From assembly GCF_018350175.1 (NCBI RefSeq), contig NC_058368.1, positions 106,084,001-106,148,000 of the forward strand: a stretch of DNA of 64,000 nt. The letters run 5' to 3'. Below the pieces are notes generated by a model, which was given only the letters and a program-made list of their open reading frames with translations, did not search any database and was not told the DNA's origin. The translations under genes were made by a program, and so were the position numbers. The DNA comes from Felis catus. Taxonomy: Eukaryota. Shown here in pieces: positions 1 to 64,000 of this stretch; position 1 is the stretch's first letter; the number at the start of each line of letters is the position of its first letter.

Positions 1-274
1 TTTTCTCCACAAAGGCCGCCTCTGCCTCCCTCCTGGCTGCTCAGGTTTCTGCCTGCCTTTTGGTTACCGTGTGGCCGGTGATTTCTCAAGGTCCCAAAGG
101 AGGACTCGGGCTAGCTGTTAGGACTGAACAAACAATCCTGGCCGAAACCAGAACAGAATCTCAGCGCCCTGCTTTCACCATCACGGTCTTCAGCTCCGTT
201 TCAGCTTTTCCCTGCCAGATGAGATATAATATCAAACATTGAGACACTGCCAAACTCAGCAGTAACACAGACTC

Positions 275-470
275 ACGATAATTGCTGCCTCTAGGTGCCA
301 GGCCTCGTACCAGGCAGTTTACTCAAACCACACCGTATCTAATACTCAGAACAATGCTGGAACATAAGCAGCACCCTTGCTGTTAGGCGTTCACGGAAAT
401 GGAGGTGTAGACACCCAGAGCCGGTGACAGAATCCCCCACAGTGGCAGGTCCAGTGCGTGTCCTGATGTT
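275..470 (-). mobile_element. Highly diverged MIR SINE fragment
   Basis: Weak resemblance to reverse-complement MIR 3' half (gtgccaggc...aatactcagaacaa). Confidence 0.4.
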
Positions 471-679
471 TCAGCGACATATGACTCTTGGCTTTCTCTC
501 TCTCCCTTGTCCTCGTGAAAACAAAAGCCCAAGTCACTTTTTGATCTAGACCCTGCCTGTCTTTCATTCCGAGTGAACTGACATCTCCGGAGTCCCTGCT
601 ACCTGACAGGCTTTGTGGCAGACATGGAGAAGGAGGTCGACAGTGTGGAGACACCCAGACTGAACGGAAGTCGTCTTTC

Positions 680-900
680 CAGCGCCGTCTGCGAACAGCC
701 TCTACGCGCAACCACACCGTCCGGCCATACCTCACGGCTCCAAATCGCCGCCAGCCCAGTCTCCTCTCACCTCAGTGTCTGTGCTGTTGCCTCTGCTGGA
801 ACGCATTCCCTGTGCTCCTCAGCTTTGCCACCTCCCAGTCTTTCTTCCAGACTCCCTCCCATATCACTTCATGCAGCGGTATGTGTTCATATCCTTGAGC
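680..900 (+). mobile_element. L2 LINE 3' region fragment
   Basis: tgtgctgttgcctctgctggaacgcattccc resembles L2 'tgctgttccctctgcctggaatgctcttccc'. Confidence 0.55.
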
Positions 901-935
901 TCCTGGGGTAGAGTCAGGGCTTTTCCCTTTGTTCC

Positions 936-1114
936 CAGGACTCTGCAAACAGTGCCCCGCAGATCGCACACCGCTTGCCTATCTGTTGTGTATTGTCTAT
1001 GGCTGTTTTCATGCTACTGTGGCAGAGTTCAGTGATTACCAAACAGAGTGGCAAACTTTTTCTGGAAAGGGCCAGATAGTAAATACCTTAGGCTTTGGGA
1101 GCCCAATGGTCTCT
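936..1114 (-). mobile_element. MER58-type hAT-Charlie MITE with internal micro-inversion
   Basis: tattgtctatggctgttttcatgctactgtggcagagttcagt and ggcaaactttttctggaaagggccagatagtaaata both match MER58A but in opposite orientations. Confidence 0.8.
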
Positions 1115-1214
1115 AGCATGAGAATACTGAGGAGGTAAGGGAAGACCATTCTCTATCCACAAACAGTGGCCACTAAATTTGGCCTCAGTGAATCACATTG
1201 CTAGCAGTTATTTT

Positions 1215-1443
1215 ATTTTATTTTTTTTTTAATTTTTTTTTCAACGTTTATTTATTTTTGGGACAGAGAGAGACAGAGCATGAACGGGGGAGGGCCAGAG
1301 AGAGAGGAAGACACAGAATCGGAAACAGGCTCCAGGCTCTGAGCCATCAGCCCAGAGCCCGACGCGGGCTCGAACTCACGGACCGCGAGATCGTGACCTG
1401 GCTGAAGTCGGACGCTTAACCGACTGCGCCACCCAGGCGCCCC
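1215..1443 (-). mobile_element. Young Can-SINE (SINEC_Fc-type)
   Basis: Full tRNA-derived head, CT-rich region, A-tail; TSD ctagcagttatttt at 1201 and 1446. Confidence 0.97.
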
Positions 1444-3149
1444 AACTAGCAGTTATTTTAGAAATCAAAGGTAAGAGTATGAATGTCTGGGAATATAAGA
1501 GGTAGATTGTATTGGGAAGCAAAAAGGTCATGATGAGAGGCCATTTGATATTTTTATTTGTCACCATCTTCCAGTGACTTATCCATGAAATCTGTCTCTC
1601 GCATACACAGTTTTAAAGACTCTTGGAGCCATAAATAATAGACCTCTACAGTTCTTTATCTACCCGTTTATCTATCTAGCTGAGAAGCATTTAATGAGCA
1701 CCTACTACTTCTAGGTTGCACAGGGGAAATGAATACATCAAGAATAAGACCAATGCTTAACCTCAAGAGACCCCTTGAGTTAAAGCTGTAGAAAGGAGAA
1801 CTTTAAAGGTTAGTTTTATACTTATTTAATCCATGCTAAAAATGGCTGCTGCTTTTTAGTCACTGTAGGGAACAATCCCATTTTACCAGTTCTGTAAGTG
1901 ATTTTGTAGATTTTCATCATGTTCTCTCTCGGGTTCTGCTTTTTTGGATTTACCTATCCCAACTATTTTCGTCTTTCTAGAGCAATTGTCCTCTCTCTTC
2001 TATCTTAAATTATGTAGAGTATGTGTCTGCATTTGTGCGTGTGTTCTCAGAGCATTCCCACAATAGCTTCAGTTCCCTTTTCTGGGTTGTGACTGATAAA
2101 GGATATTTCTTGTTTGACCTTTTGTCATAGAGGTTCTGAGGACTCCCTTTAGTCTTAAGTCATCAGTCTGGGTGCTGGCTACTTATAAAATATAGGTAGA
2201 TTTCATAATTGTAGAGATTATGCTAAGAAATGCCTCTTCTCCGTCATGTATGAAAATTAAATGAAATGAGTTTTAGTACTTGCCCTCGAAGACAGTGGTC
2301 ACCCAAAGAAACATCTGTTTATTTCAATCCTTGGCTTTCTGTTCATAAATCAGTATCCTCTTCCTGAAAAGCATCTCTACTGTAGTTTCAGCCCAACACC
2401 CCTATCTATGCTGAACACACCCACCAGGGAGCTTTCTTCAAAAATATTTGACAATTGGTGCTGTGTGGACACCTACCACTTGAGACAGACACCGGCCTTG
2501 GATGGCTGGGATGGCCTCAAGTCTCTGACATGCCCCCAGGAAGAAAAAGGGACATGATTTCTGTGGGAGGGTTTTTGTAGAATCTTTGATTTTCAACTCA
2601 TTGAAAAATCAGAAACATTCAGCTCTATCTCTAGTTTTGTAAAGGAAAAATTGTAACTCACTTCCCTTACCTTAACCTATTTCACTGCCCAAAAAAAAAT
2701 GTATCTTAAAATGTATCTTTTATGTTCTCTATCTCCTTCTCTTTCATTATCTTCTCCTTCATCAAAATGCTCAGATTTGGGAATCTCTTCAGATTGTATA
2801 ACCACATGCAAAACACTATCAAACATTTATTTCCAGATCCTTTCCAACTTACTTTAAAAAACATTTTGAAAGTAATAATCTTTTTATTCATACTAAAAAA
2901 CCCGGCAAATGAACTAGTAGTGAAGATCGCTTTATTGTTCTCCCCACCACCTGCGTACTGTTAGTTATTACAAACTCTAATATCTGATGGCCAATGCCCC
3001 CTACTCCAGGAAGTTTCCCATGATTTCTCTGTCTCTTTATGTCTTATCTTGGCATCTCTCTCACAGATATACTATATAATTGTCGTGTTTGAATATGAAT
3101 ATGCTTTTTTAAAATGTTTTGATATATTTCAGATGTATTTGTTGTACTC

Positions 3150-3270
3150 TTTTATTCAACAGATATTTATTGAGCAGCAAACTATGTGCCAGACCTTAGA
3201 CCATGTTCTAGTTACTCAGGAAATAATGTTGAACAAGACATCAAATTCCTTGTCCTCGTGGAGTTTATAT
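3150..3270 (-). mobile_element. L2 3' end
   Basis: attcaacagatatttattgagc...tatgtgccag. Confidence 0.7.
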
Positions 3271-3499
3271 CTCAGTCTCTTGCTTTATATTAAAGTAGTC
3301 TTGTCTTTACAGGGTAAGGGCTCCTTCTCCCCATATTTAACTTCCTGTGTTTTACATTATGACACATAGTCAATTAATGTCCAATGAATGCTAATGGTAC
3401 TTTGGCTTCCACTGTGGTTTTTTCCCAGCCACAGCCCTTCCTCATTATCCTGATATCCGTACCCCACATTTCTCTCGGGAGATGCTCAGAGAGGCCTCA

Positions 3500-3745
3500 T
3501 GGCATGGCAGTTTGTATCAGTCTCTATAATTAAGGCTGCCTGTGCTGGAATCTGGGGGTGGCAGATTTTGATCCGATACTTCAGTTCTCAGTAACTAAGT
3601 TTCCTCCTCAGGAAAGTAGTGGCAGTAACAAAACCGACCAACCTTCTAGGATCTCTGAGCATCAAGTGAATTTGAACCTGTAAAGTGCTTGTGATGGCAT
3701 CTGACCCTAGGGAAACTTTATAGAACTGTTGGCTATTACCATTAT
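3500..3745 (+). mobile_element. MIR SINE
   Basis: agtttcctc core, tgtaaagtgctt, tgttggctatta end. Confidence 0.6.
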
Positions 3746-3949
3746 TTTTATTAACTAATTTATTTCCTTTGGGAGCTGCCTTTTAGGGATTGTCAATCAG
3801 TGTCCTCTCCCCGACTTTCTAAGGACCGGATGTGAGACTCTTCCCCAGGACTTTAGATATTTTTGCTTTTCCATCCCAATGGCAGTGCCCTAATGAGTCT
3901 GTCTGTTAGTTCCTGCTATTCAGCTGTCCAGAGCTGCCCTGTTTGCTGA

Positions 3950-4088
3950 CCTTTCCAAGCCTCGATCTTCAGCTTCCCATGGATTTCAAGATCTGGTTCA
4001 TACCCTTGCAATAAAATCTCTGTTTTCATAAGTTAGCCAGCGTCTGTATCAGTTGCTTGCAACCAAAGAACCCAGAAGCTGACAGAAT
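3950..4088 (+). mobile_element. MLT1 (MaLR) LTR 3' end
   Basis: aataaaatctctgttttcataagttagcc...ttgcttgcaaccaaaga. Confidence 0.65.
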
Positions 4089-4771
4089 ACAATAGTTCAT
4101 TGTGGTCCTCATCTGTGCAGCGGGCTGCAGTTCTCCTCACAGGCTGAGGGATCATTTTGCCTCATCTTCTTAAATTCAAGGAGAGGATTATATAACCAAA
4201 CAGTTGTAGTTGATATACTCCAGCATGCACCCCGGCTTGCTAATTCCTTTCACTCTTTCTAATGTTTGAACCTTTGACTCTTACTTTACCTTGTTAAAAA
4301 AAAAAAAAGACATCTGTGCAGTCCAGTGCTGAAGAGCTTTTCACTTGTAGCAAGATTTTAAGGAGAGCTATAATGTGCAAACACAGGCACTGTTTGGAGG
4401 CTGTTTCTCCTGCTATCCATGGGGAAGGTAGGAGTGAGGCAGAAGTGAGGCCCCACTGACATCACCTCCGTATGAGCTTCGCTGGGATGTTACATCTGCC
4501 ATAGGCTGAACTGGTAACGTTGCCCGATATAATGGTCAGGCTGGTGTACTCTTCCTGTCTCACTGGCCTCTGAGAGAGATCATCTTCCTGAAGTTAAGGT
4601 GACTCATGTTAATGATCTATATATATAGAACTGCAGAAGACTATTTGTGAAGGAAAATTTCAAGTTCATGATCAAGTTCTTTATATTTGGACCAGAGTCC
4701 CCAAAATGGGTGATCATGGTTTCCCTGAATCTCTCGGGAGAGTGTTAAGGGAAAAAAATGGAGGCTGGCCC

Positions 4772-5011
4772 CCTATTTGTTTCTTACTGCTCCTGTAACA
4801 AATTACCAGACCCTAAGCGCTTAAGACAACACTAAGTTGCTATCTTATAGTTCTGGAGATGATAAATCCTAAAATTAAGGCGTGGCCAGAATGTTTCTTC
4901 TGGGGGTTCTCGGGTAGAATCTGTGTCGTTGCTTTTTGCAGCTATTGGAGGCTGTCTGCTTTGCTTGGTTCATGATCCATCCTCCACCTTTAAAGCCAGC
5001 AAGGTGCATCT

Positions 5012-5062
<51 letters not shown>

Positions 5063-5325
5063 ATCTGTGCTTCTGCCATCATGTCTCCTTCTCTGACTCT
5101 AACTTCGCTGCCTCCCTCTTTGCCTTATAAGCAATTTTCTGATTACATTAGGCCCATACAGATAATCCAGCATATGAGATAGGGACGTCTTGAGATGGGG
5201 ATATCTCAGGATCCTTACGTTAATCATATCTGTGAAGTCTCTTTTGCCACATAAGTTAATGTATGCATGGGTTTGGGCATTAGGACTTGGACATCCTTAT
5301 AGGATCATGACTCTCCCTTCCAAAG
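4772..5325 (-). mobile_element. MLT1 (MaLR) solo LTR with internal (CT)n
   Basis: tgtaacaaattacca...cttaagacaacac...atagttctggag; gattacattaggccca; ttaatcatatctgtgaagtc. Confidence 0.85.
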
Positions 5326-5495
5326 GTTCTTTCCCACTAGAAAGACAGAGAAGTGAGTGTACAGCTTTAAAACACAGAAGGGTTACTAAAGAAAAGGGAG
5401 CCCAAAATGATCCACCAAGCAGTAGCCCAAACTTCCACAATTTCCTAGATGGCTACATTGGAGAGTTCCAGATAATCCAAATGCCCTTCAATAAT

Positions 5496-5535
5496 CTCTC
5501 TCTCTCTCTCTTTCTCTCTCTCTCATACACACACA

Positions 5536-5576
<41 letters not shown>
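5496..5576. repeat. Compound (CT)n(CA)n microsatellite
   Basis: Direct reading. Confidence 0.95.
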
Positions 5577-5578
<2 letters not shown>

Positions 5579-7214
5579 GAGTTGGGAATAGAAGACTATG
5601 CAACCATTCATCAGGTGACTTTTGGTCTTGATTTACTGGCATGTGGACAGTGAAGATGCGGATTACCTATCATCCTGTTCTGTATGCTCTTATGCAAGTA
5701 AGACTGTTGTCATAAATCATGGGAGCGTTTATGCACAGAGAGAGAAAGAGAGAAAGAGAGATGTCTGAAGAATGTTCATCAATAGGTTAAACCTTGCTTC
5801 ATCCTGAGTCGTATGATTTGGGGCTATTTTTACAGTTCTGTTTTGCATCTTTTCCAGTTTTAATGTTTTCATCATATCTTTCTTCCATAAACAATATAAC
5901 TTTTTTAAAAGGCCGAAAAATGACGAAGGGAGAGAATGGAAACATTGTCTGAGACTCTGCAAAGTGTAAAAAAGTTGAACTGCTGTGGATTGGAGCCGTG
6001 GCACTGGGCAGAGGGAGAAGGAAGGCACGGGCACAATGAGGCTGGGGAGCTGTGGGCGGGCACTAGCAAAGCAGAGCCAGCTTTCGATGGTGGCCGAGCT
6101 GGACTAGACAGCTGCAGCCAGAAATCTCCCCAGGAAGAGGTGCACTGAAGCCTGAGTGAAGACAGTTGGGAGTGGATAGAAGTCAAGCCAGACATTAAAT
6201 GGGGGAAGAACAAAAAGGCAGTGCAGTGGAGGACTGGGTGCTAGATATTTTGCTCCTGATAGGATACTGCTCCAGACCCTCAGAAACAAGGGCAGAAAAG
6301 GCGCTTAGTGTTCTCTTTTTGCATTTCTGTCCCTCTGGGAATTGATGGACAAGTCAGTGGTCATTTGGAGGGCAGATGGAGGCGAAAGAGCAGGAAAGTA
6401 GGTGTGTAAAGCCCAGACAAAATAGTATGTGTGAGATTATAAACCAAACTAAACTTCTGTGAAATGTAGGGGACCAATTTTCAGGGATACGCATGGTCTG
6501 GAGCCTCTGGTAATGCCCACAGGCGTGTGCACATCTGCGAGCTGACCGAGGGGCAAGCAAACTGATGGTTTAATGGACTGATTTCTGCATGTCAGCTCCA
6601 TGACTCTTTGTTGTACATATTCCCAGTTATCGATAAAAGTGAAAGATCATAATTTTGTACAAAAATCATGTTTTATCATTTTCAGATAGTATGAAACTGC
6701 AAAGGAAAACCAGAAATTAGATTCTGAATAAAGATAATTCTAGGAAAGGCAATGCTATTTCTCATGCATTCTCATGACCACAAATCACACAGAAAACAGG
6801 ACAAATACCAACTATCCTTGGTGTTCTCACTCAGACTGCCTTCAGTTCTTGATTCTCAGGGCATTAGTCCTACGGAGTGGCATGTTAGACACACAGAGAG
6901 ACAACTTTTGGAGGCTATTTGGTACATGATGACACAGTGGCCACCTCTTTTCTGAAAGATTTGTTCGCTAGACTGTGCTTCACACGTCGTTGTTCATGAA
7001 CATGGATTCAGTAGTTCCTGTGATGGTGTAGTTTAGATTTTGTGCCTCGTTGTGTCCAAAGCATTGACTGTGGCTTGACTACCATAGACCTTCTATGAGT
7101 CATGGCAAACTTTCTTTCATTCCCTTCCACCTCACCCAGCCTCACTGTCACATTTGGCCCGAGTGTATGTGAGGGAGGAATGGTACCTAAGTTCCACTTG
7201 ACATCACAGTTTCT

Positions 7215-7392
7215 TTCTTCCTTATGTTTATCACAGTTGCAATCAATATTTGTGTGTTAGCTTTATTAATATATGGCTCCTACCTTAGATTATAGATTTC
7301 ACAAGACAGGTAAATATATCTGTGACTGATCACCACAGTGTCCTGCTACCTAACACAGTGTTGAAACTCAGTCAATAGTTGTTAATAAACGA
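7215..7392 (+). mobile_element. L2 3' end
   Basis: cctaacacagtg...tcaatagttgttaataaacgaa. Confidence 0.55.
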
Positions 7393-8387
7393 AAGGTATA
7401 TCAAGACAAAAGGGTAATTATGCCTTCACCATTAATGGCATGGGTAAGGTGATTTAACTCACAAGTTGCTTCCTTTTTTATCAGGAAGGGATCGGTGTGT
7501 GGGGAGCTTACAGCTTCACAATAACATAAGAAATCCTTTCATTTTAGAGATAAGGAATTTCAGGTCAGGGCAGTTTAATTACTTATTCGAGGATCTAAGG
7601 CACTCACTGCTGAGCCCATTTCATCAAGAATAGTGATGAAGTCAGTCAGGGATGGACTTGGCAAAAGAATCAGATCGGTTTGGATTTCGGGCCAGAACTC
7701 CATTCATTAGATCCGGATGTTTCTGGCACAACATTAACCAAGAAGCACATCGCAAGACTTCTTTTCTGATTGCATCGACTAAGAAATTAATCTTAACAGT
7801 TTGAACAGATAATGAGAGGATGGACCCCAGTCAGAGAAGTTTATTAGGAAAGAGCTGGCAGTGGAACAAATAACCTCCTCCTTAATCCCTGAAACCAGGC
7901 GACCATCAAACTATATGTGCTTGGTGATTAAGCTATTTGGGCTGCAACATGTAAACCTTCTCGGCCGTATGCTCCTGCTCTCTGGAGTGATTCATGTCTG
8001 TAAAGATGCTGCTGCAGTGAGGAAAATGTGAGCCTCTCTGATGACAGTTGTTGCAACAAGACAAAAGCATTTTTAGAATTATTGCTATTATCTCACGTGA
8101 GAGATGCTGACAGTCTCTCTCCATCTTGCCCCTGTAATCCCATTAGATTTCACAGAGTTTGCAAGGGAAGCCTTGAGGCCATGGCTGAGATGAAGTACGT
8201 TCAGGAATGTTTCTTTTTCTGCAGCTAGAATTGGTGATTCATATTTCAAGGGATTTGTAAAAACACATCCTGTCTACAAATGATGGAAAATTCTTATGTT
8301 GCGGTAGGATAGTAAGGGACTTCAGAAGTTATCAAATTCTTGCTCCTTCCATGTAAATTGCATGCAAAGGAAAGGTTTTATGGAAAT

Positions 8388-8425
8388 AGGTAGGTAGGTA
8401 GGTAGGTAGGTAGATAGATAGGCAG
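8388..8425. repeat. (AGGT)n(AGAT)n tetranucleotide repeat
   Basis: Direct reading. Confidence 0.9.
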
Positions 8426-9134
8426 ACTAAATAAATAAAAAGTATAAAGCCAGAGATTCCCTGAGAAAAACAACTCTGTAACTTTCCTAATCTTCTTTTA
8501 ATTTGCTGTGGGATCCTCTCATACATGCTGTATGAGTAAACATGAGCAATTGTAATTCTATTCTGGTCCTTACGCTGAGGAAGTCCGTGCTGGCACAAGT
8601 GGCTAAAGCCTAAACAAGAATTCGTTGCTATCAGTTTGCACCTACTCCTAATGTCCCATCTGTTAGCAGTGGTTTTTATTGGAGGCGTAATGTCATTTTT
8701 TTCAGATTTTTTTTTCAATTAGAGGTCCACAGAATTTAATAATAAGGAAAGATTCACAAGTTATATAAACAAATACAAGCAAGTCTTGCTTATTTAATGG
8801 CTCAAGTCCTAGTGCTTATATAATCATATCCCTTGCTTCCCTGCCATGGCTCCATGTCTTACCATTTTATTGATTTTAGCATTCTTATGGGCAAAGAAGT
8901 CATTAGTTCTAAAAGGATGAGGGGAGAAAAAAAATGTTCAAAGAAAATACCCAAGAACTTATACTACCACTACATTAACAGAAAGCGGCTAAAGGTAATA
9001 TGGATAGTCATAGCCATTTCTGGCCATCTGGATTGTTATAGAAAACAGAATTGGAGCTGGGCCTGAGAGGCACATCATATACCTACAAAATAAAATAAAA
9101 AGGAGGGAAAAAAAAGGCCTGAAAAATATTTGAG

Positions 9135-9605
9135 GGTGATGGTGATGGGAAGGGTGGATGCTGTCATGGTGAGGGTGCTAGTGACAGTGTTGATACAGGG
9201 GTGGTGGAGGTAGCCGTCATGATGGCAGTGTTGATGGTGATGAGGGGTGATGGTGGTGGTGGTGGGGATGATGGTAGTGGTGACAGTCATGGGGTTGGTG
9301 ATGCTGATGGCAGTGGTGTGGTGGTGATGATGATGAAGGTAGCAATCGTGTTGGTAGTTGGGGTGGTTATAGTGATAATGACAGTGATGATGGTCATGGG
9401 GTCAGTAGTGGTAGTGGTGGTGATAATGATAGTTGTGTGGTGATGGAGGTGATGACGGTATTGATGAGGGTGAAGGGGGTTATGAGGATAGTGGTGGTGG
9501 TGGTGGTGAGGGCGGTCATGAGGGTAGCTCTCTACTATGGGGTAGACAGTTGTGGTGAGGGTGCTATAGATAGTGGTAATGGTAGTAAACATCATGGCAA
9601 TAGTA
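9135..9605. repeat. Degenerate (GGT/GAT)n trinucleotide low-complexity tract
   Basis: 3-nt periodic ggt/gat/agt units, very C-poor on + strand. Confidence 0.9.
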
Positions 9606-11599
9606 CAGATGGAGCTGAGGGGAATATTCCTTTCCCGTGACCCTTCCAATTTTCTGTAGACATTTTTTACCAAATGACAAAGAGAAGAGACCTGACATGG
9701 TGGCAGGTGAAGCAGGTGGAAAGAGACCACTGCTCTCCCTAAGGGAAATTCACTGCTTTTTATGCTGTCCCAGTACTTAATTTCATGCATCATCCCTCTT
9801 TGAGACAAATCTCCTTGTGTTATGAGTCAGACACATCATCTCTCTTCAGTAAATGTTCTGAAATGCTAGTTTGTATTTCCAAGTACCAGTAAATGGTTTC
9901 AACAGATGGGTATACCTTAACCGTGGGTAAGGCAAACCATAACACAAAGGTATTCTTTCCAGTCATGTATAATGTTGATTGTTTTCTAATTACTAGAAAA
10001 AGGGAGATTTCGAAGTGTGATTAGCTTCATTGCCAATGTATTTGTAAAGTTCTTACAAAAAAGACATTACCTAAGTTCTTTGTCAGTTCAGAGAGAACAG
10101 TGTTTAATCCAAAGTGTGCAGACTGATGCCAAGGAAAATGTTCCCAATGGAGACTGGAGTTGCATTGGCTCCGGATAGTTACTGAGCTCAAATATGGAAC
10201 ATGGTGTATTTCATTCTCCGAGGGAACTAAAAACGTGTTCCTTGCATAGTGAAAGTTGGTCTCCTTCTCTCTCATTTTATCAAGAATTTCACATCTCTTT
10301 ATTTCTAATCCCCATTGTCTGATGCAGATTCTCCAAGGAGAAAAAAAGTTCAAAGTTACAGTGTTTTCTAGCAGTTGTCATCTGAATGACTGTCATAAAG
10401 GGATGAAAGTTTATGTGCCATCTAGTCTCTCCTCTGTAGACCCATGGCTATGTGCACGAGGTGTTGCTGATGTATTTCCAACAGCAACATCTGGTTCTCT
10501 GGCAGCCTGCTCTGCTAACTGTGCTGACCCATTGATGCCTCTAGAACTGTTCAGAAAATGCTGTATGGGTTGGCCAGAATATGTGGAGGCCATAGGGCTT
10601 TTTTGTTCATCCTCCTGGGTGCTATTTATCTGTCAGTCACATTTCATGCTGAGGAATTTACTGTACTTGTCAGTGTCTATTTGAAATGAATAAGGAAACT
10701 CCTCATTAAAGACTGGGATTTATATAGCCCAAATGGGAGTATTCCCAGTGCTGTATTTAGGATAGTTGGAGGAGCTGTGCCATTGGTTGAATTGTCCTTA
10801 AAATGTTGATTTTTCCCCAAGATGGTCTCTGAGTGTTACATATCCAATAGAAGCCAAGATGAAGGCTTCCCCCCACCCCAGGGGCCTTATGGGATGGGGG
10901 GAATGTGTACAGTGACCACTATTAGAAATTAAAGTTTTAGGAATTTATATCAGAGTTCTCAGGGAAAAAGCTTCCTGGTAGAAGAACAAAGCAGGACTGA
11001 AATCCAGTGGAAAGGAGCCAGATAACATGAGCACAGAAGGAAGAAAGCGAGAACGTAGGGTCGTGAGCCCAGATATGGGAACCAAAGGAAAGATTAGTGT
11101 AGTCTGATAGGTCAGGAGAAAATGCAGTGCTGATGGTAACATAAAGTGGTGTGCTTTGAGAAGAGAAGCAGAGAAAATGAAATTCTGGCTTAAACTAAAC
11201 TGTTCCAACATTAGAAAGAGATGTCTGGAAAACTGAAAAGGTATTTTAATCAAAAAAAGATATAAGGGAAATGAGGATAGATAGATTTATCAAGCTAAGG
11301 AAGAGGCAACGAAATGAAGATTAATAAACTCATTTAAACTGGATATGAAACCATGGTAAATCACATTTTCTTCAGAAGGTAAATTCACATCTTGGTTTTG
11401 AGAGGATAATCTTTACAAATAACATAAGTGTACATCTACTCACTTGGGCAAGTGATTTTATCCCTGGTTCAGTTGTAAATGAGAGTATCCACATGGATAG
11501 AAAATGCTTTCTTGGAATCATGTGGAAAGGGAACAAATAGTCCTGAAGCTACAATATGGTTTACTTCTTGTACAGATTTGTGACATTAACGTTCATTAT

Positions 11600-11825
11600 T
11601 ACAATAGTAGCCACTGCCTATATAGGGCTTGCTATATGCCAGGTACTTCTCTAAGACATTTTGGTGCATTAACTCATTTGATCCTCATGAACAAATGTAT
11701 GAGATAGGAGCCATTTTATTACCCCTACTTATGGATGGGGAAACTGAGGCATAGAGAGGTTGAGTAACCTGTCTGAGACACAAATGATGAAGTTGAGATT
11801 TAAACCCGGTAGTGCAGCTCTAGGA
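11600..11825 (-). mobile_element. MIR SINE
   Basis: tatgccagg...attaactcatttgatcctca...gaaactgaggcatagagaggttgagtaacctg. Confidence 0.85.
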
Positions 11826-12649
11826 TCTGTTTCCCAACATTCTGGGAGTTGATGTTGAAGACCAAGTTTTCACAGAGAGGTATCCGACCCAGGTAAGCAG
11901 AAAATGAAACTAATACAGTCATTTCCATGGAAAGCAAATAAGGTGAGGAATCTTTTCAGGTTGTAGGCATCAGGTTACAGCTACTGCTGTCTTACCACGT
12001 ATGAGCCACAGATTTTGATGTGGTAGACAAAGGAAACATTGCTTTGTTAAAGCTTGAATAATGTATAGAAATGAATGGTGCTGCCATCAATCACCTCAGC
12101 ACAGGCCATCAATGTTTCACTTGTTCGTTGATTCAGTGATTGGGAAAACGCTCAAACAAGTGAGTAAATCGGCATTGCTCATTATTCATTTCTAGAATGG
12201 TGCAAGTGTCTATGCTAAGGGGAGGTGGTGGTTTACTGCCATAATTTGTAAAGTCCTTTAAAACTTGAGATAGCAGGCCTGGTAAAAGTGCAAAGTATTA
12301 TTCTCATTTACAGTCCGGCCTGATTTAACAAAAGGCCTGAGCATCATAAACCTGCAGACAGAAGGAGTCCAGGGGGAAAATAGAGGCTTGCTCATAAGCC
12401 AGCTGTGCAGAGGGCTGGACTCCAGCTTCCCATCACGGGTGTGCAGCCCAAAGAATGTTGGCTGCCTCCGGGGCCAGCTGGCTCACACAGGGACTGTGCT
12501 CCTGGAAATCCTGAAATGTCTGCGCAGGACTCCAGCCAATAGAGTTTTGGTTAACAGAGGAGCAATCTCATCAGCCAGATTTGAGTCAAGCTGTTTTTCA
12601 AAGGCCTGCTAACTTTAACACGTGACCAACAGGGCTGTCACCTGTGGCT

Positions 12650-12750
12650 CGTGATACCTGCCTTTTAAGGTTATTGTGAGGCTTCAGTTAAATAATTGGT
12701 ACGAAGCACTTAGCACAAAGTTTGGCCCAAGCTAAGAAGTCAATAACTGG
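12650..12750 (+). mobile_element. MIR 3' fragment
   Basis: ggttattgtgagg...aagcacttagcaca. Confidence 0.55.
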
Positions 12751-13599
12751 GTTTTGTGGTGGTGATTTTCAAGTTCCCTTTGTGAGATCCCATGCCCGTG
12801 GTGCCTCCGTCACCTTCCAATTCGTCTCCTCTTCATGGTTCATGATTGGGTGTGACACATAGGGACAGATTCCCTCGCTGGGAGTTGATGGAACATGACA
12901 GCATAGTGGCAGGAATATGTAGCCCTCTGCACATGCATAGCTTACCTGACAGCAGTGATGGCGGTTTCTTACCACAATCCCTGTGAGACTGGAACGGGAG
13001 TAGCCGCCAATTCTAGAAGGCCAGGGGGCCAAACGGCTTCCCCAGAAATGTCCTCTTCCTCCCATGGCAGCTACCTTGGGCGGCCAGAAGGAACTTTTCT
13101 TTCTTCCAAGAACTTTGTGAGCGATGTTTAGTCCCATGACCAGACCCTTCACCAATGCCAAAGTAGGCTGGTGTGGCTGGCTTCCAACGCTCCCTCTGGT
13201 TGCTGACTGAAGGAGACATCACCTGACATTCCTTAGATTTTTCTGGAACTCACTTGGGCCAGCCTGGGTCAGGGGGCAAACCAAGAGAAGTTAACGAGGT
13301 TCGAAACAAAGTGGAACCAGTCTGCCTGCTAGTATTAGGTCCAATGATTCTCCATCGTCCCCAAATTCTCTTTACCCCAATGACCTAGAGAGACAGCAAT
13401 GTTTTTCTCCCTTTCTTTTTTCCCCATTAAAATTTGACCAACATTCAGCTAGTTCTTCTATAAAGGGAGTGACAAAGAACTCCTGGCAAATTTGGGGTAG
13501 GCTGTATAATTTAAATAACAATCTCTCTTATAACATGAGGTAAAATTTGGAGGCCAAACGCGAAGTAAGGTCGCTTCTTTGGCAGAAGTTATTGGTCAA

Positions 13600-14600
13600 G
13601 AACCAGTGAGGAATCCAGACTTTGCCTTATAAAAACACTTCTACCTTGTACCCCTTTAGTCAGTAATTCTGTCTTGGCAATTTTCTTCATGTCCTGAGGG
13701 TGGGCACTTTTTATTCCCTATTCAAAATATTCATTGCATAGCTTCAAATAAAGTACATGTTATTGTGTTTTTTTTAATTTATTTTTGAGAGAGAGAGAGA
13801 GAGAAACAGAGCACAAGCCGGGGAGGGGCAGAGAGAGAGGGAGACACAGAATCCGGAGCAGGCTCCAGTCTCTCAGCTGTCAGCACAGAGCTGGACGCGG
13901 GGCTCAAACTCATGGACTGTGAGATCATGACCTGAGCCAAAGTCGGATGCTTAACCGACTGAGCCACCCAGATGCCCCAGTACATGTTATTGTTTTGTTG
14001 ATAACATGCTATGTTCTAAAATTACCCATCCAAAGACCTAGCGTTGATAAAATGGAATTAGGCTTACTGCTTTAAGTAAAGTTCAGCACCAAACTGAAAA
14101 TAACGGCTGTGCATTTTCAGCATTTCCAAAATAAAGTATCTGTCTATAACCCTTTCTGGATGGGGACCAGCAGGTTCTGGGAAGAATATTAACCTGAATT
14201 TGTTGCAGTCTTGTTTCCCAAACTGCTTTATAAACACTTCCCCATATGTGCTGCCAAAGCTTTGCATTTAATGAATCATCCAAATCTTTTTGCCATATAT
14301 CCTGTGTAGCTATTGATGAAGGCATACATGTTCCCACTATGTGAGGAGAAATAAGAGAAACACCTTACATTACCAGCCGAAACGGCCTCATAAGATAATC
14401 CTATTAGAATATTCATTTTGATTTTTTTTTATAAATACTGACTTAAATGTTGGAGAGTTTAGACCCAATTGCCTTGTTATTTTTTAGGAATCATTTTATC
14501 TATTTGATACCTTGTCTTTATTCTGATTAAACACAAAAGAAGTGTAAATTGTTGCTTAATAAACACTTCAATTCTTGCTTCATGATTCTTTTGCATCCTT
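13600..14600 (-). mobile_element. Ancient LINE fossil: ORF2 C-terminus of non-mammalian-type L1/Tx1-like element, split by a SINE
   Basis: Collinear minus-strand peptides IKTRYQI, WQKDLDDSLNAKLWQHIW...RLQQIQVNILPRTCWSPSR, LFWKC, VFG, VPTLRT*, AKTELLT, KVWIP. Confidence 0.7.
13768..13978 (-). mobile_element. Can-SINE
   Basis: Full element; TSD agtacatgttattgt at 13752 and 13979. Confidence 0.97.
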
Positions 14601-14624
14601 AGTTACTGTTACCTTATTTTATAG

Positions 14625-14870
14625 ACGGCTTAGCAGTCAAGGACGGAGGTTAAGAGCCCAGGTTTTGCCGTCAAGTATGTTGGATTTCATGTTCAAGTTC
14701 TGCCTCTGAATAGTTATATAAACAGAGCTCTCTCATTCTCAGTTTTCTCATCTGTACAATGGGAAGAGACAATACCTCCTCTGGCTACCATAAAACTGAA
14801 ACAGTGTAATGACTGTTAAGTTTTTGGTTTGGTTCCTGATGCATGACACAGGTAAACAATTGTTATTATC
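14625..14870 (+). mobile_element. MIR SINE
   Basis: ggttaagagc...ctcagttttctcatctgtacaatggg. Confidence 0.85.
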
Positions 14871-15359
14871 ATGTTGTCTAATCACTATTGGATCACCACT
14901 GCTAAAAGGGGCTACAGGGAAACAGCAACAACAACCTTCATCTGCAACCATTAACAGCCATGTGTGGAGTACCAATCAGAAGCACTTCTTTGCAACGTGG
15001 GAAAGGTCATTGGCGTTGCTGATGGTGCCAGAACAGTTTTCAGGTTCTTTCCAGAACACTAAGTGTGCTACCTTCCCTCTTTCCTTTCAGGTGACCAGTA
15101 CTCTGGTTTATTTTGTGCCATCCGCATTTCAAGCTGTATCTGATTCTCTACTTACAGAGACAACCGCTGGCCATGGCAAATCTTGGCTCTTTCCCTTTGC
15201 CTAGTGTTCAGAGGGCTAATAGTGAACAGGTTCCCCTTCGAGGGCATCTGATAGTGAGTTTGTACAGTCCCTGCCAGATCCTGGACTCCATGGCACCCAA
15301 GCACTCTCAACCCTTTACACTACCATTTTATGAATTTTTTTTCACTTATAAAATCCCTC

Positions 15360-16560
15360 CTTGATTTTCCCAAGCCACGATTCTTTGCATACCTCCTGAG
15401 AATACCCTCAAGATCTCCAAATCAAACTACCGCCTTACTCCCAGCTCCAGCATTTCCTCAATCATATCCTAGAAGTTGCTATTACAAGTAATGATACCTG
15501 CTCTAAAATTCAGTTTTAAGCATCCCGTTATTCAACAATACCTCCTATATTTCAATAACCAATGTATACTAGGTCAACAACAAATCCAGCAGTTCTCCAA
15601 CCTCACCAGGACTTCCAATCCTTTGACCTTACTGTCTTTCACCTCCATTATGTCCTCATCTTACCCTTAACTCAATTTTATGTTGCACCCTTTGCGTGTA
15701 ACCTCAACAGTCTGCTCTCTGGGGTCATCTTCTCTGCTGGGAAAAACTCATGAACCTGATTTGGGGGCTATGGCTCAAGAAAAACAGACATCCTTGCTGT
15801 CTGCCTCTTTTATTTTTTTTTTAATTTTTTTTTAACGTTTATTTATTTTTGAGACAGAGAGAGTCAGAGCATGAACAGGGGAGGGGCAGAGAGAGAGAGA
15901 GGGAGACACAGAATCGGAAACAGGCTCCAGGCTCTGAGCCATCAGCCCAGAGCCTGACGCGGGGCTCAAACTCCCGGACCGCGAGATCGTGACCTGGCTG
16001 AAGTCGGACGCTTAACCAACTGAGCCACCCAGGCGCCCCAGCTGTCTGCCTCTTTTAAATTTGTGTCCACACCCCTGGACATCACAGTGTCCCTTTCAAA
16101 CCCACAAACTGGCCTTCTACTGCCTTTCTGATATCATCTCTGATATCCCCCTCAGGAACTTCCCCCTCAGCAGCAATCCCATGGAACTCCTAGATGTTCT
16201 TTGAACATAACAATCGTGTTCTTGTTCCTGGGGTTTTACAGCCGTATCTTCCACTTCGAATGTCCTTCTGAGTCATATGCCACCCTCCCCCCACAACGTA
16301 GGTATATGTCTTTCTAAATACCAGAGAAGTCGTCCTCGACTGTTCTGTCTCAAATAGCACTCTCAGCCGCTTTGCATTCCCATACCTTGCAATATTTTTC
16401 TCAAGAGTCATTACCACCTAATTGTATATACATTTTTTTTATTATTTTTAAAGACTTCATACCTCTCCTGCCCCACTGGAAAGTGATCTATGAAAGCAGT
16501 GCTATGTGTCATTCCCTGCCATTCTTACCTTCAGAACTATTTGATGAGTAAATGGATAAG
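15360..16560 (+). mobile_element. Diverged L2 (body and 3' end), interrupted by a SINE
   Basis: C-rich degenerate body; cttgttcctggggttttacagccgtatcttcc; 3' terminus-like ttgatgagtaaatgga. Confidence 0.5.
15813..16039 (-). mobile_element. Young Can-SINE (SINEC_Fc-type)
   Basis: TSD gctgtctgcctctttta at 15796 and 16041. Confidence 0.97.
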
Positions 16561-17029
16561 TGTATGAAATTCCTGGGGCCAAAGCTGATATGAGCATGAC
16601 ATTCACAGTTTTAAATTCTAATTTCTGGTGGTTCACATGTGATTACCAACATACAGAGAGAACTGTTAAGAATGCGATATTTTTAATTCATGTGCACAGT
16701 CCTTTCACTTATAAAATGGGAAACTATCACTATTTACTTGTATTTGTTGCACATGTATAGAAGGATGTCTGAGCAATTATTTGTGAAAGTTTGAGAAAGG
16801 TGGATCCTAAGTTTTTCAATTCTTATATTCTGTTTTGGTAAAATACAAAAACCTAATATTCACCCTCTTAATCATTTTTAAGTGTATAGTTCAGTGGCAT
16901 TAAATATGTTAGTGATGTGCTACCATCACCACTGTCCCTCTCCAGGGCTCTTCATTTTGCAAAAGTGCTACTGCCCATTACACTCCCTATTTTCCACTTC
17001 CCTGAGCCCTTGGAAACCACCATTTTACT

Positions 17030-17031
17030 TT

Positions 17032-17091
<60 letters not shown>

Positions 17092-17309
17092 ACAAATTTT
17101 TTTAAATTTTATTTATTTATTTTTGGGAGAAACAGAGAAAGCACGAGTGAGGGAGGGGCAGAGAGAGAGGGAGAGAGAGAATCCAAAGCAAACTCCGAGC
17201 TGTCAGCACAGAGCGTCATGCAGAGTTTGAACTCCCAAAACCATGAGATCATGACATGAGGTGAAACCGAGACTTAGACGCTTAACCAACCAAGCCACCC
17301 AGGTGCCCC
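17030..17309 (-). mobile_element. Can-SINE with (CTTT)n-expanded tail
   Basis: TSD gaaaccaccatttt at 17013 and 17311. Confidence 0.95.
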
Positions 17310-18590
17310 AGAAACCACCATTTCACTTTCCGTATCGATTCTGACCACTCTAAGTACTTCATACAAATAGAATCCTATAGTATTTGTCTTTTTGTGACTG
17401 CCTTATTTCACACTGTATAATATCCTCAAGGTTCGTCCATGTTGCAGCATGTGTCAGAATTTCCTTCCTTTTTAAGGCTGAATATTCTTCCTTTGTGGAT
17501 ATATGTCCTCATTTTGCCTACCTTCATCAATTGAGGGACACTTGGATTGCTTTCACCTTCAACTCTTGTGAATAATGCTGCTGTGAACATGTGTATACAA
17601 ATATCTCTTCAAGACCTTGCTTTCAGTTTTGGGGGGTATATACTCAGAAGGGAATTGCTGTATCATTTAACTTCTTGAGGAACTGCCATACTCTTTTCCC
17701 GTTTTTCAACACGGGATGTGTTTCTATTTATTTATATTTCTTCAGTTTCTTTCAGAAATGTTTTCTGGTTGTCATTGCATAAGGCTTTCGCCCCTTAGTT
17801 AATTCTTTAGTGTTTTATTCTTTATGACGCTACTGTAAATAGAATTGTTCATTTCCTTTTCAGATTGTTCTTCTTTAGTGTATAGAAATTCAACTCATTT
17901 TTGTGTGTTCATTTGGATCCTGCCACTTTGCTGAATTCATTTACTGTTCCAACATTTTCTTAAAAGAATTATTAGGATTTTCTACATATACTATTATATC
18001 ATTTGAAAACAGATAATTTTACCTCTTTGTTTCCAAATCGGATGACTTTTATTTCTTTTTATTCTCTGATTACTCTGAGTAGAACTTCCTTGCCTTGTTC
18101 CTGATCTCAGAAGTATAGCTTAGTCCTTCACCATTGAATATGGTATTTCCTGTAGGATTTTCATATATTTTATGAGTGCCTTTTCTTATGTTGAAGTAGG
18201 TTCCTTTAATTCCTGGTTTGTTGAGTATATTTGTATGTAATGGTGTCGAATTTGCTAAATGATTTCCTGTCAATTGAGATAGTGGTGTGACTTCTTCCTT
18301 CATTCTGTTAATGTGGTAGTAATTGAATTTTGTATATTGAACCATTCTTGTATTTCAGGTATAAATTCCACTTTGTTGTGATGAATAATCCTTTTAATAT
18401 ACTGCTGAATTTGGTTTGCTAGTATTGAGATTTTTTGCATCAGTGTTCTTTAGGGATAATAGTGTGTGGTTTCTGGTAGTATCTTTGCCTTTGGTATCAG
18501 AGAAATGCCATCCTCACAGAATGAGTTGGGAATGCTCCCTCCTCTTCATTTTTTTGGGAAAAGTTTGAGAAGAATTGGTGTTGGTTCTTT

Positions 18591-18812
18591 CTAAAAAAAA
18601 TTTTTTTTTAACGTTTATTTATTTTTGAAACAGAGAGAGACAGAGCATGAATGGGGGAGGGTCAGAGAGAGAGGGAGACACAGAATCTGAAACAGGCTCC
18701 AGGCTCTGAGCCATCAGCACAGAGCCTGACGCGGGGCTTGAACTCACGAACCGCGAGATCATGACCTGAGCCAAAGTCGGACGCTTAACCGACTGAGCCA
18801 CCCAGGCACCCC
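18591..18812 (-). mobile_element. Can-SINE
   Basis: TSD tggtgttggttcttt flanking. Confidence 0.97.
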
Positions 18813-19641
18813 TGGTGTTGGTTCTTTAGATGCTTTGTAGAATTCATACAGGGGCCATCAAGTCCAAGTTTTTTCTTTGTTGTAAGATTTTTTTATATTA
18901 TTTCTTCAACCTCCTCATCAGTTATAGATACATTTACATTTTTAATTTCTTTGTGATTTAGTCTTGGTAGGGTTTGTGTTTCTAGGAATGTGTCCTTCAT
19001 CTAAGTTATCCAATTTATTGGTGTGTAATTGCTCATAGCACTCTTGTGTAAGCCTTTTTGTTTCCCCAAAACCAGTAGAGCTGTCTCCATTTTTATCTGA
19101 TTTTAATATTTTGAATCTTCTTTTTTCTTCCTAGTCTATCCAACTAAAAGTTGATCCATTTTGTCGATCTTTAAAAGAACCAACTTTTGGTTTTATGGAT
19201 TTTCTCTCTTTTTTTCCCTCCACTTCATTTATTTCTGCTCTGATCTTTATTTCTTTCCTTCTGTTAGCTTTGGTTTAGTTTTTTTTTTTTCCTTTTTCTA
19301 ACTCCTTAAGTTGTGATGTTAAGTTATTGATTTGAGATCTTTCTGTTTGTTTGTTTTTTAATGTAAACGTTTATAGCTATAAATTTCCCTTAGTGCCACT
19401 TTGCCACGTTCTGTAAGTTTCTGTGTGTTTTGTTTCTGTTTTCATTCAGCTCTAAGAATTTTCTGATTTCCCTTGTGATTTCTTCTTTGATCTGTTGGTT
19501 GTTCAAAAGCATGTTGTTTAATTTCCACAATTTTGTGAATTTTTCTGTGTTGTTTTTGTTGTCGTTGTTTGATTTCTAACTGCATCATGTTGAGGTCAGA
19601 CAAGTTCCTTTGTACGATATCTATCTTTTAAAAGCTATTGA

Positions 19642-19807
19642 GGGGCACTTGGGTGGCTCAGTTGGTTGAGTATCTGACTTTGACTCAGGTCACAATCTCA
19701 TGGTTGGGGAGTTCAAGCCCTGTGTCGGGCTCTGTGCTGACAGCTCAGAGCCTGGAGCCTGCTTCAGATTCTGTATGTGTGTCTCTCTCTCTGCCCCTCC
19801 CCCACTT

Positions 19808-19838
<31 letters not shown>
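19642..19838 (+). mobile_element. Can-SINE within L1
   Basis: ggggcacttgggtggctcagttggttgag head, (CT)n. Confidence 0.95.
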
Positions 19839-19839
<1 letters not shown>

Positions 19840-20389
19840 AAGCATATTGTCTATCCTGGGAAATGTCTCATGGGCACTTGAGAAGACTGTGTTCTGTGGT
19901 TGTTGGATGGAGTGTTCTATGTGATCTAGGTGGTTTATTGTTGTCAAGTCCTCTTTTTTCATATTCATCCTCTGTCTGGTTGTATCTATTACTGAAAATG
20001 GGATATTGAAATCTCCATCTCTTATGGTAGAACTATTTCTCCCTAAAGTATTATCAATTTTTATTAGAATATTTTGATGGTCTGTTATAGAAAATGTTTA
20101 TATTTGCAATATCTTCTTGCTGTATTAAAACTTAAAAAATATATAATGCCTTTCTGTATTTCTTCTTAAGCTTTTTTGGTTTAAAGTTTATTTTGCATAA
20201 TGTTAGTTTGACCACCCCGATCTCTTTTGTTTATTATTTGTATGCAATATCTTTTTCCATCCTTTCAGTTTCAATGTATTCGTGACTTTGGATCTAAGAT
20301 GAGTCTTTTTGTAGACAATACACAGTTGGATCATGTTTTTTGTTTCTGTTTTTTTTTTTTAATTTTCATCTACCAATCTCTGTGTTTTT

Positions 20390-20695
20390 ATCTGAGTATA
20401 GTTGGCATATAGTGTTACATTAGATTCAGGTGTACTGCTTCGTGATTTGACATATTTATATATTATGCTGCGCTCATCGTAAGGGTAGCTACCACCTGTC
20501 CCATTACATTGTTATTACAATATACTGACCTGCAGTCTTTATGCTGTCCTTTTATTCCCGTGACTTATTCATTCCATAGCTGGAAACTTGTATCTCCCTC
20601 TCCCTTTCACCTCCAGCATCCATCAGTTTGTTCTCTGTGTTTATAGGTCTGATTCTGCTTTTTTGTTTATTCATTTTTTTGTGTATTTTTTTATT
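20390..20695 (-). mobile_element. L1 3' end (carnivore/L1MA-type)
   Basis: gtatagttggcatatagtgttacattagattcaggtgtac. Confidence 0.8.
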
Positions 20696-20744
20696 TAAAT
20701 TTTTTTTCAAGCTTTCAGGGCATTTTATTTTTCATTTTCTGAAG

Positions 20745-21910
20745 TTTTTATTTAAATTCTAGTTAGTACATACAGTGTAATATTAGTTTCAGGTGTACAG
20801 TATAGTCATTCAACACTTGCATACATCACCTGGGGCTCATCAAGACAAGTGCATTCCTTAATCTCCATCACATATCTCCCACCCACCTCCCCTCTGGTAA
20901 CCATAAAATTTTCCATATAGTTAAGAGTCTGCTTCTGGGATTGTGTCTCTCTCTCTTTTCTTTTCCCTTTGCTCGTTTGTTTTGCTTTTTTTGTTTGTTT
21001 GTTTTAGGTTCTGCTTACAAGCAGAATCACATCAGCAGAATCGTATGGTATTTAGCTGTCTCAATCTGACTTATTTACTTAGCATAATACCCTCTATGTC
21101 CATCCATGTTGTCTCAAATGGCACGATCTCATCCTTTTTATGGCTGCATAATGTTCTATTATATGAATGTGTGTTAAGTGTGCACGTGCACGCATGTGTG
21201 TATACATACGTACCATATACCACATTTCCCTTATTCATTCATCTCTTAGACACTTAGGTTGCATCCATACCTTGGCTATTGTCAGTAATGCTTCAATAAG
21301 TATAGGGGTGCATATATCTTTTTGAATTAGTGTTTTCATGTTCTTTGGGTAAATACCCAATAATGGTATCATTGGATCATATGGTATTTCTATTTTTAAC
21401 TTTTTGAGGAACCTCTATTCTTTTTTTTTAAATTTTTTTAACATTTATTCATTTTTGAGAGTAAGAGAGACAGACCATAAGCAGGGGAGGGGCAGAGAGA
21501 GAGGGAGACACAGAGTCCGAAGCAGGCTCCAGGCTCTGAGCTGTCAGCACAGGGCCCAAAGCGGGGCTCAAACCCACGGACCGCGAGATCATGACCTGAG
21601 CCGAAGTTGGATGCTCAACCAACTGAGCCACCCAGGTGCCCCAAGGAACCTCTATTCTGTTTTCTACAGTGACTGCACCAGTTTGTCTTCCCAGATATGT
21701 GCAAGAGGGTTTCTTTTGTTCCACATCCGTGCCAATCCTTGCTATTTCTTGTCATTTTATTTCAGCCATTCTACCTTGTATAAGATGCTATCTCATTGTG
21801 GTTTTCGTTTGCATTTCCCTAATGATTAGTGATGCTGAGAATCTTTTCATATGTTGGCCATCTGTATGTCTTCTTTGGAAAAGTGTCTATTCATGTCCTC
21901 TGCCCATTTT
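20745..21910 (-). mobile_element. Carnivore L1 3' end including ORF2 zinc-knuckle region
   Basis: tattagtttcaggtgtacag...; tatctcattgtggttttcgtttgcatttccctaatg. Confidence 0.93.
21421..21642 (-). mobile_element. Can-SINE
   Basis: TSD aggaacctctattct. Confidence 0.97.
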
Positions 21911-21927
21911 TTAAAATTATTATCTAT

Positions 21928-21968
<41 letters not shown>

Positions 21969-22100
21969 AAGCATGTGCAAGCAGGGGAGGGGCAGAGTGA
22001 GAGGTAGAGAGAGAATCCCAAGCAGGTTCCATGCTCCACACAGAGTCTGACGTGGACCTTGATCTCACAACTGTGAGATCATGACCTGAGCCGAAATCAG
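21907..22100 (-). mobile_element. Can-SINE, head truncated, long (GA)n
   Basis: gagatcatgacctgagccgaaatc then abrupt end. Confidence 0.9.
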
Positions 22101-23359
22101 AAGCAGAACTAAAGGAGAGCCCCTAGCTTTTCCTTTGGCAGAGACACTCCTGACACAGAGTTAACTGTGGCATGGTTTATTCCTTGAGGCATTTATATTC
22201 TCTTAAGGACCAAGACATAGAAGCAAATAATTATAATAGAAAGTGTTACATGCTGTCAAGAAATTTTGCTCAAACGGCTAGTGGATCCTAGTGGATTGAG
22301 AGATTTTTTTCAGCTTTGGTAGACTTGGGAAATTCTCAGGTAGGTGATGTTTATAATTTAGATTATATAGTTTATATTTATATAATTTAGATTATACCTG
22401 AAGGATAAATGGAGTAGAGTAAAAGTAAAGGGCCTTGAAACGTATGGCAGGATGTCAGGAAAAAGGAACTAATTTTCTGCTAGTCACAGGTTGAAACCAT
22501 GTTTTAACGAGTTACAGAGGCCATTGTGATGGGCATTGAGAGCAGTTAGATGAAAGGAAATGAGAGAGAAGCACAGAGAGTAAAGGGGATGGGACAGGTA
22601 GCCCAGAAAGATGGGGGCAGAAGCTAAAGAGAAGGTAGTCTGTGTGCCTACGGCCACACACTGGGAATGGGAGCTTAGAGTTACGATCCTTACTCAGGGG
22701 ATGAGAAGAATGGGTCAAGGTGGAGGACAAGGGCACTAGTGGAGAGCCCAGGATCACAGTGGTCAGCAGTCAAGTGCCTGCCCTGTCTTCATGTGAGTGA
22801 GATCCTTGTAGATTAACATCCTCACCAATATACCACTCCTCTATCTACTGTTTTTTTTTCTGGGAGTAGGCATTCACTCAGCATCTGGAGTCTTTGCTTT
22901 GACATAGTCTAGCTTTTCCATAAGATTAATTTCCACAGGATGTTCCTCTGCATAGCCAAAAAGCTGAAGAGGAGGGCTCCTGTCTACTGAGGTGATGGGA
23001 AAGAGCTCTCTATACCTACATGAACTGCCCCAGGATGGGAGAGTGGGGACCAGATAGCACCACCACAGGCCTTGAACCTCTCTTTTAATGTCCACACATC
23101 CTCATTATATCCAAACAACAAACTTGTGCATTGGATATTAATTACTACTCTCAGCATATATGCGAGGATACTAAGGCTCAGTCACGTTAAGTTCTTTGTC
23201 CAAAGTCAACTTTTGTCCAATGATGGTGTTTTGCCTGACTAAAAGGATTTACTCTTATAGAGGACACTGTGTTATTTATGTTGTGTGTCTCTGACTTTAT
23301 CTAGCACAGATGCTTTTAAGTAGCAGGAAAATGTCATGTGTGGATAAGATTGTGGCGTG

Positions 23360-23570
23360 AGAACCAGTCAAATTTGAGTTCAAAGCCAGATTCTGCTAAT
23401 TTCTGTAAGTGAGACTTGGGCAAATTACTTTTTCCTCATGGCCCCACTTTTCTCATGTGTCTGAAAAAGTTTCTAACACCTCCTGCATAGTGGTGAGGAA
23501 TAAATGAGATAATACACGAAAAGCAATTCTCCTAGCGTTTGCAACATGGTCAGCATATAGTTATAATTAT
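23360..23570 (+). mobile_element. MIR SINE
   Basis: acttgggcaaattactt...gtgaggaataaatgagataatac. Confidence 0.8.
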
Positions 23571-24160
23571 TTTTTAAGTTATGTGCTAAGTATTTTTAAA
23601 ATGCCAAATGTCATGCCCATTAAGAAAGAGAATTCCTTGTTTAAGAGTTATTTTCAACCTCATTAACACATCATTGTCTGACATAATGATATGGCAGAAT
23701 TGTTAAGGTATGTAAAATGGCTTTTGGCCTTCTGCAAGAAAGAACTCAGTGTCTTGCCAACTTCTTTAAGTGAGTTTTGTTCACACACCATTAAGAGGTA
23801 TCTGTTGTGGTTTATATGTTAGGCTATATCAGGGATGGGTGTAGGGGATTCAAGGGCCTTTCCAATGGCTGAGGGCTGACTGGAGAGACAGAAACCAGGA
23901 AATCTTTCATTCTGACAAACGTAGAAAAAGTATATTCTTTATATAGTATGCCCAAATCTTTTCATGAGATTTTGAGGCCCTTTTTGAAGGTGTCACAATC
24001 CTAACACATGCTTTAATAAAGTGTACATATAGTGATAAGAAACAAAAACAAAACAAAACAGAGAACAAATTCCCCTAATTTCCCCAAAGATCAGCCTTAG
24101 ACAAATGTCTTTCACAGCACTTCCTTCTCTCACTCCCACCTTCCATTCCAAAGCAGCTAA

Positions 24161-24196
24161 TGTTTTGTTTTGTTTTGTTTTGTTTTGTTTTGTTTT
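24161..24196. repeat. (TTTTG)n repeat
   Basis: Direct reading. Confidence 0.9.
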
Positions 24197-24411
24197 ACTT
24201 TTGTGACCACCCTTAAGAGAAAGATAATCATGAATAGCTTTCCCTGCAGATGTGGTTGAGTAGCAGAGAAATAACAGCCCCATCAGTATCTTATTTCTGC
24301 TTCCGTCAGAGGAATTGTATTAGCAACCATTCTGTTAACAATGAAACAAAAGTATCTAGTAAGTAGAGAAAAAAATCAGTTGCTATCTCTCTCTCTCTTT
24401 CTCTCTCTCCC

Positions 24412-24427
24412 TTTTAAATGTTTATTT

Positions 24428-24471
<44 letters not shown>

Positions 24472-24641
24472 AGAGCAAGCAGGGGAAGGGCAGAGGGAGG
24501 AGGCGGGGAGAGAATCCCAAGCAGGCTCTGCACACTGTCAGCACAGAGCCTACTGGGGCTCAAACTCCGGAACCTTGAGATCATGACCTGAGCTGAAATC
24601 AAGAGTTGGATGCTTAACCGACTGAGCCACCCAGGCACCCC
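24412..24641 (-). mobile_element. Can-SINE
   Basis: Full element; degenerate TSD cagttgctatctct / cagttgttagctct. Confidence 0.95.
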
Positions 24642-24887
24642 AGTTGTTAGCTCTTTCTTAACAAGTTCTCTGCACTGAAAAAGGACTCTGCCTTCATGGA
24701 ACTTTTAAATCTACTCTTTGAATACTTTTGTTTTCATTTCTTCCCACCTGGTGGTATTTGTTAGTAATTGTATTCCCAGCTCCCTCTTTGCTAAGTAGTG
24801 CAAAGAATACAAGTCATAAAGATAGTACTTTAATTGGAAAAAAGCAACAAGGCCTGTAACTTTCAGAGTATCATGTTTATTTCTAAG

Positions 24888-24998
24888 TTCAGTGATGGAC
24901 TCATCCAGGTTTGCCCAGGACATCCCCAGATTCAGCCTCCAAGTCCAGTGCCTGGGAAACTTTTCAGTCTTGATAAACCAGGATGATTGGTCACCCTA
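24888..24998 (+). mobile_element. MER81-like hAT-Blackjack MITE
   Basis: catccaggtttgcccaggac...aaaccaggatgattggtcacccta terminal inverted repeat. Confidence 0.75.
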
Positions 24999-25008
24999 AT
25001 GGAGATGG

Positions 25009-25218
25009 TTTCTTTCTTTTTATTAATGTTTATTTATTTTTGAGAGAGCAAACATGAGCAGGAAAGTGGCAAAGAGAGGAAGACAGGATCTGAAGCGGGT
25101 TCAGTGCTGACAGCAGAAAGCCAGCCCTATGTGGGGCTTGAACTCATGAACCGGGAGATCATGACCTGAGCCAAAGTCAGATGCTTAACCAACTCTGACG
25201 GGGCCACCCACGTGCCCC
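25009..25218 (-). mobile_element. Can-SINE (older)
   Basis: gagatcatgacctgagccaaagtcagatgcttaacc. Confidence 0.92.
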
Positions 25219-25339
25219 AGAGAAGTGGTTTCTAAACCTATGTGGAAATAGACTATTTATGAAGACTTGAACAACAGCAATTTAGATCTGAGTGCTTACT
25301 AAAAACCAAGTATGGAAGTGCCTTGTATTGATATCTCCC

Positions 25340-25510
25340 TAAGAACACTTTGAGGAAAATAGCATTAATTTTACTTACATTATACAGAAGAGGAGCCTCA
25401 TGTTTAGACAGATGAGGTATTTTGCCCCAAACTGCACAGGTAGTAACTGCTAAACGTAAGATATGAACCCAGGCAAACGGATTCCATTATTCAGCTACTA
25501 CACCATGCTG
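25340..25510 (-). mobile_element. MIR SINE
   Basis: ttgccccaa...atgaacccaggcaaac...ctactacaccatgctg. Confidence 0.6.
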
Positions 25511-27412
25511 CTTCTGTGTTACAATGCACCCTTTTGAGAAAGCAGTCACGGGAAGCTCTTGTCTCTAGTCACCATAAAGCATTGCTCTTAACCCTGCCTT
25601 CCCAGGAAAGCTGATTCAATGAGGCATGAAAGCCTGAGCCAGAAGCCAGAGGTCTAGAAGGAGGTTTGCATGGGAGTTCTCTGCTAAAGGTTTCCCGTTT
25701 CCCTATATATCCTTTGCATCTAAGATAAACCGAGTGCATCATTCTTTGGACTCTCCAAGAGTTCATTTATAGGATTAGAATAGATCAGCATGATTTACTC
25801 TAATAGCATCCACAGCCCCCATGACTGCCTTCCTAACAAGCCCAAAAGCGCATTGCACACTAACTGTGGTTTTCATTATTCTATTTGTGCTTAGTCCCAC
25901 TGACCCACATAGTGTTCCAGCAGTATCCACATCATATGGTTCATTATGTAATTGAATTTAGTGTTCATGATATTTCGAGCCAGGAAAACAACATTCCATG
26001 TGGCGAGCCAAATGAAGCTATTCTTCTAGTATGGAGTGGGGAAGTTGAAGAGGTTGAAGACAGGACTTTTTAATTTTGATTAAGAGAGATTATTTGCTTC
26101 TTGGGGACATGGTCTTGGGCCAGAAATCATAGTTGTGAAACCTTTGAAACGATGAAGACGCTTGGATTAAAAATTTAACAGTATTGCCTCTATGTCAGAG
26201 TGTGTGGTTGGCTCCAGGAGAGAAAAACTAAAATCCCTAAGGTCCAGGGAAGTGCATTAGCCATGTGGCTGTCACAAGGGCTGGCACTTGCAGTTCTGTG
26301 CTCGTTACACCAAGGCACGTCAGAACCATTAGAGAGAGGTTCAGTAAGAGTAACATCAGGGGAAATGATAGGGCATATTTTTAGTTTGGATTGGTGGGTC
26401 TCTAAGGGAACCAGGCAAGCAGTTTACATAAATGTTAAATAATAAGACCTTTTCTGTAAATAGAACATCAGCGTAATGGTATTTAGTTTGTTCAAGCAGG
26501 ACTGCTAGGGACTCTGTTGAAAATACATTAAAGCAAGATGTGTTCCCACCATTTTGCTCAGAGCTCTAAATCTAAAGTTCAAGTTCTTACAGTGGATACA
26601 AAGTAACACATTGCAAAAGTGTTGGATACAAGTGGGTTCTTTTGAAGAGCATGATAAATAAACTGTGCAGTTGAGAAATACTTTGAATTCTCAAAAAGTG
26701 GGGAGAACAATTTTTTAAGATCTAAATCAAATTGAAAAGTAAATTGTTACTGGGTAATATTCATGAAAGGAAAGTTAGCATGGATGATGGTCAGAAAGGT
26801 GACTGTGTGAACATCAAATGCAGTGTTATGGAAGAAGTCCTAATGAGGTCCAATGTGAATACACTGGGGAAACCACTTTTTATAAGAGTAGTCAATTGCA
26901 CTTTGGTGGACAGAGAAAAACATAAAATAAATCCCCTTGTTAAACTCCTTTAAACTAATAAACAGGATGTGTGGTGTAGGGTACTGTGAAAGCAGGCAAG
27001 TGTCCAGTGAAAACAGAAGAGAGGAAACACTGCCCACGTGAAATGAAATTCAAGGCTTTGGCTTCTTGGAAGTCATGTGTTATTCATATTTGAACCTAAC
27101 CTATAATTGCCAATATTGAACATTTTCTGCCATTATACCAGTGACATTTGAAACAAGGTAAATAACATGCTTAGAAAACTTGCACGGAATTAAAAACAAA
27201 CCACAACAATACACCTGAGAGATCTCTTCTAATATGGGGAAAACATCTGTGACAGTCTGGATGCAAACAGATACAATAACATACGGACCACAAAGCTTTT
27301 TCCACTTTAATCACTTGATCTGTTTTGAAAGTATGTTTATTAACAAGGTTTACTTTTAAGAAACATCCTTAGTTCCAAAGAACAAAATGGGTGACCGGGG
27401 GCGGGGGCGGAG

Positions 27413-27610
27413 GACCATGGGTCCTCAGTCGGTGAAGCATCCAACTTCGACTCAGGTCATGATCTCGTCGCTCATGAGTTTGAACTCCGCATCGGACTCT
27501 GTGCTGACAGCTCAGAGCCTGGAGCTGACTTCAGGTTCTGTGTCTCCCTCTCTGTTCCTCCCCTGCTCAAGCCCTGTCTCTCTCTCTCAAAATTAAATAA
27601 TCATTAAAAG
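27413..27610 (+). mobile_element. Can-SINE
   Basis: ctcagtcggtgaagcatcc...ctctgtgctgacagctcagagcctgg. Confidence 0.92.
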
Positions 27611-27709
27611 AAATAAAAACACAAACAAACAGATGTTGTTAAAAAAAAAATAAGCATCTTCATTTATATGCACGGATTTGTTCCTCCCCCATATTTCTGA
27701 CCGTGGTGG

Positions 27710-27860
27710 AAACATGGTCCAGAGCATGAAGTGGAAGGAAAAGGGTCAGACTCACTAGGGCCAGATTCTAGTTCCCCCCTTTGTCAGCTAGATCTGTGGT
27801 AACTTTCTTAACTCCCACACCATGTTTCTTCACATGTGAAATGGAGTTGATACTATCGCA
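27710..27860 (+). mobile_element. MIR SINE
   Basis: gtttcttcacatgtgaaatggag. Confidence 0.55.
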
Positions 27861-28029
27861 CTTTCACATTTACGGTGGTTGGTTTTGTTAGTGTACAAGC
27901 TGGCCATTGAGGGAGTACTGTGAGATCTACCAATCCTGACATGTCATTACACGGCAGGGACAACTGTGTGTATCATTATTTGGGAGTGTTTGTTACACCA
28001 CTGTGGGCCTTATCCACTTCACTGTGAGC

Positions 28030-28093
<64 letters not shown>

Positions 28094-28299
28094 TTAAATG
28101 TTTATTTATTTTTGGGAGAGAGAGAGTATGGGTGGAGGAGGTGCAGAGAGAGAGAGAGAGAGGGAGACAGAATATGAGGCAGGCTCCAGGCTCCCAGCTG
28201 TCAGCACAGAGCCTGACACGGGCCTCGAACCCACGAACTATGAGATCATGACCTGAGCCAAAGTCAGGTGTTTAACTGACTGAGCCACCCAGGCGCCCC
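28030..28299 (-). mobile_element. Can-SINE with (TTTC)n tail
   Basis: TSD tcactgtgagc. Confidence 0.95.
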
Positions 28300-28549
28300 T
28301 CACTGTGAGCATTTCAGCTTATCTAGCTTGCCAATGCTCATTTGGCTACCTCTGACTCTGCCCCAGGGTCTAGGCAGTGGGTGACTCCTCAACATCATCT
28401 CGTGTTCTCCAGGGTCAAAAGGAGCATTATCATTGCATACTAGTATTCACATCCTAAAATATGTTTTGGGGAGGAGGGGCACTTCTCCAGGAAGTTGTCA
28501 CCAATACCTTTCAATCTGTGCTAAGAAGATGTATGTACCAACATATATT

Positions 28550-28685
28550 AATTTATTCATCAAAGAAATATACACTGAGCTCTTATTTTATTCTTCCTTT
28601 GCTAAGAGTTAGAGATTCAGAAAAGAAGAAAACAGATATGACACCTACCCTCACAGAGCTTATAGCCAGTGGATAAAGACAACTA
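28550..28685 (-). mobile_element. L2 3' end
   Basis: attcatcaaagaaatatacactgagc...ccctcacagagcttatagcc. Confidence 0.6.
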
Positions 28686-29041
28686 AAAATAACAACAACA
28701 AAGAATCTTACAAATATAGCAACAAAAAATGTTGATGGAAAGCTTGTTACTCTGTAGGAGATAACTATTCTTAGGAAAGTGTCTTGATAGCTTTTCTAGC
28801 TATCAGTAGTGTGTCAGTAGGACATTAGCTGGGATAAACTAATATCCAAAGTGAGAAACACATTGTTCGATTTATTAACGTTGGAAAAAGCTTGAATTTT
28901 CTGAGGCTGACTGGAGTACAGCGATTTAGGGACTCAAGAGAGACAAGGAGACAGAGTGAGAGAGAGATATATCCAACAACATGGTGAGACGCTGAGAAAT
29001 ACTCAGGAGGAAAATTGGCTAGTCAGAAATTCTAGAGCACA

Positions 29042-29252
29042 GGGACACCTGGGCAGCTCAGTCGGTTAAGCGTCCGACTTCGGCTCAGCTCATGATCTCG
29101 CAGTTTGTGAGTTTGAGCCCTGTGTCGGTCTGTGTGCTGACAGCTCAGAGCCTGGAGGCTGCTTTGGTTTCTGTATCTCCTTCTTTCTCTCCACCCCCCC
29201 TCACCCCCCGTCTCTGTCTCTCTCTCAAAAATAAATAAACATTAAAAAAAAA
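29042..29252 (+). mobile_element. Can-SINE
   Basis: TSD aaat(t/c)ctagagcaca. Confidence 0.96.
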
Positions 29253-30134
29253 TCCTAGAGCACAGTATACAGAATAATGGAAAAGGGTCTTACCTTTGAA
29301 ACATGAGGCTCACTTTTCCAGATAAGGGCTCAATTGTAGTAACAATCTTCAGACACCCACTGATGTCGATTATCTTTGGGCGATCATTTTTGGTTACACA
29401 TTTGAACTTTTTTTCTGCTTTAAAGCATATGACATTAGTCTTCCAAATCCATAGTCAGTTATCATTGTGCTAGACTTAGGTCAACTGCATTTAAAAAGGC
29501 ATGTCTCTCTAAGCTGGTGCTTGTATGGACTTCACTTTCATTTGTACTTGAGTATGCCGGAGGATGGTACCTTCTCTTTGGGTACTTCAACTTTGCCTTT
29601 CAGAAGTATATGCCTTTGTGCTTTTAAATTAGGTGATGCTTTTGTTTGTTTGCCCTGAGTGAACCTGTCTTTCCTTCCTTACCATCAAATGGTTATCCCT
29701 TTCCAGTGATCTTTTAGTCTGTCTCAAAATTCTTATTTATGGTCTTATTAACAGGGAAGTAAGATTTATCTGTGATCATTGTGGCATAGTCTACATATAC
29801 GATATTTACTATATATTTACAGGAAAAGTAAAATTAATATCAGATACTTCCAAAATTTTTGAACATTTTAAATCTACCCCTGCCATCAACCTGTCAGCTT
29901 CCTAGCTCTTTCCTGCCCAGTTCTTCTGTGCATGATATTATCATAAAATTCAAAGATTATAAATTTTACAGCTCTTATAAATTTTGCAAAGTCTATAAAG
30001 TTGCATTGTTAAGTATTAAAGAAGCTCCACAAAGCCAGTTTTGATATTACATAGCCTATATTTTACACTCAACTGTCTCAAATCTATTTGAGATTTGATA
30101 GAGAATATATCTAAAAATTTTCACATAGTGTTTA

Positions 30135-30358
30135 TTTTTTTTTTAAATTTTTTCCACGTTTTTATTTATTTTTGGGACAGAGAGAGACAGAGCATGAACG
30201 GGGGAGGGGCAGAGAGAGAGGGAGACACAGAATTGGAAACAAGCTCCAGGCTCTGAGCCATCAGCCCAGAGCCCGACGCGGGGCTCGAACCCACGGACCG
30301 CGAGATCGTGACCTGGCTGAAGTCGGACGCTTAACCGACTGCGCCACCCAGGTGCCCC
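30135..30358 (-). mobile_element. Young Can-SINE (SINEC_Fc-type)
   Basis: TSD tcacatagtgttta. Confidence 0.97.
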
Positions 30359-30519
30359 TCACATAGTGTTTAAAGTCAGGAACTAAATTCCTTTTACAGA
30401 TATTAAAGGAAGGGTGAGCCTACAAGACTGATTTGAAGTCCTAAATGACTGCATGGTCACAAATGTAGCAAATGCTACCAATGGGTAATATGGGATGTCT
30501 TCAAATCACACAACAGAAG

Positions 30520-31100
30520 AACCTGATCTATAATGCAATGTCAGGAAAAGTTCCTCTGAAAAAGTGAATTTTGAACAAAGACTCTAAAGCTGCCATTGCA
30601 ATTAAGAATCAGGCTGGATGAGTAAGGTGGCAGTGAAAGTAGTTGGGTGGCAGGAAATGTTTCAGCTAATGGGAGAGGACGGGTCCAAAGACCTTCGTGT
30701 TGGAAAGAGAAGAGTTTATAATTGGGGAATAGAAATAAGGCACTTTGGAGTCAAAGGCTGGCGTGGTAGCCCTGGGAGCCCTTGGTTTGAGTCTGGATGA
30801 TTATGCTAGGGGATTTTGCCCTTATCCTAAAAGTGAAATGCCTTTGCAAAGTTCTCAGCACATGACTGACTGGAGTGAATGTATTGCAGATTGAAAACAA
30901 TTTAGGTAAGAAACATCACGGCGATCAATTAGAAGGCAGTTTTCACACTTGAAGTCAGCACCACTAATGTCAGGCTGGAGGATTTCAGGTATGGTAGAAG
31001 GTTTTAGGATATAAATTGAAGGTAGAATCGTCAAGTTTTAGTGCTTGGAAAATGAGAGGAAAAGAAATCGAGGGTGACATTTAGATTTCTAGTAAAGAGC
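30520..31100 (-). mobile_element. Diverged L2
   Basis: Purine-rich gtcaggaaaagttcctctgaaaaagtga...; gaaggtagaatc; gagggtgacatttagatttct. Confidence 0.55.
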
Positions 31101-31259
31101 AGTCAGATGAATCCTCCAAAGTAAAAGGGAAAAGTGATGATTTAGATACATGAGTATATTGTTACACTGTTTTATGGAAACATTCCTAATCATCTCTTTC
31201 ACTTTACAGAAATTACAAAGTCTCACTCATCCAAACTACAATATCTTTACTGACCCCTG

Positions 31260-31400
31260 GTGTCGGTTAGATTGTTTAGTTGCAAATAACAGAAACCACT
31301 CAAAGTAATTCAAGTCAGGGAACTTAATTATAAGGATTTTCAGAGAAAAATAGATTTCTCAGCCATGATAAGTAAGCCTACTCATGCTCAGAGGAAGACT
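31260..31400 (-). mobile_element. Old MLT1 LTR fragment
   Basis: ttagttgcaaataacagaaaccactcaaa. Confidence 0.55.
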
Positions 31401-31765
31401 GGCATCCAGAAAACATTTTAATAAATGAAAGGTCATTCAGAGGTCCAGTGCTGCTTTTTCAATAGTATTATTATTATTACCGTCTTTAGCAGTTAATAAG
31501 AATTAAGCTATTCTTTCCATCTCTCCTTTCCCGGTATATCTTTTCTCTTCAATTTCCTATGTAACTCTTGAGTTCATGAGTTCCCGTCTCTTGATTCCTG
31601 ACAGAGGTTCATAGTGAAAGCTGTGGAGTGAAGTTCTCGTGCTTGTCTGTCTATAGATGTTTTTTTTTTTTTTTCTCTGTCATATACCATCAATGACACA
31701 GTGATTCCTACCAGAGGGTCTGTGTATGTAGTGAGAACACTACCACTTTTAAAAATGAAATTTTC

Positions 31766-31993
31766 TTTTTTTTTTTTTAATTTTTTTTTCAACGTGTATT
31801 TATTTTTGGGACAGAGAGAGACAGAGCATGAACGGGCGAGGGGCAGAGAGAGAGGGAGACACAGAATCGGAAACAGGCTCCAGGCTCTGAGCCATCAGCC
31901 CAGAGCCCGACGCGGGGCTCGAACTCAACGGACCGCGAGATAGTGACCTGGCTGAAGTCGGACGCTCAACCGACTGCGCCACCCAGGCGCCCC
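31766..31993 (-). mobile_element. Young Can-SINE (SINEC_Fc-type)
   Basis: TSD aaaaatgaaattttct. Confidence 0.97.
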
Positions 31994-32026
31994 AAAAAAT
32001 GAAATTTTCTAAACTGTTTCCTTTGT

Positions 32027-32278
32027 AATTTTTTTTTAAGAGAGAGAGAGAAAGAGAGCCAGTGGGAGAAAGGAGCCCGGGGTGGGGGCGCAGAGAGAGA
32101 GAGGAGCAGAGGAAGAGAGAGAGAGACAGAGAGAGACAGAGAGATAGAGACAGAATCTTAAGCGGGTTCCAGGCTCAGCACAAAGCCCAACATGGGGCTC
32201 GATCCCACAACCCTGCGATTGTGACCTGAGCTGAAATCAAGAGTTGGATGCTAAACCTACTGAGCTATCTAGGCACCT
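32027..32278 (-). mobile_element. Older Can-SINE
   Basis: gtgacctgagctgaaatcaagagttggatgc. Confidence 0.9.
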
Positions 32279-34429
32279 CTAAAGTGCTTCCTTTATAAAG
32301 GAAGGGGCTGGGGAAATGGCAGTTTATCTCAGAAGAAATCTATAGGCAAGGTGGACTCCATGAGGAGAAAAAATTCTGCTCTGGGGTCTTTTAATCTTAT
32401 GCATTTTCCCTTAAATTTTAAGTTTTTTCCCCTCACTTCAGAAGAGTGAAATATAATAGTTGATTTAAGATGAGGCTGAGATGTGAGTGGGGATGCCAAG
32501 AGTTGCCTCCAGGGTGGGTGACACAGAAATGCTACTGTGAGGCATGTTCTAAGAGACTGATCTCACTGGGGACCCTTTTGTGCCTACAGTCACCTTAATT
32601 TATCATCACATTTCAGGAAATTAACAACAAAAAAAAAAGGAATAGCAGCTATTTCCTGCCTTTCTCTTTTGCTTTGAAAAGCATGAGGCATCCTGGTGAG
32701 CTCAGCATACTCCGATGATGACGACACAACTTCTTTCTAACAGCTAATAATTTTATAAAATGGCCTGTGTAAAAGGCTGCAGTTATTACAAATGGGTTGG
32801 GAGGCACACATTTCAAAATGATTTTTTCACTCTCCCCCACCCCAAGTCTTTCTCGTTTCCTTTCTACTTTCAAAGTCCACATTCTGGACATCCTGAGCTC
32901 TTTGCCTGTAAATCTGTGTGGGTGGATGTGATGAGAAGCAGTTGAATAAACTTCCCTGAGAGCCACTAATGCTCTGGTAGAGGCTAGCAGAGGGCAGGAG
33001 CTGAACACATGGTCCAGACTTAATAAGAGATCCCTGAGTGCTGATTTCAATTCATTGGGTTCCCCTTCCCCAAAACACAAAAGAAAATATTTCCTTTATA
33101 AGAAAATGGAAAACCTGAATAAAGCTTATTGAGGAATTACACCCTTCTGCATGTCATAACCTTCGTGTATAATCATTAAACTGTAGATTTATCCTTTTGC
33201 TTGTTTATGGTAAATGAAGTTGGAAACATTTAAGATACTTTGAGACACCTAAATTTATAAATTCAGATTCTCATCATTTAGCTCTATGGTTTTGTCTCTC
33301 TTTCTGAGTCAGTGTATTTACCTGTGTGTGGGAATCGTTTTCATATCCCAGGAAATTTTTGGTGAATTCAGTTCCTAGTTTGCAGGTATAAATGCTCCCG
33401 ACAAATAGGCAGACATACAAAATGAGAAAAAAATGGATTGACAGGACTCAGATACAACTCAGGAAATTGGTTTTAACGCATCTACTCCAGGCTTGAAAAA
33501 AATTAAGCCCGACCTAAAAGAAATGGCAGTAGTCAGTAAAGATTCTATGAAGACTGAAAAGAGTATCGGGTGTCTCTCTTTTCATTTTGCAAATTTGTTT
33601 CTGTAGTTCCTTGGGCACAGTTAGCTTCAGGACACATTCTTTCCTTTTTACAGCTTTTTCTCTATCTGCTATATTTTATTCTGGAACATACTTTCTAAAC
33701 ACTTTTTTCTCCACTGTCATAAAAATCAGTCTCAGTAGCTTCAGATAGTCTGTCTCCACCCACTTAAAATGGAATGAAGTTGATTATACACAATTCTTAC
33801 ATATTCACGATGTTTGTTTACTTATTACTCTTCTCATCCAGATATACTTACCCAGATATACCAGATATGTCACACTAAAAATAAGTACAAAGCATACTGG
33901 CTTTGTTCTATAGTATGAAAAAAGCAAGAATATAAATTTCTGAAGCCAGGAAATAAAAGTACAAAAATATATTTACTTGGGCTTTTGTTGTATTTTTCTG
34001 TATGAAATAATTTATACAGCCATTAATTTTTTTGATTCATGAATTTTTAAAGTGGAAAGTGATGCAGAAAAGTGAGCTCAGCAGGGGTAACGGAGTGAGA
34101 TGGGGAGGTGGTTGATATGAGGCTACGTTCCATGAGAACTGGGTATTATTTTTTAAGAACACTAAATTCATACTTTTCCTTTTTTCATTTATTAATTTTT
34201 TGGGGTTATCACCTAAACATCAAACGTTGCTTTGATAAAAGAGAGGAAAAGTAGTGTACAGGTTTTGTGGTTGTTTTTTTTTTTTTTTTGAAAATTGAAT
34301 TTCCTTCTTTCTGTTGAGAAAACATAAAATTTGCTAAACTATATAAAAATTGATCCTATGCCTTTCCTTTAACTTTATCATATAGCAAAATTTAAAGTTC
34401 CAATTAACAATATTTAAGTTGCCTTCATA

Positions 34430-34478
34430 GAAAAACCCAAGGAGATTCTGGTGGCTCGAATAACTTTGAGAACCCCAG
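34430..34478. mobile_element. Possible MER5-like terminal fragment
   Basis: ggagattctg...actttgagaacc. Confidence 0.35.
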
Positions 34479-34632
34479 ATAGAATGGCCTCATGGATTAA
34501 ACATCTGTTTCATATTGTGAAAACATTTGATTTAGATTCTGATGTTACTAGGACTAGATTGTTGGTTTATTTTTATAATTTCCATTATAGATTAATTCTT
34601 ACTAATTTTAAGTAAAGACATCTGAACAATAT

Positions 34633-34652
34633 GTTTTTAGTATTTATTTTTT

Positions 34653-34694
<42 letters not shown>

Positions 34695-34810
34695 CAGAGA
34701 GAGACAGAATCACAAGCAGGCTCCCCACTGTCAGCACAAAGCCCAACATGGGGCTCTCCTGAGCTGAGATCGAGCTGGATGCTCAACTGACTGAGCCACC
34801 CAGGTGCCCC
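34633..34810 (-). mobile_element. Can-SINE with internal deletions
   Basis: Degenerate TSD aagacatctgaacaatat / aagatatctaaacagtat. Confidence 0.92.
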
Positions 34811-35822
34811 AAGATATCTAAACAGTATTATCTGAGCTGTAAAATAATGAAAATTATTGAGTGAATAATGCCATTTATTTGTGGGATTAGATCCACCCCC
34901 CCCCCATATGTCTCCTGGTTGCTAAGTATTTATCTATGAAATATGTGATGTATACAATATTATGGATATTCGCTCTTCATTTACTTCTGTTTTGAGGTCA
35001 CTTAATGGCACTCATGAAAAAGGAAATCCTGGAAGGTAAAATTAGCACCTCCAGCACAATATCCTCAACCAGATTTTGTAGCCCCAGCACATGACCTTAT
35101 AAAAAAATAGGTAAGTACTTGAACTGATTGCTTTAGTATCTAGGCTGAGCCAAAACAATCTTTACAGGAAGACCAACTTCAGACATAGGTCAAAGACTTG
35201 TCGTGCTCGCTATGATCTGTTTTTATGAACAGTATGTCCTATTTTCTCACACGTTTTACCTATTAAGAGCAACCCTCCACTCCGTGTGTATAAGGTAGAG
35301 CTTGCCCATCTATCCATCTATGATGTTCCCCTCCCTACGGATCTGCTCCTTGTCCCAGTCAGAATGCTCTGTGTCAAGAGAGCAAGGCTTGCCAGGCAGG
35401 AGAAGCCAGGCAGAAGATGGGGGACTGGGCTGTCTCTCCTCTCCAACCCCTCCAGACTCTTCTTATACTCTCCTCCTCTACTTCCTCAGCCCATGCCTTT
35501 GTCCCACTACCTTTAATATGGGACCACGGTTAACCTCCTTGGTTCTGCAAGAACGAGAGTATCTGTGGTCTGAGCTGGACTGTCTAAAATTAGAGTAGTG
35601 ACAGTGTATATATATATACATAGCATTACTAAAATAGGCCTTTGTTTTGGCCGTTATTAGTCTTGGTCGGCTGAGGCAGGTCAGCAAGTACTCTGTGGTC
35701 TCCTCCCACCCAAACAAAGGGGCAAGCAAGGACCAGACTGGACTAAGGAACAGGGCCATTCCTATGTTTAAGGGGATTAAAGAGGAGAATGTGACTCAAA
35801 GCAGACATTAAGATTCCTCCCA

Positions 35823-36031
35823 GGGGCACCTGGGTGGCTCAGTCGGTTAAGTGTCCAACTTAGGCTCAGGTCATTAGTTCATGGTTCATGGGTTCCAATC
35901 CTGGGCCAGGCTCTGTGCTGACAGCTCAGAGCTTGGAGCCTACTTCGGATGATTCTGTCTCCCTCTGTCTCTCTGCCCTTCCCCAACTCATGCTCTGTCT
36001 CTTTCTCAAAAATAAAACAATTAAAAAAAAA
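35823..36031 (+). mobile_element. Can-SINE
   Basis: TSD aagattcctccca. Confidence 0.97.
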
Positions 36032-36120
36032 AGATTCCTCCCAAAGATGTGTTATGTGGATGCTAGAGATCAAAGCATGCCCCTTTTTCTGTGGCATTGA
36101 AACTTTTAAGAATGACATAA

Positions 36121-36341
36121 GGGGCACCTGGGTGGCTTAGTCGGTTAGGTGGCCGACTTTGGCTCAGGTCATGATCTTGCAGTCTGTGAGTTCTAGCCCT
36201 GCGTCGGGCTCTGTGCTGACAGCTCAGAGCCTGGAGCCTGCTTCATATTCTGTGTCTCCCTCTCTCTGACCCTCCCCTGTTCATGCTCTGTCTCTCCCTG
36301 TCTCAAAAATAAATAAACGTTAAAAAAAATTTAAAAAAAAA
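36121..36341 (+). mobile_element. Can-SINE
   Basis: TSD aagaatgacataag. Confidence 0.97.
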
Positions 36342-36375
36342 AGAATGACATAAGCAAGAAATGTATATTGCCATC

Positions 36376-36408
36376 TTATTTTATTTTATTTTATTTTATT
36401 TTATTTTA
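36376..36408. repeat. (TTTTA)n repeat
   Basis: Direct reading. Confidence 0.9.
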
Positions 36409-36764
36409 CTTTAATTTTGTGATTATTCTGCCTGAGCAGGAAGTTGAGTTGGTTACGACCTGATTATGGAAAGCCCAGCATACCAAAGTAACTAGCTGGG
36501 TCTTAATTCTAGGATTGATGGAGAACCACTTAATGGTTTTCACAGGGGAGAGATATGTCCATTTTGGCATTGATATACATCACTTTATCTATTTTGTTGC
36601 AAAAATGTCTGTATCAACTATGAGTGGTTTTAATAATGCTGTAAAATGTGAAGTTTAATAAACACAAAGTAATATAGATAAAAGAGCAACTTATCACACA
36701 CTTAAATCAGCTTTGAGATACTTTTGAACCAATAACATATACCTATATTAAAAAGTGTGTTTCA

Positions 36765-36967
36765 GAGCGCCTGGGTGACTCAGTCGGTTGAATGTCAACT
36801 TTGACTCAGGTGATGATCTCACAGTTCATGAGTTCCAGCCCCCACCTCGGGCTCTCTGCCATCAGCACAGAGCCCCCCTTTGCATTCTCTGCCCCCCCCC
36901 CCGCCCTTCCCCTGCTTACGCTCTGCTCTCTCAATCTCTCTCTCTCAAAAATAAACAATCATTAAAA
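36765..36967 (+). mobile_element. Can-SINE
   Basis: gcgcctgggtgactcagtcggttg head, CT region, aaaataaac tail. Confidence 0.92.
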
Positions 36968-39157
36968 GGAAGTTTATTCCATCTCTACTATTTACTTACA
37001 GTGTAATGGTGGGTACATTCCCAATTCTGTATATTTCAGGTATTCTCAGTGTTGGCACTATTAATGTTAAGGCAGCTTTTTTAGAGTGTGGTCTTTTCAA
37101 TTTACGAAAAGCTCTCTTCTGTCAGAGAGAGTAACCTGCATATTCAAACTGGACTAAGACGTTGTTCGGGTCCCTGGTCCTGCTATGGTTGAAGTTAGTA
37201 AACCCCTGAATTTTTGCGAAAGAAATTCCTATTTCTATGAAAACATGGTTTAAAATATGTTTGTCATTTGTTGCTAAAAAATTGCCGTTTACCATATGTA
37301 GCAAAAATTACCTAAAACCACGTTCGCAGGTTCCTATTTGTATGTTGGTTTTACTTACTGATTAAGCAGTAATTGTAATGATTGGTATAAACACAGTTGA
37401 TTTATAAACTCAGGTTCCTGGTTTTAGCCTTGTAGATAGTTCAACTTAATCGACTCAGTTGCTAAGCAAGTCAAGCCATTGTTTGGAGATCAAACCAATC
37501 GTTTTTAAAAAATAGCTGTTTTTTGTTATTGTGTCTGGGAGGAAATGCTGTTGATCTCTATGGTTCGCTACTTAGAGAAAGATATTGTCCTTAAACATAC
37601 AATTCAAAGATTCTCTTGGCAATAACACCGTAGATACTACACAGGACAGCATACTAAGGTGTTAATTGGCAGATGGGCTAATGCGAAAGGGTCTTGAAGG
37701 GGTAGAGATGAGTAAGAGGGAAAAAAGGTAAGTAGATGATTTGAGGAGGTGGGTTTAGTTGCTCTAAAAACATCTGCCATATTCAACCTTAACTCTTCCA
37801 CTTCCTTTGGCTTTTTTCTTGTTCCGTTGTTAATAACCACTACATACTTGAGCAGTTGTTAATAACCACCGCATACTGCTATAGGAAAAGTGACTTTGAA
37901 GGCTGGCAAACGAGGATTTCAGATTTTAAGTATAACTTTCCCAGCAAGGGAAGGGCCAAAAATTTTAAGCTAATCGAATATAAACCAGTGTTTCTCTTCT
38001 CCCCTCACCCCCGAGCATATTCAGAGTCCACCCTATTTCAAATGCACCATTGGGGCAGAATGCATAATGACTAATAGCCTGGCAGATACCCAAGTGACAT
38101 GTGAACAGTGCGCCTTGGCCACAGCAAGTTAGCCTGGAGCAGATGTCAAGGTTTATTGTCTTTGCAGTTTTCTGGCCTCCACCAGTAAGAGGAGTCATGG
38201 CTCCTACCAGACTTTTAAGCTAGACTCCTCATGATCTGTATATTTATAGGCATTTCATAGCAAGAGGCATTACAGTATGTAAGTCAATGGTCAGAGAAGA
38301 CTCATAATGCAATTAGGAGAGTCTCATTATTTAACGGTTATGTTATGCTTTGAAATAGAGTCCATGTGTCCGTCTGTTTGTCATTACAATCTTACATGTA
38401 AACAGGCATGGGCACAGGGAAAGGTATTTATGAACATTGCTGTGTGTCCTGAAGTTACTGGTTTCTCAGATGAGAATGCTGAGGTAGCAGAGGCCTGGCG
38501 TCTGAAGAACAGTGTCAGGTTGGAGCCTGCCTTACTCAAGTCTCCTCTTCCGGAGTTTGAGCCCATGTAACAAGAAGTATTCCGAGGCATAAGTAGAAAA
38601 AAATTCTTCTGACCCATTTTCATTTCATTGTCTTTAGCCACCATTGCGATGGAAAGGACCATTACTGTCCAGCTCAGTTCCTGGGCTAGACGTTGTGAGT
38701 AAAACTACTTGCGGTCAAATGGAAGTTCTACCTGTGACTTCCTGCTTCAGTCTTCTGAGATCCAAGTTTCCCCGTCTTCATTAGCAGCAGACCTTTGTTT
38801 AGGCTTCCCAGAATTGTTGAGGTGCAAAAGAGGGTGGAAACTAAGACAGTTCGCAGTCAGGGTTCACTTTTAAATACATAGGGTGCCTTGCAGTAAAATT
38901 TAGAAATCTAGTAGAGAGTGACATAGAACTCTACTATTCCTGTGATTTGTCCCCCCTATCCATTTAGGTGTTATTGTGTAGGGTTTTTGAAATACTTCTT
39001 GGTAAAATGCCCTACCTTCTCCTGAAATCCAGCCACATAATTTCTACTTTGTTACAGAATCTGTAAAACCTAGCTAAATATAATGGTAGGTGAAAGAAGA
39101 GAGAAGCACTGCATAGTCATTTATTGCCCGTGAGAAATTTTACATCAAGAATTCTCT

Positions 39158-39376
39158 GGGACGCCTGGGTGGCTCAGTCGGTTAAGCGTCCGACTTCGGC
39201 TCGGGTCGTGATCTTGCGGTCCGTGAGTTCGAGCCCCGCGTTGGGCTCTGTGCTGACAGCTCAGAGCCTAGAGCCTGTTTCGGATTCTGTGTCTGCCTCT
39301 CTCTGACCCTCCCCCATTCATGCTCTGTCTCTCTCTGTCTCAAAAATAAATAAACGTTAAAAAAAATTTTTTTTAA
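39158..39376 (+). mobile_element. Can-SINE
   Basis: TSD aagaattctct. Confidence 0.97.
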
Positions 39377-40134
39377 AGAATTCTCTAACAGGCTCTAGAA
39401 TCTTACTTTAAGCTCCCTAATCTCCTCACATGAATTCCTGGAAGATACGTTCTTTTTGATTCCCTTTGAATCATCCTCTAAAATGATGACATTACCAGAG
39501 CAAATCTGAACCTAAATTCCATGCTTGGTAACACTGAGACCAACCTTTCCAACATTTCAGAATTGCTGAGGGGACTGCTTCAATTATAGCAGCAACAAAA
39601 TATCCCTAGGCTTACATTTTTTCTAAAAAGGAGTTGACAGAAATCTGGTTTGTCTATATTTGGTATTCATCTTTGGTCTCCTGTTTTTATTTTGTGTTTA
39701 TTAATTAAAAAATAAATTTTTTTTTAGGATCCCTAATGAATTTCCTGATTTCTAAACTAACACAAAGATGAGAGGCTAAACCTAGAAATGCAACTGTTTT
39801 GGGTATAAGGCAACCATAATAAAGTGCCCAAATGGAAATAGACTTTTCTTTTGTTTTGTTTGTTTTGTTTTGTTTTTTTCCCTTAGCCAAGGACAACAGT
39901 TCCTAACCTAAGTTCTGTCCATTCATTTCATGGGGACTACTGGGTTTTGTGAAGCTCATCATGGACTTAGACTCATGACTAACATGGAAAATAATGTGTA
40001 GGTCTATGGTTCCCTGAAACACAGTTTGTCCACGATCATCTTCCCTTATCTCCCAAACATGATGTGAGTCATAACCTCATTAAGTAGAGATGAGCAATGT
40101 AGAACAACCCTACCACATATAAGCGATTTCTTCT

Positions 40135-40385
40135 AGTTATAAAATAAATGCCATGTACAGCATAGTGACTGTAGTGAATAATACTGTATTTCATATTTGA
40201 AAGTTGTTAGAAGAAGATCTTGAAAGTCCTTATCACAAGGAAAAAAAGACGTAAATATGTGTGGTGACAGATGTTAACCAGATGTATTGTGGCGACTATT
40301 TTGCAATGTATAGAGACATCAAATCATTTATGTCATACAGCTGAAACTAATATAATGTTATATGTCAATTGTACCACAATAAAAC
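40135..40385 (+). mobile_element. L1MA9-like 3' end
   Basis: gtacagcatagtgactgtagt...ctgaaactaatataatgttatatgtcaatt...aataaaa. Confidence 0.85.
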
Positions 40386-40405
40386 AAATCTCTAACATAG
40401 CACTT

Positions 40406-40636
40406 TGTTTAATTTTTTAATGTTTATTTATTTTTGAGAGAGAGAAAGAGACAGAGAGAGACAGACCTCGGGTGGGGGAGGGGCAGAGAGAGGGAGACAT
40501 ACAATCCAAAGCAGGCTCCTGGCTCTGAGCTGTCAGCACAGAGCCTGATGCGAAGCGGGACTCAAACCCACAAACCGTGAGATCGTGACCTGAGCCGAAG
40601 TCAGACGCTTAGCCAACTGAGCCACCCAGCTGACCC
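40406..40636 (-). mobile_element. Can-SINE
   Basis: Full element, short TSD ctaacat. Confidence 0.95.
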
Positions 40637-40665
40637 ACTAACATGTAGCTCTTTAAAAGATGTCT

Positions 40666-40888
40666 GGGGGCTCCTGGGTGGCGCAGTCGGTTAAGCGTCC
40701 GACTTCAGCCAGGTCACGATCTCGCGGTCCGGGAGTTCGAGCCCCGCGTCGGGCTCTGGGCTGATGGCTCGGAGCCTGGAGCCTGTTTCCGATTCTGTGT
40801 CTCCCTCTCTCTCTGCCCCTCCCCCGTTCATGCTCTGTCTTTCTCTGTCCCAAAAATAAATAAACGTTGAAAAAAAATTAAAAAAAAA
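40666..40888 (+). mobile_element. Young Can-SINE (SINEC_Fc-type)
   Basis: TSD aaaagatgtctg. Confidence 0.97.
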
Positions 40889-41088
40889 TGTTCGCATAAA
40901 AAGATGTCTGAACAATATATAAATTTTGTTTTAGAAAACAAAAAATCTAGTAAAATAAATAAACTAAGTATAAAATGCAAAGAGCTAAAAAAAAGAATAA
41001 AAATGCGCAATGAAAATAAAATGATTAAATTAATAAAATTAAAAGTAGAGGTTAATCAGATAAACAGTATAAAAAGTAAATTAGTAAG

Positions 41089-41202
41089 GGGGGCGTGGGT
41101 GACTCAGGCAGTTGAGCACCCAACTCTTGGTCTCAGCTCAGGTCTTGATCTCGGGGTCCTGGGTTCAAGCCCCACATTGGGCTCCATGCTGTGCATGAAG
41201 CC

Positions 41203-41233
<31 letters not shown>
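41089..41233 (+). mobile_element. Short old-type Can-SINE with (TAAG)n tail
   Basis: tcagctcaggtcttgatctc head, no CT region. Confidence 0.88.
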
Positions 41234-41234
<1 letters not shown>

Positions 41235-41566
41235 GGAAACCAGTATGTTTTTCTGTAAAGCCCAACAAAGTGTACCTCTGGGGAAACTAAGAATGTCCAC
41301 TATCACATCACAATATAATATGGCATGGAGGTCTTCAGTGATTCAATGAATCAAGAAAAACACAATTATATTTCATAAAAAATGTGTATATATACCATAT
41401 ATGTGTATGTTTCAGAAATGTACGTATGTATCTATATCAATATCTGTCTATTTCTGGATAGAAAAAAACATAAAACTGGTAATTATTTGCAAGTATATAA
41501 TTTAAGAACGAATAGAATTTAGTAAGACAACTCATAAGGGTGTTTGAATAAAATACCCAATATATT

Positions 41567-41784
41567 GGGGCGCCTGGGTGGCTCAGTCAGTTGAGCATCC
41601 GACTTTGGCTTAGGTCATGATCTCGCAGTCCATGAGTTTGAGCCCCGTGTCCAGCTCTGTGCTGACAGCTCAGAGCCTGGAACCTGCTTTAGATTCGGTG
41701 TCTCCCTCTCTCTCTGCCCCTCCCCTGCTCATGCTCTGTCTCTCTCTCTCTGTCAAAAATAAATAAATGTTAAAAAAAATTAAA
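41567..41784 (+). mobile_element. Can-SINE (first of tandem pair)
   Basis: TSD aaaatacccaa(t/c)atat encloses both elements. Confidence 0.96.
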
Positions 41785-42017
41785 GGGGCACCTGGGTGGC
41801 TCAGTCGGTTGAGCAACCAACTTCAGTTCAGGTCATGATCTCGTGGTTTGTGAGTTCAAGCCCCACGTTGGTCTCTGTGCTGACAGCTCAGAGCCTGGAG
41901 CATGCTTCGGCTTCTGCGTCTTCCTCTCTCTTTGCGCCCCCCCCCCCACTCATGCTCTGTCTCTCTCTGTCTCAGAAATAAATAAACATTAAAAAAATTG
42001 TTTTTTAATTAAAAAAA
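41785..42017 (+). mobile_element. Can-SINE inserted in tail of previous SINE
   Basis: Head immediately follows A-tail of previous element. Confidence 0.95.
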
Positions 42018-42516
42018 TACCCAACATATGAAAACCATTAACTTTCCTATGCATCGGTGATAACCGATTAGAAAATTTTATGCTAAAATAACATCCCATT
42101 CACAAAATCATAAATGTCTTAGGCAGAGATGGAATAGGAACTGTATAGAACTGTATGATTTAAATTATAAACTGCTACTAAAGGATCTCCCCATATATAC
42201 CTAATTAAATAGAAGAGACATATCATGATTGATATGAAAAAACTCAAGTTATGAAGATGCTAATATTTGAGAAAAATTGAATAATTGAATTCAATATATA
42301 GCACTCAAAATCACAGCAATATTTTCATATACATTAACAAGCTTATTCTTATGTTTAAATGGAAAAAAGATGCATAAAATAACAAAAGCAATTCTCAAGA
42401 TGAGCAATCACTCTAGATATCAAAGCATATTATAAAGATGTGCTTCATGTTGTCTGGTATTAGAGCAGGCAAGCATAGATGGAAAAATGGAAAATTATGA
42501 AGTCGAGAAAGAGATT

Positions 42517-42727
42517 CTTTTTTAAAAAAAATGTTAATGTTTATTTATTTTTGAGAGAAAGAGAGAGAAGAGACAGACAGAGCACAAGTGAGAGGGGCAG
42601 AGAGGGAGGGAGACACAAAATCTGAAGCAGGCTCCAAGCTCTGAGCTGTCAGCACAACCCATGAACCGTAAGATCATGACGTGGGCCAAAGCCAAACAGT
42701 CAACCACCTGAGCCACCCAGGTGCCCC
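42517..42727 (-). mobile_element. Can-SINE
   Basis: TSD aagagattcttt. Confidence 0.95.
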
Positions 42728-43333
42728 AAGAGATTCTTTATATAAGGTAATTCACTTCATGATAAAGAAATTTTTTTTAAATCAGTGAGGGAAGAATAGT
42801 TTACTTAATGTGCTGAGAAAATTGACTTTCTTTGGAAAAAAAAATAATTCTAACCCACACTTCACACCATACATAAAGATAAACTTGAATAGCTATATGG
42901 AAGCTATGGCTCAACAAAACCATAATGTAATTATAGGAAAATCTAAAAACAGCTATAAAATGTACCAAAAATGTATGAATATCTTCTCTGCTTCACTGAC
43001 AATCAGAGTATTTCTTACTCTATCAGAACTTTGTGAGTTATTTTGAATCTTTTTTCATATTCATATATTCAAATAAATTAGTTACATTTGCCTTTGAGGA
43101 GGCAGTTGATCAGTATTTCTCCAAATTAAAAGTGCACACGTCCTTACATCACCAATTCCACTTCTGGGAAGGTAGCTTAAAGAAATAATTACTCATTTGT
43201 GCAAAACCACAAGGGTACAGTTAATAGTAAAAATAGGGAAACACTTAAGTCTAACAATGAGGGAGTAGTTAAGTAAATTATGATAAAGTCATACTGTGGA
43301 ATAATAGGTAGTTTTAAAAAAAAGAGAGCTGTA

Positions 43334-43540
43334 GGGGCATCTGGGTGGCTCAGTTGATGAAACACCTGACTCTTGATTTTGGCTCAACTCATGATCTAAC
43401 TGTTTGTGAGATCAAGCCCCGTGTCAGGCTGCACAATGACAGCATAGAGCCTGCTTGGGATTCTCTCTCTCCCTCTCTCTCTCCACTCCTCCCCTGCTCT
43501 CACCCTCTCACTCTCTCTCTTTCTCTCAAAATAAATAAAC
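43334..43540 (+). mobile_element. Can-SINE (older)
   Basis: ggggcatctgggtggctcagttg head; flanked by agctgtag. Confidence 0.93.
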
Positions 43541-43692
43541 TTGTAAAATGGAGGGAGACAGCTGTAGACTTATGGGCATTGACATGAAAATACTCCCAAA
43601 ATTATAATGGAAAAGGAAATTTCAGAATGCTATATTTAGCATAATGTTATTTATAGGATATAAATGATATTTGTTTATTTATAAAAATGTAT

Positions 43693-43771
43693 GGGGCTGT
43701 GTGCTGACGGTTCAGAGCCTTGAGTCTGCTTTGGATTCTGTGTCTCCCTCTCTCTGCACCTCTCCTGCTCG

Positions 43772-43803
<32 letters not shown>

Positions 43804-43832
43804 TCTCTCAAAAATAAACATTAAAACAAAAT
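43693..43832 (+). mobile_element. 5'-truncated Can-SINE
   Basis: Starts at gggctgtgtgctgac. Confidence 0.88.
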
Positions 43833-43834
43833 AG

Positions 43835-44041
43835 GGGCACCTGGATGGCTCAGTCAGTTAAGCGTCCAACTTCCACTCAGGTCATGATCTCGAGATTCCT
43901 GAGTTCGAGCCCTGCATCAGTCTCTGTGCAAACAGCTCAGTGCCTGGAACCTGCTTCAGGTTCTGTGTCTCTCTCTCCCCTCCCCTGGTCTCACTGTCTG
44001 TCTCTCTCTCAATAATAAATAAACATTAAAATTTTTTTTAA
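43835..44041 (+). mobile_element. Can-SINE
   Basis: Full head and tail. Confidence 0.95.
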
Positions 44042-44751
44042 TTTATGTAAATGCATAGAAAGAGGACAAGATGGGGAAGAAAGTGTGATAAATGTTAACA
44101 TTGTTATTTCTGGGGAGGAGAATGGGATTGAAGATGAGAAAATTGAGAATACCGTATTTTTCTCGGAATACTGCTGTATTTCTTGAGTTGCATATCACAA
44201 GTATTATTCATGGGCTACTTGTACAATTTTTTTTCATGCTGCAAATAACTAGAAAAATCTGAAGAAAGGAGAATGAAGGCTCAGAGTATGAGAAAGATAC
44301 TTTAAAACCAGGAGAAATAAATAACAAACCCTATGGTTAGAAAAAGCTAATAAAGCAGGTGGAAAACTTGGGTTATTAAACAAAGATAAAGGTACTGGTT
44401 TGAAGTTGTTGTGATTAGTGGAATATGGGGGATATGCTAATTATTTATAACCTGTTGAAATGCCCGGTGTCTTAGAAGGCAGGCTACAGAGGGATGGTGT
44501 GGCAGAAATAGCTGGAGAGAAAGATGATTTAAATGGAGCCTGTTTAATGCACATGCCATTAAACATATATATTGAACATTAAAATCATTTCTTGAGTGTG
44601 AGACAACTTGAGGATTGTGGGGGATGGGGAAACAAACAAACAAAAAAGAAAGTATTAAATTTTCATGAAGTCCAATCCCTCCCATTTTGGATCATGCTTT
44701 TGGTGTCAAGTCTAAAACTTTTTACCTATCCTTAGATCGTGAAGACTTCTT

Positions 44752-44972
44752 TTTTCCTAATTTTTAAAAAATTTTTATTCTCTTTTTTGAGAGAGAGAGA
44801 GAGACAGAGTGCTAGTGGGAGAAGGGCAGAGAGTGAGGGAGACCCAGAATCCAAAGGGTCCAGGATCTGAGCCGTCAGCACAGAGCCCAATGTGGGCTTA
44901 AACTCATGGACTGTGAGATCATGACCTGAGCTGAAGTCATATGCTTAACCAACTGAGCCACCCAGGTGCCCC
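44752..44972 (-). mobile_element. Can-SINE
   Basis: Full element. Confidence 0.95.
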
Positions 44973-45454
44973 ATTGGAGACTTTGTTTTTTGTTTTTGGG
45001 TTTTTCTTTTTCCTGAAGGTTTTATAGTTTAGTATCTTACACTTAAGTTCAGGTCCATGATTAAGTTGGAGGGTGGAAGACTTAAGTTAATGTACATTTT
45101 TCTCCCATTGATGCCCAAGCATTCCAGAACCATTTGTTGAAAAGGCTCTATTTCTCCCATTGTAATTTTCTTGCACCTTTGTCAAAAACCATTGGGGCAT
45201 TTGTGTGGATCTGTTTCTTGGTTCTCTATTTTGTTCTTTGATTTATGTGTTTATCTCTCTGCCAACTACCAGTCTTGATTCCTATGGCTATTTAATAAGT
45301 CTTGGAATCAGGTATACTGACTTCTACCACTTTATTCTTCTTATTTAAATACTGCTTTTAGCTCTTCTAGTTCCTTCTCATTTTCATATAAATTTTAAGT
45401 TAATTTTATCCATATCTACAAAAATCTTGCTGATATTTTCATAGGATTGCTTGA

Positions 45455-45668
45455 GGGGTGCCTGGGGGGGCTCATTCAGTGAAGCGCCCAAGTCTTGATT
45501 TGGGTTCCGGTCATGAACTCATGGTTGTGAGATGGAGCCCATATCAGACTCGGTGCTGGGTGTGGAGCCTGCTTAAAATTCTGTCTCTCCCTCTCCCTTT
45601 GTCCCTCCCATGCTTGTGTGCATTCTCTCTCTCTCTCTGTCTCTCAAAAAACAAACAAACAAAAAAAA
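45455..45668 (+). mobile_element. Can-SINE (older)
   Basis: ggggtgcctgggggggctcattcag head. Confidence 0.9.
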
Positions 45669-45867
45669 CCCCAACAACTGCAGTGAACCTATATATCAAT
45701 TTGTGGTGGATTGGGATTGACATCTTCTTTACTAGGCTGAGCTTCCAGTACCTAAGCACAGCATGTCTGTCCATTTATTTAGATCTTTGCTTTGTTTTAT
45801 GGACATTTGGTAGTTTTTAGCCTATCAGTCCTGTACATGTTTTGTTGGATTTATACCTATATCTGCC

Positions 45868-45965
45868 TTTCTTCCTTCCTCCCTCCCTCCCTCCCTTCCT
45901 TCCTTCCTTCCTTCCTTCCTTCCTTCCTTCCTTCCTTCCTTCCTCTCTCTCTCTTTCTCTCTCTC
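45868..45965. repeat. (CCTT)n/(CT)n polypyrimidine repeat
   Basis: Direct reading. Confidence 0.92.
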
Positions 45966-46402
45966 ACTCTTTCCCTTTGTCTCAATTATAAATGGTGTTA
46001 TATTTTTAATTTTGATGACTACTGGCTTATTGCTAGTATGTAAAGATAAAATAGACTTTTGTACATTTATCTTATATCCTGTGACCTTCCTGAATTCACT
46101 TATTGGTTCTGGGTGTGTTTTAGAATTATGTTGGGATTTTCTGTGTAGACAGTTATGTCATTATTACTGATTTGAGATTGTTCCCTGTTTTCTAATGTGT
46201 GCATTTAGTGCTACAAATTCCCTTTGAGCACTGCTTTTGCTGTGTTCCATAGATTTTGAAATGTTACATTTTCATTTTCATACAGTTCATTGTGTTTTAA
46301 ATTTTTTTCAGACTTCCTATTTTACTCATACATTAGTTGTGTGTTATTGAGCATCCAAGCATTTGAAGATCTTGCTGTTATCTTGCCATTATTCTTTTCT
46401 AA

Positions 46403-46621
46403 TTTTTTTTTGTAATTTTTTTAATGTTTATTTGTTTCTGAGGCAGAGGGACACAGAGTGTGAACAGAGGCGGGGCATAGAGAGAAAGAGACACAGAACC
46501 CGAAGCAGGCTCCAGGCTCCAAGCTGTCAACACAGAGCCTGATGTGGGGCTCAAACCCACAAACTATGAGATCATGACTTGAGCCGAAGTTAGACGCTTA
46601 ACTGAGACACTCAGGAGCCCC
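46403..46621 (-). mobile_element. Can-SINE
   Basis: Flanks share ttctttt(t)ctaatttt. Confidence 0.94.
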
Positions 46622-48874
46622 TGTTCTTTTCTAATTTTATCCCATTGTGGTTGGAGAATACACTGTATATAATTTAAATTATTTTAAATTTATTGAGGTT
46701 TGTTCTGTGGCTCAGGATATGGTCTTGGTGTATGTTCTGTGAGCACTCGAGAAAGTGAATATTCTGATGTTGAATGAAGTGCTCTATGAATGTTGACTAG
46801 ATCCTGTTGGATGATGGTGTTATTAAGTTATATATCCTTGTTAATCTCCTGCCTAGTTGTTCTACCAGTGTTGAAGGAATAATGTTGAAGCCCCCAAGTA
46901 TAACTGTAGATTTGTCTACGTCCCTTTTTAGTTCTGTCACTTTTTGCCTCAAATTTTTTAGCTCTGTTGATTGGCGCATACACCACTGTGGATTGCCTTT
47001 TTTTCATTTAGTTTGCTATCTTCCTGGTTCTTGGTGTGATGAGTGATTTTTGATTGAAAGCTGCATATTTCTAATATTTTGTTATGAGCCTCTGGATCTT
47101 ATGTAAACCTTCTATTGTACCTGGCTTTCTCTGACATAGCTCCAGCAAGGGAAATGGGGGAGAGGGGGGCACTGTCTCCTTACTGCTAGGTGGGAGTAGA
47201 AGTCCAGGTTCCCATTCACCTTAGTTGACAACTGAGATCATGTATGCCTCCTTCCTGCTGGGCAGAAATGGGAATTCAACTCCCCACTTGGCCTCCACTG
47301 ATAGCTTCCTAGCCAGGAAGAGTAGGCGTGCCTGGTGAGGCCACTCCTACCACTGCCCACTTGGCTGCTCCAGACACCACAGGGTGGGGAGGTGGCCACC
47401 TACGGCCTACAGGGATAAAAGTCCCAGGTTCCTACTCAGCCATCTCTGACACCACCCTGACCCTACCGGAGTGGAAGAATTGGAATGGGATGCCTTGTTA
47501 CAGCTTGGTGAGGATGGAATTCTAAGCTCTCCACTTAGCTTTTATAGGTGTGGGTAAGGATGGAATCACACTTGTGTTTTTTTTTCCCCTGTGGTGTTTG
47601 GCAGTACTAGAACAGTTTTTACCAGTCTCCTGTCTTGCTAAGCTACCTGTTTCTGGTACTTTGTCTGGAGAGAGCAAGCTTTTTTGGGGAGTTGTTTTTC
47701 CCATTAGCGATCGCAAGAAGCCATCTCCTTCGGCTCCCAGTCTGGCATCTCTGATGTTACTGTGCCGTCACGTCCCCAGCTGGTCTGCTTTCCTGTGTCT
47801 GCTTTTCATATTCTTCCTAGCAGGTTTTATGTATAGTGTCCAGAATTCTTGGTATTAATTTTTACTTGGTAGGAGGAATAGAGGAAAAGTAGAGTGTTGA
47901 AGGAGGCTGGCTTCTATTAATGACATCCTCACGGAAAAAGGACTGGTTATGACCTGGCAAATGACAAACCTCTCCACTAGCTTCTTGCCACAATTCCTTC
48001 ACCCGTGTCTGACTTAAAACAACCTGCTTAATCCCAAGCATCTTTTAGGAAGACACCATCCATCATGCCAGACTCCTTGGCGGTTTTGTGTTTGGGCCAA
48101 ATACACTAAGAACAAATGCCTAGAGTTAGACCACCCAAGATATTTTCACTTCTGTGGTTAACCATCTTTGAATTCAGGTTTCTTTGGGTGAAAAGGTTAT
48201 TCACATTCTGAATACATTAATACTTCCAAGTTTTTACGTTGTTACCATCACATTAATGTTGCAGACACTGGATTCTCAGTATATGCGTGCTGGGAAATTT
48301 GCACTCCAGCCGTAGCATTTTCACAGAATCGATCAAAGTCACCGATTTTCACCATGGTTCTTATTTCCACCAAATTTTATTTACTGGGGAGTAAATATAA
48401 AAATATTCCAAGTGCCGGTAGCCAGGCATTTGGCTACCATGCATATGAAAGTATAAGAAAGGAATTGACCAGAACGATGGGTTCACCAAAGTGGAAACAT
48501 TCTTCTGTCTGTGATTTACGTTGACTTAGAGAGCTTTCATGTAACTCCATTCCTGCTTGGTTCCAGATGGATTGTAGTTTTCTGTGAACAAGGAGAGCGA
48601 CATTTTGTAATTTATAGCCTGTTTTGTCTTGCTTTGATAAAGAAAACGTTATCTTCATTCTTGAACAAATAGAGGCTGCATAGCATGATGCAATTGTTTG
48701 TGGAGACCACAAACTTCTTTTAAGTCCTCACCTTGCAGAATATGCTTCATTTACTGTATGGAAATTGACGTTCTTCTATTCAGAATATCCTAAGAGGGTC
48801 AGTAGTAATGGTATTGGGAAACAAAGAATCAGGCTCATTTAAAATCAAAGCAACAAATTCATTTTTCATTTGCT

Positions 48875-49272
48875 TTTTGAATTTCAGTGTACTTAACATA
48901 CTTTGTTGTATTGGTTTCAGGTGTACAATATAGAGATTTAACAATTTTGTACCTTACTCAGTGCTCATCATAAGTGTGCTGTTAATCCCTTTGACCTATT
49001 TTACCCATTTCCCTCCCCCCCCCACCTCCCTTCTGGTAACCACCAGTTCTCTGTATTTAAGAGTCTTGTTTTTTCTCTTTTTTGTTGTCCATTTGCTTTA
49101 TTTCTTAAATTTCACATATGAGTGAAATCATACGGTATTTGTCTTTCTCTGACTTATTTCACTTAGCGTTATACCCTCTACATCTGTCCATGTTTGGTAG
49201 ATGGTAAGATTTCACTTTTTATGGCCGAGTAGAACTCCATCGTGTGTGTGTGTGAGTGTGTGTGTGTGCACG
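48875..49272 (-). mobile_element. Carnivore L1 3' end, truncated at (GT)n
   Basis: tttcaggtgtacaatatag...atgagtgaaatcatacggtatttgtc. Confidence 0.9.
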
Positions 49273-49282
49273 CACATTAAGA

Positions 49283-49655
49283 TTTTTTTTTTAATTTTCC
49301 TTCCATACATTGTTAGATTACTTTCAGGTGTACAATTTAGTGATTCAGCAGTTTCATAAATCACCTGTTGCTTATCACAAGTGCCCTCCTTAATCCCCAT
49401 AACTTATTTCACCCATTCCCCACCCATGACCCCTCTGCTAACCATCAGTGTGCTTTCTATAGTTTTTCCTTTGCTTATTTGTTTTGCTTCTTAAATTCCA
49501 TATATGAGTGAAATATTATAGTATTTGTCTTTCTCTGATGTATTTCACTTAGCATTACACCCTCCAGATCCATCCATGTTGTTGCAAATGGCAAGATTTC
49601 ATTCCTTTTGAGGGATGAATAATATTCCCGTGTGTGTGTGGGGGGGGGGTGTGTG
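49283..49655 (-). mobile_element. Second carnivore L1 3' end, truncated at (GT)n
   Basis: tttcaggtgtacaatttagtgattc...gttgcaaatggcaagatttcattc. Confidence 0.9.
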
Positions 49656-50249
49656 AGTTAAAACAGGTTTAAGAAAAAAACACTGTCTTGTTTTTACCTT
49701 AGCTAGGGTACTTTTGTTCTAATTCAATTCTTTTAAAAGTGGTGCTTATTATTTTTAGTAAGTAATAAATGACCATAATTTAAATATTTTCATTGCACCA
49801 CTTCTAATGATAAAAGTACTCCACCTCAGGTCTCATTGCCAAAGGCTGCTACTTCCATAACTTTTAGTTACGATTTTTATAATTAATGGAATTCTGAAAC
49901 TCTTCCCAAAATAGTTAAACACAATAGGTAATCAGAGAGTTCTATCTCCCCTGCCTCCCCAGATCCCTTCTTGAGTCTGAACTCAAAGTTTGTCCTGACA
50001 AATCCCTTCCAGTCACCTTGGTAAATCTTTCCATTCGTGTGCAGCCCCAGTGCCCTGAATCCTGGGTTCCTCCCTCTTGGCTTACAGACTCTGTTTTAGT
50101 GGTCCACATGCTCCAGCAACTTCTTGCATAGATCCAGATAAGAGGCACAGTTGCTGATGATGATACTTATGTAGTTCTATCTGCTTGATTGGAGTATCCT
50201 ATTTTAGGTGGAAATAATTTTCTCTCAGAATTTCAAAGACACCTCTCTC

Positions 50250-50468
50250 TTTTCTTTTCTTTTTTTTTTTTTTTTCTTTTTGAGACAGAGAGAGACAGAG
50301 CATGAACGGGGGAGGGTCAGAGAGAGAGGAAGACACAGAATCCGAAGCAGGCTCCAGGCTCTGAGCTGTCAGCACAGAGCCCGACGCGGGGCTTGAACTC
50401 ACAGACCATGAGATCATGACCTGAGCCGAGGTCGGACGCTTAACCGACTGAGCCACCCAGGCGCCCCC
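50250..50468 (-). mobile_element. Can-SINE
   Basis: TSD acacctctctc. Confidence 0.97.
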
Positions 50469-50639
50469 ACACCTCTCTCCTTTCAACACCGAGCATGGTA
50501 CCTGGTACAAAGTAGGCACTAAACAAATCATTGTTGAATGAATTATTTTCTAGCTTACAGTGTTGCTATTTTGCAAAGTTCAGCACGGCATGCCCTCCTA
50601 ATGACTGCTCCTTCAAAGATATGGAACCCTAGTTCTCTT

Positions 50640-51310
50640 TTTGGAACTTTTAGGATTTCCTCTCACCTCAGAGATGTAATATTGCACAGTGATGTGCATT
50701 GGTATATATTTTTTTAAATTTATTCTATAATGCATTCAGACAGCCTTTTTAATACACAGATCTAGGTAAGTTTTTTATTATGGAAAATTATTATACACAT
50801 TTTTTGGTAATTTCCCTTTCTCCATATCTTCAATTTATTTTCCTATAATATTTTTAAAATATTGACTTTCTTGGTGCGCCTGGGTGGCGCAGTCGGTTAA
50901 GCGTCCGACTTCAGCCAGGTCACGATCTCGCGGTCCATGAGTTCGAGCCCCGCGTCGGGCTCTGGGCTGATGGCTCAGAGCCTGGAGCCTGTTTCCGATT
51001 CTGTGTCTCCCTCTCTCTCTGCCCCTCCCCCATTCATGCTCTGTCTCTCTCTGTCAAAAAAAAAAAAAGTTGAAAAAATATTGACTTTCTTGAGTAGATT
51101 GTCAAATTCTTAATGCTTTTTTTTTTTTTTTTTGGAAATTTTTATTACTTGGAGTTTTGGTTCTTTTTTTTCTAGGTGGTAGGTTCCACTTTGTCTTCCA
51201 ATCCACTATTAAATTTTTTCCCACTATTAAATGTTAAAATACTGCTGTGACTTTTTAAACTGCCAAGAACACTTTCTTGTTTTAGATGTAAACTACATTG
51301 TTTATCACAT
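50640..51310 (-). mobile_element. HAL1/L1 ORF1-like decayed fragment
   Basis: cacagtgatgtgcattggt...ggtaatttccctttctccat resembles HAL1 antisense. Confidence 0.5.
50873..51078 (+). mobile_element. Young Can-SINE (SINEC_Fc-type)
   Basis: TSD aaaatattgactttcttg. Confidence 0.97.
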
Positions 51311-51339
51311 GAGTCTAAAATTCTGGCTCAACCTTTGGG

Positions 51340-51725
51340 CTGTGGATATATATATTTAGGAGTTGTCCACATAAGTAGAATTTAAGGTTATGAGACGAGA
51401 TAAGATCATCAAGGAAGGGAAAGGAGACAGAGGGTGAAATGCAAAGACAAAGACTAAGGCATCTAACTTTCAGAGATCAGTATGATGAGAAAGGTCTAAG
51501 GTAGGGAATAGGCCAGTGAGGGAAGGAGAAGAAAACACACAGGTGTGTGGTGTTCCTAGAAGTCAAGGTGAGGAAGTGTTGCATGGCCAGAGGGTATGAT
51601 TATCTATGACACATGCCACTCAGGTCAAGTGAGATGGGAATGAGAATTGACTACTAGATTTACCAACAAGGGGGTCGTTGGGGCACTGTTGTTCTTGAAA
51701 TCATGCTATTTAAATAGAGCAATGG
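51340..51725 (-). mobile_element. L2 fragment
   Basis: gtgtggtgttcctagaagtcaagg...gagaattgactactagatttaccaaca. Confidence 0.7.
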
Positions 51726-51888
51726 GGGCAAAAGCCTGAGTGCAGCACAATGAGGAATGAAGAGGGGAATGGATATTACAGAAGAGATTGCAGTCCTCCG
51801 GTTTTACCATACGGAAGAGCAGATACGGAGCTGTGGGGTTAGGGGAATATGGTGTTTATGGAAGGCTTTCCGAAAGAGAAGGGAAATA

Positions 51889-52028
51889 TGGGGCGCCTGG
51901 GTGGCTCAGTTGGTTAAGCATCTGACTCTTGATCTCAGCTCAGGTCTTGATCTCAGGGTCATGAGTTCAAGCCCCACGTTGGGCTCCATGCTGGGTGTGG
52001 AGCCTACTTAAAAGGAGGGGAAAAAAAA
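51889..52028 (+). mobile_element. Short old-type Can-SINE
   Basis: Same structure as the 41089 element. Confidence 0.92.
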
Positions 52029-52959
52029 TGAAAGAATGGGGAAACAGATGCTTCCCAGAGAATGGCAGTGCCTGTCAAAAGCTATGGAAATTGGTGAGTT
52101 GCAGTTGTGAAGATTTTTATTAGATGAGATACAGCACAAGATTTAGGTGATAGGAAATTTTCATCAAAAGATACACCATTCATCAAAATAATCGTACCTA
52201 TATTCATGATATTTACTGAATATGAAGCTAATACAAAAGAGTGAATTTGGGTATAAATTAACTTGTGTTGTGTTTCTCATTACACTCACCTACTACTTAC
52301 CGGTATTTAATCATCCTAACTTCTTTGCTCAGGATGTTTTTCACAAGTTTCTGATACAAACTGCTCTCAGGTGTCGAGGGGGCAGTAGTTTAGTTTACAA
52401 GCCCTTGCCTCAAGGGTACACTGAAAGGACTTACTGTGCTTGTGAACTGCCTAATATGTCCCAGACTGCTTTCTCCGACCCCTCCAGCCTTTGACCTTGA
52501 CTTCTCAAAATCAGCAGCAGACAATGCCACTTGTCTTCTTAGGGACATGCATACCCAGGCTGTGTCGATTTCTTTCTTCTTCTTGTGAGGAAAGGCCTTC
52601 CTTGTGCTTTGTAATACCATTTTATTATGCTCGGGAGAAACGGCTTGTTAGAAGAGCCAGCTTTTTCTTCTATGAAAAACTTAGGGCTTAGTGTCAACAC
52701 AGCACGGCCATTTTTAAACAGAGCCTTCCTCTCACAGAGGAGACCTCAAAAGGATGTGATAAGAGGTGTAATAAGAGTGTACTATTGATCAAGTTACTGA
52801 AATTCTCTGAGCATCAGTTTCCCCTGGCCTCCAAACCTCCCGCCTTCTCAGTCTGTATGCTTTGTGTGGCTGAGCCCGTGGATTCAGTAACTGCCAAACA
52901 TCAGATTGATCACAGACTTGTATCTCTGGCAGTGTTCCTCCGACGTCCCACTGTCCTTT

Positions 52960-53260
52960 GCATCCACATAAAACACTTTAAAATCCTTCCTCGATGTGAT
53001 CTGCAAAGCCACACATGAACTGGCCACAGCCGACCACTTTGAGCCTCATCATGCACCACAGGCCCTTTGCTTTCTACGCTCCATACACATTGGATTTCCT
53101 TCAGTTCCTTGGGGGCACTGTGCTCTACCCATCCCCTGAGCGGTTTTGTGTATGCTCCGCCCTCTATCTGGAATGTTCTTCTGACTCTAATTCCTTTTCC
53201 ATTTTTGCCTTGTTGACGCCTAATCTAATTCAGATCTCTGGTAAATACTGCCAATGCCCT
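52960..53260 (+). mobile_element. L2 fragment
   Basis: ccatacacattggatttccttcagttcctt...cctctatctggaatgttctt. Confidence 0.65.
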
Positions 53261-53783
53261 ATCTTAACTGTATACACGGACCCTAGGAAATTTTGTATCA
53301 TCTTGTGACATCCAGGATTTAAAAATCATACTCTCGTGAGAGCCTTCCTAGGTTCCTGACTTGCTGTTTTTGGCTGTTAGTTTCTCTCATTTTTATTTGA
53401 ACTAGTAATTGAAAAGAAGCAACATTGTATCACCTGTTTTTTGGTTGTAACAATGCTCTGCATAGTTGTCCTTAAACATTACAAGGAAACAGTTTTACTG
53501 CATACAGGTACACATTCTTATGAATACCCACAGGTAACAACCTTCTACTAAATCTTTGTCAGAAAGTGTTTCAAATATCAGTTTGTGAAACATCAGTGTG
53601 TACAAATATCAGAACGCGATCACGCAGGACATTCCTAACTGCCTGACAGACTCAACACTAGGAATAACACTGAGGACAGTTTTCCTCCTTCCCTTCTTCT
53701 CAAGGCGCAAGCTTTCACGCCTGGAAGACCATCACCTATGCTGGAGATCCTTTCACTACAAAGGGATCATTTTGAATAGGGGC

Positions 53784-54045
53784 TGTATTAGTTTCCTAGG
53801 CCTGTGGTAAACAGAAATACCACAAATGAGGGAGAGGGTGCTTAAAACAACTGAAATTTACTGTTTCTCAGTTCTCAAGAACAGAAGTCTAAGATCAAGG
53901 TGTCAGCAAGGCCGTATTCCCTCCGAAGTGTGTAGAAGAGAATCTTTCCCTGCCTCTTCCTAGTCTCTGGTGGCTTTCCAGAAATCCACGGCACCACTTA
54001 GCTTGTAGTTCCTGTGATTCAGTCTCTGCCTTCGTCATCACAGGG
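53784..54045 (-). mobile_element. MLT1 (MaLR) LTR fragment
   Basis: tgtattagtttcctagg...cttaaaacaactgaaattt...agatcaaggtgtcagcaaggcc. Confidence 0.88.
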
Positions 54046-54299
54046 AGATGAATAAGGTTATAGAATTCTTCGGATGTGAAATAAGCCCACCAAGGGGAGG
54101 GTGGAATTGACTTTAAAGAAAACTAATGCAAAATTTGTTTCTGGTGCTAAAAACAACTGAACTTCTTGGGTAGGATATAATACTCTGAAAAGGATCAATG
54201 AGTTGGCAGGAGAGTAAACAATTCTCAGTCTAGGGACTGAGAACTATGTGGGCCACTGTGGCTGGATTTCAGTCTGAGGATATTTGTTCAACTACATTA

Positions 54300-55010
54300 A
54301 AATGAACTTTGATTTTCATGGTCTCCTATGACTGAAAAGTCAAAGTCCAAGTTCCACCCATGGTGAGGAGACAGATAGATAAACTCGCCCTCCCCGTACA
54401 ATGGAGACTCCAAATGGCAACAGCCTCAATGTAAAAGTAGTCTGGGAAAATTGCATCCCCAGTCATGAGTCTACAAGGAACATCAACTTTCCCAAACAGG
54501 TGCTGAATGGGAGGGAGAACAAACCTATTGAGAATGTATAACCACAAACCAACCCTAACATGCATGCACTTGAAGCCTAAATACACAGCACTTGGGTGGT
54601 CAGAAAACTCAAGCCAAGAATTTAATTTAGAGTGATCCCAAATTATTGGGATGCCACAGACTCCCTGGAAGAAGCCAAAGCAGATCTCCACAAGAACCAA
54701 TCGCCATGCCAGTCCTCAGTGGATTTCCATAATAAACCTGAAGGCAATTGGGAAGCCTGTAATCAAAAATAACTAAACAGACACCATGAGGAAGAACTGG
54801 CAGAAACAGACTCTCCAAATTTTTAGGACAATGAAATATCAGATAGCATTTATAAAATATATTTGATCTCTTATAAGACATAAAGCCATATTCAAAAATA
54901 TGCATAGGATATGAGGAACTCTATATAACAAATGACCACACAGCTTTGAAAAATAACCAAATAAAATTTCTAGAAATAAAAAATATAATTGGAATAAAAA
55001 AGTCAAAGAA
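54300..55010 (+). mobile_element. Old L1 (L1ME-type) 5' region and start of ORF1
   Basis: caccatgag...cagaaaca...; aaccaaataaaatttctagaaataaaaaatataatt = NQIKFLEIKNII coiled-coil motif. Confidence 0.7.
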
Positions 55011-55612
55011 CATTTTACACCCAAAATGTGGAAATTTAAATTGGCATAATCAACTCAGAAAATAGTTTGGCATTACCTATGGATGCAAAAATATGTGTAG
55101 TCTGTAACCCAGCCATTCTACTAATAGGTAAATTCCTTAGGAGTTTACCTGGAACTACACATAAGCATGATTTACATGGACCAGGATACTTGTGGCAGCA
55201 CTGTGTTGTAATAGCTAAGAATTGGAACAATCAAAATATTCATCAGTAGTAAGATGGATAAATAAATTTGGTATAATCTTTAAAAAGCAATGTTTTATAG
55301 TAATGAGAAATAGAAGTAAATAAGCAATACATATGTATCAGCATATTATATTAAAAACGTAATGTTTTTTTTAAATGCTTATTTATTTTTGTGAGAGTTA
55401 GTACAAGTGGGAGAGGGACAGAGAGCAAGGGAGACACAGAATCCAAAGCAGGCTCCAGGCTCTGAGCTGTCAGCACAGAACCCAACTTGGGGCTTGAACC
55501 CTAAAACCGTGAGATCATGACCTGAGTTGAAGTCGGATCCTTAAGTGACTAAGCCACCCAGGCATTCCTAAAATCATAATGTTGATTGAAAGAAGCAAAT
55601 CACAAAAGAATA
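55011..55612 (+). mobile_element. L1ME-type 3' end
   Basis: acccagccattctact; gcagcactgtgttgtaatagc; gatggataaataaatt; ataatgttgattgaaagaagc. Confidence 0.8.
55363..55568 (-). mobile_element. Can-SINE
   Basis: Full element within L1ME. Confidence 0.94.
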
Positions 55613-56256
55613 GGAGGCCTTGCATTTAGCTTTGTTCTGCTACTTTGTGGCTCCTAAGGTACATAGCATTAGCTAATCCTTGATAAATTACATCAGTTGT
55701 TTTGGCAATGGAATTGCATGTATATTTGGAGCTGTTCAGGTATAAAATTCCATAGCTGGTGCTATAGAAATCCTGTTCTTTGTGGCTGAAACAGCTGTTT
55801 CTTATTGTGTGGTTATTTTTAGAAACATCATTGTGAATGATTGTAATGATCATAAAATTATCTAGTAGCAGGCTTTGTGCTCATGTCAGCCTTAATATGG
55901 ATGAAAAGCAGAGATGCCCAGAAGACCATGAAAATATAAGCTCCTGTGAGATCACAGAAGTGGGGATGAGACTGAGGGTTGAGAAATGAGGAATTGAAGT
56001 CAATTGGGTTTATATGCTTAAATTGCAGAATGACCCTAAGTAGTGGGTGAGTTATAATCATAACAGTGTTACAATTAAAATGCAGAAAATTTGGACACAT
56101 CAGGGTAAAACACCAGGATAAAAAATTAAAAAACAAACAAAAAAAGATGATCATCCTTACCCTCAACAGCAATGTGGAATAGATGTTGTAAAACATCTGA
56201 TAGTGTACATTTGTTGTCATTGTAAATGGTGGTGGATTCAGGGATAATTTTGAGTC

Positions 56257-56692
56257 TTATATTATTAAATTATATTATTAAATTAAATTATATTTATATT
56301 ATTTATTAAATATTATTTATTTATTTTGTAAATATATTATATTTATTATTTATTAATATTTATATTATATTTATATTTATATTATTTATATTATATATTT
56401 ATTATAATTTTTATATTTAATTTAGTATATACTTAATTTATATGTTATATATTTATTATAATATTATATATTATATAATATATAAATATTATATATTTAT
56501 TATAATATTTATATATTATATAATATATAATATTATATATTTATTATAATATTTATATATTATATAATATATAATATATATTTATTATAATATTTATAAT
56601 ACTTATTAAATATTATAAATATTATATGTTTATATATAATTATATTATTAAATTAAATTATATTTAATATTTATAAAATTTTAATAGTATAA
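56257..56692. repeat. Near-pure A/T tract with 44-bp tandem unit
   Basis: Only a handful of G/C in ~430 bp; identical copies at 56487-56530 and 56531-56574. Confidence 0.95.
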
Positions 56693-56694
56693 AT

Positions 56695-57810
56695 CAGTGA
56701 CTAACTCAATGATATCTCATTACTTTTTTTACATAAATGCTTGCGATCTACTCTTTCAGCAAATTTCAATTAGACATACAATATTGTATATACATTAGAT
56801 CCTCAGACCTTATGTGTCTTATAACTGAAAATTTACCTTTTTACCAACCTCCCCTTATTTCCCCCACCCATTAGCCCCATGGCAACTACCATTCTATTCT
56901 GTTTCTGTGAGTTTGACTTTTTTAATTCACATATAAGTGAAACCATGCAGTATTTGTCTTTCTCTTTCAGTCTTACTTCCCTCTAGTTTCATCCATGTAG
57001 TCACAAATGACAAGATTTCTTTTTTTTAAAGACTGGATAATATTTCATTTCATATATATACATTATTACATAATGTATATATATATGTGTGTGTGTGTGC
57101 ATGTGTGTGCGTGTGTACACACACATTATCTATATTCTTTATCTCTTCATTCCTAGGTGAATGCTTAGGTTGTTTCCTTACTCCAGTTGTTGTGTGAATA
57201 ATGCTGCAATGCACAAGGGAATACAGCTATTTTTTTTTTTTTACCTTTGGATATATACCCAGAAATGAGATTGTTAGGGCATGTAATAGTTCTGTTTTTA
57301 AGTTCTTGGGAACACCCATACTCTACCATAGTTGCTGTACCAGTGATGCTAACAAGGGTTTCTTTATCCTTGCCAACACTTTCTATCTCTTGTCTTTTTG
57401 ATCACAGCTATTCTAACAGGTGTGAGATGGTATCTCATTGTGGTTTTGATCTGCATTTCCTTGACAATTAGTGATGTTGAGCACTTTTTCCTATATCTGT
57501 TCACCATTTGTGTGTCATCTTTGGAAAAACGTGTATTCAGGTCCTTCGCTCATTTTTTTCTTTTTCTTCCTTTTTTTTTAATGTTTATTTATTGTTAAGA
57601 CAGAGAGAGACAGAGCACAAGCAGAGAAAGAGCAGAGAGAGAGGGAGACACAGAGAGAGAGGGAGATGCAGAATTAGAAGCAGGCTGCAGGCTCTGAGCT
57701 GTCAGCACAGAGCCCGACGCCAGGCTGGAACTCAGGAACCTTCATGACTTGAGCTGAAGTTGGATGCTTAACTGACTGAGCCACCCAGGCACCCCATTCA
57801 CTCATTTTTT
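56695..57810 (-). mobile_element. L1MA/L1MB-type 3' end
   Basis: tctactctttcagcaaatttcaa; ggcaactaccattctattctg; ggtatctcattgtggttttgatctgcatttcc. Confidence 0.9.
57554..57795 (-). mobile_element. Can-SINE with small internal duplication
   Basis: gagagagagggaga repeated. Confidence 0.94.
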
Positions 57811-58041
57811 TTCAATTGTCTTATAAGGAAACAGTTAAACTTGTGAGATCGTTGCTGTGCTTCAGAGGTTGAGACACCTAATGTCACTTTGAATTTTTCT
57901 TGCTCTAAGATCAGGGACTGAAGAGTCCTCTAAATGCCCAAAGAATCCATCTTGCATTCTTTAAAATGGGATATTAACTATAATTGATATATTCTCCCTT
58001 CTCAAATATGCTAAGAGAATTACATTAAAATTAACCTTGGA

Positions 58042-58236
58042 GGGGCACTTGGGTGGCTCAGTTGGTTAAGCGTCTCGACTTCGGCTCAGGTCAGAGCCTC
58101 GCATCAGGCTCTGTGCTGACATCTCAGAGCCTGGAGCCTGCTTTGGATTCTGTGTCTCGCGCTCTCTCTGCCTCTCCTTTGCTCATGCTGTCTCTCTCTG
58201 TCTCAAAAAATAAACATTTAAAAAATATATAAAAAA
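58042..58236 (+). mobile_element. Can-SINE with internal deletion
   Basis: caggtcagagcctcg junction lacks the usual tgatctc...gttc segment. Confidence 0.93.
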
Positions 58237-58755
58237 TTGATCTGGGATCATAAAATGAAAATAATATAAATTTGCAGCAAAGAACATTTTATAGCTGTAG
58301 GAATGGTTTCCTCATGTATTATAAAGTCCCGAATTCTAAGTCTTATAACTCAGGATTCAAAAGGGCTCCTTGAACAATTTTGAGAATTTTTTTTTCAGAG
58401 ATAAAGAAAAGAACCTCTTACACTTCCTGGCCTTAGGGTAGGTTGGCAAGCCCAATAGAAAAGATTTTTAGAAGAGATACAAAATTATTTCTTTAGCTAG
58501 ATATTCACAGAACGTATCTTTCTCTATTGATTCCTATATACTTTGAAAGAGAAAAGGAAACATTTTCTTCACTTTTAGTGGTACTACTAATTCTTACTAA
58601 TATAGTACCTGATAGTAAGGATCGACAAAAAATTAAGATTCTGTTTATGACCACCCACACTCATCCTTTTTATGTTTCCTTTAATGGAACCTAACATTTG
58701 GACATGTCCAATTATGTCCATTTATGGTGCTAGACTTTGGATTTATTTAGAAATT

Positions 58756-58979
58756 AATTTTTTAAATTTTTTTTAATGTTTATTTTATTTTTTGAGACAG
58801 AGAGAGACACAGCATGAGCAGGGAAGGGGCAGAGAGAGAGGGAGACACAGAATGTGAAGCAGGCTTCAGGCTCTGAGCTGTCAGCACAGAGCCCGACGCG
58901 GGGCTCAAACTCACGAACTGTGAGATCGTGACCTGAGCCGAAGTCGGACGCTTAACCGACTGAGCCACCCAGGTGCCCC
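58756..58979 (-). mobile_element. Can-SINE
   Basis: TSD tagaaat(t/g)aatttt. Confidence 0.96.
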
Positions 58980-59288
58980 TAGAAATGAATTTTAAAAGAT
59001 CACTTCTAAACATAAGAGACACACAAAATCAATTATCCTTTACTTACTCATTTTCTACCATTCTTCAATTTTTGTCCTTCCTAGAATCTACAGATGCAAC
59101 TAAAAAATATAGTTTCACAAACTGCATTTAAAAAGTTGCTAAAATGTAAAATAACCAGAGTAACAGCTAAACATAGGGACCACGCCACAAGCCTAACAAG
59201 GTACTTATCTATAAAGCCGTTCAACAAATTTTAGAATATTTTACTCTTTGAATTGGAGAGAGGTAACAGATACTTTAAATGTGGAAGG

Positions 59289-59353
59289 CCTTTCCTTCCT
59301 TCCTTCCTTCCTTCCTTCCTTCCTTCCTCCTCCCCTCCCTCCTTCCTTCCTTC

Positions 59354-59415
<62 letters not shown>

Positions 59416-59428
59416 CTTTCTTTTTTTC
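59289..59428. repeat. Compound (CCTT)n(CTTT)n microsatellite
   Basis: Direct reading. Confidence 0.95.
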
Positions 59429-60394
59429 TGCATTTCCAGTGTCTCTGTAGTGAAGTCCCTTTTTTTCTGATTCAAAACTGAGGTTTCAAGTAGTTAAGAA
59501 CTAGAGATCTTGAAGGAGTTATGAACAATATCCTCCATTAATCATTAGTATCTGCAAATGATGCTAATAATCAGAGCTGTCACTGAACATGAAAAGATTT
59601 CAGATCTTCATATAAATCAACTGCTTAAAAATTATTTTAAAAGATTTGTCCTGACTTCATACAGACAGCTTGATGAAACTTTAAAAAATGACTTGCTAAT
59701 AAGGAGATGATAAACTCAGGTACTGATGATACATTTAGGAGATCTAATCAATAATTGCACAAAATGAGAAATCTTTAGTATCATCTCTTTCCACTTTCTC
59801 AAGTGGAAATATAACACTCCTTCCTTTTCCCTGCATCTCCTTATTTGGCTGTAGCTGTCTGTCCTCCTGGGACTGCCAGTTACTCTAGAAAGTCTTCTAG
59901 GCGAGACATTACTTGCCTAGCGCTTAGAGAAGAAGCAGCAAATTAGAAGTTTCTTTCCAGTGTCAGGGTTTAATAAATTTCATTAACACCATGCCCTGCA
60001 CAGCTCCTTGCCTCCTCTCCCCATCACCGGTTGCTGCATCTGATGGAATAGAGAAAGATGGTTTGGTGGAGAAGAGGAGAAGTGGAGGGCAAAAAGGCAG
60101 AAGGGTCTGTCCAGACCCCAGTGTTGTGGTTTGCTCAGAAAACCCAGCTTTCGTCTTGCTCTAGACCTTGTTTTTCTGGGAACACTTGGATGGAGAGAGT
60201 TAACCTGAGGGTTTAAGTGCATTCCTAATTTTTTTCCAAGTACTTCTATCATAAGAACCTTTGCCTGGGTGGGTTAACAAACACACAAAAACAATAGAAC
60301 TACTTTGGCCTTACAACTTTCATGTCTTTTTTTGTTTATTTTAGTTTTTGTATTTTATCATTTTTAATTCGTTTTATTTTATCCTATATTATCT

Positions 60395-60778
60395 TATTTT
60401 AATTTTAATTCCAGCGTCATTAGCACACAGTGTTCTATTAGTTTCAGGTGTACAATGTAGTGATTCAACAATGCCATATATTACTCAGTGCCCATCAAGA
60501 TAAGTGTACTCTTTATCCCCTTCATCCATTTCCCCCCATCCCTCCACCCACCTTCCCACTGGTAACCCTCTGTTTGTTCTCTCTAGTTAAGAGTCTGGGG
60601 TTTGTCACTTTTTGTTGTTGTTGTTCATCAGTTTTGTCCCTTAAGTTCCACACATGAATGAAATCATATGGTATTTGTCTTTCTTAGACTGGCTTATTTC
60701 ATTAAGTATTATACTGTCTTGATCCACCTATGTTGTTGCAAATGGCAAGATTTCATTCTTTTTTATGGCTGAATAATA

Positions 60779-60823
<45 letters not shown>

Positions 60824-61475
60824 ACAACTTCTTTATCCATTCATCAGTTGACGGACTCATGGGCTGCTTCCATAGTTTGGCTGTTGTAAATAATGCTGGA
60901 AAAAACATAGGGGTTCATATATCCCTTAAAATTAGCATTTTCAAATTCTTTAGATAAATACCCAGTCACACGATTGCTGGATCGTAGGGTAGTTCTATTT
61001 TGAATTTTTTGAGGAACCTCCATAATGTTTTCCACAGTGTCTACACCACTTTGCATTCCTGCCAACGGTGTAACAGGATTCCTTTTTCTCCACATCTTCA
61101 CCAATACTTGTTTCTTGAGTTTTTGGTTTTAACCATTCTGACAGGTGTAAAGTGGTATCTCATTGTGGTTTTGATTTGCATTTCCCTGATGATGATGTTG
61201 AGCATTGTTTCACGTGTCTGTTGGCCATCTGTATGTCTTCTTTGGAGAAATGTCTGTTTATGTTTTCTGCCCATTTTTAATTAAATTATTTGTTTTCAGG
61301 GAGTTGAGTTGTATAAGTTCTTTATATATTTTGGATACCAACTCTTTATCAGGTATGTCATTTGCAAATATCTTTTCCCATTCAGTAGATTGTCTTTTAA
61401 TTTTTTTGATTGTTCCCTTAGCTGTTCCTAAGCTTTTTATTTTGGTATAATTCAAATAGTTTATTTCTGCTTGTG
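60395..61475 (-). mobile_element. Carnivore L1 3' ~1.1 kb with internal (GT)n
   Basis: ORF 61258-61455 [30 protein letters not shown] = mammalian L1 ORF2; typical 3' UTR. Confidence 0.95.
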
Positions 61476-62839
61476 GGCCTTACAACTTCCATTTCTAAAC
61501 TTAAAACAAGTCAGACTAGAATCCGACCAATGGCAATTGTCACTTACCTAAAAAATCAATCTTAGGAAAACATAAAACACAGCTAACTCCAATGAAGATA
61601 TCATGAAACAACAAAGCGCTCTTTAATTTTTAGCAAAAGAAACTTTTTTTCTGTTGCATAGTTTAAACTTTCAGTGGAATTTGAAAGTTACCCTCCTTAT
61701 CCACATGGCTTATTTTATAGTTGATATTTTTCAAGGTCCCATTCAGCTCCAAGGACTAGCATCATTAACTGTATCTCTGGCCTTACAGAATAATCAGTGG
61801 GATTGAATTTCAGTAGTACAGGGAAGTTCTGCTCAGGCTAAGGGCTGCATGGGGATCTGCCCTTGCCTTAGCAGCCTTAGGTGTTCAGGTCTGCTGAGAG
61901 GCAGATGGCTTCCTGGTTGGTGATCATCCCATCCTGACCCAGAAAGAGTCAAAGGCTGCAAGACTGCAGTTAGGATGTGTGCCTCCTGAGCAGGAAGCTA
62001 TGGCTCCCTTATCCCCCAGGGCAGAGTGAGTGCTTTCCACATCATATTTCACTGAATCACAGTTTTCTGAGAATGTCCTAACAGTTTCAAAATGACATTT
62101 TTATGTGGCTTAATGTTCCTAATTTGCTACAACTTACATTACATCTCTACTTGCCTAAACCAAGGACCAGATGGAATACATTCTGGTCAGGCATCCAGAC
62201 AGTTACTATTTAGGGGATAATGTAGCCTTTTTAAATTTTTCACAAGAGAGTAGGAGTCTGAGTTTAGTAGTCTCTACTCACAGGATACAATTTATGCCAA
62301 GATAAATTTGAGCCCCCAAAGTTACCTTTTAGTCGGAAACATTTTATCTTGGTTTTAGGGATCCATTTGGTTTTCTTATATTTTCTGGTAGGGGTTTGCT
62401 AACATTTAAGATGAGATATAAATATTTGGCAAAGCATATAAACAGTTTCCTTGATCTGCAAAAAAACCTGAAATTCTCTTTCTGCACAGAAATGCAGTTA
62501 ATGGAAATTATATTTATGAGATGTAAGAACGATGATATGTGGGAACTCAATTGTATATTTAAGTACTTGAAAATATTTTTGCTTAGTCAATTTTAGGAAC
62601 CTATACAATTTGATATAAGTAACTCTTGGGGAAAAAAATTCTAATGGGTTTCCGGTAGACCAACTATTCTTTCGGAAGCCAAACTTGACATCCTATTTGT
62701 TGGACCCAGTAGCCTCTTCCCAGTCATCACCCTACTTGATCCCAAAGAGCAGTTGGCACTCCTATTTCTTCTTTCCTTTACAGTGTCTCTACACTTAGTT
62801 TCTGTAATGTCATTCCTAATTTTCCTTAAATCTCTGTGA

Positions 62840-63420
62840 GTTTTCCCACTCAACTTCTGGTATTAATTTCCTGCTTTGTTTCTACTCCGTAGTTGTAGGC
62901 ATGCCTTAAGATTCTGCCATATATTTTTGTTCTTCTGTCTCTTATATGCACTTCTCAAAAACCAAACCAAAAGTAAACTAAGCTAAACTAAACTAAACTA
63001 AACTAAACTAAACTAAACGTATCCTCATCATTTCATGTAGGTTCAAGGAGCTGTTGTTTCAACACAAGCACCCTAATTATTCTCTTCTCAAGAGTTAGTT
63101 CTGAATTTCTGGCTGGCTACTTATATTTTGACTTCTACAACCCATGTAACCATCACACCTAATAATTAAATATATCCATTGCTTTTCCCTTAGATTTGAT
63201 TTCCTTCTATTTATGGATGCAAAGGTAGTCTCCTTTCAGTCACACTCAAAAACTCAGGGCTGTCTTTAATTCCTCCTTACCACCTACATTTAATTTGCCA
63301 CCATGTTCTGCTGAATCTGATTGCTAAAGTGTCCTCAAGAAGATTTCTCCAAGTTTCCATTCACAATCCCCACCATAGAGTAAGCAAACTCTTCCCTGCA
63401 TTGTCGTCAATATTGTGTCC
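62840..63420 (+). mobile_element. Diverged L2 with (AAACT)n insertion
   Basis: cagtcacactcaaaaactcagggctgtctttaattcctcc...ccatgttctgctgaatct. Confidence 0.55.
62974..63018. repeat. (AAACT)n pentanucleotide repeat
   Basis: Direct reading. Confidence 0.92.
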
Positions 63421-63461
63421 TGAAATATTTTAATCTTTAGTGGGAACATTACTTCCAACCT

Positions 63462-63885
63462 TACAGGAATAAAAAGGACCATAAGAGATGCTGTGAACAG
63501 CTGTGTGGTGAACAATGAGATGATTTAGGTGAAATGGACAAATTTCTGGAAAGACAAAAGCTATCAAAAGTAACTCAAGAAGAAACAGAAAATTAGAAAA
63601 GACCAATAACAAATAAAGAGATTAAATTAGTAATTTAAAAACTTCTTGAAAGAGAATCTCAGACCCAGATGGCTTCACTAGTGAATTTTACTAAACATTT
63701 ATGGAATTAATAATAAATCTTTATAAATTCTTTCTAAAATATAGCAGAGAAGGGAAAACTTCTCAATTCAGTGTTTTAGATCAGTATTACCCAGATACCG
63801 AACCAGACAAAGACATTACAAGATAAGAAAAAAATCTATGGATCAATATCTTTTGTGATTATAGATGCAAAAGCCCTTAACGAAA
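63462..63885 (+). mobile_element. Mammalian L1 ORF2 fragment
   Basis: Decodes to EMDKFLERQKLSKVTQEE...PDGFTSEFY...IDAKAL. Confidence 0.93.
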
Positions 63886-64000
63886 GGGGCGCCTGGGTTG
63901 CTCAGTCCGTTAAGCATCCGACTTCAGCTTAGGCCATGATCTAGCAGTCTGTGGGTTCAAACCCTGTGTTGGGCTCTGCGCTGACAGCTCAGAGCCTGCA
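63886..64000 (+). mobile_element. Can-SINE (runs off window end)
   Basis: ggggcgcctgggttgctcagtccgttaagc head. Confidence 0.93.

Follow-up and report, generated by a model that had tools for sequence, protein, structure and literature searches.

The closest described systems to the element reported here are ancient L1 and Tx1 relics in mammalian genomes. In the available parts of Frith 2022 (PMC9004415), five L1 and two L1-Tx1 fossils of pre-tetrapod age are reported in human, together with a further 137 L1 and 12 L1-Tx1 fossils of pre-amniote age; these fossils were mostly missed by RepeatMasker, are strongly conserved and often lie in gene deserts or large introns, and exaptation is argued for them. 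Two ancient families in human Repbase, X9_LINE (L1) and MARE6 (Tx1), belong to the same background (Kojima 2018, PMC5753468, Table 3). The monotreme/therian L1 question was framed by Ivancevic 2016 and 2018 (PMC5203782, PMC6036668); the second of these papers proposed a horizontal entry of L1 into therians (PMC6036668), which Frith 2022 countered with more than 100 pre-amniote L1 fragments (PMC9004415). For non-mammalian L1, the zinc knuckle of ORF2 has the spacing CX2CX8HX4C (PMC5381506).

Here, we describe a candidate for the same class of fossil in the cat. The window, that is, the whole stretch of 64,000 nucleotides of Felis catus DNA that was analysed, contains on its minus strand what we interpret, with a probability of about 0.7, as a decayed non-mammalian-type L1 fossil with an exapted non-coding core. 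The features are as follows, in window coordinates; P-numbers denote homologous predicted proteins.

13609..14590, minus strand: whole putative L1-clade ORF2 C-terminus fossil, about 750 bp once the SINE is removed; limits approximate, set from motifs and homologues
14480..14590, minus strand: upstream piece with FNQ and IKTRYQI, aligned without gaps to residues 5-41 of P0011
14311..14416, minus strand: 5' flank, faster evolving, 34 of 48 codon columns variable
14170..14310, no strand assigned: conserved non-coding core, candidate exapted regulatory element, from conservation and frameshifts
14086..14152, minus strand: putative CCHC zinc knuckle remnant (GL*TDTLFWKC...), aligned with residues 73-94 of P0012, p = 0.005
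13994..14085, minus strand: post-knuckle remnant (IPFYQR*VFG), covered by P0001, P0002 and P0031
13979..13993, no strand assigned: SINE target-site duplication, copy 1, identical 15-mer
13767..13978, minus strand: later SINE, which we take to be of the carnivore tRNA-SINE type, with 37 other copies in the window at 68-89% identity
13752..13766, no strand assigned: SINE target-site duplication, copy 2, identical 15-mer
13609..13751, minus strand: probable last part of ORF2 (NILN, IAKTELLT, KVWIP), across frameshifts

The original prediction had read a series of collinear minus-strand motifs in this stretch, and every one of them is present. In order, they are FNQ (14531-14523), IKTRYQI (14521-14501), GVSLI (14364-14350), an open frame of 48 codons (14298-14155), LFWKC (14134-14120) and IPFYQR*VFG (14058-14029), followed past the SINE by NILN (13731-13720), VPTLRT (13707-13690), IAKTELLT (13681-13658) and KVWIP (13623-13609). 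Homologues cover approximately 14590-13993, and the post-SINE motifs at 13731-13609 are tentatively assigned by their presence, by the order in which they follow one another and by the intervals between them (about 58 and 36 codons), which presumably fit the ends of vertebrate L1 elements. Relative to most homologues, the window carries a 1-nt insertion near 14365. The fossil is a C-terminal fragment only; none of EN, RT, ORF1 or UTR was seen. The poly(A) tail and target-site duplication of the fossil's own insertion would be expected to be gone through decay; an A-rich stretch lies near 13410-13425 by eye. The locus is real DNA and no assembly artefact, because at least 95% (95-96%) of 122 sampled words are present in 20 of the 24 sequencing runs listed, which come from 12 studies.

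The SINE is flanked by identical 15-bp copies and has 37 relatives in the window, which shows that it entered the fossil at a later date. The predicted interruption by a SINE is thus confirmed together with its target-site duplication, while the limits proposed for its excision were one base off (13767-13993 is correct, not 13768-13993). The 38 copies of this family in the 64-kb window, and the lack of a recognisable host exon among the frames scanned, suggest an intergenic region or a large intron; no host gene appeared among the 150 longest of the 481 non-SINE frames of the window, none of which matched Pfam at 1e-3, a weak scan because it also missed the mammalian L1 frames of the window. 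Visual reading covered 1-12000, 12500-27000 and 46001-58000, with 60300-62200 read in translation. Several other features of the window were noted. A degenerate GGT/GAT trinucleotide array at ~9130-9600 gives His/Thr-rich and Val/Met-rich open frames. A T-rich block at ~16830-21900, with strong AT skew, looks by eye like nested minus-strand mammalian L1 fragments broken by several SINEs. An A-rich plus-strand stretch at ~54330-55000 has no Pfam match and resembles, by eye, the 5'/ORF1 region of an old mammalian L1. A low-complexity tract very rich in AT lies at ~56260-56690, its 1-kb bin having a GC of 0.20.

Homologues were collected from protein databases of predicted open reading frames. 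With the 72-codon frame as query, 2 of 15 longer candidates matched; phmmer of P0001 against 1.84 billion representatives returned only six proteins, short ORFs of the same locus, and a profile search matched 16 of 485 candidates. Including cluster members, the total is 50 proteins of 49-169 residues, mapping to 14590-13993, and the sole name among them is one 'hypothetical protein'. Homology reaches 14590, since P0011 aligns to 14590-14480 with a score of 105, the maximum in 2000 shuffles being 45. The window and all close homologues have derived features in common, and most homologues therefore look like orthologues of one locus. Within the window, no second copy of the fossil was found, and tblastn of the homologues elsewhere in it gave only weak matches (best E 0.008 among 92).

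The least decayed homologue is P0012. It keeps the ancestral frame, running in a single frame from the core to the knuckle, and it does not have the deletion common to the window and the close group, after which the knuckle remnant of the window is out of frame with the core. The frame jump from the core to LFWKC, part of the original prediction, is supported by the alignment of the P0012 tail with the GL*TDTLFWKC frame of the window (score 33, p = 0.005). The distance of P0012 exceeds that of the close group several-fold, as might be expected of a non-placental orthologue or an old paralogue.

Which retrotransposon left this fossil? The argument for a non-mammalian L1 ORF2 C-terminus comes from P0012 and from the knuckle. 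In the ESM Atlas, residues 18-98 of P0012 score 0.96 (178 of 256 features) and 0.95 against Chordata clusters carrying zf-RVT (PF13966). A value of 0.95 is attained by roughly one shuffled protein in 100, a yardstick that lacks calibration for parts of proteins, and only 14% and 53% of the members of these two clusters bear zf-RVT. Thirteen of the 30 Atlas matches of P0012 carry zf-RVT, and P0005, whose tail is out of frame, reaches only 0.77-0.80. At the four positions of the CX2CX8HX4C pattern P0012 has C, Y, N and S; a single base change apiece would turn the last three into C, H and C. The CX2C register is favoured because the C at +3 is intact in the knuckle of the window and a TGA stands at +4, where P0012 has R.

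Direct sequence searches were negative. Pfam hmmscan found a relevant family in none of nine proteins (the fossil core and eight homologues), with zf-RVT not detected; P0012 matched none of 33 longer candidates, and the PDB gave no match by sequence. Neither phmmer nor the profile, longer-protein and Pfam searches yielded any fish, amphibian or reptile ORF2 that aligned directly. An AlphaFold model of the homologue alignment (pLDDT 47.7) had no Foldseek match at E <= 0.001 and is uninformative. For a non-mammalian L1 comparator, the 328 stretches of a metagenome scan included two loci, each of unrelated DNA with a microbial look; the two loci from a viral pattern scan were not LINEs, and a viral profile scan gave none of 38. 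The 43 loci of a prokaryote pattern scan were judged chance from their titles. A motif search for ORF2 ends in the supplement of PMC5381506 was empty, long cells being cut in the copy used, and a literature motif search had nuclear-receptor papers among the matches listed. As there is no direct match to any ORF2, the L1-clade identity falls short of proof; it is nevertheless well supported, and we consider it very probable. The predicted identity thus stands on the Atlas score, the CX2C register and the unlikeness to mammalian L1.

The unlikeness to mammalian L1 can be judged within the window itself. The mammalian form of L1 had been placed at ~61.1 kb, and its 10-residue segment is indeed found at 61175 and a second time at 57450. 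Two ordinary mammalian L1 ORF2 3' ends on the minus strand, at 57168-57549 and ~60700-61300, served as comparators. In six pairwise tests of the fossil against them, p ranged from 0.025 to 0.63, with the smallest value arising out of register, and hhalign against mammalian L1 gave a probability of 0.1%. For P0012 and the 57-kb copy, the best alignment is gapless over 39 columns and ends at CW (p = 0.34). An assignment to mammalian L1 (L1M/L1P) was rejected, the fossil having neither the CX3CX7HX4C spacing nor the 14-residue segment and no significant in-register likeness.

Another assignment is to the Tx1 branch, or to a copy of a curated multi-copy family such as X9_LINE or MARE6, in which case the fossil would already be annotated. 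The zf-RVT domain does not separate L1 from Tx1, although we take the motifs to look more like L1 than Tx1 and to resemble the ends of fish and frog L1. P0010-P0013 could be paralogues instead of distant orthologues; against this assignment, derived features of the window recur in all close homologues, which look like one locus, and the window holds no second copy. Both named families are in human Repbase (PMC5753468, Table 3), but 115 of the 137 pre-amniote L1 fossils and all 12 L1-Tx1 fossils are without RepeatMasker annotation (PMC9004415, Table 5, in the parts available). We regard the assignment to Tx1 or a curated family as unlikely.

The second part of our interpretation concerns the 140-bp core. 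Codons were counted in a frameshift-aware alignment of one representative from each of 12 close clusters, with the distant P0010-P0013 left out. In the core (14310-14170), 14 of 80 codon columns are variable, with 0.17 changes per column; in the two flanks the corresponding values are 34 of 48 and 21 of 47 (together 55 of 95), with 0.98 and 0.49 changes per column. The difference is significant (Fisher p = 4e-8), a value that is optimistic because the core limits were set after viewing the alignment and the homologue searches favoured conserved sequence, partly via the core itself. By 30-nt bins, four successive core bins show 3-5% codon differences and seven others 7-50%. The most distant homologues, P0010-P0013, have 9, 10 and 13 altered core codons out of 47 and 12 out of 37. 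All of this is conservation relative to the flanks of the core and not to a neutral rate. A second slow block, with 7% codon differences, lies about 80 bp upstream of the core at 14391-14420 (minus strand), its slowness maybe inflated as homologous ORFs start there.

Considering that the homologues were collected via shared words and that no direct ORF2 match exists, one may ask whether the fossil has simply decayed neutrally, the slow core reflecting search bias or very close relatives, or whether the L1 likeness is a chance property of a conserved element of unrelated origin. Within the same sequence pairs, however, 7-13 of 33 codons are different in the 5' flank and only 0-4 of 47 in the core, and two of the homologue-finding searches used queries that included flanks. 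Chance likeness, in turn, would have to account for about ten collinear motifs together with an Atlas score of 0.96. Both versions are very improbable.

The original prediction had inferred slow evolution and possible exaptation as a conserved non-coding element, and it took the open core of ~47 codons as a sign of constraint. The conservation of core over flank at the DNA level supports the first claim; the open-frame argument fails because such frames are common (541 stop-free frames of at least 47 codons in the window, 61 of at least 93) and this one does not stay open in many homologues. We therefore did not use the open frame as evidence, its length being at chance level within the window. 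The earlier interpretation is partly supported and in the main correct, on stronger grounds than it offered.

The homologues also indicate on what level selection acts. Fifteen of the 50 stay in frame across the core, 23 drop out of frame within it, six show the shifted frame only, and six were unclassed by pattern. The breaks fall near 14259 (11 proteins), 14229 (8), 14211 (1, thus resting on a single protein) and 14199 (3). The 14229 break is no sequencing error, because one member of this class is seen on 452 contigs. In the shifted frame, in which the third positions of the L1 frame become second positions, the window is matched at all but 5 of 167 codons, so silent sites are as conserved as the rest. 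With the frame broken in 23 of 50 homologues and third positions conserved, the sequence comparison indicates that the core is under purifying selection at the DNA level, not as protein.

These data bear directly on a domesticated small protein, which would be encoded by an ORF of ~90-150 codons from 14416 through the core. Such an ORF occurs in several homologues (P0001, P0002, P0022, P0023), and its start region is fairly conserved (7% differences), but the database holds only long-ORF sequences and is biased towards intact frames. In the window the ORF is broken near 14365, and the breaks within the core and the equally conserved third positions speak against it, as do the naming of the cluster members read as at most 'hypothetical protein' and the low pLDDT. 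The small-protein explanation is already largely refuted and hardly credible.

Frameshift tolerance would fit a core conserved at the RNA level, whether as an alternative exon, a poison exon or an lncRNA element within a large intron, and a CAG at 14302 (minus strand) adjoins the start of conservation. As an acceptor this site is weak, with 10 of 17 pyrimidines and another AG 8 nt upstream; there is no consensus splice donor downstream of the core on either strand, neither strand folds better than shuffles (z 0.34 and -0.07), and Rfam has no match in the window. An RNA function is thus quite improbable.

Given constraint on the DNA, the core probably works as a cis-regulatory element, an enhancer or silencer. 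It contains what we take to be a STAT-type site (14175), a forkhead site (14230), an E-box CATATG (14243) and an octamer-like site (14261). These consensus sites were picked by eye after viewing the sequence and are not counted as evidence.

We propose the following explanation. A non-mammalian-type L1-clade retrotransposon may have inserted a 3'-end fragment, comprising the zinc-knuckle region of ORF2, in an early ancestor of the sampled lineages, probably at a time when the modern mammalian L1 lineage had yet to become dominant. Its coding capacity would then have been lost via stops, frameshifts, a shared deletion and the later SINE, which lies outside the core, while the 140-bp piece just upstream of the knuckle would have been retained by purifying selection on DNA, most likely as an enhancer or silencer that binds transcription factors. 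The fossil should predate both the SINE and the divergence of the homologue lineages, which is a relative bound. Horizontal transfer is unnecessary to explain the fossil, yet it may have occurred.

A bolder version is possible but doubtful: a pre-therian, uncatalogued insertion of a fish/reptile-type L1, with P0012 as its monotreme, marsupial or reptile orthologue and a near-ultraconserved enhancer upstream of the knuckle. If this were true, a well-preserved and nearly complete ORF2 C-terminus could be placed on the L1 tree, bearing on the vertical or horizontal origin of mammalian L1. A syntenic copy in monotremes or reptiles would make the locus one more dated witness of L1-clade elements before the therian L1 expansion. 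As Frith 2022 already countered horizontal entry, one more locus strengthens a published point and opens no new one. The locus does offer a concrete 140-bp candidate regulatory element derived from retrotransposon coding DNA, in which natural frameshift variants show the protein to be irrelevant.

The fossil can finally be set against the known systems. It may be a member in kind of the fossil class of Frith 2022, either new or possibly already listed there, which lowers the novelty implied earlier, such fossils being a published class (PMC9004415, in the parts available). No paper on this locus was found in the literature by text search, as distinct from a search by sequence, and none of the alignments printed in the available part of the PMC9004415 supplement shows it. 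As with those fossils, it is a frameshifted, low-copy relic of a non-mammalian-type LINE ORF2 with strong non-coding conservation; the pre-amniote age applies to those fossils. X9_LINE and MARE6 resemble it, by description and not by sequence, as ancient non-L1M relics of the L1 and Tx1 clades in mammals (PMC5753468, Table 3). The C-terminus of mammalian L1 (L1M, carnivore L1) is probably a homologous domain, but its CX3CX7HX4C spacing and mammalian-type segment are absent from the fossil. Compared with non-mammalian vertebrate L1 ORF2, such as those of zebrafish, Xenopus and anole, the fossil is dead, about 750 bp long and decayed in its knuckle residues; what is left of these may fit the CX2CX8HX4C register of the C-terminal cysteine-rich motif in those elements (PMC5381506, in the portion available), and zf-RVT-like features appear in its homologue P0012.
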